Source: an uncultured Opitutales bacterium | Lineage (GTDB): Bacteria; Verrucomicrobiota; Verrucomicrobiia; Opitutales; JABDGR01 | DNA length: 64,000 nt | Reading direction: 5' to 3' | NCBI GenBank assembly: GCA_964562015.1 | Contig: CAZLRH010000008.1 | Span: forward strand, 26,500 to 90,499 | Shown here: positions 1 to 64,000 of the stretch, in pieces | Layout of the letters: every line of letters starts with the position of its first letter | Position numbering within the stretch: the stretch's first letter is position 1 | Made by a program: the position numbers and the translations under genes | The notes under the pieces: model-generated | Seen by the model: the letters and a program-made list of their open reading frames with translations, nothing else | What the model was told of the DNA's origin: nothing | The model's database searches: none

Positions 1-118
1 CGTCGATTAATTTTGCCTGGGCGGCATCCGGGCCGTGCTGAACGAGGAGTGCGCGCAGCTCGGGCCACGCGTGGATGACGTTGTAGGCGTCAACGAGCAG
101 ATGCCGGTCCGGGGCCAT
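1..118 (-). CDS. NYN/YacP-like (PIN-fold) domain protein, N-terminal fragment running off the window
   Basis: Own minus-strand translation from ATG (cat at 116-118): MAPDRHLLVDAYNVIHAWPELRALLVQHGPDAAQAKLID... The LLVDxYNVIh..W opening resembles YacP/NYN N-termini. Absent from the ORF track because the window edge truncates it. Confidence 0.4.
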   Translation of the reverse strand, partial: MAPDRHLLVDAYNVIHAWPELRALLVQHGPDAAQAKLID

Positions 119-132
119 GGGAGAGAGGAAAG

Positions 133-170
133 AAAAGAGTTTTGGACAGAATTAACCGAATTTGGAGAAT
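133..170. repeat. Truncated copy (left arm only) of the GGACAGAATT palindromic intergenic element
   Basis: gagttttggacagaattaaccgaattt matches the left arms at 183-213 and 327-357. No matching right arm follows. Confidence 0.5.
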
Positions 171-182
171 TGCGGAAAACCG

Positions 183-291
183 GAAGAAGATTTTGGACAG
201 AATTGACAGAATTTAGGAAATTACTGAACCAGAAATCAGACATCTTTTCTTAATTCAGTTAATTCTGTAAATTCTGTCAAAAATCTTCTTC
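183..291. repeat. Palindromic intergenic element, copy 1 (31-nt arms, 47-nt loop)
   Basis: Left arm 183-213 gaagaagattttggacagaattgacagaatt. Reverse complement of right arm 261-291 is gaagaagatttttgacagaatttacagaatt (29/31 by my alignment). Each arm contains a tandem GACAGAATT unit. Confidence 0.8.
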
Positions 292-326
292 TTTCTGTAT
301 TTCTCACTGACGTAAAAATTCCACCT

Positions 327-435
327 GAAAAGAGTTTTGGACAGAATTAACAAAATTTAGGGAATTGCTGAACCAGAAATCAGAAGTCTTTTTCTCAATT
401 CGATTAATTTTGTCAATTCTGTCCAAAAATCTTCG
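327..435. repeat. Palindromic intergenic element, copy 2
   Basis: Core arms 335-357 ttttggacagaattaacaaaatt and 406-428 (reverse complement ttttggacagaattgacaaaatt), 22/23. The loop (tagggaattgctgaaccagaaatcagaag...) is homologous to the loop of copy 1. Confidence 0.8.
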
Positions 436-445
436 TCTGCCCTTC

Positions 446-2137
446 TCAGACCCGGAACACAGCCCCGAGTTTTTTCCCGAGGAGGGCGGAGGCGCCGTAG
501 ATCGTGACGGCGAGGAACACCATCGCCCACACGCCGAGCGCGCTGGCGAGGTACGGGCCGTTGCCGAGCGAGCCGAGCAATTGGTAGATGGCTTTGGTGA
601 TGGGGAAATACTGCTGCTTCTGCGCGAGGAGCATGGAATCGCTGACTTCGAGCATCGATTGCGCGAAGACGAGAATCGCACCGGCCAGAAGATTGCCGAA
701 GATGAGCGGGGCCGTGACCACCAGCGCCGCGCGCCACGGCGGACAACCGAGGTTTTGTGCCGCCTCCTCGTAGGCGACACTGGTTTGCTCCAGCCCCGCC
801 ACCGCCGAGCGGACCATCAGCGGGAGTTTCCGCACGGCGTAGGCAAACACCAGCGCCGTCGTGGGATTGCCAATCGGGTCGAGCCAGGCGAAGGCGCGGC
901 CGGGCTGGCTCATCACCAAATAACCGAACGCGAGGACGAGGCCCGGCACCGCAAGCGGCAGCATGGCCGTAGCGTCGAGCGCGTGGCGGCCGGGCATTTT
1001 CGTGCGGGCGACCACATAGGCGATGCCGACGCCGAGGACCACCGCCAATAGCGACGCCAACCCCGCGTAGCGGAGGCTGTTGAGAATGGCAGGAACCGTC
1101 TGGTCGCTGCCGAGCGCGAGGCTGAAATTCGCCGTTGTCCAGCCGGTGGGCAGTAATGTCCCATACCAGTCACTCGAACACGCCACGCCGATGACCGCGA
1201 GGTGCGGCAACAGCGCGACGAAGGTAACACCGCCAAAAAGCGCGATGCAGGCCGAGGCCCCAAGCCAGCCCGTCGGCCGTTCCTCCGCGGCGTGGCCCGC
1301 TTTCGCGACGGCGGCGTAGCTGGCGCGTCCGAACAAGCCCTTGCCCAACGCATAAAAGGACACCGCGGCCGCCAGCATCACCGTCACGAGCGCGTAGGGA
1401 AAAGGATTCTGGCCGATTTCGCGCAGGCCGTTGAACACTTGCACCGAGGCGATGCGGTCATAATCAAAAATCAGCGGCACGCCCAGTTCCGTGAACGCCC
1501 AGACAAAGACGACGGTGCCGCCCGCAAACAGACCGGGGCGCATGAGCGGCAGCGTGATTTGCCAAAACCGCGCGAAGCCGCGGCAGCCGAGGTTTTCCGC
1601 CGCTTCTTCCATCGCCGGATCGATATTAGCCAGCGCGGCGAGGGCGTTGAGATAGAGAATCGGATACAGGCCGAGCGCGCACAGCGCGACCATCCCGCAA
1701 AAACGCCCTGGCCCGCCGAGCCAATCCACGGGCACGGACGCCAGCCCGAGGTCGAGCAGGAGGGTGTTAAGAACGCCGTACGTGCCGAGAATCTGGCGCA
1801 CGCCGATGGCCCCGACAAACGGCGGCAGCAGGATCGGCATGAGCACGAGCGCGAGGAAAAATTTCTTGCCGGGAAAGGCATACCGGTCGGCGACCAGGGC
1901 CAGCGGCACGGCAATGGCCATCGCCAGCGCGGTGGCTGCGACCGCGAGCGCAAAGGAATTCGCCAGACCCTCGAGATAAATGGAGTTCGTGAACACCCCG
2001 CACAGGAATGCGAGCGTAAAGTGCCCATTGGCGTCCACAAAACCACCGTGCAAAATTTGCGCGAGGGGCCAGACGAAAAAGGCCGCAAACAACCCGGCGG
2101 TTACCACGTACACTCCGAGACTGAGCGATTTGGACAT
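446..2137 (-). CDS. ABC transporter permease, fused two-domain (Fe3+/FbpB-CysW-like)
   Basis: 563-aa polytopic ORF with two permease halves, each carrying an EAA-like loop (MEEAAENLGC... and YEEAAQNLGC...). No ATPase or binding-protein gene is adjacent in the window. Confidence 0.8.
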   Translation of the reverse strand: MSKSLSLGVYVVTAGLFAAFFVWPLAQILHGGFVDANGHFTLAFLCGVFTNSIYLEGLANSFALAVAATALAMAIAVPLALVADRYAFPGKKFFLALVLMPILLPPFVGAIGVRQILGTYGVLNTLLLDLGLASVPVDWLGGPGRFCGMVALCALGLYPILYLNALAALANIDPAMEEAAENLGCRGFARFWQITLPLMRPGLFAGGTVVFVWAFTELGVPLIFDYDRIASVQVFNGLREIGQNPFPYALVTVMLAAAVSFYALGKGLFGRASYAAVAKAGHAAEERPTGWLGASACIALFGGVTFVALLPHLAVIGVACSSDWYGTLLPTGWTTANFSLALGSDQTVPAILNSLRYAGLASLLAVVLGVGIAYVVARTKMPGRHALDATAMLPLAVPGLVLAFGYLVMSQPGRAFAWLDPIGNPTTALVFAYAVRKLPLMVRSAVAGLEQTSVAYEEAAQNLGCPPWRAALVVTAPLIFGNLLAGAILVFAQSMLEVSDSMLLAQKQQYFPITKAIYQLLGSLGNGPYLASALGVWAMVFLAVTIYGASALLGKKLGAVFRV

Positions 2138-2146
2138 CGGGGGAGT

Positions 2147-2188
2147 TAGTTGCTAGTTGTTAGTTGCAGGCGACCAAGTGTTAGTTGC
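2147..2188. repeat. Tandem TAGTTG(C/T) heptamers (3 contiguous copies plus 1 spaced copy)
   Basis: tagttgc tagttgt tagttgc at 2147-2167 and tagttgc at 2182-2188. Same build as the hairpin arms elsewhere in the window, but no inverted partner was seen. Confidence 0.4.
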
Positions 2189-2259
2189 TGATGGCAGGCT
2201 TGCCCGAGCTGGCCGAGGGGTGCTTCAGGGATCTGCGAAATAAAGTACCTGTGATTTTA

Positions 2260-2321
2260 ACCACAAAAAGCACAAGCAGCTCAGCCCATCCTAGTTTTGT
2301 GCCTCTTGTGCTTTTTGTGGT
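2260..2321. repeat. Perfect 17-bp inverted repeat hairpin (28-nt loop)
   Basis: accacaaaaagcacaag (2260-2276) and cttgtgctttttgtggt (2305-2321) are exact reverse complements. The arm contains the repeated CACAA unit. Confidence 0.75.
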
Positions 2322-2524
2322 CAATGCTCTTCAAGGACAATCGAATTTTTTTGTTCGAGGCGAGCAGGCTTCAGGCTGGAGATTGCCGGCGGTGGCCGGG
2401 CGGAAGGCAGCGTAGCCCAAGCGCGGGAGTATTCGAGATTTTTCCGGCGCACAAAAAACTTGGCCGCGGCGCGGAAAGATGCCATCTTTCGCCTTTGTGG
2501 CGCAGGATGCTGCCGCCACCACCT

Positions 2525-2614
2525 GGAGAGGTGACAGAGTGGCCGATTGTGCCTGACTCGAAATCAGGTGTCCTCGCAAGGGGACCGGGGGTTCGAATCC
2601 CTCCCTCTCCGCCA
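2525..2614 (+). tRNA. tRNA-Ser (anticodon CGA), class II with long variable arm, CCA encoded
   Basis: Hand-folded cloverleaf. Acceptor GGAGAGG/CCTCTCC. D stem ACA/TGT. Anticodon stem CCTGA/TCAGG with loop CTCGAAA. Variable arm GTCC..GGAC. T arm GGGGG-TTCGAAT-CCCTC. Discriminator G plus CCA. Confidence 0.93.
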
Positions 2615-2700
2615 GTTTGCAGTTTCGCAGAATTCCCCGCTAACGCGATCATCACCGAAGCTCACCCCGGCCCATGAGCGATGGGCACAATTGTCCGGCT

Positions 2701-2722
2701 AAAAATGAGTGCGCTCATTTTT
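2701..2722. promoter_or_regulatory. Putative TetR operator palindrome 1 (AAAAATGAG-N4-CTCATTTTT)
   Basis: Nine-bp perfect inverted arms around tgcg, about 60 bp upstream of the TetR gene start. Confidence 0.45.
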
Positions 2723-2756
2723 ATTTGACAGGGAGGCCCGACACTTCTAATTTCAT

Positions 2757-2778
2757 AAAATTGAGCCCACTCATATTT
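2757..2778. promoter_or_regulatory. Putative TetR operator palindrome 2 (AAATTGAG-N4-CTCATATTT)
   Basis: Second TGAG-N4-CTCA palindrome related to 2701-2722, ending 6 nt before the TetR ATG (2784). Confidence 0.4.
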
Positions 2779-2783
2779 ATTTT

Positions 2784-3443
2784 ATGAAAGTGAAATCCGG
2801 AAAATACAAACCGCAGGAAAGGCCCGGCCGGAGGGCCGAGAACAAGGACAAGACGAAGCAGGCCATCCTGGCGGCGGCCCTGCGACTCTTTGTCGAAAAA
2901 GGATTTTATAAGACCACGACGAGTGCCATTTCCAAGAAGGCAGGCATCGCCGAGGGCACGCTCTTCAATTATTTCCAAACCAAGGAGGACCTGGCCCTCT
3001 ACTTTTTCGAACAGGAACTGGAGCACGTCATCGAGTGGTTCCAGACCGATGCGCGCATCCAACGCGCGGCGCTCCCGGAAAAACTTTTTGCGATCATCCA
3101 CCAGTCTCTCGACCGGCTGGCTCCGTACGAGGAATTCCTCGGCGCCGTGTACCTGCGCTCGCTGATGCCGGTTTCGAAGCTGAGCCCGTGGAGGCTGCAG
3201 AACCAGGAGCGTCATCTGCGCTATTTGCGGTTCATCCGTGACATTCTGGCCGACGCTGAAGCAGCGGAGGAAATTCCGCCGTACGGCGACTTTGGGGCCT
3301 ATTCCTTCGGGCTTTTGCACCTGGCGATGATCACCTACTGGCTGCAGGATCACTCACGCGGAAAGGAGCAAACGCTGGCGCTGCTCGACCGCATCCTGAA
3401 GATGGGCACCCATTTCCTGAAAAAAGGAGGCTGGGAATGGTAA
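2784..3443 (+). CDS. TetR/AcrR family transcriptional regulator
   Basis: N-terminal HTH signature [46 protein letters not shown]. The 219-aa size is typical. Confidence 0.9.
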
Positions 3444-4762
3444 ATCACAAAACACACAAAGGCGCCTTAACGCGCGGCTTTCTGCTCGGTAAGCTGGGAT
3501 TCAAACTGGCGGGAAGCTATCTGGGTTACCAGGCCCAGAATCTTCTCCTGGACGAAGCCGAAGGGCCGCAGAGGGAGGCTCGCTTTCAGCTACAGGCCTC
3601 GAGGCGCTTGCGCGAGGAACTCGGTCGCCTGAAAGGGCCGGCCATGAAGATTGGGCAATTGTTAAGCCTGGACAGCGGTTCGCTGCGTCCGGAGACGATC
3701 GAGGAACTGGCAAACCTTCAAATGCGCGCCCCGGGCATGCATGCGAGCCTGGCGCGCGCGCAATTCAAGGCTGCGCTGGGCCAATATCCCGAGGAACTAT
3801 TTCGCGAGTTCGACCCCGAGCCTTTTGCCGCCGCGTCGCTGGGGCAGGTGCACCGCGGCATCACTCACCAAGGGGAAAAGGTGGCCATAAAAATCCAGTA
3901 CCCCGCCATTCGCTCTGCGATTGAAAACGACTTCAAACTTATCAAGTCCCTGGCTCTGCCGGGCCGGTTATCCGGTTACCTACCCACCTCTTTGCTGGCC
4001 GAGTTTGAACGCGGCACGCTTGAAGAGACCGAATATCTCCATGAAGCGCAAAACATCGAATACTTTCATAAGGAATTAAAGGGGCTATCCTATCTTTCCA
4101 TTCCCTGGGTGTACCACGAATGGAGTGGTGATCGCGTCCTGACCATGTCGCATATCGAAGGCGTGCCATTCCGGAATTTTCTGATGCAAAAACCGTCGGC
4201 GGCCATACGCAATCTTGTCGGTGAACGGCTGGTCGAATCCTTTCATACACAATTGCATTGGCTGAAGAGACTCCATGCCGACCAGCACCCAGGCAATTAC
4301 CTGTTTAGTTCCGACGGCTCCATCGGGCTGGTCGATTTCGGTTGCGTGAAACGGATCCGCATCGAAGCTACGGAACTCATCAATTCCATGGTCAACCGCT
4401 CTTGGCGTCAGAGCGAAGCCTCAGCCAGGCGATTCGTGGGCCTTGCACTGGGAGAAAAAATGCCGCTCGCCCAGGCGCGGAAAATCCTGCCGCTTGTGGA
4501 GGCCAGTGCCGATTTTCTCTTTCCCCAGGGGCCAGCGGCAAATCCGGTGGTGGATTTTGGCGACAAGAAGTTGTACGAACTGCTCACCAGTAACGGCAAA
4601 AAGATGCTGCGTCACCAGTTGTACAATCCGGAATTTGCGTTTATTTCTCGGGTGGAGATGGGGTTGGACCATCTTTTGCACGAACTCGGCGCGAAGGTGA
4701 ACGTGGGCGCGGTCTGGCGACGAGTATCCACCGCACCCGTCGTCGGCCACAACCACGCCTGA
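3437..4762 (+). CDS. ABC1/AarF/UbiB-family atypical kinase
   Basis: ABC1 motifs: QLLS..., [21 protein letters not shown], and the [10 protein letters not shown] catalytic-loop-like segment. The ATG overlaps the TetR stop by 7 nt (atggtaa). Confidence 0.8.
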
Positions 4763-5051
4763 TCGTGCATCCGCGTCTCGAAAGCCTCCAGTTTGCCCCT
4801 TAGCTCGGCGTTGCCCTTATGTCGCCGGCTCGAGCTGGCCGAGACACGCTTATAAAATCTATCCTACCAGGGAGTCGCCGTTCGAATTGCTTTGTCCAAG
4901 AGCCACCGCCAGTTTTTCAAGCCTAGGCACGCAGCGAAGGAGAGCCTTTTCCTGTCAGTTTAGGCTCGTCACCGTTCTCCCTGACGGTGTTGCATGAGTC
5001 GGTCGGCAAACGGCTGCAAGGTCAGCCCTACGCCCCTACCCCCATATCTCC

Positions 5052-6296
5052 ATGAAAGCTCCGCTCTTCTTCCCCGCTGCGATTCTATTGATGGGTGCGA
5101 ACCTCGCCCCAGCCCAGACCGCAGCCGCCGCCCCGGCTGCAACGTCAACCCCGGTCGCGGCTTCGGCGCCAGCACCAACCCAGCCTGCCGCCACCCCAAC
5201 GCCGGCTCAGCCAGCCGCTGCCGCCGAGACCGCCCAGCCGGCCGCAGCAGCGCCGACTCAACCTACTGGCACTTCGGCTCCTGCAGCAGGCCGCGGCGGG
5301 GCGCGTGCGCCTGTGCCCACGCGCGACCCGCTCGCCGCGGGATATGTCAAGGCCACTGAACTGCCCGACGGGCAGGTGCCACCGATGGAGGCCGAGGGCA
5401 ATTTCATCATCGGCCCGACCCACCGTCCGGCGCCCGAAATGAGCCCCGTCGCGGCGGGCCAACCCAAGGGCACCGTCTATAAGTTCTCCCTCGATTCGGC
5501 CGAGAGTAAATTTTATCCGGGGATCGCGGCGGGCGGAGCCGGGCCGGACGGTGCCGTGACCAGCATTCCCGCGCCTTACAAGCGCACCGTTTCCGTTTAT
5601 GTACCCGCGCAGTATGTGCCCGGGACGGCGGCGCCGGTCATGATCACCACCGACGGCGACAACCGGGCGTTCAACGTGCTCGACCATCTCATTCCCGAGA
5701 AAAAACTGCCCGTGATGGTTGTCGTCGCCATTCCCCCGGGCGGCCCCGATGGACGCGGCGGCGAGCGCAATCTGGAATACGACACCGTGTCGGGCAAATA
5801 TAGCGACTTTGTCGAGACCGAGGTTCTGCCGATGGCGGAAAAGGTCGCCCATGTGACGCTCACGAAAGATCCAGACGGGCGCGCCGTGATGGGCACCAGC
5901 TCAGGCGCAGCCGCGAGCATGATCATGGCGTGGCTGCACCCTGAGCGCTACCATCGCGTGTTAACGTTCTCCGGCACTTTCACCAACAATCAGTACCCGA
6001 CCAATCCGGAGTTTCCGCACGGCGCCTGGGGACTCCACGAAACGCTGATTCCCCAAAGTCCGGTCAAACCGCTCCGCATCTACATGGAGGTCGGCGACCA
6101 CGACAACTTCGGCGGACCGACGCGCGACTGGGTGGAGGCGGGCGAAAACATGGCCAAAATCCTGACCGAAAAAGGCTATCACTACAAATTCGTCTTCGCC
6201 CGCAGCGCCGGGCACACTGATCGGCCGACCATCTCACAGCTCTACCCGACTGCGCTGCAATGGATTTGGCAGGGATATCCGGTCGGGGGAAAGTGA
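5052..6296 (+). CDS. Secreted alpha/beta-hydrolase, putative esterase family (enterochelin-esterase-like)
   Basis: Signal peptide, an Ala/Pro/Thr-rich linker, then a core with a GTSSGAAAS nucleophile-elbow-like motif and a C-terminal AGHTD. Confidence 0.6.
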   Translation: MKAPLFFPAAILLMGANLAPAQTAAAAPAATSTPVAASAPAPTQPAATPTPAQPAAAAETAQPAAAAPTQPTGTSAPAAGRGGARAPVPTRDPLAAGYVKATELPDGQVPPMEAEGNFIIGPTHRPAPEMSPVAAGQPKGTVYKFSLDSAESKFYPGIAAGGAGPDGAVTSIPAPYKRTVSVYVPAQYVPGTAAPVMITTDGDNRAFNVLDHLIPEKKLPVMVVVAIPPGGPDGRGGERNLEYDTVSGKYSDFVETEVLPMAEKVAHVTLTKDPDGRAVMGTSSGAAASMIMAWLHPERYHRVLTFSGTFTNNQYPTNPEFPHGAWGLHETLIPQSPVKPLRIYMEVGDHDNFGGPTRDWVEAGENMAKILTEKGYHYKFVFARSAGHTDRPTISQLYPTALQWIWQGYPVGGK

Positions 6297-6406
6297 CTTG
6301 CCACCGTCTTGATGTGGGATTTGCAACGCTCTTGCCCCAGAGTGAGAGTAACCGTAAGGATTCAGAAACATCCTTCTCCGCCAAGTCATTGGGCGGCTAA
6401 AATCTC

Positions 6407-7807
6407 ATGCAACTCCGCCCCCTTTTGCCACTTGGTCTAGCTGTACTCGCTCCCTGGCTGGGAAGTCACGAGTCCTGGGGACAAAATGTGACGAATTCTG
6501 CAACCCCGGACAGCCAGCCCACGACCACCCAGAATAGTTCGTCGACAAATCCCCCGTCCTCCTCCGCCACACAACCTGTAGAGTCTGCCCAAGCAGCAGA
6601 AACCGGCGATCCTCTCGGCCTCGCGGGCAATCCGGGCGCCGTCAACACCACCGCGGGCACGGGCTGGCTCGGGCGCACGCTGGGTATTCCCGCCGACACC
6701 GGCGTAACCTTCGGCGGCGTCTGGCTGGGTGACAGCAACTGGCTGATGAGCGGCGGCGTGAATCCGGGTAATGTGACGTACAACAGTCTGCTCATCGCCG
6801 ATTTGCATGTGGATTTGCAAAAGGCCGTGGGGCTCAGCGGCGCGAGTGTCGGCGCGGAATTCCTGCAATACAATGGCCAGCCGACCAATGCGGTGGCCGG
6901 CAGCGTGCAGGGTTACAACAGCCTGGTGGGACCGCCGCCGCTGGATAGGTCGCAACTTTATCAGTTATGGTGGCGGCAGGAGTTTTTTGACGGCCGGCTC
7001 ATTGTGCGCCTGGGCAAAACCGTGCCGACGATTGATTTTAATAATGTCGTGCGCCCGGTGCCGGTGCAAAACGACACGCGCGCCATCCCGGCGGTCAGCG
7101 GCTTGCTTTACACTCCGCTGTTCATCAACCCGACGCTCATCGGCGTCTCGCCGGGCTACTACAATTCGGCCTATGGGGCGACGATCACGTTCGCGCCGCG
7201 CAAGGACTTTTATGTGTCTTACGGCGCGTACGACGGCAGCGGCGCGCAGGGCGTGCAGACAGGCGAAACGGGCCCGCATTTCAACGGCCATTATTTTCAA
7301 ATTGCGGAGGCGGGCTATGCCTGGGAATTGGGCACGCAGCACCTGCCCGGCGAAATTGCGGTCGGCGGCTGGCTGCAAAACGGGCCGTTGGCGCTGCCTT
7401 CGGGTGTGACGCAGGACGGCGCGCAGGGGCTTTACGCCTTCGGCTCGCAGAGGTTGTGGTTCGAAAATCCAGGTGTGGACAACAGTGGCGTGAGCGGATT
7501 TTTCCAATATGGCCTCAACCATGCCCATACGCTGCCCGTCAACCAGTATGCCGGCACCGGCCTAACGGCGTTTGGACTGATGCCGGGACGCGCGGAGGAT
7601 TCGTTCGGCGCGGGGCTGGCGTGGTCCCAGCTCAATCCCAATATTTATGCGCGGCACGACGAATGGATGGTGCAGGGCTATTACCAGGCCCATCTTTTCG
7701 GCACGGTTTATTTCCAGCCGGCGGCGACTTTTATTCCGAATCCGGGAGCAAAATCCAAGCTGAGCGCCGCCTGGGCGCTGACACTGCGGCTGCTCGTGCT
7801 CTTTTAA
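6407..7807 (+). CDS. Outer-membrane carbohydrate-selective porin (OprB-like)
   Basis: Signal peptide. Alternating beta-strand pattern with aromatic girdles, an LYQLWWRQEFFDGRLIVRLGK segment typical of OprB-family N-termini, and a C-terminal ...LRLLVLF. Confidence 0.55.
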   Translation: MQLRPLLPLGLAVLAPWLGSHESWGQNVTNSATPDSQPTTTQNSSSTNPPSSSATQPVESAQAAETGDPLGLAGNPGAVNTTAGTGWLGRTLGIPADTGVTFGGVWLGDSNWLMSGGVNPGNVTYNSLLIADLHVDLQKAVGLSGASVGAEFLQYNGQPTNAVAGSVQGYNSLVGPPPLDRSQLYQLWWRQEFFDGRLIVRLGKTVPTIDFNNVVRPVPVQNDTRAIPAVSGLLYTPLFINPTLIGVSPGYYNSAYGATITFAPRKDFYVSYGAYDGSGAQGVQTGETGPHFNGHYFQIAEAGYAWELGTQHLPGEIAVGGWLQNGPLALPSGVTQDGAQGLYAFGSQRLWFENPGVDNSGVSGFFQYGLNHAHTLPVNQYAGTGLTAFGLMPGRAEDSFGAGLAWSQLNPNIYARHDEWMVQGYYQAHLFGTVYFQPAATFIPNPGAKSKLSAAWALTLRLLVLF

Positions 7808-7986
7808 TGACACCTGATTGTTGTCCTGTTGTGACCGGGCAGAATTGTCGAGCAATTGCCTTGCATAACATGAGAGCGTTAGACAGATTCCCCTGAATGC
7901 CACCGAGAGGTGGTGCGGGCAGTATCCCGTATCCGCCCAACCTTTTTTTTAACAAAGCCAGATCCACCCAAACGCACCAGAAATCC

Positions 7987-8568
7987 ATGAGCACCAAAGC
8001 AGATCCCCGCAAAAAATTCGCGCTGGAAGCCACCCGGCTGGCCATTGAATCCGTCGAAAAGGGCTGGGGCGGCCCCTTCGGCGCCGTCATCGTCAAGGAC
8101 GGCAAAATCATCGGCCGTGGACAGAACCGCGTCCTCCTGACCGGCATTCCGGTTTATCACGCGGAAGTAACCGCCATCATCGACGCCTGCGGCCGCATCA
8201 ACTCCAAGGCCCTGCTCGGCTCGGATTACTCCGAGGGCAATTTGAAGATGATCCCGCGCCCGAAGGGTTCGCCGGATCCGGTGCCCGAGCGCGCGCAGAT
8301 GCTCAAGGGCTGCGAGCTCTACGTCAACGGCGCGCCCTGCCCCATGTGCATGAGCGCGATTTACTGGGCGCGCATCGACCGCGTGTACTTCGGCACCCGC
8401 CTGGAGGACACGAGCAAGATCGGTTTCGACGACGAATTTCAATACATCGACTTCCGCCTGCCGTGGAAGGAACGCAAGGCGATCAAGTGCTTCCCGGATT
8501 TCTATCGGGAAGACGCACTCCGCGCCTGCCAGGCCTGGATGGATAAGAAAGACCGCCACCCGTACTAA
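7987..8568 (+). CDS. guaD: Guanine deaminase, cytidine-deaminase fold (GuaD type)
   Basis: GGPFGAVIVKDG, the HAEVTAI zinc motif and PCPMCMSAIYWARIDRVYF, followed by GFDD. This closely parallels B. subtilis GuaD as I recall it. Start moved to ATG 7987 because the upstream extension looks non-coding. Confidence 0.8.
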   Translation: MSTKADPRKKFALEATRLAIESVEKGWGGPFGAVIVKDGKIIGRGQNRVLLTGIPVYHAEVTAIIDACGRINSKALLGSDYSEGNLKMIPRPKGSPDPVPERAQMLKGCELYVNGAPCPMCMSAIYWARIDRVYFGTRLEDTSKIGFDDEFQYIDFRLPWKERKAIKCFPDFYREDALRACQAWMDKKDRHPY

Positions 8569-8699
8569 ATTAGTCCGGTCGTCAGCAGCGCAGAATGCGC
8601 CGGTCGTCACCCGCAGCGGAGAAGGAGCACCCCACCCTATCCGCTGCGGGTTGGCACCCAAGGCCAGGTCATGCGAATGAGCATCCGCGGAGAAGCACC

Positions 8700-9518
8700 A
8701 TGGATCTGAACACCATCACCGAGATCAAGCGCCCGACGCGAGCCGAGGAAGTCAAGCAATGGCCGAAGGGATTCGCGTGGCTGGCGGGTGGGACGTGGTT
8801 GTTTTCGGAGCCCCAAATCGACACACATACCCTGGTCGATCTGGAGACGCTGAAATGGCCGGCCTTGACCGTCACGCCCGCCGGGCTGGAAATTGCCGCG
8901 ACGTGCAAGATTATCGAGCTGGAACGTTTCGTGGTGCCAGCGGAATGGCCCGCGGCGGCTTTATTGAGCAAATGCTGTCATTCGTTTTTGTCTTCGTTTA
9001 AAATCTGGAATGCGGCGACGGTGGGCGGAAACATCTGCATGGCGCTGCCGGCCGGGCCGATGATTTCGCTCACTGCGGCGCTCGAGGGCATTTGCACGTT
9101 GTGGCCGCGAACGGGGGCGGCGCGCCAACTCCCGGTGGTGGACTTCGTCACCGGCAACCACACCAACGTGCTTGCACCCGGCGAACTGCTGCGGTCAATT
9201 TTCCTGCCGGTGTCGGCGCTGAAAAAAAGTTACGCGTTCCGTCGCTTTTCGCTGACCCATCTCGGCCGCTCGGAAGTCCTGCTCATCGGCACGCGCTGTC
9301 CTGAAAGCGGGCGTTTTTTACTGACCATCACCGCCGCCACGCTGCGGCCGATTCAGCTCTCCTTCGCGAAGTTCCCGACTGCGGCGGAAGTTAAGGCGGC
9401 CATCGACCAAGCCGTGCCGTTCTCGCTGTATCTCGCCGACACCCACGGCTCGCCGGCCCACCGCCAGCATCTCACTTATTATTATGCGGAGGAAATCCGC
9501 CGCGAACTTTCCGTCTGA
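8700..9518 (+). CDS. Xanthine dehydrogenase family, FAD-binding (medium) subunit
   Basis: The AWLAGGTWLF... and GGNICMALPAGP segments are typical of CoxM/XdhB-type FAD_binding_5 domains. Start taken at MDLNTITEIKRP. Confidence 0.8.
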   Translation: MDLNTITEIKRPTRAEEVKQWPKGFAWLAGGTWLFSEPQIDTHTLVDLETLKWPALTVTPAGLEIAATCKIIELERFVVPAEWPAAALLSKCCHSFLSSFKIWNAATVGGNICMALPAGPMISLTAALEGICTLWPRTGAARQLPVVDFVTGNHTNVLAPGELLRSIFLPVSALKKSYAFRRFSLTHLGRSEVLLIGTRCPESGRFLLTITAATLRPIQLSFAKFPTAAEVKAAIDQAVPFSLYLADTHGSPAHRQHLTYYYAEEIRRELSV

Positions 9519-9527
9519 GGCTTGCCC

Positions 9528-12239
9528 ATGAGTTTTAACATCAACGGAAAATCCTGCACCGCCGAGCCGCGGCCCGGCCAATGCCTGCGCACGTTCGTGC
9601 GCGAGCAGGGCTGGTTCGGCGTCAAAAAAGGCTGTGATGCGGGCGATTGCGGCGCCTGCACTGTGTGGCTCGATGGGCAGCCGGTGCATAGTTGCCTGAC
9701 GCCCGCGTTTCGGGCGGCGGAGCGGAAAGTCACCACCATCGAGGGCCTGGCGAAGGATGGCGAACTGCACCCGATGCAACAGGCCTTTCTCGCCGCACAA
9801 TCTTACCAATGCGGGTTTTGCACCGCGGGCATGATCATGACTTCCGCCACTTTTTCCGAGGCGGACAAAAAGGATTTGGCCTTCCACTTAAAGGGAAATT
9901 TTTGCCGGTGCACGGGTTATCGCGCCATCGACGATGCGATTCATGGCGTGGCCCATGTCGAGGCGGACAGCCCCGGCGCGAGTGTCGGGCGGAATCTCGC
10001 GAATCCGCACGGACCGTCCATCGTCACCGGGCAGGCGCGTTACACTGCCGATGTCGTGATGGACGGGATGCTGCATTTGAAAGTGCTGCGCTCGCCGCAC
10101 GCGCACGCGCGCATCGTCGCCATTCGCCGGGACAAGGCGCTCGCGGTGCCCGGCGTGCAAGCCATTTTCACATGGGAAGACGTGCCCCGTCTGCCCTACG
10201 GCACCGGCAATCACGAAGACTACCACGTGGAACCGGACGACACCTACATCCTCGACAACGTGGTCCGGTTTGTGGGCCAGCGCCTCGCGGCGGTCGTCGC
10301 CGACACCGAAGGCGCGGCGGAGGAAGCCTGCCGCCTGCTCGAGGTGGATTACGAAATTCTGCCCGCCGTCTTTGATCCCGAGGAAGCGATGAGCGGCAAG
10401 GCACCCATCATTCATCCGAAGGACGCCTCCGCCCGCATCGCCAATCCCAGCCGCAACATCGTCCGCGAAATTCATGGCGGAAACGGCAACATCGAGCAGG
10501 GTTTTCGCGACGCCGACGAAATTTACGAGGAAGTTTTTGAAACGCACCGCCAGCAGCACGCGCACCTCGAAACGCATCAATCGATCAGCTACCTGAGTCC
10601 CGACGGGCGCATTCACGTCCGCACCAGCACCCAGGCCCCGTATCCGACCAAGGCCAAACTCGCCTATCTGTTCAGCCGGCCCCCGGATGATTTCCATATC
10701 TACACCGAGCGCGTCGGCGGCGGTTTCGGGGCCAAACAGGAAATGATCAATGAGGAATTGTGCGTGCTCGCCACCCTCAAGACTGGCCGGCCCGTGAAAT
10801 GGGAATTCACCCGCACGGAGGAGTTTATCGCGACCGTCACGCGGCATCCTTTCAAAATCTGGATTAAAATGGGCGCCAAAAAGGACGGCACCATGACGGC
10901 GGTGCAACTGCGCGTGCTTTCCAACACCGGCGCCTATGGCAACCACGCGGCCGACGTGCTCGGGCATTCGCTGAATGAGTCGCTGACCGTCTATCGTTGC
11001 GCGAACAAAAAGGTCGATGCCTTTGCGGTTTACACGAACACCGTGCCCAGCGGCGCGTTCCGCGGTTATGGCATCACGCAGACGACTTTTGCCATGAGTT
11101 GCGCCCTGGACGAACTCGCGCACCGCCTCGGCGTCGATCCCTCGGTGATGCGGCGCAAAAACATCATTCGCGAGGGCGACACGCTGTTGAGCATCTGGCC
11201 CGGTCCGTCCGATGTTGAAATCGGCAGCTACGGCCTCGAACAATGTCTGGACCTGGTGGAGAACGCGCTCGCGAGCGGCCGCGGCCAACCCAAACCGGCC
11301 GGGGACGATTGGCTCGAAGGCCAGGGCGTCGCCTTGAGCATGCTCGATAGTGCCCCACCCTTGCACCGTTCGGAGGCCCGCATCGATTTGCTGACGGACG
11401 GTACGTACACGGTCGCGGTCGGCACCACTGAATTTGGCAATGGCACTGTCACCGTTCACGCCCAAATTGCGGCGACGGTCCTTGGTTGCGGCGTTAACCG
11501 CGTCCGCGTGATCAACGCGGACACGGACAAAGCCGGTTACGACACGGGAACTTTTGGCAGCGTGGGCACGAGCATCACCGGCACGGCAGTCCGCGCCGCG
11601 GCGGCGGCCCTCAAAGTGCAAATGCTGGCCCTGGCACAACGTTATACTGGCGCGGCGCTCAAGGACTGCACGCTCGGCGACGGAGAATTTCGCTGCGGCG
11701 ACCGCACCTTGGCCCTAGCCGAGCTCTTTAGGTTGGCGACCCAAGACGGGCAAAAGGTCAACGCCATGCGCAAATGCGCGGGCGCGACGCGCACGGTCAC
11801 CTTCAATGTGCACGGCTTTCGCCTCGCGGTGCACCGCATCACCGGCCAGATTGAAATTCTGCATAGCGTGCACGCCGCTGATGCCGGCACCGTCATCAAC
11901 CCGATGCAGTGCCGCGGCCAGGTCGAGGGTTCGATTGCCCAGGGCATTGGGTGGATTCTGTTCGAGCGCATGGATTTCGGCCCCGATGGGTCCGTCACCA
12001 ATCCGACCTTTCGCAACCACCGGATTCCATCGTTTGGAGACATTCCGCGCAGCGAGGTTTATTTCGCGGACACCTACGACACCGTCGGGCCGCTCGGCGC
12101 GAAGTCGATGAGCGAAAGCCCTATCAACCCCGTGGCGCCGGCGTTCGCCAATGCGTTGCGCGCGGCCACCGGCCACCGCTTCACCTGCCTGCCGTTTAGC
12201 GCCGATCGGATTTTTCAACAACTCAGCCCGAAATCATGA
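9528..12239 (+). CDS. Xanthine dehydrogenase/aldehyde oxidase family, fused 2Fe-2S (small) and molybdopterin-binding (large) subunit
   Basis: N-terminus has both [2Fe-2S] motifs (CDAGDCGACTV and QCGFCTAGMIM...CRCTGY). These are followed by an Ald_Xan_dh_C hammerhead and MoCo domains (GGGFGAK, the GQVEGSIAQGIG glutamate loop). An alternative TTG start lies at 9522. Confidence 0.9.
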   Translation: MSFNINGKSCTAEPRPGQCLRTFVREQGWFGVKKGCDAGDCGACTVWLDGQPVHSCLTPAFRAAERKVTTIEGLAKDGELHPMQQAFLAAQSYQCGFCTAGMIMTSATFSEADKKDLAFHLKGNFCRCTGYRAIDDAIHGVAHVEADSPGASVGRNLANPHGPSIVTGQARYTADVVMDGMLHLKVLRSPHAHARIVAIRRDKALAVPGVQAIFTWEDVPRLPYGTGNHEDYHVEPDDTYILDNVVRFVGQRLAAVVADTEGAAEEACRLLEVDYEILPAVFDPEEAMSGKAPIIHPKDASARIANPSRNIVREIHGGNGNIEQGFRDADEIYEEVFETHRQQHAHLETHQSISYLSPDGRIHVRTSTQAPYPTKAKLAYLFSRPPDDFHIYTERVGGGFGAKQEMINEELCVLATLKTGRPVKWEFTRTEEFIATVTRHPFKIWIKMGAKKDGTMTAVQLRVLSNTGAYGNHAADVLGHSLNESLTVYRCANKKVDAFAVYTNTVPSGAFRGYGITQTTFAMSCALDELAHRLGVDPSVMRRKNIIREGDTLLSIWPGPSDVEIGSYGLEQCLDLVENALASGRGQPKPAGDDWLEGQGVALSMLDSAPPLHRSEARIDLLTDGTYTVAVGTTEFGNGTVTVHAQIAATVLGCGVNRVRVINADTDKAGYDTGTFGSVGTSITGTAVRAAAAALKVQMLALAQRYTGAALKDCTLGDGEFRCGDRTLALAELFRLATQDGQKVNAMRKCAGATRTVTFNVHGFRLAVHRITGQIEILHSVHAADAGTVINPMQCRGQVEGSIAQGIGWILFERMDFGPDGSVTNPTFRNHRIPSFGDIPRSEVYFADTYDTVGPLGAKSMSESPINPVAPAFANALRAATGHRFTCLPFSADRIFQQLSPKS

Positions 12240-13204
12240 GCGCGCCCTCCATCCTCATCGCCACCGCCAAAGTCCGCCCGGGCAAGGAATCCGATTTTCT
12301 GGCCTGGCAGGTGCGCCACAATGCCGTCATCGCAAAGTTCCCCGGCTTCGTGAGCAGCGACATCATGCCGCCGGGCGCGGGCAGCGGGGCGGACTGGACC
12401 ATCGTGTTGAATTTTCAGACGCCCGACCAGATGCGCATCTGGCAGGAATCCTCCGAGCGCGCCGGGCTCATCGCGGAGGCCGTCCCCTTTCTCATTGGCG
12501 GCACGCTCGGGCAGGTCATGTCCACCGCGAAGGCGGAAAGCAAGCCGGAGACGAATGTCACCGAAGTGATTCTCTCGAAGATCAAGGAAGGGATGGAAGA
12601 CAGCTATCGCGAATGGTGTGTGCGGATTCAAAGCGCCCAATCAAAATATCCGGGTTACCGCGGCATGTATTTGCAGCCGCCGACGAGCAACGAGGGCCGG
12701 TGGACGACGTTGATTCGTTATGATACCGCCGAACACATGGAGGCCTGGATGGCCGCGCCCGAACGCGCGGAACTTTTAAAGGAATCGACGGCGTTCATCG
12801 AACACGAGGAGTTGACCCGCCTGGCGACCTCTTTTCCCGGCTGGGTGCCGGTGAATCCGGAGACCGGCAAGGGCCCGCCCAATTGGAAGACTTCCCTGCT
12901 CGTGCTGCTCGGCTTGTTTCCCATTGTGATGCTAGAAATGAAATTCCTCAGCCCGATTTTGACCGGGACGAGCCCGACGCAAAGTTTTGGCCTGGGACTT
13001 CATGCGTCGATGGCGACTTTTATCGGCAACGTCGGCAGCGTGTTTGCCACCAGCTATCTGACCATGCCGCTCTTCATCCGCTGCTTCAGCTGGTGGCTCT
13101 TTCCCGAGAAGGAAACGGCAGCCAACTCGGCCCGGGGATTCTTGATTTTGGCCCTGCTTTTCGCGGCGGAAATCGGGCTGCTCTGGAATCTGCTGCCGTG
13201 GTAG
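12236..13204 (+). CDS. Membrane-anchored tandem ABM (antibiotic-biosynthesis-monooxygenase-like) domain protein
   Basis: Two ferredoxin-like ABM-type halves (ILIATAKVRPGKE... and VTEVILSKIKEGME...) followed by about three TM helices. The ATG overlaps the XDH stop (ATGA). Confidence 0.6.
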   Translation: MSAPSILIATAKVRPGKESDFLAWQVRHNAVIAKFPGFVSSDIMPPGAGSGADWTIVLNFQTPDQMRIWQESSERAGLIAEAVPFLIGGTLGQVMSTAKAESKPETNVTEVILSKIKEGMEDSYREWCVRIQSAQSKYPGYRGMYLQPPTSNEGRWTTLIRYDTAEHMEAWMAAPERAELLKESTAFIEHEELTRLATSFPGWVPVNPETGKGPPNWKTSLLVLLGLFPIVMLEMKFLSPILTGTSPTQSFGLGLHASMATFIGNVGSVFATSYLTMPLFIRCFSWWLFPEKETAANSARGFLILALLFAAEIGLLWNLLPW

Positions 13205-13335
13205 CCCAGGGGTGGTGGCACGTCCTGAGATTTCTTAAGGCAGGGTAAGGCCCCATGCCCGGCCGTTTGACACGCCGGAGGGCCGGGGCGAGGTTTGGGG
13301 TGATGCTTACTGCACCCCTTAACCTCACCCACGCC

Positions 13336-13971
13336 ATGAAAACACGCTTCTTTGTTTTTATCGCTCAACTCACTTTCCTTTTCGCCCCGGCAGCGCTTCT
13401 CGCTGCCCCCGCGAGCGAAACCAAACCCGCAGGGGCTTCCGCCACCGCCTCGGCCAACACCACGAGTGGCGCCGCCACTGCGAACAGTCCATTATCCACC
13501 GGCGGCAATGCCACCAGCCCGGCCATGAGTCCGCTCTCCACCGGCGGCAATGTCGCCCACCCTGCCAACAGCCCGCTTTCCACCGGTGGCAATGCGACCA
13601 CTCCGGCCACCAGCCCTTTATCCACGGGCGGCAACGCCAGCGCCCCAGCTTCGAGTCCGCTCTCCACCGGTCCGGCGCCCGCACCGCAAAGCATGGTGCC
13701 ACCGAGCGGCACGACGGTTCCGCCGGCCGGCACCACCGTCCCGCCCGCAGGCACCATCGTCCCAGCGCCGGGAACCGTGGCCATTCCAGGATCGGGCAAT
13801 AGCACCGTCCCCAACGCCGGCAACTTTTCCGCCAACACCACCACCGGCAATCTTACGCCCAGCCTTTCCGGCAATGGTTCCGGCAACCTGACCGGCAATT
13901 CCGTCACTGGCAATGTGACGCCGCGCAACCATGAGATGACGCCGATGAACGGGGCCGCGCCCCAGCCGTAA
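13336..13971 (+). CDS. Secreted Ser/Thr/Asn/Pro-rich tandem-repeat protein
   Basis: Signal peptide MKTRFFVFIAQLTFLFAPAALLAAPA. Five 14-aa SPLSTGGNAxxPAx repeats, 7-aa PP(S/A)GTTV repeats, and a GN(L/V)T-rich tail. Confidence 0.65.
   Translation: MKTRFFVFIAQLTFLFAPAALLAAPASETKPAGASATASANTTSGAATANSPLSTGGNATSPAMSPLSTGGNVAHPANSPLSTGGNATTPATSPLSTGGNASAPASSPLSTGPAPAPQSMVPPSGTTVPPAGTTVPPAGTIVPAPGTVAIPGSGNSTVPNAGNFSANTTTGNLTPSLSGNGSGNLTGNSVTGNVTPRNHEMTPMNGAAPQP
13486..13672 (+). repeat. 42-bp tandem repeat (about 4.4 copies) encoding SPLSTGGNAxxPAx
   Basis: agtccattatccaccggcggcaatgcc... recurs every 42 nt with synonymous and missense drift. Confidence 0.85.
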
Positions 13972-14020
13972 AAGGTCTGGCAATTGATAATAATAGTTTA
14001 AAGCATCAGGGCGCTGCGCC

Positions 14021-15790
14021 CTACTTGAGTTGCGGCACGCCATCGAGCCAGGTTTCGCGCACTTGCAGGTGCTGAATGCGCTCGGGATGCACGGCGGCGG
14101 GATCGTCCGAGAGGACGACGAAATCGGCGCGCTTGCCGACTTCGAGACTGCCCACGAGGTTATCAACGTGGCATTGCCAGGCCGCATCGAGGGTCATGGC
14201 GCGGATGCCTTGGTCGGCGGTGATGCGTTCGGCGGCATTGAGCACGCTGCCTTGGTCGTAATACAGCGAGCGCGTGACCGCGTTGGAAATGTAGCGGAGC
14301 GGCGCGATGGTCGTGACGTTGAAATCCGAGTGCATCGAGATGCGCAGGCCGGCGCGCAAGGCCGAGAGGCAGGGATCAAGCTGGCTCGACCGCTGCGGCC
14401 CGAGGATGTGGTCGCGAAAGGCCTGCCCCCAATAATACACGTGGCCGATGAGGAACGAAGGCGACAAACCCATTTTAGCCATTTCCTTGATCTGCGGCGC
14501 GTGCAGGAGCGTGCAATGCTCGATGCGGTGGCGGCGCGCGAGGCCGGATTGGCCGCCGAGCACCTCGCGGTAAACATCGAGCGTGGCGTCGATCGCGGCA
14601 TCGCCGTTGGCGTGGATGGCAAATTGCCAGCCTTGATCCGCCACGGAGCGCATCAGCCCGATGAGTTCCGCGCGGGAATAGTCGGCCACCCCGCGGCTGT
14701 CGGTGTCGAGGTACGGTTGGCGCACAAAACCGGACTCGGCCTGCATTGAGCCGTCCATCCAAAATTTTACTCCGGTAATTTTAAAGCGGTCGTTGCCGTA
14801 GCCGGGGTGGATTTTACTAAAATCCCATTCATCGAGCAGGTAGCCCGAAAGAAACGCGGTGTAACGCACGGGCTGGTTCTCGGCCATGATGCCCTGGAGG
14901 AACGGCAGGTCCGCCGTCCCATAACTTAAACCGAGACCGGCGTCGTGCACGCTCGTGCAACCGGCGCGCGCGGCTTGCTTGAAAAGATTTTTGATGCGCC
15001 CGCGCACCTGGCTGATGGTCGCGCCTGGCATCACTTCATAAAAGGCGGTATAGGCGGGAATTTCCTCGAGGCGGCCCGTCAGATGGCCTTGGGCGTCGTG
15101 CACATAAACACCGCCAGAGGGGTTCGACGTGCTGTCGTTTATACCCGCCGCCGTGAACGCGAGGGAATTGACGTGGGCAATGTGGCCGTTGTCCTCCTGC
15201 ATGAACACTGGATTGTCCGGGGTGATGGGGTCGAGAATGCCGACGTTGGGCTGTGGGCCGGATTGCAAGGCCGGATCGAGGCCGGTGGCCTGAATCCATT
15301 CCCCGGGCGCCAGGGTTTTGGCGGCGGCCTTGAGCTTGGCCAGCGCATCGGCGATGGTTTTCACGCCAGACAACGGACTGACATCGATCCAAGTGTTCTG
15401 CGCCTCGAAACACGTGTGCATGTGCGGCTCGATGAAACCCGGCAGCAGCGCGCCACCGTCGAGGTTGATCAATTTCGTCCGCGGGCCGCGATGGCTCATA
15501 CACTGCCCCAGCCCACCGACCGCAATGATTTTATTCCCCCGCACCGCCAACGCCGCGACGCGCGCATTTTTTGCATTCACCGTGACGATCGTGCCGCCAT
15601 GAAAAATAAAATCGGCCGGGCCGGTGGCGTCGGCGTGACGCACCACGGCCGCTGGAAGTTCGGGCGCCATCAGCGCCGGGAGGGCCGCCGCGCCGAGGCC
15701 GAGAAAACGCCGGCGCGTCAAGCGCGTGCAAGGGCAGGCGCACACTTTGGGCGCGCCGAAAATACGGTATTGGCGATTCGCAGGATTCAT
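14021..15790 (-). CDS. Tat-exported metal-dependent amidohydrolase (Amidohydro_3-like)
   Basis: Twin-arginine signal TRRRFLGLGAAALPAL. FIEPHMH metal motif, and later HANGDAAID and HCTLL. ATG at 15790 preferred over TTG at 15796. Confidence 0.8.
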   Translation of the reverse strand: MNPANRQYRIFGAPKVCACPCTRLTRRRFLGLGAAALPALMAPELPAAVVRHADATGPADFIFHGGTIVTVNAKNARVAALAVRGNKIIAVGGLGQCMSHRGPRTKLINLDGGALLPGFIEPHMHTCFEAQNTWIDVSPLSGVKTIADALAKLKAAAKTLAPGEWIQATGLDPALQSGPQPNVGILDPITPDNPVFMQEDNGHIAHVNSLAFTAAGINDSTSNPSGGVYVHDAQGHLTGRLEEIPAYTAFYEVMPGATISQVRGRIKNLFKQAARAGCTSVHDAGLGLSYGTADLPFLQGIMAENQPVRYTAFLSGYLLDEWDFSKIHPGYGNDRFKITGVKFWMDGSMQAESGFVRQPYLDTDSRGVADYSRAELIGLMRSVADQGWQFAIHANGDAAIDATLDVYREVLGGQSGLARRHRIEHCTLLHAPQIKEMAKMGLSPSFLIGHVYYWGQAFRDHILGPQRSSQLDPCLSALRAGLRISMHSDFNVTTIAPLRYISNAVTRSLYYDQGSVLNAAERITADQGIRAMTLDAAWQCHVDNLVGSLEVGKRADFVVLSDDPAAVHPERIQHLQVRETWLDGVPQLK

Positions 15791-15997
15791 AGGCAAGCGT
15801 TTCGGCGTGAGCTAAAACAGGCAGCACTTTTTCGACCAGCCACGACAAATTAAGACGGGAATTCTCAACAACCAAGAGAAACAATCTGTCTGGGGTGTTT
15901 TTTGGCGAAGATTGGGCATCTGCCGCAACCCCAAATTCCCCTTTACAGCGCGCGCCGTGTTCGCCGCATTTCGCGAAGCACCCGCCGCGAGAGGAAA

Positions 15998-17134
15998 CTA
16001 CTTCGCCGTGCTGTTGGCCGACAAATTCGCTGAACTCGTTGCGGTCACCGGCGCCGCCGTTGACGGGCTCGCCGCCGGCACATAAATCGCCGCAAGCTTG
16101 CGTAGGAGCGTTTCGAGCGAGGTATAATAGGCGTCGGCGTCCATTTGGGTCTTACGGCTGCGGAGTTGCTCGAGCTGGCGTTCGTACTGTTCGCGCAGTT
16201 GCAATTGCTCGTTCGAAAGCAGCAGGTCGGCGGCGGGCGGCACGAGAGCGAGGACGCGGGCGCGGGCGCCATCGGGCGCGACGCTGTTGTTCTGCGGGCG
16301 TTTCACCACCCGGGTGCCATTGAACCAGTCGGAGGGTGTGCCGCGTTGATCGCCGTTGTCATCGATCAAGGCGTGCTCGGTGGCCATACGGTCGTTTTCC
16401 TTGTAGAAATCCTGCACCTGCTTGGCCGCAAAAACAAAGGCCTCGAGCACGGAGGTCTGGCCGTCGCGGTCGAGGTCCGCCGCAGGATTGGCGACCGCGA
16501 GCGCAAACATTTCGCCGAAACGCGCGTAGTTGGACTCGCGGCCATTTTGCGTCGCGGTGACGATGATGCGATTGGGCGCGGACACCGCCGCGAGGAACGG
16601 CGCGCTCGCGGAGCTGCCATCCACGACAACCAAGGGCCGGTGCACGGGCTTCAGCCAGGTGGCCAGTTCCGTCGCGGAAACATCGGGCCCCCGAAAACCG
16701 AGGCGGGCTTCGCGACCATCGAAGGTGCCGTGACCGATGTAAACAATCCATGCCGGCGCGGAGGAATTCGGGTCGAGCTTTTGAATCCACTCGTAAAGCA
16801 AATCGCGGTCAGTCGGTGTTTTCGCGGAGGCGTTGGCGGTCAACGTGCCCGCGGCATTCGAGGCGGTTAACACCGGATCCAGACCCAGAATGCGGATGTT
16901 AGCACCGGCACGGGCGGCGGCGTCCTGCCAGGCCTTGGCGGCAGCGGCGAAGCCAGGCGCGTAGGCGTCCTCCCCCGGCGCGCCGACGATGACGAGAATA
17001 TCCTGCTTGGGCGGGGCGGCGGCTGGTGACGTAGAAACGGCGACATTGCCCGCGGGTGCCGGGGCGGAGGGAACCGGGGTGTCGGCGGTCGCCGCAGCCA
17101 CGAGGGTCAGTAGTCCTAAAAAGTGAGAAATCAT
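15998..17134 (-). CDS. Secreted protein with caspase/legumain (C13)-like core; the expected Cys position reads Ser
   Basis: Signal peptide MISHFLGLLTLVAAATA. The IVYIGHGTFDG ... LVVVDGSSASAPFL ... IIVTATQNGRES layout parallels the His-Gly / D-x-C-x-SG blocks of C13-like hydrolases. The start overlaps the upstream stop (ATGA at 17131-17134). Confidence 0.4.
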   Translation of the reverse strand: MISHFLGLLTLVAAATADTPVPSAPAPAGNVAVSTSPAAAPPKQDILVIVGAPGEDAYAPGFAAAAKAWQDAAARAGANIRILGLDPVLTASNAAGTLTANASAKTPTDRDLLYEWIQKLDPNSSAPAWIVYIGHGTFDGREARLGFRGPDVSATELATWLKPVHRPLVVVDGSSASAPFLAAVSAPNRIIVTATQNGRESNYARFGEMFALAVANPAADLDRDGQTSVLEAFVFAAKQVQDFYKENDRMATEHALIDDNGDQRGTPSDWFNGTRVVKRPQNNSVAPDGARARVLALVPPAADLLLSNEQLQLREQYERQLEQLRSRKTQMDADAYYTSLETLLRKLAAIYVPAASPSTAAPVTATSSANLSANSTAK

Positions 17135-19578
17135 GGCAGTCCTTTCCAGCGCCGCCAACCCCACTCGGTGAGGAAGCAGGCCAGCACCGCCAGAAACACC
17201 GGGCCTTGGTTCCAAATTGGCTCGGACACGGTTTCCATATGCTCGGCCTTCCGGTTCGGCAGGTCCTTCACAAATTGGGCCAGATGCGCGCGATCCACGA
17301 CCTGGCCGCCCGTCTGGCGCGCCAGTTCCTCGAGCAAGGTGCGATTGGGTGCGAGATGGCTGAATTCCTCGGCGGAGGGTTCGTTGATCCAGCCGGTCTG
17401 CGCCTTGCCGAGGGGATTGCCGGCCTTGTCGAGGAGTTCCACCTCCGCGAGGTAGGCGCCGGGATCGCGCGGCGCGAAAGTCGCGGCGTACTGACCGGGG
17501 GAATCGGGCAGCGGCTCGGCGGTGAGCGTCACCTGGGAAAAACCGCCCGGCACGACCACCGCAGGCTGGTCCGAACGTTTGATGGTGATCTTCGCGCTGG
17601 CGAGGTCGAAAGGATGAAATTCCTTGTCGCGCGCCGTCACGCGCAGCGTCACGCCGCCGGTTTCCGTGAGCGAGGGCTCAACGTGCAATTCGACGCGCGC
17701 GGGCACATCGGTGACGAGCCAGCGGGCGAATTGCCGCCAAAAATGCGCGAGGTCCACCATGCCCTTGTCGCTGCTCAGGTTGCCGGTGCGCCACATGTCG
17801 CCGACCGCAAACGCGGCCACGCGACCCGCACCGTATTTTTGCGCGATGAGCGCGGGGTAATTGTGGTTCGCCCCATCCTGCGCGACGGCGAGGATGGTGG
17901 CGCCGGGCTTGATGGCGGAAAAAGGATTGAGCACCGCTAGCTTGGGCATGCCGTTGAGGCGCTCGACTTCAGCCTCTTGCACGGGGCGCACGCGCACCCA
18001 CGGCTCCAGCCAGCCTTCGCGCGTGAGCTTCCACGTCACGTTGCCCTGAGGCGGCGGGGCCTTGCGGTCGAGGTAAACCGGCAGCACGGACGCGATGGGC
18101 GACTCGGCATAACCGCCACTGTCAAATGATTCAAAGCCGCCGAGCATGGCCAGGCCGCCGCCGCGCTCATCGACAAACCGGCGGAGCAACTGCAACTGCT
18201 CCTGGTCGAAAAACGCGGCCTCGACTTTTTCCAAAATCACGGCGTCATAGGAAAAAAGCTCCTCGGCGGTGCGCGGGAAACCGGCGCGCAGCTCCGTTTC
18301 GTCCTTCGTGTTGACGCGTTCGAGCACGGGCTGGTCGTAGCGCACGGTGTCGTCCGGCGCCGCGCCGAAACCGCGGAAAAGCGGGTTGCTGTTCTCGCCG
18401 GCCCGGCCGATGAAGGTCATTTTCGGCTCGCGATTGGCGATGCGGATGAGCGCGGGCAGCTCCAACTGCGGATCGTCGGCCAGCGCGCGATTGAGGAATT
18501 TGAAATCCCAATCCGGCCGCCCGGCGACGTACAAGATGCGGTAAGCGGGCCGGCCGCGGTCGACCATCACAATGCGGTGGTTGTTGAGCAGCGTGGCTTC
18601 GTCGAACGCCGTCAGCCCGCGGCTGTCCACCCCGACATCGTAGAACTGGATGCCCGAGCCCACGGGATGCCAGTCGAATTTGACCTGGACGGGCTCGCCG
18701 TCGCCGGTGAGCCGCACCGTCTGGTTGTCCGGCAGCACGACGGAAGCCGTGGTATTGGCCGCCGTTACATTGGCCCCGACCGCCGGCAGGGGTCGAATGC
18801 TGACTGACACGTCCCGCCCCTTGGCGTCCTGTCCGGCGATTTCCGCCACGACGGAAACCGGGGCGTCGTCAAAATCGCTCTGGTGCACGTCGGCACGATC
18901 GACGCGCACGTCGCGCAGTTCCTCACCGCCGCCCATGAGCACGGGATAAATAGGTGGGAGTCCGGCCGTGTCCTTCAGGCCGTCGGCCAAGTCGGTGGCG
19001 TCGCCATCGGTGAACAACAGGACGCCTGCGAGCGGTTGCTTGGCGAAACGTTCGCGCACCTGGCGCAAGGCCGCGCCGAGGGCCGTGCGCTCGCCCTTGA
19101 AATCGAGTTCGGTGTAATCGCGCACGCGCCGCAAATCGCGGTCGAAAATATAGGGGCGGATTTGAAATTCCTCGCCCAAAATGCCCAACCACGCGGACTT
19201 ATCCCCGGCCAGCGCGTCCTTTTCCTGCTGGCCGCGGGGACCGTCGGGCCCGCGGTCGGCAATCTGCAGGCTCTGGCTGTTGTCGGCGAGAATCGCGAAC
19301 AAATTGGCGCCCTTGACCGCCCGCGACGAAACCAACTGCGGGTTGAGCAGGCAAAGCAGCAAGAGTCCGATGCCCAGGGTGCGCAACGCGAGCGCGACGG
19401 CGATGGTGCGGGCGTTCGGGCCCGCCGGCCTCAGCGCCAGCCAGGCCAGCGGCACCAGGACCACGGCGGCGGCCAGCGCCACCCACGGCCAGACGCCGCT
19501 TTCAATGGAGATGGAATCAAAGCTCACGCGGCAAATCCAATCAGTGGGGGCAAGGGGATGGGAGGCGGGCAGCGGCAA
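17131..19578 (-). CDS. Membrane protein with VWA-like N-terminal region and GATase1-like (DUF1355-type) domain
   Basis: N-terminal TM helices. LLFTDGDATD VWA-like segment. LLRRFVDERGGGLAMLGGFESFDSGGYAESPIASVLPV is typical of the putative glutamine-amidotransferase-like domain found in Bat-type clusters. The TTG start abuts the upstream stop. An alternative GTG start lies at 19527. Confidence 0.6.
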   Translation of the reverse strand: MPLPASHPLAPTDWICRVSFDSISIESGVWPWVALAAAVVLVPLAWLALRPAGPNARTIAVALALRTLGIGLLLLCLLNPQLVSSRAVKGANLFAILADNSQSLQIADRGPDGPRGQQEKDALAGDKSAWLGILGEEFQIRPYIFDRDLRRVRDYTELDFKGERTALGAALRQVRERFAKQPLAGVLLFTDGDATDLADGLKDTAGLPPIYPVLMGGGEELRDVRVDRADVHQSDFDDAPVSVVAEIAGQDAKGRDVSVSIRPLPAVGANVTAANTTASVVLPDNQTVRLTGDGEPVQVKFDWHPVGSGIQFYDVGVDSRGLTAFDEATLLNNHRIVMVDRGRPAYRILYVAGRPDWDFKFLNRALADDPQLELPALIRIANREPKMTFIGRAGENSNPLFRGFGAAPDDTVRYDQPVLERVNTKDETELRAGFPRTAEELFSYDAVILEKVEAAFFDQEQLQLLRRFVDERGGGLAMLGGFESFDSGGYAESPIASVLPVYLDRKAPPPQGNVTWKLTREGWLEPWVRVRPVQEAEVERLNGMPKLAVLNPFSAIKPGATILAVAQDGANHNYPALIAQKYGAGRVAAFAVGDMWRTGNLSSDKGMVDLAHFWRQFARWLVTDVPARVELHVEPSLTETGGVTLRVTARDKEFHPFDLASAKITIKRSDQPAVVVPGGFSQVTLTAEPLPDSPGQYAATFAPRDPGAYLAEVELLDKAGNPLGKAQTGWINEPSAEEFSHLAPNRTLLEELARQTGGQVVDRAHLAQFVKDLPNRKAEHMETVSEPIWNQGPVFLAVLACFLTEWGWRRWKGLP

Positions 19579-22500
19579 TCAGTTGCCGAGCGCCTTGTAA
19601 TACTGTTTCACGGCTTCCGAATATTTATCGGGCACGGGATCGCGGTCCACGGGCTGCAGCGCTTCGGGCTGTTCGCGCAAGGAAATTTCCTGGCGCAACT
19701 GGTTGCGCACGGCGTCGAGCGGCGCCATGACGCTGTTCTGCACGTCGCCCCACTGCGGGAGCTGGCTGTGCCGCTGGAAATTGCGGCGCATGTCCTCCGC
19801 GGCGATGCGCGCGGTGGCGACCTGCTGGCGCAAATCCGGCTGGTCGATCAAATTTTCGACCGTGCGCAGGCGGTCGGCCCAGTCGACATAATTGCCGCCC
19901 GTGAGCGGTCCGCCATTCGCGGTCTGGTTGCCGCCATTGTTAAATTGGTTGGCCAAATTGTTGATGCCGGCGACTCCGCCTTCGCCGCCCCCGTATTCAT
20001 TGCCGCCGCCTCCGCCACCACCGCCGCCGCCGTTGCGCGGGCCGTTCTGGCCATTCCCGCCCGCACGCTGTCCGCCACCGGCGCGCTGACCGCCGCCGCG
20101 CTGGCCGTTGCCCTGGCCGTTGCCACCGCCCTGGCCGGCGGGAGCTTCTTGCAAAGCGATGTCGTCAGGATTAATGGGGCCGCCGTCCTGACCTTGCCCA
20201 TTTTGCCCCTGCCCACCTTGGCCGCCCTGCCCTTGTCCCTGGCCTTGGCCTTGCCCGCGACCTTGACCCTGACCCTGTCCACGACCTTGTCCCTGGCCCT
20301 GGCCTTGACCTTGACCTTGTCCGCGTTGACCCTGGCCGCCCTGGCCATTTTGAGCAAGTTCGCCACCGGCGCCTTGGCCTTCACCCTGGCCTTGGCCCTG
20401 TCCCTGACCTTGTCCTTGTCCTTGTCCTTGTCCTTGGCCCTGGCCCTGGCCTTGTTGACCACGACCTTGACCCTGACCCTGACCGCGCTGGCCTTGGCCA
20501 CCCTGGCCGTTCTGCGCAAGTTCATTACCGGCACCTTGACCTTGGCCCTGGCCCTGACCTTGGCCTTGACCCTGCTGGCCTTGTTGTCCCTGCCCTTGAC
20601 CCTGACCCGGTTGTTGGCCCTGGCCTTGGCCGGGACCTTCGCGAGCGACATCGGAATTAGCATCTTGCTGGCCATTGGCGCCGGGCTGACCGCCTTGGCC
20701 ACGCTGACCTTGGCCACCTTGCGCACCAGGTTCATTGCCTGCGCGCTGGCCTTGGCCAGCTTGACCATTGGCCGCCTGCTGGCCGCCGTTGCCCTGGCCA
20801 TTGGGGCCCTGCCGGGCGACATCTGAATTCGCATCCGGCTGGCCGTTCGCGCCGTTCTGCCCATTCGCTCCGCGCGGTTGATTGCCAGGCTGGGTGCCGT
20901 TCTGCGCGTCCCCGCCGTTGGGGTTCGCGCCGATTTGCGCGGCCGCATCGGGCGCCGCGGCGCGCTCCTGTTCGAGCTGTTGCGCGAGGTCGCTGAGTTC
21001 GTTTTGGGCAAAGCGCATGGTGGCGGTCTCGTCGCCGAGGACGGAATCCGCCGCGCGATCGAGCGCCTGGCGCAGTTGCGTGAAATTTTGGGCGACGCCG
21101 TTTTGCGCATCGCGTGATTGCTGGACGAAGCCGCGGCGCAAAAGGTCGGAGGCGGTCTGCAATTGCTGGTCGGGATTGGCGGTGCTCTGGCTGCGCTGGC
21201 GCAGGAGGTCGTAAAGCTGGGTGTGGAGGTTGGGCTCGCTGGTCTCGCTGGCGTCAGTGACCTGGCGGACCTCATTCATCAAATTGTTGAAATTCGTGCG
21301 CTGCTGGTCGAGCGTCTGGACGAGTTGCTGGCGCGCGGGCGAATCGTCGAGCGTGCGCTGGTTGCCGGAATCCATCTGGTTGAGCGCGGTCTGGGCCTGC
21401 TGCTGGGTGTCGTCCAACTCGCGGGCCTGGCGGCGGATTTCGCGCATCTGGTCGGCGAACTCACTCGAGTTTTGCGCCTGCAACTGGTCGCGGGTCTGGT
21501 TCAGTTGGTCCTGCGCGCGGGAACCGGAGGCGAGCGCCTGCGAAACCTGGCCCTGCTGGGTCTGGTCGGCCTCGCGCTGCATGTCCTGGCGGGCTTGGTC
21601 GAGCTGGTCGCGGGCCTGCTGGGTTTGGTCACCGGCGGGAAGATTGTCGAGGTTCTGGCGCAATTCATCGAGGTCGTTGAGCATCTGGCGCTGGTCTTCC
21701 TCCAGGCGGGACAACTGGCGCTGCAATTCCTGGCGCGTTTGGTCGTCGCGCGCGGCGGCGAGGGCGGTCTGCAAATCCCGCATGCGCTGGTTGGCGTCTT
21801 GCTGGCGGCGGGCGAGGTCACTGAGGCGGCTTTGCGCCTGCAACTGCTGGCGCTGCTGGTCCTGCTGGTTTTGCGCCTGCGTTTCCTGCTGGTAACGATT
21901 CTGCTGCTGGTTGAAGCGAAGTTGATCCAACTGCTGCTGATTGCGCTGACGCTGCGGCTGGCCCTGGCCCTGGCGCGCCTGCTGCACGCGGTTTTCGCGC
22001 GGCTGCATCCGTAACAACGCCTGATAAGCGCCCTGCGCGCCCGTCCACGCGGCGGCGAGCGGCGCGAGGGATTTTTTATCCCCGGCCTCGGCGAGCCCGT
22101 CGGCCGCCTGCTTCATATACTTGGCGGCTTCCGCGCCGGCGGCGACCAGGCGAGGATCAGTCAAATCCGCCTGGGCTTCCTCCAACATGCCCTGGGCTTG
22201 CAACTGGCTGTCGTGCAGGGCGCTGACATCGATGTCAAAATTCGGACCCATCGTGCCGGTCTGGCGCAAATGGAAAATGGCGATGGAAATCTGGCGCTGC
22301 ATCTCAAGTAGTGAATCCTGCTGCTGGCCCTGCTGGCCGCCCGCGGCGGCCGCACCACCGCCGCCGCCGTCGCCCGCGGACGCCTCGCGGTAAATTTCAT
22401 CAAAGGGCCGCACCTCGGCAAAAAACTCATCCGTCGTCACGCGGCGCACCTGGCCGTCGGGGCCGAGGTCGTCAGCGTAGGCAAAATATGTGACCAACTG

Positions 22501-23919
22501 GTCGGGCTGGAGATTGTGGGACTCGAGCGAGAGCAGGTATTCGAAATTCGCCTGCACCCGGCTGGTGGCGGCGGGGTCGCGCAAAGAAGTGTACGTCGGC
22601 TCTTCCGCACCGATGCTGAAGGCGAAACCATAATCCACCAGGCCGAAATCATCGCGGGCTTCAGCCTGGAAACGCATTTCCTGCAAGGCCGAAACCTCCT
22701 GGTCGCCGCGCGGGAAAGTCAGGCGGATGGTGGGCGGGTCGTTGGGACGGGCAGTGATGCGGATGTCGTAGCGCGTCTGGTTGGCGCGGCCCTTGTCGTC
22801 CTTGAGTTCAAGCTGGTAAGTGTGCGATTGATCGACGGTGAAATTCCAGTTGAAAACGGTGCGGTCGCTGTTGGAGGGCGTGAGCGTGAGGGTGGAGTTG
22901 TCGGTGTCGCGCAGGACGGCGCTGGCGACGGGCTTGTTCATGGTCAGCTCGTACTTCACCTCGGTGCCGACGACGGCGCTGAGGCGACGCGTGTTTTTCA
23001 CCGTCTGGTCCGCCAGGCCGGTGAAGGCGGGATAATGCAAGGAGGCGTCGGAGCGGATGAGCCCGGGCAGCTCGTACACCGTCAGCCGGTAATCCGCGGA
23101 CGGCGTGCCTTCGTAGTCGATATGGTACGTGATATTATTCGATACGTTGGGGAGGGTGTAGGCAAAAATGGGGTCCGACAGGCTGCGGGCCATGGCGGCG
23201 TGGTTAGCCTTGCTGTCGGCGCCGGTCCAAGAGAGCTGCACGTCACGGGGCACGCGCTTTTCAAACCGGGCCGCGATGACAACCGTTGTCCCGCGCAGGA
23301 TGTCCGCGTCGCCGGGTGTGATTTGCACATCCGGCACCTGGGCCACCGGAATCGCCGCCGCGCCCTGTTTCCAATGCACGAGGCTCGGCACAACCTGCAC
23401 AAAGGCCATCATGGCGACGAGGATGGCAAATCCAAAGGCCGCCACCTGTGCGGTGAAAAGCTTCCGGGCCTTGGACTGCGGCGTGCCGGGCCAATCGTTC
23501 CGCCAGCCGTGGTGCAAGGCGGTGCCAATGACCCGCTGCTGGAGAAAATGGTAACCGCCCTTTTGGTCGGGCTTTTGCTCGATGGCGGTGCGCAGCGCCA
23601 GCCGCAGTTCCGGGAATTCCACCTCCACCACCAGCGCGGCCTCGGCCAGGTCGAGCTTATCTTTCCGCGCGACTTGATAACCCCGCACAAAGGTGCCGGC
23701 GAAAACCACCACCAGCGCGGGAAAAACGTAGGGGGTGAAATCTTCCGACACCGAACGCAACGCCAGCAAAATCATGCCCAAGCCCGCCACCATGGACCAG
23801 CGAATGACGGCCCGGCGGTACAACCGCATCGCGCGCTGCTCGACCGCCACCGCGTGCAGTTTTTCATACAGCCGGTTGACGAGCGCAGTCGGGGGAGGCG
23901 GAGGCAGCGTGGCGGGCAT
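19579..23919 (-). CDS. 1446-aa membrane-anchored protein: Ig-like-rich region, Q-rich coiled-coil-like segment, G/Q/N low-complexity and (GQ)n tract (DUF4175-like architecture)
   Basis: Start set at MPATLPPPPP (ATG 23919), 18 nt after the upstream stop codon (23940-23942). TM helices near the N-terminus, then long beta-rich segments. The 21250-22000 stretch is Q/R/D-rich and 19975-20940 is G/Q/N-rich. The C-terminus is ordinary (...PVPDKYSEAVKQYYKALGN). Confidence 0.7.
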   Translation of the reverse strand: MPATLPPPPPTALVNRLYEKLHAVAVEQRAMRLYRRAVIRWSMVAGLGMILLALRSVSEDFTPYVFPALVVVFAGTFVRGYQVARKDKLDLAEAALVVEVEFPELRLALRTAIEQKPDQKGGYHFLQQRVIGTALHHGWRNDWPGTPQSKARKLFTAQVAAFGFAILVAMMAFVQVVPSLVHWKQGAAAIPVAQVPDVQITPGDADILRGTTVVIAARFEKRVPRDVQLSWTGADSKANHAAMARSLSDPIFAYTLPNVSNNITYHIDYEGTPSADYRLTVYELPGLIRSDASLHYPAFTGLADQTVKNTRRLSAVVGTEVKYELTMNKPVASAVLRDTDNSTLTLTPSNSDRTVFNWNFTVDQSHTYQLELKDDKGRANQTRYDIRITARPNDPPTIRLTFPRGDQEVSALQEMRFQAEARDDFGLVDYGFAFSIGAEEPTYTSLRDPAATSRVQANFEYLLSLESHNLQPDQLVTYFAYADDLGPDGQVRRVTTDEFFAEVRPFDEIYREASAGDGGGGGAAAAGGQQGQQQDSLLEMQRQISIAIFHLRQTGTMGPNFDIDVSALHDSQLQAQGMLEEAQADLTDPRLVAAGAEAAKYMKQAADGLAEAGDKKSLAPLAAAWTGAQGAYQALLRMQPRENRVQQARQGQGQPQRQRNQQQLDQLRFNQQQNRYQQETQAQNQQDQQRQQLQAQSRLSDLARRQQDANQRMRDLQTALAAARDDQTRQELQRQLSRLEEDQRQMLNDLDELRQNLDNLPAGDQTQQARDQLDQARQDMQREADQTQQGQVSQALASGSRAQDQLNQTRDQLQAQNSSEFADQMREIRRQARELDDTQQQAQTALNQMDSGNQRTLDDSPARQQLVQTLDQQRTNFNNLMNEVRQVTDASETSEPNLHTQLYDLLRQRSQSTANPDQQLQTASDLLRRGFVQQSRDAQNGVAQNFTQLRQALDRAADSVLGDETATMRFAQNELSDLAQQLEQERAAAPDAAAQIGANPNGGDAQNGTQPGNQPRGANGQNGANGQPDANSDVARQGPNGQGNGGQQAANGQAGQGQRAGNEPGAQGGQGQRGQGGQPGANGQQDANSDVAREGPGQGQGQQPGQGQGQGQQGQQGQGQGQGQGQGQGAGNELAQNGQGGQGQRGQGQGQGRGQQGQGQGQGQGQGQGQGQGQGQGQGEGQGAGGELAQNGQGGQGQRGQGQGQGQGQGQGRGQGQGQGRGQGQGQGQGQGGQGGQGQNGQGQDGGPINPDDIALQEAPAGQGGGNGQGNGQRGGGQRAGGGQRAGGNGQNGPRNGGGGGGGGGGNEYGGGEGGVAGINNLANQFNNGGNQTANGGPLTGGNYVDWADRLRTVENLIDQPDLRQQVATARIAAEDMRRNFQRHSQLPQWGDVQNSVMAPLDAVRNQLRQEISLREQPEALQPVDRDPVPDKYSEAVKQYYKALGN
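20215..20640 (-). repeat. Imperfect hexanucleotide microsatellite encoding (Gly-Gln)n, nested in about 165-bp higher-order repeats
   Basis: The plus strand reads ccttg(a/g)cc / ccctg(a/g)cc arrays. The units ...ctggccattttgagcaagttcgccaccggcgcc (about 20341) and ...ctggccgttctgcgcaagttcattaccggcacc (about 20504) mark two long repeats. Confidence 0.9.
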
Positions 23920-23939
23920 GGCGGAGGTGGGTTTAAAAG

Positions 23940-26042
23940 TTAGGCCGCCGGGCCGGAAAGCGGCTGCGCTTCGCGGCGGGCCAGGACCAGGGAATAGAGG
24001 CTTTCCAAGGCTAGAATGGCTGCAACTGTAACCAACAGCCAGCGCCAAAGTTTCTGCCGGTTTTCGAGCGCGGGCGCGAGTTCATTTTGCGCCACGGCGG
24101 GGGCCGCCGACGCGGCGGGCGCGGCGCCGGTGGCGCCGGGATGCAGGGGCACGCCCATCTTTTCAAAACTGTCGAGGGAAATGAGGTTGATGCGGCTTTC
24201 CGCGGAGGGCACTTGCAGCGCGACTTCGCGGGTGCTGTCGCCTTCCTGAATTTGATAAAGACCGGGCTGCGTGGGCGGCTGGCCTTGCCAGGCGGCGCCG
24301 GCATCGAGCGCAGTCCGCCATTGGGCCCCGGCGCTGTCCACCAGATGCGCGGCCTCGCTCACTTCCGCGACGGTGGGCCGGGCCGCGCCGCCGACCGCGC
24401 GCTCGAAGAACGATTGCAGCCACGGCACAAACTTGGTGGACAAAACCCACTGGCCCGCGACGGGCGCCCAGTCGCCGCCCCACACCACTTCGCGTCCCTG
24501 GCCCACCGTGGCCTCGAGGATGGCGGGCGAGGCGTCGTCAAACCGCGCGACGACCGCGACCTTCGAGCCCGCGGGCAGGGAAACGGATTGCGGCTGCCAG
24601 AAACGGATATGAGAAAAATCGCTGTAGCGCGGATCCGCAAAAAGGGAAAACAGCGGGTGTTGAAAATCCACCTGGCCGATGAGGGCGTCGCTGCGCGCAG
24701 TGGAGAGCGATTTCCAACCGGTTTCCCCGGCCAGCGCCGCCGCCGTGTCCACCATCGCGGGCTCATTTAAGAGCACGATGGCGAAGGCCCCGGCCTCAAG
24801 GCGGGCGCGGACGGAAGCAGCCACCTCAGCCGACAGTGGCGCAGCGACGATGATGACCTCCTTGGGCGCGCCGGGCTGGGGCGGAGCCGCTGGCGCAGTG
24901 GGTTTGGTCATATCGCCCAAGGTCAGTTTGACGACTGGATCTTTCCAGCCGGCGGTGGCGCGTTCGAGGTAATAGCGCGCGTGCTTGAGGTCGTTCGCGT
25001 CGTGCGCGCCATAGTAAGTCAGGTTAACGTCGCGCGGGGGCATGCGCACGAGCCAGACCGTGTTGTCGTAGGGTTCGTTATCACCCTTTAATTCCAAACG
25101 CCATGGGCCGCTGGTGTTGGCCGGCACCGGGACGAGGGCGACTTCGGCGTCATCGGCCGGTACCTTGAGGTCTTCCGGGGCACCGAGGGCCCGATTCGTT
25201 TTCGCGTCGTAAAGCTGAAGCTGGAGCGACGACGACGCGTTGTCGTGGTTCTGGAAAACCCGCACGCGCACCGCCGGGCCGGAGCCGGTGTCGGCGGCCC
25301 AGCCGAGCCATTGCAGTCCGGCGTTGCCTTTTTGGTCGGGGTTGACCTGTTCCAAATCCACTTCCGCGCGCGGCGGCCAGGACAAGCCGGCGAGCCCCGC
25401 CACATGCGAGCCTTCGGCAAAATCAGACACCACCACGAGTTTGCGCTGCGCGGAGGTGTCGGCGGCCTCGGTCATCTGCTCCCACTGATTGATGGCGTTT
25501 TCAAAGGCGGTATCGAGGCGGGTGACGCCCCACCCCGCGGTCAACGGCTGGAGGACGGCGCGGACCAACGCCGGGCGCTCGGCGGCGGCGGTCTTCTTCC
25601 ACTGCTCGCGGCTGATGAGTTCGGTCACGCTATCGCCGACGGACAAAAGGACGAACTGGTCCTGCACCTTGAGGCCGCCGGCGAGGTCGGAAATCTTTTT
25701 CTTCGCGGCGTCCCACAATCCGGCGCGCTGCATCGAGGCGCTGACATCCAGCACGGCGACGATGTTTTGCGGTGTGCCGGCATTCTCCAGCGTGGGCACG
25801 TGAAAGCGCAGGTAAGGCCGGGCAAACCCAGCCGCCAGCGCCGCGACGATCAGGCAGCGCAGCAAAAGCAGCCACGGATGCTGAATGCGGTTGCGGCGCG
25901 TGAGCACCGGCGGGGATTCCTCGAGAAACCGCAGGGTGCTGAACGGCACGCGCTGGCGCGTCGCCCGGCGGATCAGGTGGGCGATAATGGGGCCGGCCAC
26001 CAGGGCGATGCCGGCCAGAAACCAGGGAGTGAGAAAACTCAT
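23940..26042 (-). CDS. BatA_N (N-terminal double-TM aerotolerance-regulator domain) + VWA-like protein
   Basis: MSFLTPWFLAGIALVAGPIIAHLIRR...RFLE...RIQHPWLLLLRCLIVAALA is the classic BatA N-terminal double-TM motif. IVAVLDVSASM is VWA MIDAS-like. The start overlaps the DUF58 stop (ATGA 26039-26042). Confidence 0.75.
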   Translation of the reverse strand: MSFLTPWFLAGIALVAGPIIAHLIRRATRQRVPFSTLRFLEESPPVLTRRNRIQHPWLLLLRCLIVAALAAGFARPYLRFHVPTLENAGTPQNIVAVLDVSASMQRAGLWDAAKKKISDLAGGLKVQDQFVLLSVGDSVTELISREQWKKTAAAERPALVRAVLQPLTAGWGVTRLDTAFENAINQWEQMTEAADTSAQRKLVVVSDFAEGSHVAGLAGLSWPPRAEVDLEQVNPDQKGNAGLQWLGWAADTGSGPAVRVRVFQNHDNASSSLQLQLYDAKTNRALGAPEDLKVPADDAEVALVPVPANTSGPWRLELKGDNEPYDNTVWLVRMPPRDVNLTYYGAHDANDLKHARYYLERATAGWKDPVVKLTLGDMTKPTAPAAPPQPGAPKEVIIVAAPLSAEVAASVRARLEAGAFAIVLLNEPAMVDTAAALAGETGWKSLSTARSDALIGQVDFQHPLFSLFADPRYSDFSHIRFWQPQSVSLPAGSKVAVVARFDDASPAILEATVGQGREVVWGGDWAPVAGQWVLSTKFVPWLQSFFERAVGGAARPTVAEVSEAAHLVDSAGAQWRTALDAGAAWQGQPPTQPGLYQIQEGDSTREVALQVPSAESRINLISLDSFEKMGVPLHPGATGAAPAASAAPAVAQNELAPALENRQKLWRWLLVTVAAILALESLYSLVLARREAQPLSGPAA

Positions 26043-26983
26043 CGTTGGGTGCGACGGCGAATGACGCGGCGCGAGGCGTGCGGCTGGATGAGTTCGAGCA
26101 GCACGCGGTCGAGCGGACTGTCCGTGGACGCCTGCTGGTAAGTGACGCCGCGGCGCTCGAGGGCGGCGCGGACTTCGGTGTTGTGGGCGTCGAGCCGGGC
26201 GCGGTAGGCGGTGCGGGCGCGCACGGGATCCACATACAAACTGCGGCCGGATTCCATGTCCTCCCACAACGCGGCGGAGCCGAAATCCAGGGTCAGCTCG
26301 GCGGGGTCGAGCACTTGCAGGGCGCGCACATCGTGACCGGCGGCGGCCAGGTGGCCGAGCTGGTCGCTCCACTCCGCGACAGGCGAGAGAAAATCGGACA
26401 GCAGAAAAACCAGGCTGCGCCGGCGGCACAACATGGCCGCCTGCTCGAGGGCGTGGCCCAGCTTGGTGTCATTGCCGGCCGGTTCGCGCTCGAGCATCGC
26501 CAGAATGCGGCGGAAATGGCCGGGCCGCCAGCGCGGCGGCAGGTATTCGCGCATTTCGCCGTCGAAAAGCCCGAGCCCCACGATATCCCGCTGCTGGTTG
26601 AGGAAAAACGCGAACGTGGCGGCGAGCGTGCGGGCGTAATCGGCCTTCGTCCAGCCCAGCGAACCGAAGAGCATCGAGCGGCTCACGTCCACCAGAAACA
26701 GACAGCAAAGATTGGTCTCCTCCTCGAATTTTTTCACGAACACGCGGTCCGTGCGGGCCAGCACGCGCCAGTCGAGATACCGCAAATCATCGCCGGGGCT
26801 GTACTGGCGGTACTCGGTGAATTCGACAGAGAAACCGGAATATGGGCTGCGGTGCAGGCCCGACCACATGCCCTCGACCAGCACGCGTGCGCGCAATTCG
26901 AGATCCCGAATCGCAAAGAGCGCCTTCGGGTCCACGCCCTTGGCAAGCGGGGCGGGTGCGGGGATGGGCTCTATAGATGTCAT
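26039..26983 (-). CDS. DUF58 domain protein (VWA-like, MoxR partner)
   Basis: GFSVEFTEYRQYSPGDDLRYLDWRVLARTDRVFVKKFEEETNL is the DUF58 signature. Confidence 0.9.
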   Translation of the reverse strand: MTSIEPIPAPAPLAKGVDPKALFAIRDLELRARVLVEGMWSGLHRSPYSGFSVEFTEYRQYSPGDDLRYLDWRVLARTDRVFVKKFEEETNLCCLFLVDVSRSMLFGSLGWTKADYARTLAATFAFFLNQQRDIVGLGLFDGEMREYLPPRWRPGHFRRILAMLEREPAGNDTKLGHALEQAAMLCRRRSLVFLLSDFLSPVAEWSDQLGHLAAAGHDVRALQVLDPAELTLDFGSAALWEDMESGRSLYVDPVRARTAYRARLDAHNTEVRAALERRGVTYQQASTDSPLDRVLLELIQPHASRRVIRRRTQR

Positions 26984-27013
26984 GGAAAAATTAAATAATT
27001 CATTGGTCGATAC

Positions 27014-27490
27014 TTACAGTTCACTGTCAGGCGTCTCGGTGACAGGAATTTGCGCTGTAGCCAGGGTGTTGTCTTCGTGGAGAAATCTCTCAAGAAGAGA
27101 GATCAGAGTTTCCAAACCCAACCAGTGTACCGGCGCGCCCAACCACCAAGAAACCTTCAAATCAAGCCCGCCACTGGAAATTTCCACTTTGGTTGAATGT
27201 CCATCACAGCCAAACGTTTGGTTGGCCCAAATGCCTATTGTCAATACGTCCATCAAACACCGGACTGCTTTTGCCTCCTCGCGGGAGAGCTCTTTCTGAC
27301 GCCAGGGACGGTGCCATGCCGACTTATATCCCTCGAATTTTCTGAAATCCTCCGCAATATAGTACGCTTCATCACCGTTCACATATCGTGAAGCCAGCAC
27401 TAAAACAGTCTCGCCCTGAAAACTCTCAGACTTTGTCACCTTGATGAGAGGATGTTCCAGTAAAGATTCGTCAATGGCCTCGGTGATCAT
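27014..27490 (-). CDS. Hypothetical protein, low-GC orphan inserted between MoxR and DUF58
   Basis: 158-aa ORF co-oriented with the operon, with 39-nt and 30-nt gaps to its neighbours. I recognise no family motif. Line 27061-27120 is 28/60 G+C against 39/60 for line 26881-26940. Confidence 0.5.
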   Translation of the reverse strand: MITEAIDESLLEHPLIKVTKSESFQGETVLVLASRYVNGDEAYYIAEDFRKFEGYKSAWHRPWRQKELSREEAKAVRCLMDVLTIGIWANQTFGCDGHSTKVEISSGGLDLKVSWWLGAPVHWLGLETLISLLERFLHEDNTLATAQIPVTETPDSEL

Positions 27491-27529
27491 TGGAGTAAGG
27501 AAACTGAGGGAGTAGATCCGTCTTTGCCT

Positions 27530-28558
27530 TCACACATCCTTCGGAATCGCATCGACGAGCTTTTGGATGATTTGCTCGACGGAAACCCCGTCGGCCTCGG
27601 CGCGGTAATTGAGGAGGATGCGGTGACGGAAGACGGGGGCGGCCAGGGCGCGCACGTCGTCGCCGTTGGCGTGGGAGCGGCCCTGCCAGAGTGCGCGGGC
27701 CTTGGCGCCAATGACGAGCGCCTGCGCGGCGCGGGTGCCCGCACCCCAGTTGACCCAGTTGTTGATGAATTCCGGGGCGTGCGGCCGGCGCGGGCGCGTG
27801 GCCACGGCCAGGCGCACGGCGTAACGCACCACGGCTTCGGCCACCGGCACGCGGCGCACGAGTTCGTGAAATTGCACGACATCCTCCGCGGAGAAAACCC
27901 CGTTGATAGGTTCGGGCTGGCGCGAGGTCGTCTGCGTGACGACGGCAATTTCGTCGGCCTCGGGGAGATAATCGATGAGGACGTTGAAAAGAAAACGGTC
28001 GAGCTGGGCTTCGGGCAGCGGATACGTGCCCTCCATTTCGACGGGGTTCTGCGTGGCGAGGACGAAGAACGGCTCGGCCAAAACGTGGCGCACCCCGGCG
28101 GCGGTGACCTGGTGCTCCTGCATCGCTTCGAGCAGCGCGGCCTGCGTCTTCGGCGGCGTGCGGTTGATTTCGTCGGCCAGGATGATGTTGGCGAAAATGG
28201 GCCCGCGCACGAAGGTCAGGTGGCGGCCCTTCTCCGTTTCGGTGAGAATCTCGGTGCCAGTGATGTCCGCGGGCATCAAGTCCGGCGTGAACTGAATGCG
28301 CTGGAACTGGAGCTGGAAAACCCGGGCGACGGATTTGACCAGGAGGGTCTTGGCCAGACCCGGCGCACCGGTGACAAGGCAGTGGCCGCCAGCGAGCAGG
28401 GCGAGCATCAGTTGCTCGACCACGTCACGCTGGCCCACGATGACCTTGCCCAGTTCGGTTTCAATTTTTTCGCGGCCGGCCTGCAGGCGCTCGAACGCGG
28501 CTTGTTCGGGGGAGTTTGGGAGGGTTTCGACGGGCATAAAATTTGAGATGAAGGTCAC
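27530..28558 (-). CDS. MoxR-family AAA+ ATPase
   Basis: Walker A GAPGLAKT, Walker B ILADEINR, and the LLEAMQE...ATQNP...EGTYPLPEAQLDRF block are all MoxR/AAA_3 hallmarks. GTG start at 28558, 3 nt after the upstream stop. An alternative ATG lies at 28537. Confidence 0.93.
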   Translation of the reverse strand: MTFISNFMPVETLPNSPEQAAFERLQAGREKIETELGKVIVGQRDVVEQLMLALLAGGHCLVTGAPGLAKTLLVKSVARVFQLQFQRIQFTPDLMPADITGTEILTETEKGRHLTFVRGPIFANIILADEINRTPPKTQAALLEAMQEHQVTAAGVRHVLAEPFFVLATQNPVEMEGTYPLPEAQLDRFLFNVLIDYLPEADEIAVVTQTTSRQPEPINGVFSAEDVVQFHELVRRVPVAEAVVRYAVRLAVATRPRRPHAPEFINNWVNWGAGTRAAQALVIGAKARALWQGRSHANGDDVRALAAPVFRHRILLNYRAEADGVSVEQIIQKLVDAIPKDV

Positions 28559-28561
28559 CGC

Positions 28562-29794
28562 TCAGTGCGTCATGGCATAGAACAGGATGTTGATGAAAAC
28601 GGGATAGGCAAACGGCTCGGAGAAAGTCTTGAAATAACTGAGATCGGCGCCCTCGCGTTCCCAGCCGTCGCCGAAATCATTGTTATGGCTGATAAACACC
28701 ATAACCCGTCCCTTGTCGTCACTAATCGTAAAGAAATGCGAGTCGTGGGTCTCTTGCTCATAGGGCTTGTTGTCCTCATAGTACATGCCCCGGCGCGTGA
28801 AAAAGCCGATGGAGGGCATCTGCGGCTTTTGCTTGAGGTCGAAAATGTTGTGGAAAATCGGGTGCTCGAGGCCGATTTCCACGGGGCGCCGGTCGGGAAA
28901 GATGCGCCCGAGTTGCTCGAAGATGTTGTTGCGCTCGTTGTCACCCCAGTTGTCGTCCATCATCAAAAATCCGCCGTTGAGCAGGTAGCGGCGCAGGTAG
29001 GTTACTTCCTCGTCCCGGAACACCAGCCGGCCGGGCTCGACGATATAAACAAAGGGATAGTTCGCGAGATTCTGCGGGGTGATGTGGAAGGTGTTGATGC
29101 CCGGCGTGACGCGCAGGCTCGTGATTTGGTGCAAGCGGAACGACAAATCGAAATCCGCGTCCGGGGTGTCGGTGGTCCAACGGCCACCGGTGCGGTAATT
29201 GCCATTGGCCATGGGGCCGCCAAAAGAATCGTATTCGAGGCGGGCAAACGTGAAAGCGTCCTGCGCGAATTCCGGCTCGAGGGTCCAGGCGAGGTCGGCC
29301 GGTTCTTCACCGTGATGTCCGTTCTCGGTGACGAAGCCCGGATTGTCAGCGCCAAAACCACCGCCACCGCGCCGCCCTCCGCCACCACCGCCAAAGCCTC
29401 CACCACCGCCACCTCGACGCCCGCCACCGCCACCGGGGCCGCCGAAGCCACCGCCCGGGCCGCCACCGCCACCGCCGCGCCGCCCGCCGCCGCCGGGTCC
29501 GCCGCTGAAACCGCCACCATTCGGCGGACCATTCGCGCCAGGAGGCGGATTATTCAAATCTTCGGTTGCGCCCGAGTAAGCGCCGCCATTGGGGCCACCC
29601 GCATTCGGGCCGCCGCGACCGCCAGCACCGGGACCGCCGCGACCCGCGCGACCGCCGGGCGGGCCGAGGCCGGGAGCCGTGCCCGGATCACTGAGGGGGC
29701 TATTCTGCCCCATGACCCATGGACCAAGCAAAACTCCGCCCAAGGCCGCCCAAGCGAGGGCCAATAACATGCGGGGTAATTTGCGGGGGCTCAT
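28562..29794 (-). CDS. DUF4159 domain protein, paralog 1, with about 115-aa Gly/Arg-rich (RGG-like) N-terminal region
   Basis: Signal/TM segment, then GGGGRRGGGGGG tracts. The core follows: FTFARLEYDS, DTPDADFDLSFRLHQITSLRV, PFVYIVEPG, LLNGGFLMMDDNWGD, and the terminal INILFYAMTH. Confidence 0.75.
   Translation of the reverse strand: MSPRKLPRMLLALAWAALGGVLLGPWVMGQNSPLSDPGTAPGLGPPGGRAGRGGPGAGGRGGPNAGGPNGGAYSGATEDLNNPPPGANGPPNGGGFSGGPGGGGRRGGGGGGPGGGFGGPGGGGGRRGGGGGGFGGGGGGRRGGGGFGADNPGFVTENGHHGEEPADLAWTLEPEFAQDAFTFARLEYDSFGGPMANGNYRTGGRWTTDTPDADFDLSFRLHQITSLRVTPGINTFHITPQNLANYPFVYIVEPGRLVFRDEEVTYLRRYLLNGGFLMMDDNWGDNERNNIFEQLGRIFPDRRPVEIGLEHPIFHNIFDLKQKPQMPSIGFFTRRGMYYEDNKPYEQETHDSHFFTISDDKGRVMVFISHNNDFGDGWEREGADLSYFKTFSEPFAYPVFINILFYAMTH
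29345..29690 (-). repeat. Low-complexity Gly/Arg/Pro/Asn-coding tract (RGG/FG-like)
   Basis: Runs of ccgccaccgcc on the plus strand. Encodes ...GGGGRRGGGGGGPGGGFGGPGGGGGRRGGGGGGFGGGGGGRRGGGGFG... Confidence 0.85.
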
Positions 29795-29863
29795 GGGGTA
29801 AGCGGCTCGTCTCGCCGTCCACGCGAATAAACCAGAAGGCGCGGACGAAGACGATGGGTAAAC

Positions 29864-30796
29864 TTAATGCGTCATCGTGTAAAAGAGAATGTTGATCATC
29901 ATCGGGTAAGCTTGGGGTTCGGAAAAAAGGTCGAAGTAACGGTGGTCATCGCCCTCGTGCTCCCAGCCGTCGCCGTAGTGGTTGTTGCGGCAAATGAGCA
30001 TCATCATGCGGCCCTTATCGTCGCTGACCGCGTAATAATGCGGGTCGTGGTCGGTGGTGTAATCCGCCGGATCGTAGGCCTGGCCGGTGCGCAGGAAAAT
30101 GCCCACGCTGGGCATCTGCGGGCGATACCGGAATTCGAACACCTGGTGAAAAATCGGGTGGCTCAGCGGCAGCTCGACTATTTCGCGGTCGGGAAAGATG
30201 CGTTTGACCTCCGCAAAAACGTGCGCCCACTGGCTGTCGCCCCAAAAATCCTCCGCCATGACAAAGCCGCCATTGGTCATGTACGTGTGTAAGTACCGGA
30301 CCTCCTCGTTGGTCAAATTCATCCCCGCCGTGGCGGCCAGGTACACGAAAGGATGCGCGGCCAGATTCTCCGGCGTGATGGTGATGTATTTGAAACCGGG
30401 ATGCACTTTCAGGCTTGTCACCTGATATAGCCGGAAGCCGAGATTGAGGTCGGCATCGGGGGTGTCATCGTCCCAAAAGCGCCTCCCGAAACCGCCGCCG
30501 CTGGAGCTGTAGATGAGCCGGGCAAAAGTGAAAACGTCCTCCTTGAAATCCGGATGAATGGCCTTGGTCATGAGTTCGATCAAGTCGTCCTCGTCGGCCG
30601 TCGTGCGGGTGGCGCGGGAAAGCGGGTCGCGCCCGCCCGGGCCGCCCCGGCCGAGCTGGCCCATTCCGGGCGGAGTCACCGGCGTCATTGTCCGCGCACT
30701 TCCGGCCTGCACGACCGGAGCAGATAAACCCAGCAGCCCCGCCGACAGCAGCGCGGCGAGCCAGGCCCGGCGGCGGAAAGAGTTGGAGGTGTGCAT
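29864..30796 (-). CDS. DUF4159 domain protein, paralog 2
   Basis: Signal peptide. Shares FTFARLIYSS, DTPDADLNLGFRLYQVTSLKV, PFVYLAATAG, MTNGGFVMAEDFWGD and the terminal INILFYTMTH with its neighbours. Confidence 0.75.
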   Translation of the reverse strand: MHTSNSFRRRAWLAALLSAGLLGLSAPVVQAGSARTMTPVTPPGMGQLGRGGPGGRDPLSRATRTTADEDDLIELMTKAIHPDFKEDVFTFARLIYSSSGGGFGRRFWDDDTPDADLNLGFRLYQVTSLKVHPGFKYITITPENLAAHPFVYLAATAGMNLTNEEVRYLHTYMTNGGFVMAEDFWGDSQWAHVFAEVKRIFPDREIVELPLSHPIFHQVFEFRYRPQMPSVGIFLRTGQAYDPADYTTDHDPHYYAVSDDKGRMMMLICRNNHYGDGWEHEGDDHRYFDLFSEPQAYPMMINILFYTMTH

Positions 30797-30835
30797 GGGG
30801 CGGGGAAACGGGGGGGCGAAATTCTCCAGGACGGT

Positions 30836-31723
30836 TCAGTGCGTCATGGTGTAGAAAATGATATTAATCATCATGGGGTAGGCCTGCGGCTCGGAAAAGG
30901 CGGTGAAGTAGCGCGGGTCGTCGCCCTCGCGCTCCCAGCCGTCGCCAAAATCATTGTTGAAGCTGATGAAGACCATCATGCGGCCCTTGTCGTCGAAGAT
31001 GCCGTAGAAATGGGAATCGTGCGTCTGTTTGTTGTAATCGCCCCAATGGCGCTCCCAGGTGATGCCCTCGTTGAGATAAATCTCGATGGCCGGCATTTGC
31101 GGCTTTTGCTTGAGGTCGAAGACGGTGTGAAAAATCGGGTGGCTGAGGTCCAACTCCACGAACTTGCGGCCCGGAAATACCCGGTGCAACTGCTCTTCGA
31201 GGTTGTCCCACTGGTTGTCGCCCCAAAAATCATCCACCATGAGAAACCCGCCGTTCAACAAATAGTCGCGTAGCGCGGTGACTTCGGACTGCCGGAAGAC
31301 GAGGCTGCCGGGTTCGACGATGTAAACGAAGGGGAAATTCGCGAGGTGCGCGGGATCGATGGGGATGTCGGTTTCCTTGGGGCGTACGCGCAGGCTCGTC
31401 ATCTGGTGGAGCCGGAAAGCGAGGTTGAAGTCGGCATCGGGCGTGTCCACCGTCCAACTGTTGCCTCCCCCGCGATAGTAGCCGTTGGACGTGCGGCCGC
31501 CGGGGTCCGAGGCATACATCAGCCGCGCGAAGGTGAAGAGGTCGTCCTTGAACGCGGGTTCAACGGGCCAATCCAGCCGGGGGTCGTCGAGCGACGGATC
31601 AAACCGCCGGCCATAACCGCCACCGCCGCGGCCGCCAAATTGCGCCCACAGCGCAGCGGACACCAGCACCCCGGCCAGCATAAAGCCGGCCCGGCGAAAA
31701 TGGACTGCGTTTAAAAAGCGCAC
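30836..31723 (-). CDS. DUF4159 domain protein, paralog 3
   Basis: Shares FTFARLMYAS, DTPDADFNLAFRLHQMTSLRV, PFVYIVEPG, LLNGGFLMVDDFWGD and the terminal INIIFYTMTH. GTG start at 31723; an alternative ATG lies at 31681. Confidence 0.75.
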   Translation of the reverse strand: MRFLNAVHFRRAGFMLAGVLVSAALWAQFGGRGGGGYGRRFDPSLDDPRLDWPVEPAFKDDLFTFARLMYASDPGGRTSNGYYRGGGNSWTVDTPDADFNLAFRLHQMTSLRVRPKETDIPIDPAHLANFPFVYIVEPGSLVFRQSEVTALRDYLLNGGFLMVDDFWGDNQWDNLEEQLHRVFPGRKFVELDLSHPIFHTVFDLKQKPQMPAIEIYLNEGITWERHWGDYNKQTHDSHFYGIFDDKGRMMVFISFNNDFGDGWEREGDDPRYFTAFSEPQAYPMMINIIFYTMTH

Positions 31724-31730
31724 AAAAATT

Positions 31731-34484
31731 TCACGGAGTGTTGGTCACCGGCGTGGCGGGCGGCGTGGCGGCAGGAACAGCCGGGGCCGGCGCGGGGGCA
31801 GGCGGCAGGGCGGCGAGCAATTCGTAGGCGGCGCGGAAGCGCGGCGCATCCTCCAACGCTTGGAGCACCTGCCGGCGGGCCGCTTCGACATCGCTCGGCT
31901 GCAACTGGCGGGCCAGGCGGTAATGCACGTCGGGCGCATCCGGCGGATCGAGTTGAAGAAGCGCGTTGCCGGCCTCAATGGCAGCCTTGGCATCGCCATT
32001 GTGTTCGTTGGCGGCCAGCAATTGACGCCACGGCGTCGGCGCGAGCGGATTGATGGCCAGCCACGCCTCGCTCCAGCGGTGCACCGCCGGCCAATCTTGT
32101 TCGACTTGGGCAATGTCCAGCAGGCGCGTAACGGTGTTGAGGGAATCCCCTTCGTGCTCGGCGACCGCCGTCAGCGCGGCCTTTTCACCCGCCGTGTCGT
32201 TGAGCTTGGCGCAGGCCGCGGCGAGCAGGAGGTAGGGATTTTGCGCGCCGGGAACGTAGAAACCCTTGGTGGTGAGTTCCTGCAATTGCTGGCGCACGGC
32301 GGTCCACTCTTCCTTGTCGGCCAGCGCGCGGATTTGCGCGAGGCGGTCGTAATAATTGTTGGGATTGGGCGGCGGGGCCGGGGTGTTTTCGTCGGTCGGC
32401 GGCTTCGGCCGGGTGAAATCGAGCCCGGCAAAAGTCTTGGTCGCACGGTCGCGCGCATACTCGGCAAACTGGGTGTCCAGTTTGTCCAAGGGCGCGAGGT
32501 TCGCGGCCAGTGATTCGTTCATGTTCTTGCCCGCGCCGAGGTCATGGAGGACGGCCTTGAGGCGGTCGAACCCGTACCGCTCAATGAGAAATTGCACGAC
32601 GAGCGACGATTCATAGTAGGCGAACTGCATATCCGCCGAGCTCTTGGCCTTGATAAAGGCGGCGCTCATGCCGCTGATCGGCTGCATTTTGCCGTCGAGG
32701 ATGCGGTCGTGGTAATCGAGCGACATCTTCATGCCCCAGGCGGGATCGGCCAATTGCTCCTCATAGACGGAAATGCCCTCGCTCAACCACCGCGGCATGC
32801 GGTTGCGCGTCATGGTCAGCGTGATGACGTGGACGAATTCATGCCAGAGCACGTCCTTCCAATTCGCGCCGGAAGAGGCCGGGCTATTGATGGTCACGAC
32901 CGGGCCAAAGGTCACCCCGAGAAACCCGCCGATGTCGGGCATCCCGAAGGTGCGGACGGCGAAATCGTCGGGGTTGGGATAAATCTCGACGGTGGTGGGC
33001 AAATCGAGCGGCAGGCCGTACTTGGCCGTCATTTTCGTGCGCTCATCTTCGAGCATGGACAGCACGCGGTCGCCATATACCGGGGCCTCGGTTTGGGCCA
33101 TGCGAATGTTGAAATGCGGGCTGGTGATCGTGGTGAATTTATCCAACTGATCGTGCAGCGTGGTGAGATTGAAGGCCTCGATGTCGTAGGCGTCGTCGGT
33201 ATGGGCGCGGGTGGCCATCTCCCAGCCCTGTGATTCGAGGCCCATGCGGAGCAAATCCTGGGCGAGCTCGACGCGGGCGGGCGTGTTCTTGTCGTCAAAT
33301 TTGAGCGCCGAGGTTTCCGCCGAGGCGGCTTGAATAAAGCGGTAATTTTCGGCCAGCTTTTTGCCGATGAGGTAGTCCACCTGAGGATTAGTTTTCCAGG
33401 TGGAGAGGGCCTTGTCGCGATATTCGGCGGCCTTGGCGGTGTCGTTGTCAAGCGTGGCCATGGCGGAAAGCAGCGCAAGGGCGGTGGGTTCGGTGGGATT
33501 GAGCGCGAGGATCTTGGCGAGCTGGTCGCGGGCGTTGTCGTATTGCTCGCCGTCGATTAAATTTTCGGCGAGCAGCAGGAGCGTGGGAATGTGCTTCGGA
33601 TTGATGCCGAGCGCGGCGGAGGCAAAACTGCCGTACTCGTCGTCATGACTGGCACGGTGGGCGGCGGCGAGACCGTAGAGCATGTCGGCGTCGTCGGGAA
33701 AAGCCGTGGCGCCGGCTTGATAGGTGCGGGCCGCCAGCGCGTAGTCGTGCTTGTCCATGGCCAGCTTGCCGATGGCGAGAAAGGCGTCGCGCACGGGCGG
33801 GGTCGCGCGCTGGCCGAGGCGCAGAAAATTTTCGAGGACAAGTTTCGGTTCGGCGCCGAGAATGAGGGCGGCTTCGCCCAGCGAGGTGACAAAACCCGGG
33901 TCGCGCTCGTAACGGCCGCGCGACTGGATGATGCTGCTGATGGCGGAGAGCTGGCGCGCCGCCTCGTCGGGCTTGCCGGCAAACAAATCCGCCTGGCGGG
34001 CCAGCAACCGCAAACGGATGCTGTCACTATTATATTGGACGCCCTGATTGAGGGCCGCTTCCGCCTCGGAGTAATTGCCCAGCGTCAGCAGAACTTCGCC
34101 GTTCAACCGCCACCAGGCTTCACTATAATGATTGGCCTTGGCCCCAGCATCGGCGGCCTTGAGGGCACCCGCGTAATCGCCGGTGCGATACATTTGAATG
34201 GCCGCAGCCAAGGCGGGATCGACGGGGGCCACGGGCGTGGCCGCAGGCAGCGAGGCCGCGGCCGTCGCCGCGTTGGGTGCCACGGCGGGACGATTGGAAA
34301 TTGCCGGGGTGGAAGGCGGCGGCGGGCGCGACGTTGGGGGCGGCGGCGGGGGAGGCGGAGGCGGCACGGGCGCGGGCACGGTGGCCGCCGGCAAATCGAT
34401 AAAATTTAAGACCAGGCAAATTACGCCCAACCATCCGGGGTACTTGCGCAAGGCGGGGGAACGGCGCGAGCGGCAGGGTATCAT
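31731..34484 (-). CDS. Membrane-anchored poly-Pro / TPR-repeat protein with HExxH (gluzincin-like) peptidase-type domain
   Basis: Start reset to MIPCRS (ATG 34484). TM segment YPGWLGVICLVLNFI and a P10 run. TPR-like helices lie on both sides of VLWHEFVHVITL...WLSEGISVYEE (HExxH plus a downstream Glu). Confidence 0.65.
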   Translation of the reverse strand: MIPCRSRRSPALRKYPGWLGVICLVLNFIDLPAATVPAPVPPPPPPPPPPTSRPPPPSTPAISNRPAVAPNAATAAASLPAATPVAPVDPALAAAIQMYRTGDYAGALKAADAGAKANHYSEAWWRLNGEVLLTLGNYSEAEAALNQGVQYNSDSIRLRLLARQADLFAGKPDEAARQLSAISSIIQSRGRYERDPGFVTSLGEAALILGAEPKLVLENFLRLGQRATPPVRDAFLAIGKLAMDKHDYALAARTYQAGATAFPDDADMLYGLAAAHRASHDDEYGSFASAALGINPKHIPTLLLLAENLIDGEQYDNARDQLAKILALNPTEPTALALLSAMATLDNDTAKAAEYRDKALSTWKTNPQVDYLIGKKLAENYRFIQAASAETSALKFDDKNTPARVELAQDLLRMGLESQGWEMATRAHTDDAYDIEAFNLTTLHDQLDKFTTITSPHFNIRMAQTEAPVYGDRVLSMLEDERTKMTAKYGLPLDLPTTVEIYPNPDDFAVRTFGMPDIGGFLGVTFGPVVTINSPASSGANWKDVLWHEFVHVITLTMTRNRMPRWLSEGISVYEEQLADPAWGMKMSLDYHDRILDGKMQPISGMSAAFIKAKSSADMQFAYYESSLVVQFLIERYGFDRLKAVLHDLGAGKNMNESLAANLAPLDKLDTQFAEYARDRATKTFAGLDFTRPKPPTDENTPAPPPNPNNYYDRLAQIRALADKEEWTAVRQQLQELTTKGFYVPGAQNPYLLLAAACAKLNDTAGEKAALTAVAEHEGDSLNTVTRLLDIAQVEQDWPAVHRWSEAWLAINPLAPTPWRQLLAANEHNGDAKAAIEAGNALLQLDPPDAPDVHYRLARQLQPSDVEAARRQVLQALEDAPRFRAAYELLAALPPAPAPAPAVPAATPPATPVTNTP

Positions 34485-34513
34485 GGCGGCCACATTAAGG
34501 GTAATTGCACAAC

Positions 34514-34529
34514 TGGCAAGGGGCTTGCG
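34514..34529 (+). promoter_or_regulatory. Candidate sigma-54 (-24/-12) promoter
   Basis: cTGGCAaGgggcTTGCg against the consensus TGGCACG-N4-TTGCW, with correct GG-to-GC spacing of 12 nt. It sits in the divergent intergenic region about 160 nt upstream of the 34689 ATG. Confidence 0.35.
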
Positions 34530-34688
34530 CAACGCCGAAGCCGCGCCCTCATCCCCCAAGCACCGCTTTATAGACTCCGGCAAAGCGATTTTGTTACAGG
34601 ACGGCTGATTTTCGTGCTGTCCACAAGAAAAATTGCCTGCCGGGGAAACTTGCCCCCGCGGACATTTGTCCCCACGCTGGATTTCCAC

Positions 34689-35888
34689 ATGCGCCGCCCC
34701 GTTCTCCTTTTTCTTGGTGCCGCCGCCGTTCTCGCTTGCGGGGGCGGTGCCGCGCTGCGGGCCGCTGCTGCGTCCGCCGCGCCGGACGCGACTGGAAGCC
34801 CGCCCTCGTCGCCGGCCGATGCCGACTTTGTCCTTAAACTCCCCTCCCCGCTCGCCCTCAAACGCGGCCAGCCGGGCCAGGACCCGAGCGCGAATTCCGA
34901 CGGCATCCGCCGGGAAACTTTTCAGCGGGCCTCCATCGCCGCCTACGGCACCAACGACCCGACCGCGCCGGATTCGCCCGAGGACAAGCAACTGGCCGCC
35001 CTCGCGCAAAAAGACCAGGACTTTCTCGCCGCCCTCAACAAGAATCCCAACACCTGGCCCGAGGCCGAACGCGACCGGCGCGCGCAAGAGATCAACGACG
35101 CGTACGGCGATTACCTCAATGACCATCCGAGCGATGTGAATGCGCTCGTGCTGTACGGCAAGTTTTTGCGGCGCATGGGCGAACGCGAGAAATCCTACGC
35201 GGTCTTCCAGCATGCGCACCAGTTGAACCCGCGGGTCGCGGTCATCAAGCAGCAGATTGGCGGCTATCTGGCCGAGGAGGGCAAATATGCGGAAGCACTG
35301 GGCTTCTTCGTCCAGGCCGTGTCACTCGCGCCGAAGGAGCCGCTCTACCATTACCAACTGGCCGAGCTTCTGAATATTTATTACGATCATTTTCTAGCCG
35401 ACAATATATATACGCAGGAAACCCTCAACAAAGCCATCGTGGATGAGTTCAAGCAGGCCGCCCTCCTCGCGCCCACGGAGCCGGGCTATGCGTGGCGCGC
35501 GGCGGAATGTTATTACGACCTGCTGGACCCGGACTGGAAAGCCGCGCTCGCGGCGTGGGAGGAACTCGGCAAGCACACGACCTCCGGCGTCGAATTGGAA
35601 ATCATCCGCCTGCATCGCGCGCGCGTACTGTTGGAACTCGGACGCAAGGACGACGCCCGCGTGCTGCTCGAACAACCGGTGCGCCCCGTGCTCGAAGCCA
35701 GCCGCAAAGAATTAATCGACCGCCTGACCGGTGCGCCCGCGCCCACGCCGGCACCAGAACTGCCCTCGCCTGCGGTGCCGGCCACGCCGCCCGCGCTCCC
35801 CGCCGCAGAGTCTCCGCCTGCCGTCGCCCCGGCCACTGCGTCGCCGCCCGCGCCTGCGCCCGCCGCAAGCACCGGCCTACAACCCTGA
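34689..35888 (+). CDS. TPR-repeat lipoprotein-like protein
   Basis: MRRPVLLFLGAAAVLAC is lipobox-like. TPR-like helical repeats (YGKFLRRMGEREKSYAVFQHAHQLNP..., GGYLAEEGKYAEALGFFVQAVSLAP...). Ala/Pro-rich tail. Confidence 0.65.
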   Translation: MRRPVLLFLGAAAVLACGGGAALRAAAASAAPDATGSPPSSPADADFVLKLPSPLALKRGQPGQDPSANSDGIRRETFQRASIAAYGTNDPTAPDSPEDKQLAALAQKDQDFLAALNKNPNTWPEAERDRRAQEINDAYGDYLNDHPSDVNALVLYGKFLRRMGEREKSYAVFQHAHQLNPRVAVIKQQIGGYLAEEGKYAEALGFFVQAVSLAPKEPLYHYQLAELLNIYYDHFLADNIYTQETLNKAIVDEFKQAALLAPTEPGYAWRAAECYYDLLDPDWKAALAAWEELGKHTTSGVELEIIRLHRARVLLELGRKDDARVLLEQPVRPVLEASRKELIDRLTGAPAPTPAPELPSPAVPATPPALPAAESPPAVAPATASPPAPAPAASTGLQP

Positions 35889-35901
35889 TTTTTTAACCGC
35901 C

Positions 35902-36603
35902 ATGTTTGACCCCGCTCCCCTGCTCGCCGTCTCGCCCAATCTCCTGCCTGAATTGCGCGACGGCTCGATCTTTTATATCATTCTAGCCCTCAGCATTGCG
36001 TTGCACGAATACGGCCACGCGAAGGCTGCCGACCTCGTCGGCGATCCCCTGCCCCGGCTGCAAGGGCGCGTCACCCTCGATCCGCTGGCGCACCTCGACC
36101 CCATCGGCACCGGGCTGATTCCGCTGTCGATGATTTTCATCCCCATCTTTATGCACATGCAGATGCCTTTCGCATTGATTGGTTGGGGCCGGCCGGTGCA
36201 GATTTCGCTGCCCCATCCGCGCACGCGCGTGCGCGATGAGATTCTGATTACCGTGGCCGGGCCGTTGATGAATGTGCTGATTGCGCTGGTGGTGACAGTC
36301 ATCAGTCGAATCCTGTTGGAGAGCCACACTATGGGTGAGCAGACCGAACGTTTTCTCAAGGAGACCATTTATCTGAATTGCGCGCTGATTGGCTTCAACC
36401 TCATCCCGCTGCCGCCGCTGGACGGCTCGCGGATTTTGCGGCACCTCGTCAACATGTCCGAGAGTACCTTCAACCATCTCGCGATGAACAGTTGGTGGAT
36501 TTTGCTTATCCTCATCAACCTGCAGCAATTCCAAATCCTGCTGGGCCGGCTCATCCATGCGATTGCGATGCCCTTCCTGCGGGCGTCGGGGATGCTGGGG
36601 TGA
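35902..36603 (+). CDS. M50-family (site-2-protease-like) zinc metalloprotease, minimal form
   Basis: HEYGH in the first TM helix and the FNLIPLPPLDGSRIL motif. 233 aa, polytopic, with no PDZ domain. Confidence 0.8.
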   Translation: MFDPAPLLAVSPNLLPELRDGSIFYIILALSIALHEYGHAKAADLVGDPLPRLQGRVTLDPLAHLDPIGTGLIPLSMIFIPIFMHMQMPFALIGWGRPVQISLPHPRTRVRDEILITVAGPLMNVLIALVVTVISRILLESHTMGEQTERFLKETIYLNCALIGFNLIPLPPLDGSRILRHLVNMSESTFNHLAMNSWWILLILINLQQFQILLGRLIHAIAMPFLRASGMLG

Positions 36604-36630
36604 AAGGCCGGTGACACCCCAGCTCTTAGT

Positions 36631-36890
36631 TTAAGCCAAAGGCGGGATCGGCAGGAGCGGGAGGCGTTCTTGCGCCCGGCGCCAGTCGTCAAGCAATTCC
36701 GCGACATGGGCACGACGCCACTCCTCCAGCAATCGCGCGGAACTGTTCGGTAATTGCCCCTGCAAAAATTTTCCGGGGCTATTTCCACCAAGACCTCGGC
36801 CTGGCCCTAATGCGCGTGAAAATGCGGCGGCGGGTGCTCGCGAAAATGCAGCCGGATAATCAGGCCATGAAAACGGCTGACTTCAGGCAT
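36631..36890 (-). pseudogene. DUF4160 family gene disrupted by an in-frame TAG and a frameshift
   Basis: Own translation from ATG 36890: MPEVSRFHGLIIRLHFREHPPPHFHAH*GQAEVLVEIAPE... A different frame then continues ...KFLQGQLPNSSARLLEEWRRAHVAELLDDWRRAQERLPLLPIPPLA*. Together these reproduce the DUF4160 pattern (FyGi.I.my..eH.pPHfHa.Y....a...i......G.lp.r....v.eW...h..EL...W). Confidence 0.7.
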
Positions 36891-37203
36891 GGGCGGCTTC
36901 GACCGGCATCCGTCCGGTTATTTCCAAGTAGGCGGCATCCGGACAAATATCCAAGTCGTCAGACCAGCAGATTTGCCGCCCTTCGCCCAAGTGCACCCGC
37001 GCAAAGAAGGCCGGGTCAGCCAAAGGCGCAAAGACTCCCTTCCCCACCTCACCGGAAAGGTCAATTTCCCCGCTCACGCCGTCCGCATACGTCAGGCGCA
37101 GACGAAAGCCAGGCAATGCTTGCACTTGGATCGGCGGTACCATGGCCGCATTATCAATCCAAAGGACGACGGCGTCAAGCGCGAGTAGTCTGCGGTTGCA
37201 CAT
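36883..37203 (-). CDS. DUF2442 domain protein
   Basis: VQALPGFRLRLTYADGVSGEIDLSGEVGKGVFAPLADPAFFARVHLGEGRQICWSDDLDICPDAAYLEI fits the DUF2442 pattern. Its stop overlaps the DUF4160 ATG (atgcctga). The true start may be the internal M (MVPPIQV). Confidence 0.75.
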   Translation of the reverse strand: MCNRRLLALDAVVLWIDNAAMVPPIQVQALPGFRLRLTYADGVSGEIDLSGEVGKGVFAPLADPAFFARVHLGEGRQICWSDDLDICPDAAYLEITGRMPVEAAHA

Positions 37204-37285
37204 ACCCTCTCATTGCGATGGTTGATTATTAATATCTGTAACTTTCAATTGCCTTTGTCTTGGAGGCACCTACATTTTTCAGGAA

Positions 37286-37693
37286 ATGCGCTTAAACCCA
37301 TTATTGATTTTTCCGATCTTATTGGTCGTTTACGCGATTGGCTGGTGGTATGGTGGAGTACTGCCCCCATGGCAGCTAAGTGCGGCCACTTTCCTACTCG
37401 CTGCATTGGAAATTCTGTTGCTGAATTCATTTGTTCAAAGGAAATGGGGGGTCGTCTTGTGGGCTGCCATGGTTATTTTTCCAGTTGCCGTGATGGCCCC
37501 ATTGTTAATGTCTACATTATCGTTCGCAGGAACACGGAGCGCCAGTGGATTTAGCGATGCAGGTAGTGGTGGCGCAGAATTTTATCTATTAATGGCCATA
37601 GCATTGTTGGCGCAGGGACTGGGCCCCTCCTTGCTGACTATCTGGCTTGGTGCATTGCTTTGCTGGCCCCGCCGGGTCGCGTGGAAATGGTAG
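37286..37693 (+). CDS. Hypothetical small membrane protein (low-GC islet)
   Basis: 135-aa ORF with about four hydrophobic helices. Line 37261-37320 is 23/60 G+C. No recognisable family. Confidence 0.4.
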   Translation: MRLNPLLIFPILLVVYAIGWWYGGVLPPWQLSAATFLLAALEILLLNSFVQRKWGVVLWAAMVIFPVAVMAPLLMSTLSFAGTRSASGFSDAGSGGAEFYLLMAIALLAQGLGPSLLTIWLGALLCWPRRVAWKW

Positions 37694-37830
37694 GGGAATT
37701 ATTGCTCGCGCAATATGGCGTCACTTACCGCGTTTTTTCGACTCCGGCGGTTAGGCTTTCCTTTTGAATTGCGGTCCTCCCCAACTTCCGCCTTGGCATC
37801 CGAGGCCGCCTAGCGCCACACTAGGGCGAA

Positions 37831-38829
37831 ATGAACGTGCTTGTCACCGGCGGAGCCGGCTACATCGGGAGCCATTGCGTGCGCCAGCTTCTCGCACAGG
37901 GTCACCGCCCCGTCGTGGTGGATAATCTCGTCTTCGGGCACCGCGCGGCGGTGGCGCAGGGCGTGAAGTTTTACAAAGCGGATTTGAGCGATGCCACCAA
38001 GCTGCGCCAGATTCTGGAAAAGGAGCGCATCGAACTGGTGATGCATTTCGCGGCGTTTTGCTACGTGGGCGAATCCGTCACCGCGCCGCTGAAGTATTAT
38101 AAGAACAACCTGGTGGCCGCGCTGGTGCTGCTCGAGGCGATGATGCAGGCGGGCGTGAAGAAATTCGTGCTGTCCTCCACCTGCGCGACCTACGGCGTGC
38201 CGGAAAAAATGCCGCTGACGGAGGACCACCCGCAACGCCCCATCAACCCCTACGGCCAGACCAAGCTCGATTTGGAAAACGCCCTCAAGGCGCTCGCCCA
38301 TGCCGAGGGGCTGAGCTTTGCGGCGCTGCGCTATTTCAACGCCGCGGGCGCGGCAGTTGATGGCACCATCGGCGAGGACCACGACCCGGAGACCCACCTC
38401 ATTCCGCTGGCCATCGGCCAGGTGCTGGGCCAGCGCAAAAGCGTCAAGATTTTTGGCACGGATTACCCCACGCCGGACGGCACCTGCCTGCGCGATTACG
38501 TGCATGTGGATGATTTGGCGCGCGCGCACATCCTCGCGTTCGACAAATTGCGCAAACGCGGCACGCAACTCTTTTACAACCTCGGCACCGGCACGCCGAA
38601 TTCCGTGCGCGAGGTCATCGCCGCGGTGGAAAAAGTATCAGGCAAAAAGGTCAAAGTGATCGAAGCACCCCGGCGCGAGGGCGACCCACCGGCGCTGTAT
38701 GCCGACAACTCCAAGGCCAAGCGCGAACTCGGCTGGAAAATCCAGTTTTCCACGCTCGACTCCATCGTCGAGACCGCCTGGCGCTGGCATCACGCCCACC
38801 CGCGCGGCTTTGCGAAGAAGAAAAAGTAG
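37831..38829 (+). CDS. galE: UDP-glucose 4-epimerase
   Basis: MNVLVTGGAGYIGSH Rossmann motif. STCATYG, YGQTKL (the YxxxK catalytic motif) and DGTCLRDYVHVDDLA are GalE hallmarks. Confidence 0.92.
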   Translation: MNVLVTGGAGYIGSHCVRQLLAQGHRPVVVDNLVFGHRAAVAQGVKFYKADLSDATKLRQILEKERIELVMHFAAFCYVGESVTAPLKYYKNNLVAALVLLEAMMQAGVKKFVLSSTCATYGVPEKMPLTEDHPQRPINPYGQTKLDLENALKALAHAEGLSFAALRYFNAAGAAVDGTIGEDHDPETHLIPLAIGQVLGQRKSVKIFGTDYPTPDGTCLRDYVHVDDLARAHILAFDKLRKRGTQLFYNLGTGTPNSVREVIAAVEKVSGKKVKVIEAPRREGDPPALYADNSKAKRELGWKIQFSTLDSIVETAWRWHHAHPRGFAKKKK

Positions 38830-38841
38830 GAATTTTTTTAT

Positions 38842-38878
38842 CCACCGATTTCACGGATGAACACAGATTGATGCGAAT
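38842..38878. repeat. Solo array of four roughly 10-nt units (CACCGATTT / CACGGATGAA / CACAGATTGA / TGCGAAT)
   Basis: Same unit style as the hairpin arms at 61582 and 49985. I could not find a convincing inverted partner; only degenerate atccgcc/atcctgcc at about 38911-38937. Confidence 0.4.
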
Positions 38879-38938
38879 TTTCTTTTTTCTACCGATACAA
38901 ACAGGGGGCAATCCGCCGAGGAAATAAGACATCCTGCC

Positions 38939-39178
38939 ATGAAACCCACCAAGCGACACTGGATTGGCTTAATCCTGATTGGGTTATCCATACAGCTAGG
39001 CGTCATCTATTTTTATGGCGGCACTTCTTTTATATTTTTTGATCTGGGTCACGCCGAATTCGAATTTGAGGTGGGTAGCGTCGCTCTCTATGGATTTGTG
39101 ACTTTTCTGGCGACCGGACTCGCTTGTTTCTTCTGGCCCGTAGATAAATCTAAAAACACCCCGGTGCAGCCCAGTTAG
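38939..39178 (+). CDS. Hypothetical small membrane protein
   Basis: 79-aa ORF with two hydrophobic helices in a low-GC patch. Confidence 0.35.
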   Translation: MKPTKRHWIGLILIGLSIQLGVIYFYGGTSFIFFDLGHAEFEFEVGSVALYGFVTFLATGLACFFWPVDKSKNTPVQPS

Positions 39179-39201
39179 TATACTAACCGCCCATTTTCCC
39201 C

Positions 39202-39501
39202 ATGCCCTGCCTCCTCGTCCTTGCCTCTTTCTGCGCGCCGCGGCTGGCGATGTTTTTCATCTTCCTGCTGACGGACTGGTTCAGTAGGGCCTTTGAATCG
39301 GCCCTCTGGCCGCTGTTGGGCTTTTTCTTCATGCCCTACACGACCCTGGCCTACATGGCGGCGATGTTGAACAACGACCACAACTTGAGTGGCGGCTGGA
39401 TCGCCCTGTTTATCGTGGCGGTGGTCCTCGATGTAGGCGGTCAGGGCAAGACGACGAAAGCCAGCATGAAGGGCCGCATGAAACAGGCCGAAAAGGTTTA
39501 G
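39202..39501 (+). CDS. Hypothetical small membrane protein
   Basis: 99-aa ORF with three hydrophobic helices and codon usage closer to the genome norm. Confidence 0.45.
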   Translation: MPCLLVLASFCAPRLAMFFIFLLTDWFSRAFESALWPLLGFFFMPYTTLAYMAAMLNNDHNLSGGWIALFIVAVVLDVGGQGKTTKASMKGRMKQAEKV

Positions 39502-39651
39502 GCACTGTTTGAAACTCGAAGAAAAGCGGCGCGCTGCGGGCACCGCGCCCAACCCAAACTGCCAGCGTGGACTGCATTAACCCGCGGTCCGTTCACTGGT
39601 AGGGAGCACTGCCCCCAGCGCGCCGTCGGCGATTGGTTTTTAAACCTGCGC

Positions 39652-41157
39652 TTAACCCTTCAACCCATCCGCGCGTTTGCGGAGCGTGGTGCGAGTGATG
39701 CCGAGGAGCGCAGCGGCCTTGGCGTGGTTGCCTTCGGTTTCCTTGAGCGCGCGCTCAATCAAGGCAATTTCAATTTTTTCCAGAATATTTTCTCCGGACT
39801 CGGCGCGGGCCAGGCGGTAAACGGCATCGCAGGCCTCCGCCAGCGTGGCGGCGGCATTCTTTTCGCCCACTTTTTCCACGGGGGCGGCGGGCGCGGGCGC
39901 TTTTTCCTCAGCTGGCGTGGCGGTGGGCGCCGGAGCCGCTGCAGTCGGCGGCGCGGCGTTTTGCGCGGCCAGCAAAATCTCGCGGGGCAAGTCCTTCAGC
40001 AAAACGGTGTCGCCCTGGGCCACGACGCCGCTGCGGTAAATGGTGTTCTCCAGTTCGCGGACATTGCCGGGCCAGTTCAACGAGCACAATGCGACGAGCG
40101 CCTCGGGCGAGACTTTGCGCACACGGATTTTCTTCTCGTTGGCCAGCCGCTGGAGCATGAAGTCCACCAGCGCCGGGATGTCGTCACGCCGGTCGCGCAG
40201 GGGCGGGAGCTTGATGCGGACGACGTTGAGCCGGTAGTACAAGTCCTCGCGAAATTGTTTATCGGCGACGAGTTTTTCGAGGTCCTTGTTGGTGGCGGCA
40301 ATGAGGCGCACGTTGACCTTGAGCGTCTCGCTGCCGCCCACGCGCTGAATCTCGCCCTCCTGGATGGCGCGGAGGATTTTCGTCTGCGTCGAGAGGGTCA
40401 TGTCGCCAATTTCGTCGAGGAAAATGGTGCCGCCGTCACACAATTCGAATTTGCCGCTGCGCTGGGCGGTGGCGCCGGTGAAGGAGCCCTTCTCGTGGCC
40501 AAACAGTTCGCTCTCGATGAGATTCTCGGGAATGGCGGCGCAATTCACCGCAATGAACGGGCCCTTCGACCGGTGGCTGTGCTGCCACAGGCAGCGGGCG
40601 ACGAGCTCCTTGCCCGTGCCGCTTTCACCGGTGATCATCACCGTCACATCGCTGGCGGCGACCTGCCCGATGATTTTGAACACCTCCTGCATCGGCTCGG
40701 ACTGGCCGACGATGCCCTCCTTGTAATCCTCGCGATTGAGGAGCGGACGATACGCATCGCCCGCGGCGTGCAAGTCGGTCCAGGCCTTCATGGCGTGGTC
40801 CACGATCGTGACGATTTTTTTGCTGTCGAAGGGCTTGATGACGTAATCGAACGCGCCGAACTTCATCGCCTCGATGGCAGTCTGCGTGGTGCCAAAGGCG
40901 GTCATCAAAATCACCATGCACTTGGGGGCGGAGGTGCGCAGGTGCTGGAGGGTTTCGAGGCCGCTCATGCCGGTCATGCGGTTGTCGAGCAGGATGACTT
41001 GCGGCTTTTCCTTCGTGGCGGCCTTCAGGCCCTCCTCGCCGCTGCCCGCGGCCACGACGCGAAACGGCCGGGTCGTCAACACCCGTTGCAGGGAATAACG
41101 TATTTCCGGATCGTCATCGATGAGAAGGACGGTTGCGGTGGGCGCGGATTCAGCCAT
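39652..41157 (-). CDS. Sigma-54-dependent response regulator (NtrC family: REC + AAA+ + Fis-type HTH)
   Basis: Receiver VLLIDDDPE...[12 protein letters not shown]. Walker [15 protein letters not shown]-type loop GSFTGA, and [11 protein letters not shown]-terminal [23 protein letters not shown]. No histidine kinase gene is adjacent. Confidence 0.9.
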
Positions 41158-41204
41158 AGTCGGAGCGTTCGAGAGCAAAACGCAGGTTTAAAACATCATC
41201 CGAC

Positions 41205-41945
41205 ATGCGCTGGCGGTCAATGCAGTTATTCCGGGTGGCGGGCATCGCCCTCGAGGTGCACCCGACTTTTTTCGTGCTGCCCATCCTCATCGGTCTGACA
41301 GGTTTCGGCGACGGCGGGTGGCGGGAAATGCTGGTGGACTGGGCCGCGCTGGTGCTCGTTTACACCTGCGTGGTGCTGCACGAATTCGGCCATGCGCTGA
41401 CGGCCCGGGCACTGGGCCTGCCGGTGTGGCGCATCATCCTGCTGCCCATCGGCGGCATGGCGATGCTGGGCCGCCTGCCGCGCCGCCCGAGTGCGGAATT
41501 GCTCATCGTGGCTGCCGGACCGATGGTGAATTTCGTCATTGCCGGCATTTGCCTCGCCCTGCTGCACGGCTGGCCGGAGGGTTGGGTGCTCTTCCATCCC
41601 CAAACCTGGGGCGACCCGGAAACAAACGGCCTGACCGTGAATGACGTGCTGCGCTTTTTGCTGAGCGCGAATCTATTGCTGGGCTGTTTCAACCTGCTGC
41701 CCGCGTTTCCGATGGACGGAGGGCGGGTGCTGCGGGCGCTGCTGGCGCTGCGGCTCGATTATTTGAGTGCCACCTGGTCTGCGCTGATGATTGGGCGCGC
41801 CGTGGCGGCGGCCGGAATCGCCTTGGCGCTATTCAAGTGGCATCTTTACATGCTCGCCATCCTCTTTGGGTTTATTCTTTTTTTGGGCGACTTGGAATAC
41901 ACCCAGCTCGCCCGGGAGGAAACCCAATACGAAGATCCGACCTAA
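41205..41945 (+). CDS. M50-family (site-2-protease-like) zinc metalloprotease, minimal form
   Basis: HEFGH in a TM helix and FNLLPAFPMDGGRVL. 246 aa. Divergent from the sigma-54 activator gene. Confidence 0.8.
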   Translation: MRWRSMQLFRVAGIALEVHPTFFVLPILIGLTGFGDGGWREMLVDWAALVLVYTCVVLHEFGHALTARALGLPVWRIILLPIGGMAMLGRLPRRPSAELLIVAAGPMVNFVIAGICLALLHGWPEGWVLFHPQTWGDPETNGLTVNDVLRFLLSANLLLGCFNLLPAFPMDGGRVLRALLALRLDYLSATWSALMIGRAVAAAGIALALFKWHLYMLAILFGFILFLGDLEYTQLAREETQYEDPT

Positions 41946-41998
41946 TTTTCGCCAGCCGGCGCAATAAATCCGCCGCCCGCCATTCACGTTTTGCCTTC

Positions 41999-43867
41999 AT
42001 GCACGACACTTCACTCTTAACGACGATCGCCATCAGCTTCACCCTGGCGCTGGTGTTTGGCATCATCGCCAAGCGCTGCGGGCTGTCGCCCATCGTCGGC
42101 TACCTGCTCGCGGGCATCGCCGCGAGCCCGCACACGCCCGGCATGGTGGGCGACGCCGACATGGCCAACCAGCTCGCGGAGATCGGGGTGATTCTGCTGA
42201 TGTTCGGCGTCGGCCTGCATTTTCACCTGAAGGATTTGCTGGCGGTGCGGGCCATCGCCATTCCCGGCGCGGTCGTGCAAAGCGCGTGCGCGACGGTATT
42301 CTGCATGGTGCTCGCGCATTTTCTGGGCCTGCCGTGGTCGCACGGCCTCGTGCTGGGCATTGCGACCTCCGTGGCCAGCACGGTGGTGCTCATGCGCGTG
42401 TTGATGGACAACAAAGTCATGGAGACACCGGCAGGCCATGTGGCAGTCGGCTGGCTGGTGGTGGAGGATTTGTTCACGGTGCTCGTCCTTGTGTTGCTGC
42501 CGGCGTTCGCGGGACCAGCGCCAGAGCATACGAACGCCACCGACCTGCACGCAGTGGGCGCAGCGGCCTCCACTGTCGCCACCCTCGCTGCGAACGTGAC
42601 GGCGGCGACTCCCGCAGTCGAAGGCCCCGGTGTGCTCATGGCCACGGCCATTGCGCTGGGCAAGCTGGCGATGCTGGGAGCCATCATGGCCCTGGCGGGC
42701 ACCCGTTTGGTGCCGTGGATATTGCTGCGGGTGGCGCGCCTGCGCTCGCGCGAATTGTTCACCCTGGCGGTGCTGGTGATGTCGATCGCGGTGGCAACGG
42801 CCGCGTACTTTGCCTTCGGTGCGTCGATGGCACTAGGGGCGTTTCTCGCCGGGATGTTAGTGGGCCAATCCAAGTTCAGCCACCAGGCCGGTGCGGAGAT
42901 ACTGCCGCTGCGGGACGCCTTCGCCGTTTTGTTTTTTGTGTCCGTCGGCATGTTGTTCGATTTTCATCAAGTGGTGGCCGAGCCGTGGCTACTGCTGGGC
43001 GTGCTCGGCGTGGTGCTGCTGGTCAAGCCGGTGGCCGCATTTATCATCGTTTTGGTGCTGCGGTATCCGGTGCGCACGGCACTGACCGTGGCGGGCGGCC
43101 TCGCGCAGATTGGCGAATTTTCCTTCATACTCGCCGATGTGGCCAAGCCACATCTGCTTCTGAACGATCAAGGCCAGGCCGTGCTCGTCGCCGCGGCCAT
43201 CATTTCCATCAGCCTGAATCCCTACCTATTTCGGATGATTCTGAAATTGGAGCCCGTGATTTTCCGCCACCCGCACCTGGCCGCCTGGCTGTCGCGCCGC
43301 AGTGAAGTCCGGGGTGCGCGCCTCAACGTCGGCTTTGCGCCGCCAAAAAAAGAGGGCAAGCAAGCCATCGTCGTCGGCTATGGCCCTGTGGGGCAAACCA
43401 TGACACAACTGCTGCGCGAATTCGGCATCGAGCCGCTCATCGTGGAAATGAGCATCGACACCGTGGCGGAGTTGCACAACCACGACCATCCGGCCCTTTA
43501 CGGCGATGCCACCCGGCCCGACATCCTCGAAAGCGCGGGCATCAAGGACGCGGATTTTCTCATCATCACGCTCCCGGACGCCGTGGCCCGGCTCGCCATC
43601 GTCACCAGCGCGCGCGAACTCAACCCGCAAATCACCATCCTCACCCGCGCCCGCTACCTCCGGGAAAACCCGCATTTGCGCGAGGCCGGCGTCACCAACA
43701 TTTGCTTCGACGAAGTGGAAACCGCCGCGGGCCTGGCGGAGACGCTGCTGCTGAAGATGGGCATTTCGCGCGAGCGCATCGACAAGGAGGTGCCGCAAAT
43801 CCGCGCCGAATGGGGCGCCATCGTGGAACTCATGGGCGAACAGGAAGACCTGCGGGCGAAGGAATGA
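41999..43867 (+). CDS. CPA2-family cation:proton antiporter with C-terminal RCK/TrkA-N domain (Kef-like)
   Basis: Start at MHDTSLLTTIA. Na_H_exchanger-type TM core (SPIVGYLLAGIA..., LLMFGVGLHF). C-terminal Rossmann AIVVGYGPVGQTMTQLL. Confidence 0.85.
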   Translation: MHDTSLLTTIAISFTLALVFGIIAKRCGLSPIVGYLLAGIAASPHTPGMVGDADMANQLAEIGVILLMFGVGLHFHLKDLLAVRAIAIPGAVVQSACATVFCMVLAHFLGLPWSHGLVLGIATSVASTVVLMRVLMDNKVMETPAGHVAVGWLVVEDLFTVLVLVLLPAFAGPAPEHTNATDLHAVGAAASTVATLAANVTAATPAVEGPGVLMATAIALGKLAMLGAIMALAGTRLVPWILLRVARLRSRELFTLAVLVMSIAVATAAYFAFGASMALGAFLAGMLVGQSKFSHQAGAEILPLRDAFAVLFFVSVGMLFDFHQVVAEPWLLLGVLGVVLLVKPVAAFIIVLVLRYPVRTALTVAGGLAQIGEFSFILADVAKPHLLLNDQGQAVLVAAAIISISLNPYLFRMILKLEPVIFRHPHLAAWLSRRSEVRGARLNVGFAPPKKEGKQAIVVGYGPVGQTMTQLLREFGIEPLIVEMSIDTVAELHNHDHPALYGDATRPDILESAGIKDADFLIITLPDAVARLAIVTSARELNPQITILTRARYLRENPHLREAGVTNICFDEVETAAGLAETLLLKMGISRERIDKEVPQIRAEWGAIVELMGEQEDLRAKE

Positions 43868-43919
43868 GCAAACGGGCGAGGCATGTCGCAAAATCTCAGC
43901 GGAAAGAGAACGCTCATTT

Positions 43920-44043
43920 ACGCTTATCTTCGCTGACAAGAAAGACTGCGGAAATTTTCCGGCTTGGCGCTTAAACGTCTGCTCCCGATTTTGCCGCCCT
44001 GCATGAATTTCCGGCGTCCGGAAAAATCAGCGAAAATTAGCGC
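43920..44043. repeat. Imperfect inverted repeat built of AGCG-type 10-nt units, flanking small internal hairpins
   Basis: acgcttatcttcgctga (43920-43936) against the reverse complement of tcagcgaaaattagcgc (44027-44043) gives 14/17. Internal tttccgg-cgt-ccggaaa stem-loop. Confidence 0.35.
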
Positions 44044-44087
44044 GAATTAGCGGTCCAATTTTCTTCACGCAACTTACTTCCCCCATC

Positions 44088-46280
44088 CTACTTGCCCGCG
44101 ACGAAGACCAGCTTAAAACTGTTCGGCTTCGTGGTGAGCGTGAGGCGGATTTTCCCGGTCTTGCTCAAACCCTTGAACGTGCCCTTCGCGCTTTGCACGG
44201 TGTAGGAAAGCGTGACGGCTTTGCCGGTGAAGGACTGCGGCCACGCGCCATTGAGCGTCAGCACCGCCTGGCCCTTGGCATTCTTGAGCGTTAGCGTGCC
44301 ACGGGCATTGCCGCCGACGATAAAGCCGGGCGTGTGCAAGTTTCCCGTGACGGTCGCGCCACCCAACTTCGCCAAGGTGCCCGCGCCGGTGAATTTGAAG
44401 ATGCTGCCGGTGTCGGGGTTGGCCGTCGTGCGGGTGTAGCTGCCGCGCGCAGAGCCAGTCAGCGACGCGGAACTATCCGGCAATTTGCTGCCGCCGGTCA
44501 TATATACAATCCGGGGATCGAAAGTCGGGTCGGTCGTCGGGTCAGGATTGATGCCCGGATCGGGAACAGACAAGTCCTGCAAAACAAAGTTGTCAAAGGA
44601 AGTGCCAGTAAAGCCATACAAGCCGACTTCGCCGTGGGTGAACGTATCGTCCGTCACAGTAACCGCCGGGTCGCTCGCGCCATTGACATAAACAGAGGTG
44701 ACGTTGCCGTGGACCTCGATGCGCAGATGGGCGTTCTCGACGCCGGGCTCGCTGAAAATGTCCCCGGCATCAGCTATGACCGGCTGGACATGGCCGTCCT
44801 TGACGATTTGGAAATAAAGCAAATGCCCCGGCGTGCCGCCCGGCCAAGTGTAAGGATCTTCGCCCACGACCGCGGCATCAGGCGCCTGGAGACCCAAGGT
44901 GTCATCGTCTGTGGAAGGGGATGAACTACCGACCAATCCTCCTAAAGTCAAAACGCCACCATCCCCGGCGGTCAATGTGCCGTTAAAAGGGCTGACCCCG
45001 CCAGGAACACCCAACAGGCGGAGACCCAGTCCACGCCCAACCACATTGCCAGTGACATTGAAGGAAAACCCATCGGTATGGCTTAAAATGAAATTGTTAA
45101 CCGCATTCTGATCGAGATAGGTAAAACTGTTGCTCGAAGAATAGGAATTGGTATCAAGCGTAAGACTGCCACCAACCCCGCCGCCTCCCAGGATGTAAGT
45201 TATAGCCCCACCCCCACCATTGTAGGAGGGGCCACCCGCACCGGACTGACCAACCCAAGTGGTGTTACCTACACTCCCCGCACTCACCACATTGCCATGG
45301 GCGGCGGCCCAGCCGTTGCCGCCGACGACGAGGAGCAGGCCGTTTTGGCCGGTGGAGTCGGCATGGATCCAGACGCCGCCGTCGCTGACTTTGTTCACGT
45401 CCACTTCGGCGATAAAATCGGTCAGATCGTAGGGCAGGCCGCTGAAATTAACCGGATCGTCGATGTTGTCTTCGTTGACCGTATAGGTGCCGTTGACCAC
45501 TTCATAATCGCCGCGCGTATTGCTCCAAAGGGGCGAGACGCCATCGTCAAAGTTGTCCGAAAAGTCGGCGCGAATGGGCGGCAAGGGCTCGGGCGGCGGA
45601 ATCGGCGCGGGCAATGCGGGCAAAACTTCGAGAACGAAATTATCAAAAGGGCTGCCGAGGGTTCCATAAAGCCCCGGGCGGCCATGGGTGTAGGTGTCGT
45701 CGGTAAGGGTGGCGGTCGGCGTGGCACTGCCGTTGACAAAAACGTTGGTGACATTGCCCGCGACCTCAACGCGGATATGCGCGGACTCCACGCCCGGTTG
45801 CGTAAACACACCCGTGACTTCGCCCAGAATCGGGCCGGGTTGGCCATTTTTCACGACGTGAAAGTAAAGCGACGTACCCGCGCTACCACCCGGCCCACCG
45901 TTGGCATAACCATTTCCGCCGATGACCAGCAGGAGGCCATTCAGGCCCTTGGCGTCGGCATGAATCCAAATTCCACCGTCGCCCACCGGGGTGACATCCA
46001 CGTCCACGTTGAAGTCCGTCAAGTCATAGGGCAACCCGCTGAAATTAAGCGGATCCTGGACATGATTCTCGCCGACGGTGTAAGTGCCATTGACGACTTG
46101 GTAATCGCCCCGCGTATTGCTCCAGGCCGGCGACGCGCCGCCGTCAAAATTGTCGGAAAAAGAGGTGTTGCTGACGGAGCTGTCCGCGAGCGCCAGCAAG
46201 GGCAGGCCGAGGCACCAAAGCAGAGCTGCAAGCTTGCGCGCGAGCATAAGAAAACGGGAGACGGGGTGAGCCAAGGCCAT
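44088..46280 (-). CDS. Secreted protein with two concanavalin/LamG-like (DUF1080-style) domains; the second is interrupted by a Gly-rich insert
   Basis: Signal peptide. FSDNFDGGASPAWSNTRGDYQVVNGTYTV... and FSDNFDDGVSPLWSNTRGDYEVVNGTYTV... repeats each end in ...THG.(P/V)GLYG...FDNFVL. Confidence 0.55.
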   Translation of the reverse strand: MALAHPVSRFLMLARKLAALLWCLGLPLLALADSSVSNTSFSDNFDGGASPAWSNTRGDYQVVNGTYTVGENHVQDPLNFSGLPYDLTDFNVDVDVTPVGDGGIWIHADAKGLNGLLLVIGGNGYANGGPGGSAGTSLYFHVVKNGQPGPILGEVTGVFTQPGVESAHIRVEVAGNVTNVFVNGSATPTATLTDDTYTHGRPGLYGTLGSPFDNFVLEVLPALPAPIPPPEPLPPIRADFSDNFDDGVSPLWSNTRGDYEVVNGTYTVNEDNIDDPVNFSGLPYDLTDFIAEVDVNKVSDGGVWIHADSTGQNGLLLVVGGNGWAAAHGNVVSAGSVGNTTWVGQSGAGGPSYNGGGGAITYILGGGGVGGSLTLDTNSYSSSNSFTYLDQNAVNNFILSHTDGFSFNVTGNVVGRGLGLRLLGVPGGVSPFNGTLTAGDGGVLTLGGLVGSSSPSTDDDTLGLQAPDAAVVGEDPYTWPGGTPGHLLYFQIVKDGHVQPVIADAGDIFSEPGVENAHLRIEVHGNVTSVYVNGASDPAVTVTDDTFTHGEVGLYGFTGTSFDNFVLQDLSVPDPGINPDPTTDPTFDPRIVYMTGGSKLPDSSASLTGSARGSYTRTTANPDTGSIFKFTGAGTLAKLGGATVTGNLHTPGFIVGGNARGTLTLKNAKGQAVLTLNGAWPQSFTGKAVTLSYTVQSAKGTFKGLSKTGKIRLTLTTKPNSFKLVFVAGK

Positions 46281-46350
46281 AGGTTAGGCCTTTCCGTAAA
46301 TTCCGACAAGCGCAAAACCACATTCCCGGCGGTTTTATATCATGATCGTT

Positions 46351-47826
46351 TCAATCCTTGTCCCACGGCAGGCGGACCTTCACGGGCGTGTATTTCCAGA
46401 CCGAGACCGGGCTAAAAATTTGGCCGGGATTCAGGATGCCGCGCGGGTCGAGGGCTTTTTTAATCGCGAGCATCGCGCGGATTTCCGCCGGGCGGTGCTG
46501 CCTGCGCAAAAAAGGCGACTTCGACAGGCCGATGCCGTGCTCGCCGGTAATCGCGCCGCCGAGGGCAACGACCTTTTTCATCAGCGCCGCCACGCCGCGC
46601 TCGGCCTGTTTGCGCTCCTGCGGGTCGGCGCGGTGGTACATGAGGTGGACATGAAAATTGCCGTCCATCGCGTGGCCGAAAGTGGGTGTGGCGAGACCGG
46701 TGGCGCGTTTCAATACACGCGTGTAGCGGAGCAGTTCCAGATAGCGGCGCGGCGGCACTACAATGTCCTCATTGAGTTTCGCGTCGCCCATCTGGAACAT
46801 CGCCTGCGAGCAGGTGCGGCGCGCGCGCCAGAATTCGGCGGCTTCGGCGGGGTCGGCCGTGTCGCGCACAGCGAGGGCGCCCTGGGCCCGCAAAACTTCC
46901 GCGACGGCGGTGCGTTGCGCCGCGACCTCCGCGACGACGCCATCGACCTCGATCAACAAGAGCGAGGCCTTCGGCGCTTCAGGAAAAACGGGCCGGCCCC
47001 AGCGGCGTTCCGTGCATTCGACGGACTGGCGGTCGAGAAACTCCAAAATCGCGGGCACGAGGCGCGCGCGCATGAGGGCGAGCACGGTGCGAAGGGCGGC
47101 GGCCTCGTCCTTAAACGCCGCCAAAAACGTGTGCCGCGCGCCGGGCCGGACCACGAGCCGCAGGCTGGCGCGTGTGATGACGCCCAAGGTCCCGGCGCTG
47201 CCGATCCACAAGTCGCGCAAATTGTAGCCCGAGGCAAATTTCCGCAAAGGCGCACCCCAGCGCACCGCTTCGCCCGTCGGCAAAAAACCCTCGAGCGCCA
47301 TGACATAATCCCGCGTCACGCCATATTTCGCGCCGCGCAAACCGCCGGCGTTGAGCGCGAGATTCCCGCCAATAGTGCAATAGTGCAGCGACGACGGATC
47401 CGGCGGATAAAACCAGCCGTGTTTCGCGGCGGCGGCATCGATGTCGGCGGTGACTGCGCCGGCCTCGACGTGTGCGATGCCCGCGAGCGCGTCGATTTTG
47501 ATTTTCTTCCACTGCGACAAATCCAGCACCCAGCCATGGCGCACGGGACAGGCGGAGCCGGTGGTCGAAGTGCCCGCGCCGCGCGGCGTGACGGGAACAC
47601 GGTATTTATTTGCCAGCCGCAGGAGCGTCGCGACGGCCGCGTCGTTTTTCGGAAACACCACGGCGGCAGGGAGGAAGGAAAGCCGCAGATTGTCGAGGGA
47701 GGCGCCGAAGCGTGCGGCCTCATCGGTGCGCACTTGTGCGGAGCCCAGCGCGCGCAGGAGAGCACGGGTGGCGGAGGCGAAGGGAGCAGGCTGTTTCCTC
47801 GGTTGCACGGCATTCAGACCTAACAT
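46351..47826 (-). CDS. FAD-linked oxidase (GlcD / D-lactate dehydrogenase family)
   Basis: PCMH-type FAD-binding region (VPVTPRGAGTSTTGSA), and C-terminal HAMDGNFHV and GGAITGEHGIGL motifs. Confidence 0.85.
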   Translation of the reverse strand: MLGLNAVQPRKQPAPFASATRALLRALGSAQVRTDEAARFGASLDNLRLSFLPAAVVFPKNDAAVATLLRLANKYRVPVTPRGAGTSTTGSACPVRHGWVLDLSQWKKIKIDALAGIAHVEAGAVTADIDAAAAKHGWFYPPDPSSLHYCTIGGNLALNAGGLRGAKYGVTRDYVMALEGFLPTGEAVRWGAPLRKFASGYNLRDLWIGSAGTLGVITRASLRLVVRPGARHTFLAAFKDEAAALRTVLALMRARLVPAILEFLDRQSVECTERRWGRPVFPEAPKASLLLIEVDGVVAEVAAQRTAVAEVLRAQGALAVRDTADPAEAAEFWRARRTCSQAMFQMGDAKLNEDIVVPPRRYLELLRYTRVLKRATGLATPTFGHAMDGNFHVHLMYHRADPQERKQAERGVAALMKKVVALGGAITGEHGIGLSKSPFLRRQHRPAEIRAMLAIKKALDPRGILNPGQIFSPVSVWKYTPVKVRLPWDKD

Positions 47827-47868
47827 CCCGAGACCGAAACACCACGAAAAAAACGGTACTTCATCTGT

Positions 47869-48336
47869 TCAGAGCCAATCAAAATGCAAGGCGTGACGAA
47901 TGAAGTAACGATACTGCAAGATTGCCGAGCCAAACAACAAAAGCGACCACACCCACTTCGTCCGCCAGCGTTCAGACCGCACGATGAAATAAAATAACAC
48001 CAAGTTGCACAGATTGAAGAGGAATCCACCCGTTCCGGCAAACAAACTCCCTATGGCCACGGCAAGCGGCGCCCACAGTGAGAAGAGGAGCGCTTCCACC
48101 AGCGACGGAATATTCCCCGGGTATTCGGGGAAATGATAGGAGCCCACGCCAAAACCCAGTCCAGCCGACATCCAAGCAAGGACCACGGCCAATGAATTTT
48201 CAAAAAACGCCGACACAAACATTGTTTCTTCCGACGGCCCGACGGTTATCGAATGTTCCGGCTCAACCCTAAAATGAACAGACTCGCGCTCTGAAACACC
48301 TTTGGCCGTCGAAGGATGAGTAGGTTTCATATCCAT
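47869..48336 (-). CDS. Hypothetical membrane protein (low-GC islet)
   Basis: 155-aa ORF with about four hydrophobic helices. No recognised motif. Confidence 0.4.
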   Translation of the reverse strand: MDMKPTHPSTAKGVSERESVHFRVEPEHSITVGPSEETMFVSAFFENSLAVVLAWMSAGLGFGVGSYHFPEYPGNIPSLVEALLFSLWAPLAVAIGSLFAGTGGFLFNLCNLVLFYFIVRSERWRTKWVWSLLLFGSAILQYRYFIRHALHFDWL

Positions 48337-48422
48337 GAAGGATTGGCCAGGAACTACCAGAGTAGGAAGGTGAACTTTCCCGCTAATTCAAGAATACGGA
48401 CTATCACAAATAGCAGAAATCT

Positions 48423-49961
48423 TCACCCATGATGCCTGGCGACGGTTTCTGCGAGGGCGGCGAATTCGTCCTTGAGCTTAGGATAGAGCGCGCGGAAGCG
48501 GGGATAATAATCGCGGTACACGAGGGAGTTGCGGCCGGGGGCGGTGCGGCCCGTGATTTTCACCGCCGCGGCGCAGGCGTCCTCGACGGTTTTCCAGACT
48601 TTCGCGCCGACGCCCGCGAGCAACGCCGCGCCATAGGCCGAGCCGTCGTTGGTGCTGACGGTGAGGATGGGCGTCTCGAAATTATCCGCGAGCAACTGCC
48701 GCCAGAGCGGACTGCGCGCGCCGCCGCCCGAAACCACGACTTCGGTGGGCGTAATGCCCAACCCGCGCATGAGTTCGAGTGAATCGCGCAGGCCGTAGGT
48801 CACGCCTTCGAGCACGGCGCGTGTGAGGTGCGCCTTCGTGTGCCGCAGCGAGAGGCCAAAGAAAACTCCACGGGCATTCGGATCGGGATGGGGCGTGCGC
48901 TCGCCCGAAAGATACGGGAGGAAGAGCAGGCCCTCGGAGCCGGCGGGCGCTTTCGCGGCGGCGGCGGTGAGCAAATCGTAGGCGTTGCCCTCGCCGGCCA
49001 GTTCGCGGGCTTTTTCCTCGCCGCCGAGCGTGTTCTTGTACCATTGCAGCGAACCCGCGCTCGAAAGCTGCACGCCCATGAGGTGCCACTTGCCCGGCAC
49101 GGCGTGGCAAAACGCATGCAGGCGGCCCTGCGGCTCGGGATTGTATTTGTCCGCATGGGCGAAGACGACGCCGGAAGTCCCCAGCGTGCAGGAAACGACG
49201 CCCGTTTTCACAATGCCGCAGCCGACCGCACCGGCCGCCTGGTCGCCTGCGCCCGCGATGATGGGCGTGCCCGCGCGCAGCCCCGTGGCCTTTGCGCCGG
49301 CGGCGGAGACTTTCGTCGAGGCCACGGGCGACTCCGTCACATCCGCGAGCCAACTGCGTTTCACTTTGCAGGCGGCCAGCATCTCCGCGGACCACTTGCG
49401 CTTCGCGACATCCAGGAGCGACATGCCCGAGGCGTCGGACACGTCGGTGAAAAATTCGCCGGACAATTTGTAGCGGATATAATCTTTCGGCAGGAGAATT
49501 TTCGCGACGCGGCGAAAAACGTCCGGTTCATGCTCGGCGACCCAGAGGATTTTCGGCGCGGTGAAACCGGGGAGAACGGGATTGCCGGTGAGTTCGAGCA
49601 CGCGTTTGCGGCCTACTTCCTTGGTCAGCGCCGCGCATTGGAGGGCGGTGCGCTGGTCGTTCCACATGATGCAGGGACGCAACACCTCGCCTTGGGCGTC
49701 GAGGAGCACGAGCCCGTGCATCTGGCCCGTGAGGCCGACGCCTGCAATTTCGCGCGGCTTGACGCCGGTCGTGGCAAAAAGTTCGCGTAGCGCCGTGACG
49801 ACGGCGTTCCACCAGTCGGCGGGATTGGATTCAGCCCAGGACGGCTTCGGCGTGCGAAAGGCGTAGGCGGGGGCCGTGGTGAACACGACCCGCCCGGTGG
49901 CGTCAATGAGGACAGTCTTGGCGGACGTTGTGCCGACATCGAGGCCGATGAGGTAGGACAT
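48423..49961 (-). CDS. xylB: Xylulokinase (FGGY family)
   Basis: MSYLIGLDVGTTSAKTVL. GQMHGLVLLD, and the GGGARSPLWRQLLAD C-terminal FGGY motif. It lies adjacent to xylA. Confidence 0.85.
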   Translation of the reverse strand: MSYLIGLDVGTTSAKTVLIDATGRVVFTTAPAYAFRTPKPSWAESNPADWWNAVVTALRELFATTGVKPREIAGVGLTGQMHGLVLLDAQGEVLRPCIMWNDQRTALQCAALTKEVGRKRVLELTGNPVLPGFTAPKILWVAEHEPDVFRRVAKILLPKDYIRYKLSGEFFTDVSDASGMSLLDVAKRKWSAEMLAACKVKRSWLADVTESPVASTKVSAAGAKATGLRAGTPIIAGAGDQAAGAVGCGIVKTGVVSCTLGTSGVVFAHADKYNPEPQGRLHAFCHAVPGKWHLMGVQLSSAGSLQWYKNTLGGEEKARELAGEGNAYDLLTAAAAKAPAGSEGLLFLPYLSGERTPHPDPNARGVFFGLSLRHTKAHLTRAVLEGVTYGLRDSLELMRGLGITPTEVVVSGGGARSPLWRQLLADNFETPILTVSTNDGSAYGAALLAGVGAKVWKTVEDACAAAVKITGRTAPGRNSLVYRDYYPRFRALYPKLKDEFAALAETVARHHG

Positions 49962-49984
49962 GGGGAAGAAAAAGAAGGAAGCGG

Positions 49985-50418
49985 AACCGCAGATTACGCA
50001 GATGAACGCAGATGATAATTGTGCACCATTCTCTCGTACTCAAGTCTGGGCGCACCAAAATTCAACAGCAACGCCCGAGGGAAGCCGGTTGCCCGTAAAT
50101 AATGAATGACCTGAGCCTGCTCAATGGCCGAAATTTTCTGAATGGCCTTGAGTTCAACTATGATGGAACCCATGCATACAAAATCAGCCCTGTAATTGCA
50201 GGGTAAAATAGTCGATTTGTAAACGATCGGCAAAGACCTTTCCCGTTCAAAGGGAATACCCCGTGCCGCCAATTCGATGGCCATGGCCTCCGGATAAACA
50301 TTTTCCAAAAACCCGTGCCCCAGTGCGCCATGCACACCCATGGCCGCACCGATAATCGCATAGGTCTCCGGATCGCGTTCGGATTTTGCATCTGCGTTCA
50401 TCTGCGATACCTGCGGTT
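49985..50418 (-). mobile_element. GxxExxY cassette 1: ORF bounded by 30-nt inverted repeats that fill the xylA-xylB spacer
   Basis: Left arm 49985-50014 aaccgcagattacgcagatgaacgcagatg. Reverse complement of right arm 50389-50418 is aaccgcaggtatcgcagatgaacgcagatg (27/30). The arms are three CGCAGAT-type units. The ORF start and stop codons lie inside the arms. Confidence 0.6.
49994..50401 (-). CDS. GxxExxY protein (PD-(D/E)XK nuclease-like superfamily)
   Basis: GFLENVY motif in ...VHGALGHGFLENVYPEAMAIELAARGIPFERE..., then ...DFVCMGSIIVELKA... 135 aa. Confidence 0.85.
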   Translation of the reverse strand: MNADAKSERDPETYAIIGAAMGVHGALGHGFLENVYPEAMAIELAARGIPFERERSLPIVYKSTILPCNYRADFVCMGSIIVELKAIQKISAIEQAQVIHYLRATGFPRALLLNFGAPRLEYERMVHNYHLRSSA

Positions 50419-50423
50419 ACAGT

Positions 50424-51731
50424 TCAGATAAACTCATTAAAAATATTCTCCAGCAGTTCCTGGCGGCCGGAGGCGAGGGTCGGCGGTTTGATTTTCAGCG
50501 CGTACTCATTGAGTTCAGCAAGGCTGGTCTGGCCTTTTTCAATCTTCCGGCCGATGCCCTCATTCCAGCTCGCGTAACGTTCGCGGATGAATTGTTGCAT
50601 GCGTCCGTCCGCGCGAAGGGCGGCAGCCGCTTTCAGGCCGCGGGCAAAGGTGTCCATGCCGCCGATGTGCGCATGGAAGAGGTCCGCTGGCTCGTGCGAT
50701 TCGCGGCGGCGCTTGGCGTCGAAATTCAGGCCGCCGGTGGTGAAGCCGCCCATGCCCAGCACCACGAGCATGACCTCGGTGGCGAGGTAGAGGTCGGTGG
50801 GAAACTGGTCCGTGTCCCAGCCCACGAGTTCGTCGCCGCGATTGGCGTCGATCGAACCGAGCGCGCCGGCGTTGGCCGCGACGGTGAGCTCGTGGCGCAT
50901 CGTGTGCAGGGCAAGCGTGGCGTGGTTGGTCTCGATGTTGAGCTTGAAATACGAGAGCAGGCCGTATTCGCGCAAGAAATTCAGGCACGCGGCGGCGTCG
51001 GAATCATACTGGTGGGTGGAGGGTTCACGCGGCTTGGGCTCGATGTAAAACTGGCCGGTGAAACCGATCTTTTTCTTGTGCTCCACGGCGAGGTGCAGCA
51101 GGCGCGCGAGGTGGTCGAGCTCGCGCTTCATGTCGGTGTTGAGCAGCGAGGCATAGCCCTCGCGCCCGCCCCAGAACACGTAGCCGAGGCCGCCCAGCTC
51201 ATGCGTCGCCTCCAAGGCGGCCTTCACCTGCGCGGCGGCGTAAGCGAAAACATCGGCGTTGGGCGAAGTGGCCGCGCCCTGCGCATAACGCGGGTGCGCG
51301 AACAGGCATGCCGTGCCCCAGAGGAGCCGTTTGCCCGTGCGCTTCTGCTCGGCCTTGAGCGTCTTCACCACGGCGGCCAGATTGCGGTGCGATTCCGCCA
51401 GGGTAGCGCCCTCGGGGGCGACATCGCGATCGTGGAAACAATAGTAATCGATGCCCATTTTTTCCAGGAATTCGAAAAACACCCGCACGCGCTTTTGCGC
51501 GTTGGGCACGGAGTTCGAGCCATCGTCCCACGGCATCAAGGCGGTGGGCCCGCCAAAGGGGTCGGCCAGGCCGTTTCTCATGCAATGCCAGTAGGCGGCG
51601 CCGAAGCGCAGGTGGTCGCGCATCGGGCGGCCGGCGACTTTTTCGTCGGCCCGGTAGTGCTTGAACGCAAACGGGTTTTTGGACTTCGGGCCTTCGTAGG
51701 CGATGACGGGAATCTGCGGGAACGCGGGCAT
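50424..51731 (-). CDS. xylA: Xylose isomerase
   Basis: Start reset to [30 protein letters not shown], FxIEPKPxEP and HATLA motifs. 435 aa, typical of class II XylA. Confidence 0.93.
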
Positions 51732-51884
51732 GAGGCGGGTAAGTTTGCGCCCGGCGGGCATCGCCGCGCGCGGGGTTGTCTTAGCCGCGAAAAGCGCGCG
51801 CTGTCGAGGCATTCCAGCCATCAAGCCCCAACCCGCGTAATTTCGCGCCCACCTCACTTTTCCTTGCCCGCAAGACGGCGTGAT

Positions 51885-52880
51885 TTAGTTCGCGGGCGCC
51901 GGGCTCGCATGCACCACCACCTTGTGCACTGGCACACGCATAAGCCGCACGCGCGGAGAACGCGACGACGAATCCCGCGGAGCGTCGTCTTTAGCGGTCG
52001 CGAAAACGCCACTGGTGAGGGAGCCCCGGCCAATCACCGTCGGATTGCCGTAACCCTTGATAAAGGAAATGTACGCGGAGACGCGTGTGAAGCCGCTCAG
52101 CCACCCATATGTGTCCTCCTGGCTCGAACCGCGGGATTGCTCGCCGAAAGAGTTCACGCCCGCGACGGCCCACTGGCCGTTGACCTGCACCCACAAGCCG
52201 CCGCCGCTGTCCCCCGGCCCAAGCGTGCTTTCGTAAGTGATGGGGGACTTGTCGCCAAAGGTGCTTTTCGACGGGTTGTTCGGCATGTCGAAATCCGTCT
52301 CCAGGACGGTCTTGCTGACGAAATCAATGGTGTTGGTGCCGGCAAGTTTGCGGGTGTTGGTGACGGAACTGCCGATCGTGCCGTTGCCGGTGTCGCCAAA
52401 GCCCACCAACGTGCCCAACTGGCCCTTTTCCTTGGTGCCGCCATACAACACCGCCGGCTTGACGGAGCTGTTGGTGCTCAATTTCGCCACGGAGATGTCG
52501 TTGTCGAGGGTGAAGGCATTGTATTTCGGATGCACGTGCACGACGCCGGGCGTCTGGAAATCAATCCGCAGGTTTTCCCCACCGAGGATAAAGCGCACGC
52601 GTTTGGCGCCGGTCAGGGCGTTCTTGTCGAACACATGGCCCGCGCTCATGACCAGGTTCGGCGTGATGAGCGTGGCCGAGGCAATCGGCTCGTAGCCAAA
52701 ACCGTAATCAATCTGGATCATGCCCACGGCCTTGAACTGGCCGGCCTTGCCCAAGCTTACTAATTTATTATAACTGATATTATCCCGCACCACCACGGCG
52801 CGCGCGGGCGCGACGGCGGCCAGGGCGGCCAGAAGTGCAAGCAGCCAAACACGGGCCGGGGGCGGGAGGCGGGTAATCAT
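51885..52880 (-). CDS. Secreted trypsin-like serine protease (S1 family)
   Basis: Signal peptide. Catalytic triad contexts MSAGHVF (His), NDISVAKL (Asp) and GDSGGGLW (Ser). Confidence 0.8.
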   Translation of the reverse strand: MITRLPPPARVWLLALLAALAAVAPARAVVVRDNISYNKLVSLGKAGQFKAVGMIQIDYGFGYEPIASATLITPNLVMSAGHVFDKNALTGAKRVRFILGGENLRIDFQTPGVVHVHPKYNAFTLDNDISVAKLSTNSSVKPAVLYGGTKEKGQLGTLVGFGDTGNGTIGSSVTNTRKLAGTNTIDFVSKTVLETDFDMPNNPSKSTFGDKSPITYESTLGPGDSGGGLWVQVNGQWAVAGVNSFGEQSRGSSQEDTYGWLSGFTRVSAYISFIKGYGNPTVIGRGSLTSGVFATAKDDAPRDSSSRSPRVRLMRVPVHKVVVHASPAPAN

Positions 52881-53020
52881 GCGCGGAGAGCTTAGCGGGG
52901 AGCGAAAAAGGTGTCAAACTTCCAGCGCCCGCCGGAAAGCATTTGGGGTAAGAGCGCGCACCCGGAACATTTGTTCCCGGGATTTGCACCCCCACCACCA
53001 CCACGCTGGCGCGGCGGGCT

Positions 53021-54436
53021 TTAACCCTCCGGCAGCGCCAGGCCAAAGTAGCCCTTGGCGTTGCGGTAGCAGATGTTGCGCACGAGGTCGGCCAGCATCG
53101 CGCGGTCGTCCGGTATAAAACCGCGACCGACATCCTCGCCCAGCATGCCGCACAAGAGCCGGCGGAAATACTCATGGCGCGGGTACGAGAGGAAGGAGCG
53201 GGAATCCGTCAGCATGCCTACGAACCGCGACAAGAGGCCCAAATTCGAGAGCGCGTCGATCTGCCAGCGCATGCCTTCGATTTGATCCACAAACCACCAA
53301 GCGGACCCAAACTGGAGCTTGCCGGGAATGGAGCCGTCCTGGAAATTGCCAATCATCGTGCCGAAGAGGTAATTGTCCGCCGGATTGACGTTGTACAAAA
53401 TCATCTTCGGCAGCTTTTCGGCGTCGTCGAGGGTCTTGAGATAGGTCGAGAGCGTGCGGGCCTGGGGAAAGTCGCCGATGGAGTCGCACCCGACGTCGTT
53501 GCCCAGGCGGCGGACCAGCCGCGGATTGTTGTCGCGGATGGCGCCGAGGTGGAGTTGCTTCGTCCAGCCCCGACGGTGGTCGAGTTCGCCCAAAAACAGC
53601 ATGATATAAAATCCGAAGGCTTGTTTCTGCGCGGGGGTGGCGGTGCGGCCGGCGCGGGCGGCGTCGAAAATCGCCGCAGCCTGCGCTTCCGTGCACGGGC
53701 CCTCGAACATAGCCTCGAGGCCGTGGTCGGACAGGCGTCCGCCCATTTCATGGAAAAACGCGTGGCGCTTGTCCAAAGCGATGAGAAAATCACTCAACTT
53801 GCCGCAGGTTTGGCCGGCGACTTGTTCGAGCTTTCCCAGCCAGGCGTTGAAGGCCTCGGGCTGGTCCACCGCATAGGCCTTGTCGGGCCGGAACGCCGGA
53901 TACACGCGCGTGGCGAGACCCTGCTGGACGATGGCGCGATGGGGTTCGAGCGTGTCGGCCGGATCGTCGGTCGTGCACACCGCGCGCACGCGCATTTTTT
54001 TCAGGATGCCTTGCGTGGTCAGTTCCGGCGACTGGAGTTTTTCATTGGCCTCGTCCCAGATGCGTTTCGCAGAATCACCATTCAACAAAGTGTTGATGCC
54101 GAAGTAGCGGCGCAATTCGAGGTGCGTCCAATGATGCAGGGGGTTGCGCAGCGTGTGCGGAACGGTGCGCGCGTAGGCCAGAAATTTTTCGTAGGGCGCG
54201 ACTTTGCCGGTGACGGATTCCTCGGGCACACCGTTGGTGCGCATGGCGCGCCACTTGTAGTGGTCGCCCTCGAGCCAGGCTTCAAAGAGATTGTTGAAGC
54301 GGCGGTTGCTCGCAATGTCCACTGGCGGTAGGTGGCAATGGTAATCGAGGATGGGCTCGTGCACCGCATGCTCGTGGTACAGGAACCGCGCCGTCTCGTT
54401 GGGCAGCAGAAAGTCTTCGTGCAGGTAGGAGGACAT
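53021..54436 (-). CDS. uxaC: Glucuronate (uronate) isomerase
   Basis: MSSYLHEDFLLPNETARFLYHE...PILDYHCHL opening and WWF...Q motifs typical of UxaC. 471 aa. Confidence 0.92.
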   Translation of the reverse strand: MSSYLHEDFLLPNETARFLYHEHAVHEPILDYHCHLPPVDIASNRRFNNLFEAWLEGDHYKWRAMRTNGVPEESVTGKVAPYEKFLAYARTVPHTLRNPLHHWTHLELRRYFGINTLLNGDSAKRIWDEANEKLQSPELTTQGILKKMRVRAVCTTDDPADTLEPHRAIVQQGLATRVYPAFRPDKAYAVDQPEAFNAWLGKLEQVAGQTCGKLSDFLIALDKRHAFFHEMGGRLSDHGLEAMFEGPCTEAQAAAIFDAARAGRTATPAQKQAFGFYIMLFLGELDHRRGWTKQLHLGAIRDNNPRLVRRLGNDVGCDSIGDFPQARTLSTYLKTLDDAEKLPKMILYNVNPADNYLFGTMIGNFQDGSIPGKLQFGSAWWFVDQIEGMRWQIDALSNLGLLSRFVGMLTDSRSFLSYPRHEYFRRLLCGMLGEDVGRGFIPDDRAMLADLVRNICYRNAKGYFGLALPEG

Positions 54437-54451
54437 CGGGAAAAATTCCGT

Positions 54452-55231
54452 TTAGATGGTCACGCAGTTGAAGCCGCCGTCGACGACGACTTCCGTGCCG
54501 GTGATGAATTTGCCGGCATCAGAGGCCAGCAGCAGCGCGGCGCCGGCGAGTTCGGCGGCCTCGCCGAAACGTTTCATCGGCGTGTGGCCCATGATTTGCG
54601 CGACACGCTCGGGCGTGAGCACCTTGCGGTTCTGTTCGGCAGGGAAAAATCCCGGCACGAGGGTGTTGACGCGCACGCCCTTGGGAGCCCATTCGCGCGC
54701 GAGATTGCGGGAAAGGTTGTGCACCGCCGCCTTCGTCGCCGAATACGTGAACACGCGCGACAACGGCGCGAGCCCCGACATCGAACCGATGTTGATGATG
54801 CTGGCCGCGCGCCCGCTCTTGAGGAAGTAGCGCCCGAACACCTGACAGGACAAAAACAGCGCCTTCAGATTCACGTTGAGAATCTTGTCAAATTCCTCCT
54901 CGGAAATTTCCAAAAAAGGCGTGGCGGAATTGGTGCCCGCGCCGTTGACCAGAATGTCGATGCCGCCGGTCTTGGCGACAACGCGCTCCACCAGCTCGGT
55001 CAGGCCGGCCTTGGATTGCGCTTCGCAAGGCTCGAACCAGGCGCCCTTGTGGTGCAAATGATGAATTTTTTCGAGGCGGGCGTTGGCCTTGTCGGGATTG
55101 CGCCCGACGAGCACGACGGTGGCGCCGGCGCCGGCGAACGCCTCGGCCATGGCGCCGCATAATTCGCCGGTGCCGCCGATGAGGACGGCGGTTTTGCCCG
55201 CGAGGGAGAACAAGGAGTCGAGGTAGGACAT
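54452..55231 (-). CDS. SDR-family oxidoreductase (KduD/gluconate-5-dehydrogenase-like)
   Basis: [15 protein letters not shown] Rossmann motif, NGAG, and the S...YSATK catalytic motif. Hexuronate-pathway context. Confidence 0.8.
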
Positions 55232-55243
55232 GGAAAATGAATT

Positions 55244-55689
55244 TTACCGCAAAGACGCAAAGAGCGCTAAGGCATGTGATGATTCAAAACTACGCGCATA
55301 ATTCCATCTTTTAGAACAGGTACGTTAAAATTCATCAACAAGCCAAGCGAAAGTTTGGTGAGCCGCAAATAGGTCAAGAGTTGAGCGACATGAATGGACT
55401 GTAATTCCTCGACCGCCTTGACTTCCACAATCAGCATTTTTTCGACTACAATGTCCAGCCGGTAACCGGCGTCTAATTTCAATCCCTTATAAGTCAAAGG
55501 AAGCATCAGCTGCGTTTCGACCGCCAAGCCTGCATCACGGAGTTCCTTCGCCAAGCAAAACTCATAAGCCGATTCCAATAAACCGGGCCCCAAGTGGCGA
55601 TGCACCTCGATGGCTGCGCCAATGGCACGCCGGCCTATCTCTTCAACGTCCATAGGGATTTCTTCGCGATCTTTACGTCTTTGCGGTAA
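55244..55689 (-). mobile_element. GxxExxY cassette 2: ORF bounded by 23-nt inverted repeats that fill the kdgK-SDR spacer
   Basis: Left arm 55244-55266 ttaccgcaaagacgcaaagagcg. Reverse complement of right arm 55667-55689 is ttaccgcaaagacgtaaagatcg (21/23). The arms are two CGCAAAGA-type units. Confidence 0.6.
55267..55653 (-). CDS. GxxExxY protein (PD-(D/E)XK nuclease-like superfamily)
   Basis: GLLESAY motif in ...VHRHLGPGLLESAYEFCLAKELRDAGL..., then ...DIVVEKMLIVEVKA... 128 aa. Confidence 0.85.
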   Translation of the reverse strand: MDVEEIGRRAIGAAIEVHRHLGPGLLESAYEFCLAKELRDAGLAVETQLMLPLTYKGLKLDAGYRLDIVVEKMLIVEVKAVEELQSIHVAQLLTYLRLTKLSLGLLMNFNVPVLKDGIMRVVLNHHMP

Positions 55690-55699
55690 ATCTAGTTTA

Positions 55700-56797
55700 T
55701 TACCGCACGACGCGGGCGCCGCCGCCGCCGACCACTTTTTCCACTTCGTCCAGCGACGCCATCGAGGTGTCGCCGGGCGTGGTCATGGCCAGGGCGCCGT
55801 GGGCGGCGCCGTATTGCACGGCTTGGGCGGCGTCGTTGAATTTGAGGAATCCATAGATCAGCCCCGACGCAAAACTGTCGCCGCCGCCGACGCGATCCAG
55901 GATTTCCAAATCAGGGTATTCATTCGACGCGAAGAATTTGCCGTCGTGCCAGCAGATGGCGCTCCAGTCGTTGCGCGTCGCACTCTTGACGGAGCGGAGC
56001 GTCGTGGCGGCGGCCTTGAAGTTGGGAAATTCCTTCACCGCGTTTTGAATCATGCCCTTGAAGGCTTCCGTCTCAATGTGGGAGATTTTGTCGTCGAGGC
56101 CCTGCACTTCAAGGCCGAGGCAAGCGGTGAAGTCCTCTTCGTTGCCGATCATCACGTCCACATTTTTGGCGATGCGGCGGTTGACTTCCTGCGCGCGTTT
56201 CTTGCCGCCGATGGCCTTCCACAGCGACGGCCGGTAATTCAAATCGTAGGAGACGATGACGCCGTGTTTCTTCGCCACCTGCACCGCTTCCTCGACGACC
56301 GCGGGCGTGGTGTCCGACAACGCCGCGAAAATCCCGCCGGTGTGCAGCCAGCGCACGCCGAGCGTGCCAAAAATGTGTTCCCAATCAATGTCGCCCGGTT
56401 TCAGTTGCGAGGCGGCCGAATTGCCCCGGTCAGGGATGCCGACGGCGCCGCGAATGCCGAAGCCGCGTTCGGTGAAGTTCAGGCCGTTGCGCACGGTGCG
56501 CCCCACCCCGTCGTACGGCAGCCAGCGGATAAACCGCGTGTCCACACCGCCCTGCAAAATAAAATCCTCCAACAACCGGCCCACGTCGTTGTCGGCAAAC
56601 GCGGTAGCCACCGCCGTGCGCAAGCCAAAGGCCCGCCGCAATCCGCGCGCGACATTGTACTCGCCGCCGCCCTCCCACACATGAAAGTTCCGCGCGGTGC
56701 GGACACGGCCTTCGCCGGGATCCAGGCGCAGCATGATTTCACCGAGCGCGATCATGTCGAACGCGCAAGTGTTGGCGGGTCTGATGTTCAGGCTCAT
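55700..56797 (-). CDS. kdgK: 2-dehydro-3-deoxygluconokinase (PfkB family)
   Basis: GEIMLRL...GGGEYNVARGL N-terminal pattern and the C-terminal DRVGGGDSFASG PfkB signature. Hexuronate context. Confidence 0.75.
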   Translation of the reverse strand: MSLNIRPANTCAFDMIALGEIMLRLDPGEGRVRTARNFHVWEGGGEYNVARGLRRAFGLRTAVATAFADNDVGRLLEDFILQGGVDTRFIRWLPYDGVGRTVRNGLNFTERGFGIRGAVGIPDRGNSAASQLKPGDIDWEHIFGTLGVRWLHTGGIFAALSDTTPAVVEEAVQVAKKHGVIVSYDLNYRPSLWKAIGGKKRAQEVNRRIAKNVDVMIGNEEDFTACLGLEVQGLDDKISHIETEAFKGMIQNAVKEFPNFKAAATTLRSVKSATRNDWSAICWHDGKFFASNEYPDLEILDRVGGGDSFASGLIYGFLKFNDAAQAVQYGAAHGALAMTTPGDTSMASLDEVEKVVGGGGARVVR

Positions 56798-56917
56798 GAC
56801 AACGGGAGATAGTTTTGAAACAGGGGAAACAACTATGCTGAACGGGCCGCCCGCCGAAAGGCAAACTCATTTCCCCGGACGACTGTGGCCCAGGATGGAG
56901 GCGTGCCTTGATTTTTT

Positions 56918-56946
56918 AGCGCGGGGCATTAGCCCGCGCTTTTTTT
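56918..56946 (+). terminator. GC-rich stem-loop followed by T6 (intrinsic-terminator-like, plus-strand sense)
   Basis: agcgcggg (56918-56925) pairs with cccgcgct (56933-56940) around a 7-nt loop, then tttttt (56941-46). A T-run also precedes it, so on the minus strand the stem is flanked by A-runs. Confidence 0.4.
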
Positions 56947-59200
56947 ATTCGAGTGATCCTAGGCGCGGGCGGGCGTCCATAGCTGCGGTCGAATTCGCCG
57001 GATTGGGCGCCGCCGCCTGCGTGGCGGGGGAGGCCAATGGGGTGCCGTCGAGTTTGAAATTCTGATTCAGTTCCAAGCGGAGGTAATCCCACACGACGCC
57101 GCTTTGCAGGTCGCCGCCCGGCACCGTGAGCGTCAGGGTATTTTCACCCGGCTGAAGCAGCGCGGCGTCAAAGGTCAATGTCCGCTGTTGCGAAAGACCT
57201 TTGTTGGAGTTGTAGCGAATGGTGTTGGTGGTAATGAGGCGGGCGTTGGCCACGTTGTCCCCGCCGCCGATGGCCCCCACTTCATGCCCATTGACGGTCA
57301 CTGCCATCTGGGAGATGCCATTAACGCCGGCCAGGGCCACGCGCAAAGCGGCGTAGCCTTGCACTGGTTTATCCATCTTAAATTTAATGGTCCAGGTCGT
57401 TGCGCGACCGCGACCCCAGATGCGCCAGGGGCCGGTGGTGTCCGTTTGCGGGTACTGCTCAAGCGATTCGCTGTGCACCCAACCGAAGGGTTGGTTGGCC
57501 GGATCCTTGGCGTCGGGATTGACAAAAGACAAATCGGTGGCGTGCGGCACTTCCTCAAAAAACCAGTCTTTGCGGTAATCGCTTTGGCCGATGGTATAAG
57601 TGATGTCGTTCGGAAAAAGGAGGGCGTAGCGCATGTTCCAACCCCAGAGCCAATAGTTGGCGCCATCGCCTTTGAAAAATTTGCCGCCGGTGTGGTCGGG
57701 GTAACCAATATCCCAGAGCTGGGTGCCGTAGCGCACGGGTTTCCAGACGAGCTTGCCCAAATCCAGATTCTGGCCCGCCACAATCGTGATGTTGGCTTGG
57801 GCGAAATCGTCCAGCACCCCATCGGCATAGGCATGGAGCGTATAATTGCCGGGCCGGACTTCGGTGAGGGTGAATTTGCCATCGTCGCTGCCATCATTGA
57901 AAAATTGGTAATACTTGGCATTGTGAATCCACTCGAGATTGCCTTCGTCGGGGTGAGCCAGGCCGACGATGAGATGCGGCAGCTTGGTCATCGGCGCGGG
58001 CGCCAGGGGGTCGTCGAGCACCATTTGTCCGGTCACGGTCGCACGCTGATCCCGATGGGGATAGTCCACGCCGTTGACCCACCCGTACGGCCATTTCGCT
58101 TTTTCCTTTTTGGCCTGGTCCAAGGCGTCGGCATACAACGCGTTGGCGTTGGCCGTCCAGGAAGCGGGGATAGTGGGGTTGCCAGCGGTGGCGGCGAGGG
58201 TGTCCAATTCGGCCGGGCTGGTGGGCTTGGGGGTGTCCAGGGAATTGACGTAAACAAATATCGGGCCGACGACCTTGCTCCATTCTTCCCCGGCGGCGAC
58301 AGTGCAACGCGCGCCCGTGTCGTAATGGCCGCCTTCCCAATAATCGAGGATGATGGGGTCGGGATTGCCGTTGTCGCCGTAGTGGGCGTCCAAGTCCAAT
58401 TTGAACGGGCCGCCGCTTAAGAACTCAATGGTGGGGTTGATGAACCAGACACCGAGGTGATCCTTCGTGCTCGACCAGCCGAAGGCCGGCGTCCGGTATT
58501 GCACGCCGGTGTAACTGTACTTGTGCTCGACCGAATTTTTATAGACGCCCTTGGTCAAAATGCGCTGCTCCTTCGCGTGGACCACGACGCCCGTGCCCCA
58601 ATCCGTCGGCGCACACTCCAGCAGGTTGCGGTCGGCATCCACCGTGAGCCAATCGAAGGTCTGGTTGACCCGGGCGATGAAACGATCTTCGGGACCGTCG
58701 CCGCCGGCGCGGTAAGCGGCCGGGTGGGTATAAATCGCGTATGTGTAAACTCCCTGATCGCCCCGGCCGAGCGAGTAGCGCAGTTCGATGTCGAAATTGG
58801 ACCCGCCGCCGGGAGCATCCGGGCTCAACACCACTTGGCCGCCGGTCACGCCTTTGATGGAGATTTCACCGCGCTCTCCGCCGTTTTTGGCCGGGTCAAT
58901 GGTGACGGTGTTCGTCAAGCCGTCGACCCTGGCCGCCGCAGAAGGGTCATGCTCCCATGTGCCGCCGGAGCCTTGCACATGGCCCATGGTGTCGATGCCC
59001 TTGTAAAAGAGAGACGTCAATTCGCCTGTATTTTTTTTGATGAGCACCTTGACGATGCCGTTATCGAGCACGAAATAGGAGGCTTGGCCCGTGGTGGTTT
59101 CCGAGACCGTCACCGGCGCGGCCGGGGCCGGCGCCGCGGCAGCCGCGACGCGGGAAAAAAGCGCCAGCGTGAAAAGCAAAAAGGGTAATTTCAGTTTCAT
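56945..59200 (-). CDS. Rhamnogalacturonan lyase-like protein (polysaccharide lyase family 4-like)
   Basis: Start reset to MKLKLPFLLFTLALFS (signal peptide). YFVLDNGIVKVLIKKNTGELTSLFYKGID, GEEWSKVVGPIFVYVN, and LWDIGYPDHTGGKF...ITYTIGQSDYRKDWFFEEV resemble conserved PL4 blocks as I recall them. Confidence 0.6.
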   Translation of the reverse strand: MKLKLPFLLFTLALFSRVAAAAAPAPAAPVTVSETTTGQASYFVLDNGIVKVLIKKNTGELTSLFYKGIDTMGHVQGSGGTWEHDPSAAARVDGLTNTVTIDPAKNGGERGEISIKGVTGGQVVLSPDAPGGGSNFDIELRYSLGRGDQGVYTYAIYTHPAAYRAGGDGPEDRFIARVNQTFDWLTVDADRNLLECAPTDWGTGVVVHAKEQRILTKGVYKNSVEHKYSYTGVQYRTPAFGWSSTKDHLGVWFINPTIEFLSGGPFKLDLDAHYGDNGNPDPIILDYWEGGHYDTGARCTVAAGEEWSKVVGPIFVYVNSLDTPKPTSPAELDTLAATAGNPTIPASWTANANALYADALDQAKKEKAKWPYGWVNGVDYPHRDQRATVTGQMVLDDPLAPAPMTKLPHLIVGLAHPDEGNLEWIHNAKYYQFFNDGSDDGKFTLTEVRPGNYTLHAYADGVLDDFAQANITIVAGQNLDLGKLVWKPVRYGTQLWDIGYPDHTGGKFFKGDGANYWLWGWNMRYALLFPNDITYTIGQSDYRKDWFFEEVPHATDLSFVNPDAKDPANQPFGWVHSESLEQYPQTDTTGPWRIWGRGRATTWTIKFKMDKPVQGYAALRVALAGVNGISQMAVTVNGHEVGAIGGGDNVANARLITTNTIRYNSNKGLSQQRTLTFDAALLQPGENTLTLTVPGGDLQSGVVWDYLRLELNQNFKLDGTPLASPATQAAAPNPANSTAAMDARPRLGSLE

Positions 59201-59357
59201 GGAAGGGGGATGGAATTGACCCAACTCTATAGGTATTGCCCAGGCAACGGAATGCCTAAACATGGCACATTCATGTCTAAAATCAACCGAAGCGCACGAA
59301 AGGGAGCGAGCCGGCGCGCACCCGCCCAAATGGCATACGGGCCATTTTTCGCCCCGC

Positions 59358-59600
59358 TCAGCCGCGCCGGCCACTCAAATGCAGCACGGCCAGAAAGATC
59401 ACCAGCGTGGCGGTAAAGAAAATACCTTCCTGCAACGGTTGCGAGACGCCCAAGTGGAATTGCTTGATCAAGTTGTACAGAATATAGAGGGAAAACGAGA
59501 GGGCCAGGCTGCCACCCAGAAAGCGCCGCCCGCCCAGCGCCATGCGCGCACCGAGAAAGACAATCAGGGCCTCCATCCCCAGGGAGATGTATTGCAACAT
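59358..59600 (-). CDS. Hypothetical small membrane protein
   Basis: 80 aa from the internal ATG at 59600; the longer ORF would overlap purK. Three hydrophobic helices. Confidence 0.35.
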   Translation of the reverse strand: MLQYISLGMEALIVFLGARMALGGRRFLGGSLALSFSLYILYNLIKQFHLGVSQPLQEGIFFTATLVIFLAVLHLSGRRG

Positions 59601-59652
59601 GCCCCCGCATCTTTCACGAATCCCCGCGCCTGAACATAAAAAAATCGCCCGC

Positions 59653-60804
59653 TTACCCGCCCAGTTCGCGGAACAGCCGGTCGGCGGTTTTGACCGCGCG
59701 CTCCACGTTTTCATCCAAGACGGTGAAGTGGCCCATCTTGCGGCCGGGCCGCGGCTCGCCTTTATCGTAGAGGTGCAGCTTCACCTGCGGGTGCTTCAAA
59801 AGTTTGGCCCACGCGGGCGCCTGTCCCTTTTTCCACAAATCACCGAGCAAATTGATCATGACCGCCGGGCGCAGCAATGCCGGGTCGCCCAAGGGCAAAC
59901 CCGTGGCGCAGCGGATTTGCTGCTCAAACTGGCTGGTGACGCAGGCCTCGATTGTGTAGTGGCCGCTGTTGTGCGGGCGCGGGGCGAGTTCGTTCACCAG
60001 CAATTTTCCGCCGGCGTAAAACATTTCCACGGCCAGCAGGCCGGTGACTTTCAGCGCCTTCGCCAGCGCGCACGCCAGCGCGGCGGCCTCGGTGTGCACG
60101 CGCGGCGGCACCCGCGCCGGGGCGATGGTGCGGTGCAGGATATGGTGACGGTGTTCGTTTTCCGCCATCGGAAAAACCTTCATCGCGCCGCCCGCGCCGC
60201 GCGCGACAATCACTGAGCACTCCAGGTCGAAATCAATCCACTTTTCCACCACGCCCAGGGGCGCGCCGAGGCTTTTCCACGCCTTTACCCAGCCGTCCGC
60301 CGGCACACCCGTGAGCTTGAGCTGACCCTTGCCGTCGTAGCCGAAGGCCGCCGTTTTCAGCACGCACGGAAAACCGAGCGCGGCCGCCGCGTTTTCCAAC
60401 TCCCTGGCCGAGGAGACGACTGCAAAATCCGCGCAGGGAAAACCGTGCCGCCGCAAGAATTCCTTTTCCCGCCGGCGATTCTGGCAGATGTGCAGGACCC
60501 TCGCTCCCGGCCGCACCGGCACGCGGCGCTCCAGCACGCGCAAGGTCGCGGCGGGAATGTTTTCAAATTCAATCGTCGCGCCCGCGATGTCTGCGGCAAA
60601 GGCCTTGAGTGAGCGGGGGTCGTCCCACGGCGCATAAAAAATCTCCTCGGCCACCGCCGCCGCGCAGCAACCGGGCGAAGGGTCGTACACGTGAAACCGG
60701 TAGCCCAGCCGGCGGCCCGCGAGGAGGGCCATGCGGCCGAGCTGCCCGCCGCCGAGCATCCCCAGCGTGGAGCCGGGCGGAATAAGGCGTTGGCTTTTAC
60801 TCAT
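59653..60804 (-). CDS. purK: N5-carboxyaminoimidazole ribonucleotide synthase
   Basis: LGMLGGGQLGRM opening and ATP-grasp core (FPCVLKTAAFGYDGKGQ, ENEHRHHIL). 383 aa. Confidence 0.9.
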   Translation of the reverse strand: MSKSQRLIPPGSTLGMLGGGQLGRMALLAGRRLGYRFHVYDPSPGCCAAAVAEEIFYAPWDDPRSLKAFAADIAGATIEFENIPAATLRVLERRVPVRPGARVLHICQNRRREKEFLRRHGFPCADFAVVSSARELENAAAALGFPCVLKTAAFGYDGKGQLKLTGVPADGWVKAWKSLGAPLGVVEKWIDFDLECSVIVARGAGGAMKVFPMAENEHRHHILHRTIAPARVPPRVHTEAAALACALAKALKVTGLLAVEMFYAGGKLLVNELAPRPHNSGHYTIEACVTSQFEQQIRCATGLPLGDPALLRPAVMINLLGDLWKKGQAPAWAKLLKHPQVKLHLYDKGEPRPGRKMGHFTVLDENVERAVKTADRLFRELGG

Positions 60805-60810
60805 GCAAAA

Positions 60811-61515
60811 TCAGGGATGGGCGGGAGTTTGCCCAGCTTTCACCGCCGGCGGCAAGACAATCGGTTCCGGTGAACCCGCATCGCGCGGCTGGCGTTGCAG
60901 AAAAGTCACGTCCATCACGGCGAGCACGCGGGCCAGCCATTCGCGCAGATGCGTGTGGCCGAAAAAATGATCGGGGTCCACGGCGGCAAAGCCCACGGCG
61001 TCGATGCCCCAATGTTGCGCGAGAAAAAGCGAGCGCGGCAGGTGCACTCCCTGCGAAATGATGGTCATCGAATCCAGACCGAACACCGTCTTCGCGCGCG
61101 CCATCGAATCCAGCGTGCGCCAACCCGCGTGATCCTCGCTGATATCCGTGGCGGGCACGCCCCGTTTCACCAGGAACACCCGCATCTGGTCCACTTCGTC
61201 GTATTGCGGCGGCGGCCCGCTGCCGGAAACGAGCAGGTGCCGCACCTTGCCCGCCTGGTACAACGCGAGCGCGGCCTCGAGGCGGTCGTCCGAATAAAGC
61301 GTGCCCGGCCCCGTGCCCAGCACGAGCCCCACGTCCCGCACCGGCACATCCTCGACGCGTTTATAAATCCGGCCCGATTCGTAAGCGACCATGCTGAGGT
61401 TGATCGCCACCGTCCCCAAAACCACCAGCACGACCATCGCCAACACCGTCAGAAAAATTCGCCGCAGCCGCCGCCGCAGGGCGGAGGCGGGTCGGTTGGC
61501 GCGCGTTAGGCTCAT
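60811..61515 (-). CDS. SanA/YdcF-like DUF218 membrane protein
   Basis: Start reset to MSLTRANRP. N-terminal TM helix, then GLVLGTGP...RLEAALALYQAGKVRHLLVSG...DEVDQMRVFLVKRGVP...DHAGWRTLDS...ISQGVHLPR. Confidence 0.75.
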   Translation of the reverse strand: MSLTRANRPASALRRRLRRIFLTVLAMVVLVVLGTVAINLSMVAYESGRIYKRVEDVPVRDVGLVLGTGPGTLYSDDRLEAALALYQAGKVRHLLVSGSGPPPQYDEVDQMRVFLVKRGVPATDISEDHAGWRTLDSMARAKTVFGLDSMTIISQGVHLPRSLFLAQHWGIDAVGFAAVDPDHFFGHTHLREWLARVLAVMDVTFLQRQPRDAGSPEPIVLPPAVKAGQTPAHP

Positions 61516-61581
61516 GAGTGGGGTAATTTTGCGTTCGGACTTTCTCGTAGCGCGGTGCTTTAAGCTTTGTTTTAAAACTGG

Positions 61582-61671
61582 ACCACGGATGACACGGATA
61601 ACACGGATTTCCTTCCGCATAAGGATGATCCTTTCATTATTCTTATCCGTGCCATCCGTGTTATCCGTGGT
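61582..61671. repeat. Empty hairpin element with arms of three CACGGAT units (27-nt arms, 36-nt loop)
   Basis: accacggatgacacggataacacggat (61582-61608) against the reverse complement of 61645-61671, accacggataacacggatggcacggat, gives 24/27. Mismatches occur only in the 2-nt spacers between units. Confidence 0.8.
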
Positions 61672-61814
61672 TGCTTGAGGTTTCAAAACACAATCTAGCC
61701 CGCGTAGGGCGACTCGAAATAAACCAAACCGCGCGGGCTAAAGCGCCGCGCTACGATAACCATGCGGGCAAGGTTCATGGTCAGGTAAATGCGCCTTCGC
61801 AGAGAATTTGTGGG

Positions 61815-62324
61815 TTATTTGAGCGGGCCGGTGGCCAGCACGGCTGCCGTTTGCTTTTCGCGAAAGGCCATGAGCCGCGTGCGCAGCGCGGCGTCGTTGA
61901 GCGCCAAAATCGCCGCGGCGGTGAGGGCGGCGTTGGCGGCGCCCGCCGGGCCAATCGCAAAGGTCGCCACTGGAATGCCCTTGGGCATTTGCACGATGGA
62001 GAGCAGCGAGTCGAGCCCTTGCAGTGCCTTTGACACCACCGGCACGCCGAGGACGGGCAAATGCGTCAGCGCCGCCGTCATCCCCGGCAAGTGGGCGGCG
62101 CCGCCCGCGCCTGCAATGATGACCTGCAAACCCCGCCCACTGGCCGCCTGCGCGTAATCATAGAGTTTCTTCGGCGTGCGGTGCGCGCTGACGACCTGGC
62201 ACTCATGCGCAATGCCCAGAGCGTCGAGCATTTCCGCGGCGTGGCGCATGGTTTCCCAGTCGGACTGGCTGCCCATGATGATGCCCACGACCCGTGACAC
62301 CTTCGACGCTTTCGGTTTGCTCAT
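61815..62324 (-). CDS. purE: N5-carboxyaminoimidazole ribonucleotide mutase
   Basis: [11 protein letters not shown]...VVSAHRTP...[10 protein letters not shown] are class I PurE signatures. Start at MSKPKAS. Confidence 0.93.
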
Positions 62325-62468
62325 GACCCAGTCTCGCCCAAACCGCCCCACCCCGCCAAGGGAAATTTTGCGACTATGGTAAGACCGTGCGGTTGATAAG
62401 GTCTTAACTAGCCCTAAGTCGGCGGACTGGAAATTTGTGCGGTAAATCCCGAATCATCTTTTCTTTTC

Positions 62469-63308
62469 ATGCGTGAAAACCTCACCCCCGGGAAATTCAC
62501 CTGGTCCTGGCTGGCGTGGTTGCTGGCCAGACTACTGCTGGTTGCCTTTGGAGCATACTTTTTTGTCGAAAGTTTTATTTTTATCAGACCCCATGGCGTT
62601 TCGCCTGTCTTTTGGATCATTTTCCTGAGCCTGTTTTTTATGGCCACCACCATGGTGATTCGCAAGCGTCTGCCCTTTTTTGCCCAGCACACGCCGTTTC
62701 AACGGTGGCTTATCGCCGGAGCCTTTGCGGCTCTGGTTTGTTTCATCCAGTCGCTCCTCTTCGTCATTTATGTGCTCCAGTCCAATGCTCCCAAACTGGT
62801 GCGTTTTGCCGCTCCCGGCCAAGGCACCAACGAAGCATGGTTTGTGAATGAGGAGGATGGCCCCTATGGCCTTTACCTTTTCGTCAAACACGAGGGGCAA
62901 AGAGAACAAATTCTCGCCGACCTTGGATTTCTTGAGGTCAGCTCTTTCCATCAGGCCCAATGGACCAAGGATGGCCAGATGCTGGTTTGTTCCTTCATTT
63001 TTAAAGACAGCCAGCTTCCGCCCCTGAATGCAATGGCCTATGATTTTTCCACCCGTCATCTCTATGGCGTGGAATTCGAGCAGTATTTCAATTTTGTAGG
63101 CCGCAATACTTATCGCTTCGACGAGACGATAAGGGATATAGAATCCCTTTGGCAGAAACACGCGGCCGAGCTGCAAATGCTGATCGACGCCCACGGTGGC
63201 CTGAGCGGCCTCATCATGAGCAATGCGATGGTAAAAAACGATATGCAGCAGATCTGGTTCTGGCAACCTCCGGAAGACTGGTTCGAGCGATTCAGAATTG
63301 ATTTTTGA
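62469..63308 (+). CDS. Hypothetical membrane protein (low-GC islet)
   Basis: 279-aa ORF with four N-terminal hydrophobic helices followed by a soluble domain. Line 62581-62640 is 26/60 G+C. No recognised family. Confidence 0.5.
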   Translation: MRENLTPGKFTWSWLAWLLARLLLVAFGAYFFVESFIFIRPHGVSPVFWIIFLSLFFMATTMVIRKRLPFFAQHTPFQRWLIAGAFAALVCFIQSLLFVIYVLQSNAPKLVRFAAPGQGTNEAWFVNEEDGPYGLYLFVKHEGQREQILADLGFLEVSSFHQAQWTKDGQMLVCSFIFKDSQLPPLNAMAYDFSTRHLYGVEFEQYFNFVGRNTYRFDETIRDIESLWQKHAAELQMLIDAHGGLSGLIMSNAMVKNDMQQIWFWQPPEDWFERFRIDF

Positions 63309-63477
63309 AAATCGAGCGCCCGCACAGAGTCGGAAAAGGGAAGATTAGACCGCTCATCGACCCTAATCCTTACACATTTCGGTTCCTTAAATTATTTTGA
63401 ATTTCTGGGGGATGGACTGTGCGCGGATGGGCGAAGAGTGGTGGTCCTGATTTGTCTCAGCTCGAATTTCCGCGCTG

Positions 63478-63960
63478 CTAAAGAACGGCCGGATTGGCGG
63501 GCTTCACCAAACTTGCCTCGATTTCCGCGATGGCTTTTTCGTTGGCCGCGGAATTTTTCTGGAGCCGGCCCAGGCAGGTCTGCGCGAGGCGGTCAAACAT
63601 GGGATCAGGTGTGCCTGGGGGTTCACGCATCGCCTGCGCCCGGTGAAAAAGGTCCACCACCGCCGCATCCAGCGACGGGTCGGGCACGTTACCCAGGACT
63701 TCGATGAGGGAGATGTCTTCGGTGGCGGCCACGGGCGGATTCGAGCGAAAAGCCTTCAGCCAGCCGTAGGCATCAATCGTGCGCAAGGCTTCCGCGGCGC
63801 GATCCCATTGGGGTTGCGGATAGACCACGACGACATTGTCGCTCGCGCCGGGATAACTCGTGCGATGCACCAGCATATTTCTGGAAGTGGTCCAGCCGGC
63901 CGGCAAAGTGCCTGGGGCGTCGGTGGTCGGCGGCGTTTCCTGGGTCTGCCTTTTGATCAA
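63478..63960 (-). CDS. Hypothetical protein
   Basis: 160-aa ORF near the window edge with no recognisable motif. The true start is uncertain. Confidence 0.35.
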   Translation of the reverse strand: MIKRQTQETPPTTDAPGTLPAGWTTSRNMLVHRTSYPGASDNVVVVYPQPQWDRAAEALRTIDAYGWLKAFRSNPPVAATEDISLIEVLGNVPDPSLDAAVVDLFHRAQAMREPPGTPDPMFDRLAQTCLGRLQKNSAANEKAIAEIEASLVKPANPAVL

Positions 63961-64000
63961 TGCAGCGACGGTGTAGATAAACGCATTGCCCCATTGTTTT

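Follow-up and report, generated by a model that had tools for sequence, protein, structure and literature searches.

Three divergent DUF4159 paralogs at the head of a conserved MoxR/DUF58/BatA-type operon in an uncultured Opitutales bacterium

Three consecutive genes on the minus strand of the window (the whole 64-kb stretch of DNA analysed here) encode proteins of the DUF4159 family (PF13709) and are named D1, D2 and D3 (Table 1). The original prediction described ORFs of 410, 310 and 295 aa that share four sequence blocks. All of these are present as written, and each ORF has one full-length Pfam DUF4159 match, with E values of about 1e-46 to 1.1e-45 for D1, 2.8e-39 for D2, and 1e-43 to 1e-42 for D3. 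The corresponding scores of 156, 135 and 146 bits lie well above the gathering threshold of 25.9 bits, and the matches run from model positions 1–8 to position 202 of 202. The C-terminal block INI(L/I)FY(A/T)MTH does occur in all three proteins but is not special to them, since it is common to the whole PVC DUF4159 family. No fourth DUF4159 copy was found elsewhere in the window. D1 starts with GTG; an alternative ATG at 31681 yields a 281-aa protein, the version found in public pipelines. The genes are closely spaced, with 39 nt between D1 and D2, 69 nt between D2 and D3, and 3 nt between the D3 stop codon and the start of the MoxR gene (28558).

Table 1. Genes and features of the DUF4159 region, in window coordinates.
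Feature	Position	Strand	Description
TPR + Peptidase_MA_2 protein	31731..34484	minus	First operon gene; Peptidase_MA_2 E 6e-14 and several TPR families (Pfam)
D1	31723..30836	minus	DUF4159 paralog, A-prime lineage, 295 aa; signal peptide and short Arg/Gly linker
D2	30796..29864	minus	DUF4159 paralog, type-B subfamily, 310 aa; signal peptide and 43-aa linker
D3	29794..28562	minus	DUF4159 paralog, A-prime lineage, 410 aa
D3 linker	29300..29710	minus	Gly/Arg/Pro-rich, low complexity; GGGGRRGGGGGG-type repeats, between signal peptide and domain
MoxR-type AAA+ ATPase	27530..28558	minus	AAA_3 and AAA_lid_2; Pfam AAA_3 E 1.8e-62
orf158	27014..27490	minus	Inserted between MoxR and DUF58; GC 49% vs 65% in flanking genes
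DUF58 protein	26039..26983	minus	VWA-like, DVSRS = DxSxS; DUF58 E 2.8e-53, VWA_2 E 1e-10 (Pfam)
BatA-type membrane protein with VWA	23940..26054	minus	Pfam BatA (PF07584) E 1e-19, VWA_2, VWA; TIGR02226 two_anch E 3e-19
DUF4175-like membrane protein	19579..23922	minus	Weak Pfam DUF4175 match, E 4e-6, below gathering score
GATase1_like (PF07090) protein	17131..19578	minus	815 aa; Pfam E 1.7e-8, 34.8 bits vs cut-off 27
405-aa protein	15998..17215	minus	Last conserved operon gene; 45% identity to a 324-aa gene of a related locus (L166)

As originally claimed, the N-terminal regions have diverged in both length and composition. The predicted signal peptide is followed by a linker of ~15 aa in D1, 43 aa rich in Thr, Asp and Arg in D2, and 147 aa in D3. 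The D3 linker contains 66 Gly, 18 Pro and 9 Arg in ~140 aa, includes imperfect tandem repeats at 29358–29495, and is the longest among 50 homologs (median 16 aa). Signal peptides are predicted because in every copy and homolog a hydrophobic N-terminal segment runs up to AxA and is followed by Q; cleavage was assessed by eye and by hydropathy, and Q28 is at least 90% conserved in a 57-sequence alignment. Export by the Tat pathway was considered for SFRRRAWL in D2 and FRRAGF in D1, but homologs lack the twin arginines and this idea was therefore dropped.

The DUF4159 genes stand at the head of an operon of ~10 genes that is conserved across Planctomycetota and Verrucomicrobiota. The conserved order is TPR-Peptidase_MA, DUF4159, MoxR, DUF58, BatA-VWA, DUF4175-like, GATase1_like, and a protein of 324–405 aa; no promoter-like or credible terminator-like sites were found between the operon genes. 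In 55 of the 73 type-A loci with enough flank, DUF4159 comes immediately after the TPR-peptidase gene. The start of the latter was set here at the ATG that yields a hydrophobic N-terminal segment, whereas public pipelines give 820 aa from 34193. MoxR is 64–82% identical to the MoxR genes of related loci. It should be noted that orf158 is outside the conserved operon, with no match in Pfam, NCBIfam or PADLOC and no tblastn match in any related locus. The BatA-type protein combines a double-TM domain at its N-terminus, a VWA domain carrying the MIDAS motif DVSAS, a long stretch predicted to be periplasmic and a TM at its C-terminus (TM-like segments at 7–25, 60–78 and 673–691). The DUF4175-like protein corresponds to two separate genes in relatives, here fused, and aligns to the 545-aa and 723-aa genes of L166; its gene has a large Gly/Gln repeat insert with hexamer repeats at 20231–20574. 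The GATase1_like gene has the same position in L082 and L166–L169. The 405-aa protein has no Pfam or NCBIfam match; the 324-aa gene of L166 precedes a distal DUF4159 gene, and in other lineages a type-B DUF4159 gene follows the counterpart of the 405-aa gene. Our literature search on MoxR and DUF58 in Planctomycetes and Verrucomicrobia found no description of this operon, nor is it mentioned in a paper on PVC genome content (PMC3542564).

We surveyed 72 Planctomycetota and Verrucomicrobiota operons with the full interval visible, a non-random sample drawn from two pattern-based scans, each contributing its 80 best matches. DUF4159 was present in 0, 1, 2 or 3 copies in 1, 68, 3 and 0 loci, respectively. 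The original remark that such clusters more often carry one DUF4159 gene is thus borne out (68/72), and triple arrays are not a common state (0/72). Tandem duplication of DUF4159 recurs independently in L017/L019, L127 and probably L150, and no other operon gene searched was duplicated. The three-copy array is a rare, lineage-specific local expansion of a gene family and not a new kind of system.

Pairwise identity among D1, D2 and D3 is 53–65% for protein and 61–66% for core DNA, far from the near-identity expected of a recent or assembly duplication. Synonymous divergence is saturated (dS 1.4–2.0) and dN/dS is 0.15–0.27, showing that the copies are old, intact, under purifying selection as first proposed, and not an assembly artefact. 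All 35 family-invariant columns of the 57-sequence alignment are kept in each copy. An artefact or pseudogene array is a negligible prospect, since the core DNA identity and the longest exact shared words (17–23 nt) argue against it, as do three full-length ORFs with intact domains and the presence of the D1-D2 arrangement in a separate ENA assembly record. We also rejected gene conversion between the copies, given that the shared exact words are so short and that similar C-termini are found family-wide.

The copies do not descend from the single triplication that had been supposed. In neighbour-joining trees with a simple distance correction, type B is monophyletic with 100% bootstrap, as is the group of A-prime and B together. 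D2 falls with L001_1, L088, L115 and all type-B genes (100% bootstrap) and carries the type-B signatures GDGWEHE, HDPHYY and WDDDTP, while D1 and D3 represent a younger duplication of the sister A-prime lineage. On these trees, the array formed in two steps: A-prime and type B split long ago, and A-prime later duplicated to give D1 and D3. Support for the branching of D1, D3 and L001_2, on which the order of the D1/D3 duplication relative to L001 depends, is 39–84%; unpolarised site counts are 23/23/20, and polarised counts contain no informative sites.

Both subfamilies are dispensable in relatives. The closest relatives of D1 carry a single DUF4159 copy, and the operon-protein tree of the window's clade spans all three states: A-prime only (L082, L084), B only (L085, L088, L115), and B with A-prime (L001). 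Neither type is therefore indispensable. Elsewhere, type B is the sole copy and lies at either end of the operon depending on the lineage; it is the single, last operon gene in another lineage (three full-cluster look-ups). While 28 of 32 type-B genes have no MoxR gene within 2.5 kb downstream, neighbour clustering and the full-cluster look-ups show that as a rule they form the end of this same operon, and the idea that they are orphans was rejected.

We used structure prediction to place the domain. The AF2 model of D1 (pLDDT 84.4, pTM 0.80) matched one PDB entry in Foldseek, 4I66, at E 2e-10 with a TM-score of 0.77 normalised to the target; the next match was at E 0.035, and no other informative fold neighbour was found in the PDB. 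A profile of the three copies matches 4I66 by sequence (E 1.4e-4), making it the sole significant match by both sequence and fold. The entry is Hoch_4089 of Haliangium ochraceum, a structural-genomics structure with no function assigned. The PVC proteins go beyond Hoch_4089 in having a signal peptide, a linker rich in Arg and Gly and an N-terminal strand, and Hoch_4089 is without the motifs DDFWGD and GDGWE(R/H)E that are invariant in the PVC subfamily. We infer a flavodoxin-like fold for DUF4159, of the class I glutamine-amidotransferase type but lacking the catalytic cysteine. The elbow position reads DDFWG with no Cys nucleophile there, D1 and D3 contain no cysteine, and the only Cys of D2 (C269) is on another strand, with Ser in its place in the A-prime lineage. 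The DUF4159 proteins had no match in NCBIfam, and D1 had none in PADLOC, nor did orf158 and the 405-aa protein, the other two proteins scanned there. The sole paper naming DUF4159 in our literature search was the Pfam database paper, and no experiment on any DUF4159 protein was found.

In other bacteria, DUF4159 also occurs fused to a membrane protease. Three cluster representatives of ~1100 aa (P0141, P0144 and P0179) begin with Peptidase_M56 and end with DUF4159, which follows the last TM-like segment. In P0141 and P0144 the HExxH motif sits between TM3 and TM4; in P0179 it comes after the third TM-like segment detected. The P0141 gene is 1 nt after a Penicillinase_R (BlaI-type) repressor gene. 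The fused DUF4159 domains are close to the operon type (240–320 bits against the PVC profile), and the middle region of these proteins has no similarity to any operon product. In BlaR1, the C-terminal position is that of the extracellular sensor domain, which is an enzyme-derived ligand binder. DUF4159 occupies the same place in the three fusions, a likeness to the signal-transducing proteases of BlaR1/MecR1-BlaI systems (Peptidase_M56 with Penicillinase_R). D1–D3 differ in that they are free-standing predicted secreted proteins without M56, and domain sharing is their only link to these systems. The fusions provide the first testable functional lead for DUF4159, as an extracytoplasmic binding or sensor domain.

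We propose, with about an even chance of being correct, that D1–D3 are subunits specialised for binding or sensing in the periplasm, within an envelope system of MoxR, DUF58 and BatA-VWA. DUF4159 would be a periplasmic module for binding or sensing and not an amidotransferase. Co-location and co-conservation suggest that its partners may be the periplasm-facing parts of membrane proteins, foremost the VWA/MIDAS domain of BatA and the TPR-peptidase. On the cytoplasmic side, the MoxR-DUF58 chaperone pair would control the state of these membrane proteins. In this organism, three specialised versions would have replaced a single subunit. They differ in tether length (~15, 43 and 147 residues). 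They also differ at a few positions that are otherwise fixed: D2 has D258H and R265H, which are clade-fixed in type B (52 B sequences), and D3, like L001_2, has F166N (DDNWGD) in a column that is 99% F. Each version probably has a different ligand or partner, or a different position, and the copies more probably serve as alternative or additive subunits than as parts of an obligate hetero-oligomer. These substitutions and the tenfold range of linker lengths make it plausible that the copies are differentiated and not redundant, as originally predicted; the accompanying idea of a hetero-oligomer found no positive support, given operons with A-prime only, B only or both and the absence of DUF4159-DUF4159 fusions from the top 150 matches of a profile search.

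If D1, D2 and D3 instead performed the same job, the array would be a slowly resolving leftover of duplication, with relatives already back to one gene. Reciprocal loss in the window's clade, with B retained in L115 and L088, A-prime in L082 and L084, and two copies in L001, shows that either type suffices, and all catalytic-looking and invariant residues are common to the copies. However, the saturated dS and low dN/dS show that each copy has long been retained under constraint, the B-specific substitutions are fixed, D3 and its L001 counterpart have a rare change at a 99%-conserved site, and the linkers are very different. We consider dosage or partial redundancy unlikely. Slightly less likely is an obligate hetero-oligomer, in which each copy would have its own position in one complex of fixed stoichiometry. 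Duplication of a homo-oligomeric subunit often leads to a hetero-oligomer, and GATase1-like domains such as Glyco_hydro_42M are oligomerisation modules, a lead for DUF4159. Pfam places Glyco_hydro_42M in the same clan (PMC4702930). Purifying selection on all three genes in a tight, apparently co-transcribed unit and the independent recurrence of tandem duplication are also consistent with such a complex. Against it, nearly all operons have one DUF4159 gene, and relatives with either type alone weaken the case for an obligate assembly. Furthermore, a profile search of 1.84 billion representatives would score a protein with two DUF4159 domains highest, yet none was found among its top 150 matches, nor in another search.

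Catalysis has somewhat poorer prospects again. The copies would then be periplasmic hydrolases or transferases that use invariant Asp, His and Glu residues on different envelope substrates. The family does have many invariant polar residues (D61, R67, D93, R104, D165, H195, Q209, D244, N256, D261, E264 and E266), of which the Asp, Glu and His might make up an active site or a metal site, and the D258H and R265H switch in type B could retune a site. Since the BlaR1 sensor domain is itself enzyme-derived, the M56 fusions are compatible with catalysis, as is the place of the fold in the Glutaminase_I clan (PMC4702930). However, a Cys nucleophile is missing, the distant Hoch_4089 does not keep the GDGWE.E and DDFWG motifs, and searches by sequence and by fold turned up no resemblance to a characterised enzyme. 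A bolder reading, and the most doubtful of these functional proposals, would make DUF4159 the periplasmic input receptor of a PVC-specific envelope-spanning MoxR machine, with the three paralogs, on tethers of different length, as three input channels. The channels might differ in ligand, in periplasmic depth, or in pH or metal dependence, D2 having the Asp/Arg to His/His switch, and the same domain would be wired elsewhere to BlaR1-type proteases. If true, this would establish a new family of extracytoplasmic sensor domains in bacteria and assign a function to an operon that is widespread.

The three-copy array itself, as a lineage-specific expansion, is of modest general significance. Of wider interest is that an operon headed by DUF4159 spans two large phyla while the literature found on this domain stops at its Pfam entry. 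Together, the window and its relatives with A-prime only, B only or both form a natural series for studying the role of DUF4159 and the interchangeability of its subfamilies.

DUF4159 belongs to the Pfam clan Glutaminase_I, which includes ThuA, GATase1_like and Glyco_hydro_42M, by assignment on structural grounds, and HHsearch gave no link to other clan members (PMC4702930). Foldseek with the D1 model gave none either. The operon of D1–D3 also contains a gene for a GATase1_like protein; DUF4159 has no catalytic Cys. The operon does not fit the MoxR-vWA ternary conflict systems (PMC7159879), which have a third conserved component and variable effector domains: bpMoxR matches only weakly, at E 1e-11 compared to 1.8e-62 for AAA_3, no VMAP, inactive STAND, FtsH or beta-propeller domain was found among the operon products by Pfam, and the three proteins scanned had no match in PADLOC. 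MoxR and vWA proteins pair as chaperone and co-chaperone (PMC7159879, PMC8926400). In Pseudomonas aeruginosa, the Arc2 cluster (PA4317-23), with a MoxR-like ATPase and a VWA protein, protects against the envelope-damaging toxin ColA (PMC8926400). By its description, Arc2 is similar to the operon as a multi-gene cluster with these two components; Arc2 comes from another phylum, and DUF4159 is not mentioned in that study.

The operon also has a likeness to Bat-type MoxR operons, among them B. fragilis batI, Leptospira bat, Borrelia bb0170-0176, Rhizobium leguminosarum RL3499-3502 and the Riemerella moxR cluster. DUF4159, DUF4175-like, GATase1_like and the Peptidase_MA fusion are absent from the domains listed for Bat-like operons in PMC5700661, and neither a BatD-family match (Pfam) nor a second VWA membrane protein (BatB) was found among the operon products. 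What the operon here has in common with them is MoxR (AAA_3), DUF58, a BatA-type VWA membrane protein and a TPR protein in one operon. MoxR proper lies by DUF58 on the same strand, though here the inserted orf158 separates them; the BatA-type protein combines the double-TM domain with a VWA domain that has the DxSxS MIDAS motif; and the TPR protein is fused to Peptidase_MA_2. For Bat-type operons, an envelope-associated role has been reported, and the BatA-like VWA domain of Borrelia BB0173 faces the periplasm (PMC5700661); phenotypes in stress and in the envelope have been reported as well (PMC3557215, PMC11834572).

D1, D2 and D3, the three DUF4159 (PF13709) genes of the window, are consecutive, with gaps of 39 nt (D1-D2) and 69 nt (D2-D3), and MoxR starts 3 nt past the end of D3. 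All three are clear members of DUF4159, they contain every sequence block quoted in the original prediction, and there is no further DUF4159 copy in the 64 kb window. Pairwise comparison of the core (~240 aa) gave 53–65% protein identity and 61–66% DNA identity, so the copies are not near-identical in DNA, and the longest exact DNA word they have in common is 17–23 nt. Synonymous sites are saturated (dS 1.4–2.0; dN/dS 0.15–0.27), and each copy keeps all family-invariant residues (35 invariant columns in a 57-sequence alignment that includes D1-D3). Because of this divergence, the kept residues and the recovery of the D1-D2 arrangement in a separate ENA assembly record, we conclude that the genes are real, old and intact, and that assembly duplication is ruled out. 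The dS and dN/dS values thus bear out the proposal that the copies are old and retained under selection. It should also be noted that the start codons lie 927 and 1002 nt apart, which places all three genes in the same reading frame (window 28562-31723, minus strand); this is probably chance (~1 in 9).

Features of the operon and of its flank, in window coordinates
Feature	Position	Strand	Remarks
TPR + Peptidase_MA_2 gene	about 34484..31731	minus	first of set, precedes D1
D1	31723..30836	minus	295 aa; single full-length Pfam DUF4159 match, E 1e-46
D2	30796..29864	minus	310 aa; single full-length Pfam DUF4159 match, E 3e-39
D3	29794..28562	minus	410 aa; single full-length Pfam DUF4159 match, E 1e-43
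MoxR	28558..27530	minus	AAA_3 + AAA_lid_2; after D3
158-aa ORF	27014-27490	minus	between MoxR and DUF58
DUF58 gene		minus	after 158-aa ORF
BatA-type protein gene		minus	after DUF58; N-terminal double-TM domain TIGR02226 + VWA domain
DUF4175-like gene	19579-23922	minus	large membrane protein; ORF of 1447 aa
Gly/Gln repeat region	20231-20574		imperfect hexamer repeats in DUF4175-like ORF
GATase1_like (PF07090) protein gene		minus	after DUF4175-like
405-aa protein gene		minus	last listed in set; no family
TPR protein	34614-35888	plus	divergent from operon (34614-36603)
Peptidase_M50 protein	35731-36603	plus	divergent; ORF start overlaps preceding TPR ORF

To place the array among relatives, we scanned one genome per GTDB species (best 80 loci, almost all of which carry a Planctomycetota or Verrucomicrobiota label) and metagenomes (80 more loci, also best matches). 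By tblastn with the window operon proteins, most scanned loci have the same gene order. DUF4159 copies were counted between the TPR-peptidase and MoxR, only where both genes are visible. In this non-random sample of best matches, the interval holds no copy in 1 locus, one copy in 68, two in 3 (L001, L017 and L019) and three in none; two further two-copy loci are on truncated contigs (L127 and L150). The closest D1 relatives looked up, L082 and L084 (63–66% identity), have one DUF4159 each. The view that such clusters more often carry a single DUF4159 gene therefore agrees with this sample, in which triple arrays are not the common state and the three-copy array of the window is unique.

Two-copy arrays are seen in other lineages (L017 1471-3109, L019 801-2517, L127 133-1813, L150 3492-4623). 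The L127 copies are each other's nearest relatives (100% bootstrap), and the L017/L019 pair is older than the split from one-copy L078. These arrays show that DUF4159 duplicates recurrently in the operon, as tandem copies arose independently in L017/L019 and in L127. No second copy of the TPR-peptidase, MoxR, DUF58, BatA or DUF4175-like gene was seen in the loci searched.

Neighbour-joining trees of the domain core reveal that the array is of mixed composition. D2 falls in a separate subfamily, type B (100% bootstrap), with the signatures GDGWEHE, HDPHYY and WDDD(T/S)P, while D1 and D3 group with the second L001 copy (L001_2), L082 and L084 as A-prime (support 89–99%), which is sister to B (100% for the A-prime + B clade). 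Differences fixed between B and A (52 and 90 sequences) include D258H (100% vs 100%) and R265H (98% vs 100%), both within the motif N(T/N)(D/H)xGDGWE(R/H)E. Thus, of the proposed old triplication, the age stands, but a single triplication event does not, as D2 is type B and D1 and D3 are A-prime.

A first impression that type B is an orphan gene was dropped after neighbour clustering and three full-cluster look-ups. In another verrucomicrobial lineage (L166, L168 and L169), type B is the last operon gene and there is no DUF4159 at the head; the order is TPR-peptidase, MoxR, DUF58, BatA, 545-aa, 723-aa, GATase1_like, 324-aa, DUF4159-B. The 405-aa ORF of the window is homologous to the 324-aa gene preceding distal DUF4159-B (45% identity). 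Since type B is found elsewhere as the only copy, at the tail of the same operon, the rule is one DUF4159 per cluster, at either operon end. In these three loci the sole DUF4159 lies at about 19200-20400, MoxR directly follows the TPR-peptidase, and a cytochrome c gene is upstream of the TPR-peptidase (3/3). In 8 loci a CCP_MauG (di-haem cytochrome c peroxidase) gene is directly downstream of type B (median gap 25 nt; including L097 1278-3116), an adjacency that may bear on the "aerotolerance" history of Bat operons.

When MoxR, DUF58, TPR-peptidase and BatA were joined into one alignment (1996 columns), the resulting tree placed the window in a tight clade (98.5% support) with L115 and L088 (B only), L001 (B, A-prime) and L082 and L084 (A-prime only); the window itself has A-prime, B, A-prime. 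The simplest reading is an ancestor with a tandem A-prime + B pair followed by reciprocal losses, the window lineage having two A-prime copies. The branching order of D1, D3 and L001_2 has support of 39–84% and site counts of 23/23/20. However they branch, D3 and L001_2 have F166N in common in the DDFWGD motif, at a column where 99% of 167 sequences have Phe, and both adjoin MoxR, suggesting that they are orthologs and that the D1 type was lost in L001. The distal-B lineage (L012, L166-L169) is far from the window clade in the operon tree, yet its type-B genes nest beside the clade's B in the domain tree, which suggests that the DUF4159-B gene may have been transferred horizontally between lineages.

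The surrounding genes form one tight same-strand set. No promoter-like site was found within it, and terminator-like sites are all inside ORFs and do not exceed the number seen in shuffled sequence, which fits a single transcription unit. The 158-aa ORF has a GC content of 49% (about 65% in both neighbours). Pfam, NCBIfam and PADLOC gave no match to it and >160 related loci lack a counterpart, so it looks like a foreign insertion. In L001, unrelated genes, one a lipoprotein, occupy the MoxR-DUF58 junction (L001 11927-13322). The DUF4175-like ORF is a fusion whose counterparts are separate in L166 (545 aa + 723 aa), with an inserted Gly/Gln repeat region of ~190 aa. At the position of the divergent TPR and Peptidase_M50 genes, relatives have an aminotransferase (L082, L084) or cytochrome c (L166-L169), so the neighbourhood beyond the operon is not conserved.

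The AF2 model of D1 (pLDDT 84.4) has a sole significant PDB neighbour, 4I66 (Hoch_4089, unannotated; E 2e-10, target-normalised TM-score 0.77), which was also recovered by sequence profile. The assignment of DUF4159 to the Glutaminase_I clan by Pfam is based on structure alone (PMC4702930). D1 and D3 contain no cysteine, which excludes a Cys-dependent amidotransferase. Every copy and homolog has an N-terminal hydrophobic segment ending AxA, a nearly invariant Gln and then an Arg/Gly-rich linker; with cleavage judged by eye, these proteins are predicted to be exported. D1 has a linker of about 15 aa and D2 one of 43 aa; that of D3, at 147 aa, is the longest (median over 50 homologs, 16 aa).

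Searching 1.84 billion cluster representatives with a profile returned 6293 relatives. A protein with two DUF4159 domains would rank top in profile score, and there is none among the best 150 of these matches, so fusions give no evidence of DUF4159-DUF4159 association. Three proteins of about 1100 aa (P0141, P0144 and P0179) have an N-terminal Peptidase_M56 (BlaR1) domain and a C-terminal DUF4159 that follows the last TM-like segment (3/3). HExxH lies between TM-like segments 3 and 4 in P0141 and P0144, and after the third of three detected in P0179. The P0179 middle region differs from that of the other two, so there may have been more than one origin of this architecture. The P0141 gene begins 1 nt past a Penicillinase_R (BlaI/MecI) repressor gene; L165 (234-3984) encodes such a pair of BlaI-type repressor and Peptidase_M56 protein with C-terminal DUF4159. 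The extracellular sensor of BlaR1 is the domain that comes after its last TM helix, so in these proteins DUF4159 serves a signalling protease as an extracytoplasmic module. Its use there suggests a binding or sensing role, in agreement with export. As the BlaR1 sensor is itself enzyme-derived, an enzyme-like ligand site in DUF4159 is possible alongside a sensor role.

TM-like segments of the BatA-type protein (7-25, 60-78 and 673-691; the loop joining the first to the second is basic) would place its VWA domain (MIDAS DVSAS) and about 500 more residues in the periplasm, as shown by experiment for the VWA domain of Borrelia BB0173 (PMC5700661). MoxR and DUF58 are without signal sequences and are presumed cytoplasmic. 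In MoxR-VWA pairs, a chaperone works with a co-chaperone to remodel a client or bring it to maturity (PMC7159879, PMC8926400), and related clusters influence the integrity of the envelope, tolerance of stress or resistance to a pore-forming toxin (PMC5700661, PMC3557215, PMC8926400). Taken with the BatA topology, this points to an envelope-spanning MoxR system, in which DUF4159 could be a free periplasmic binding subunit or client, present in three specialised versions in this Opitutales bacterium. As close relatives have A-prime alone, B alone or the two together, neither type appears to depend on the other. Simple redundancy of D1-D3 is made improbable by the fixed His/His switch of B, by F166N of D3 and by tethers that differ tenfold in length.

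The triple array elaborates, in one lineage, on an annotated family within an operon that is annotated though uncharacterised, and is of modest interest. The more useful outcomes are the rule of one DUF4159 per cluster at either end, the two subfamilies with reciprocal loss, and DUF4159 as a C-terminal module of BlaR1-type sensor proteases. The window operon is not a MoxR-vWA ternary conflict system. No BatD was detected in it. Compared with Bat-type MoxR/DUF58/VWA/TPR clusters, it is a PVC variant that adds DUF4159, DUF4175-like, GATase1_like and Peptidase_MA.
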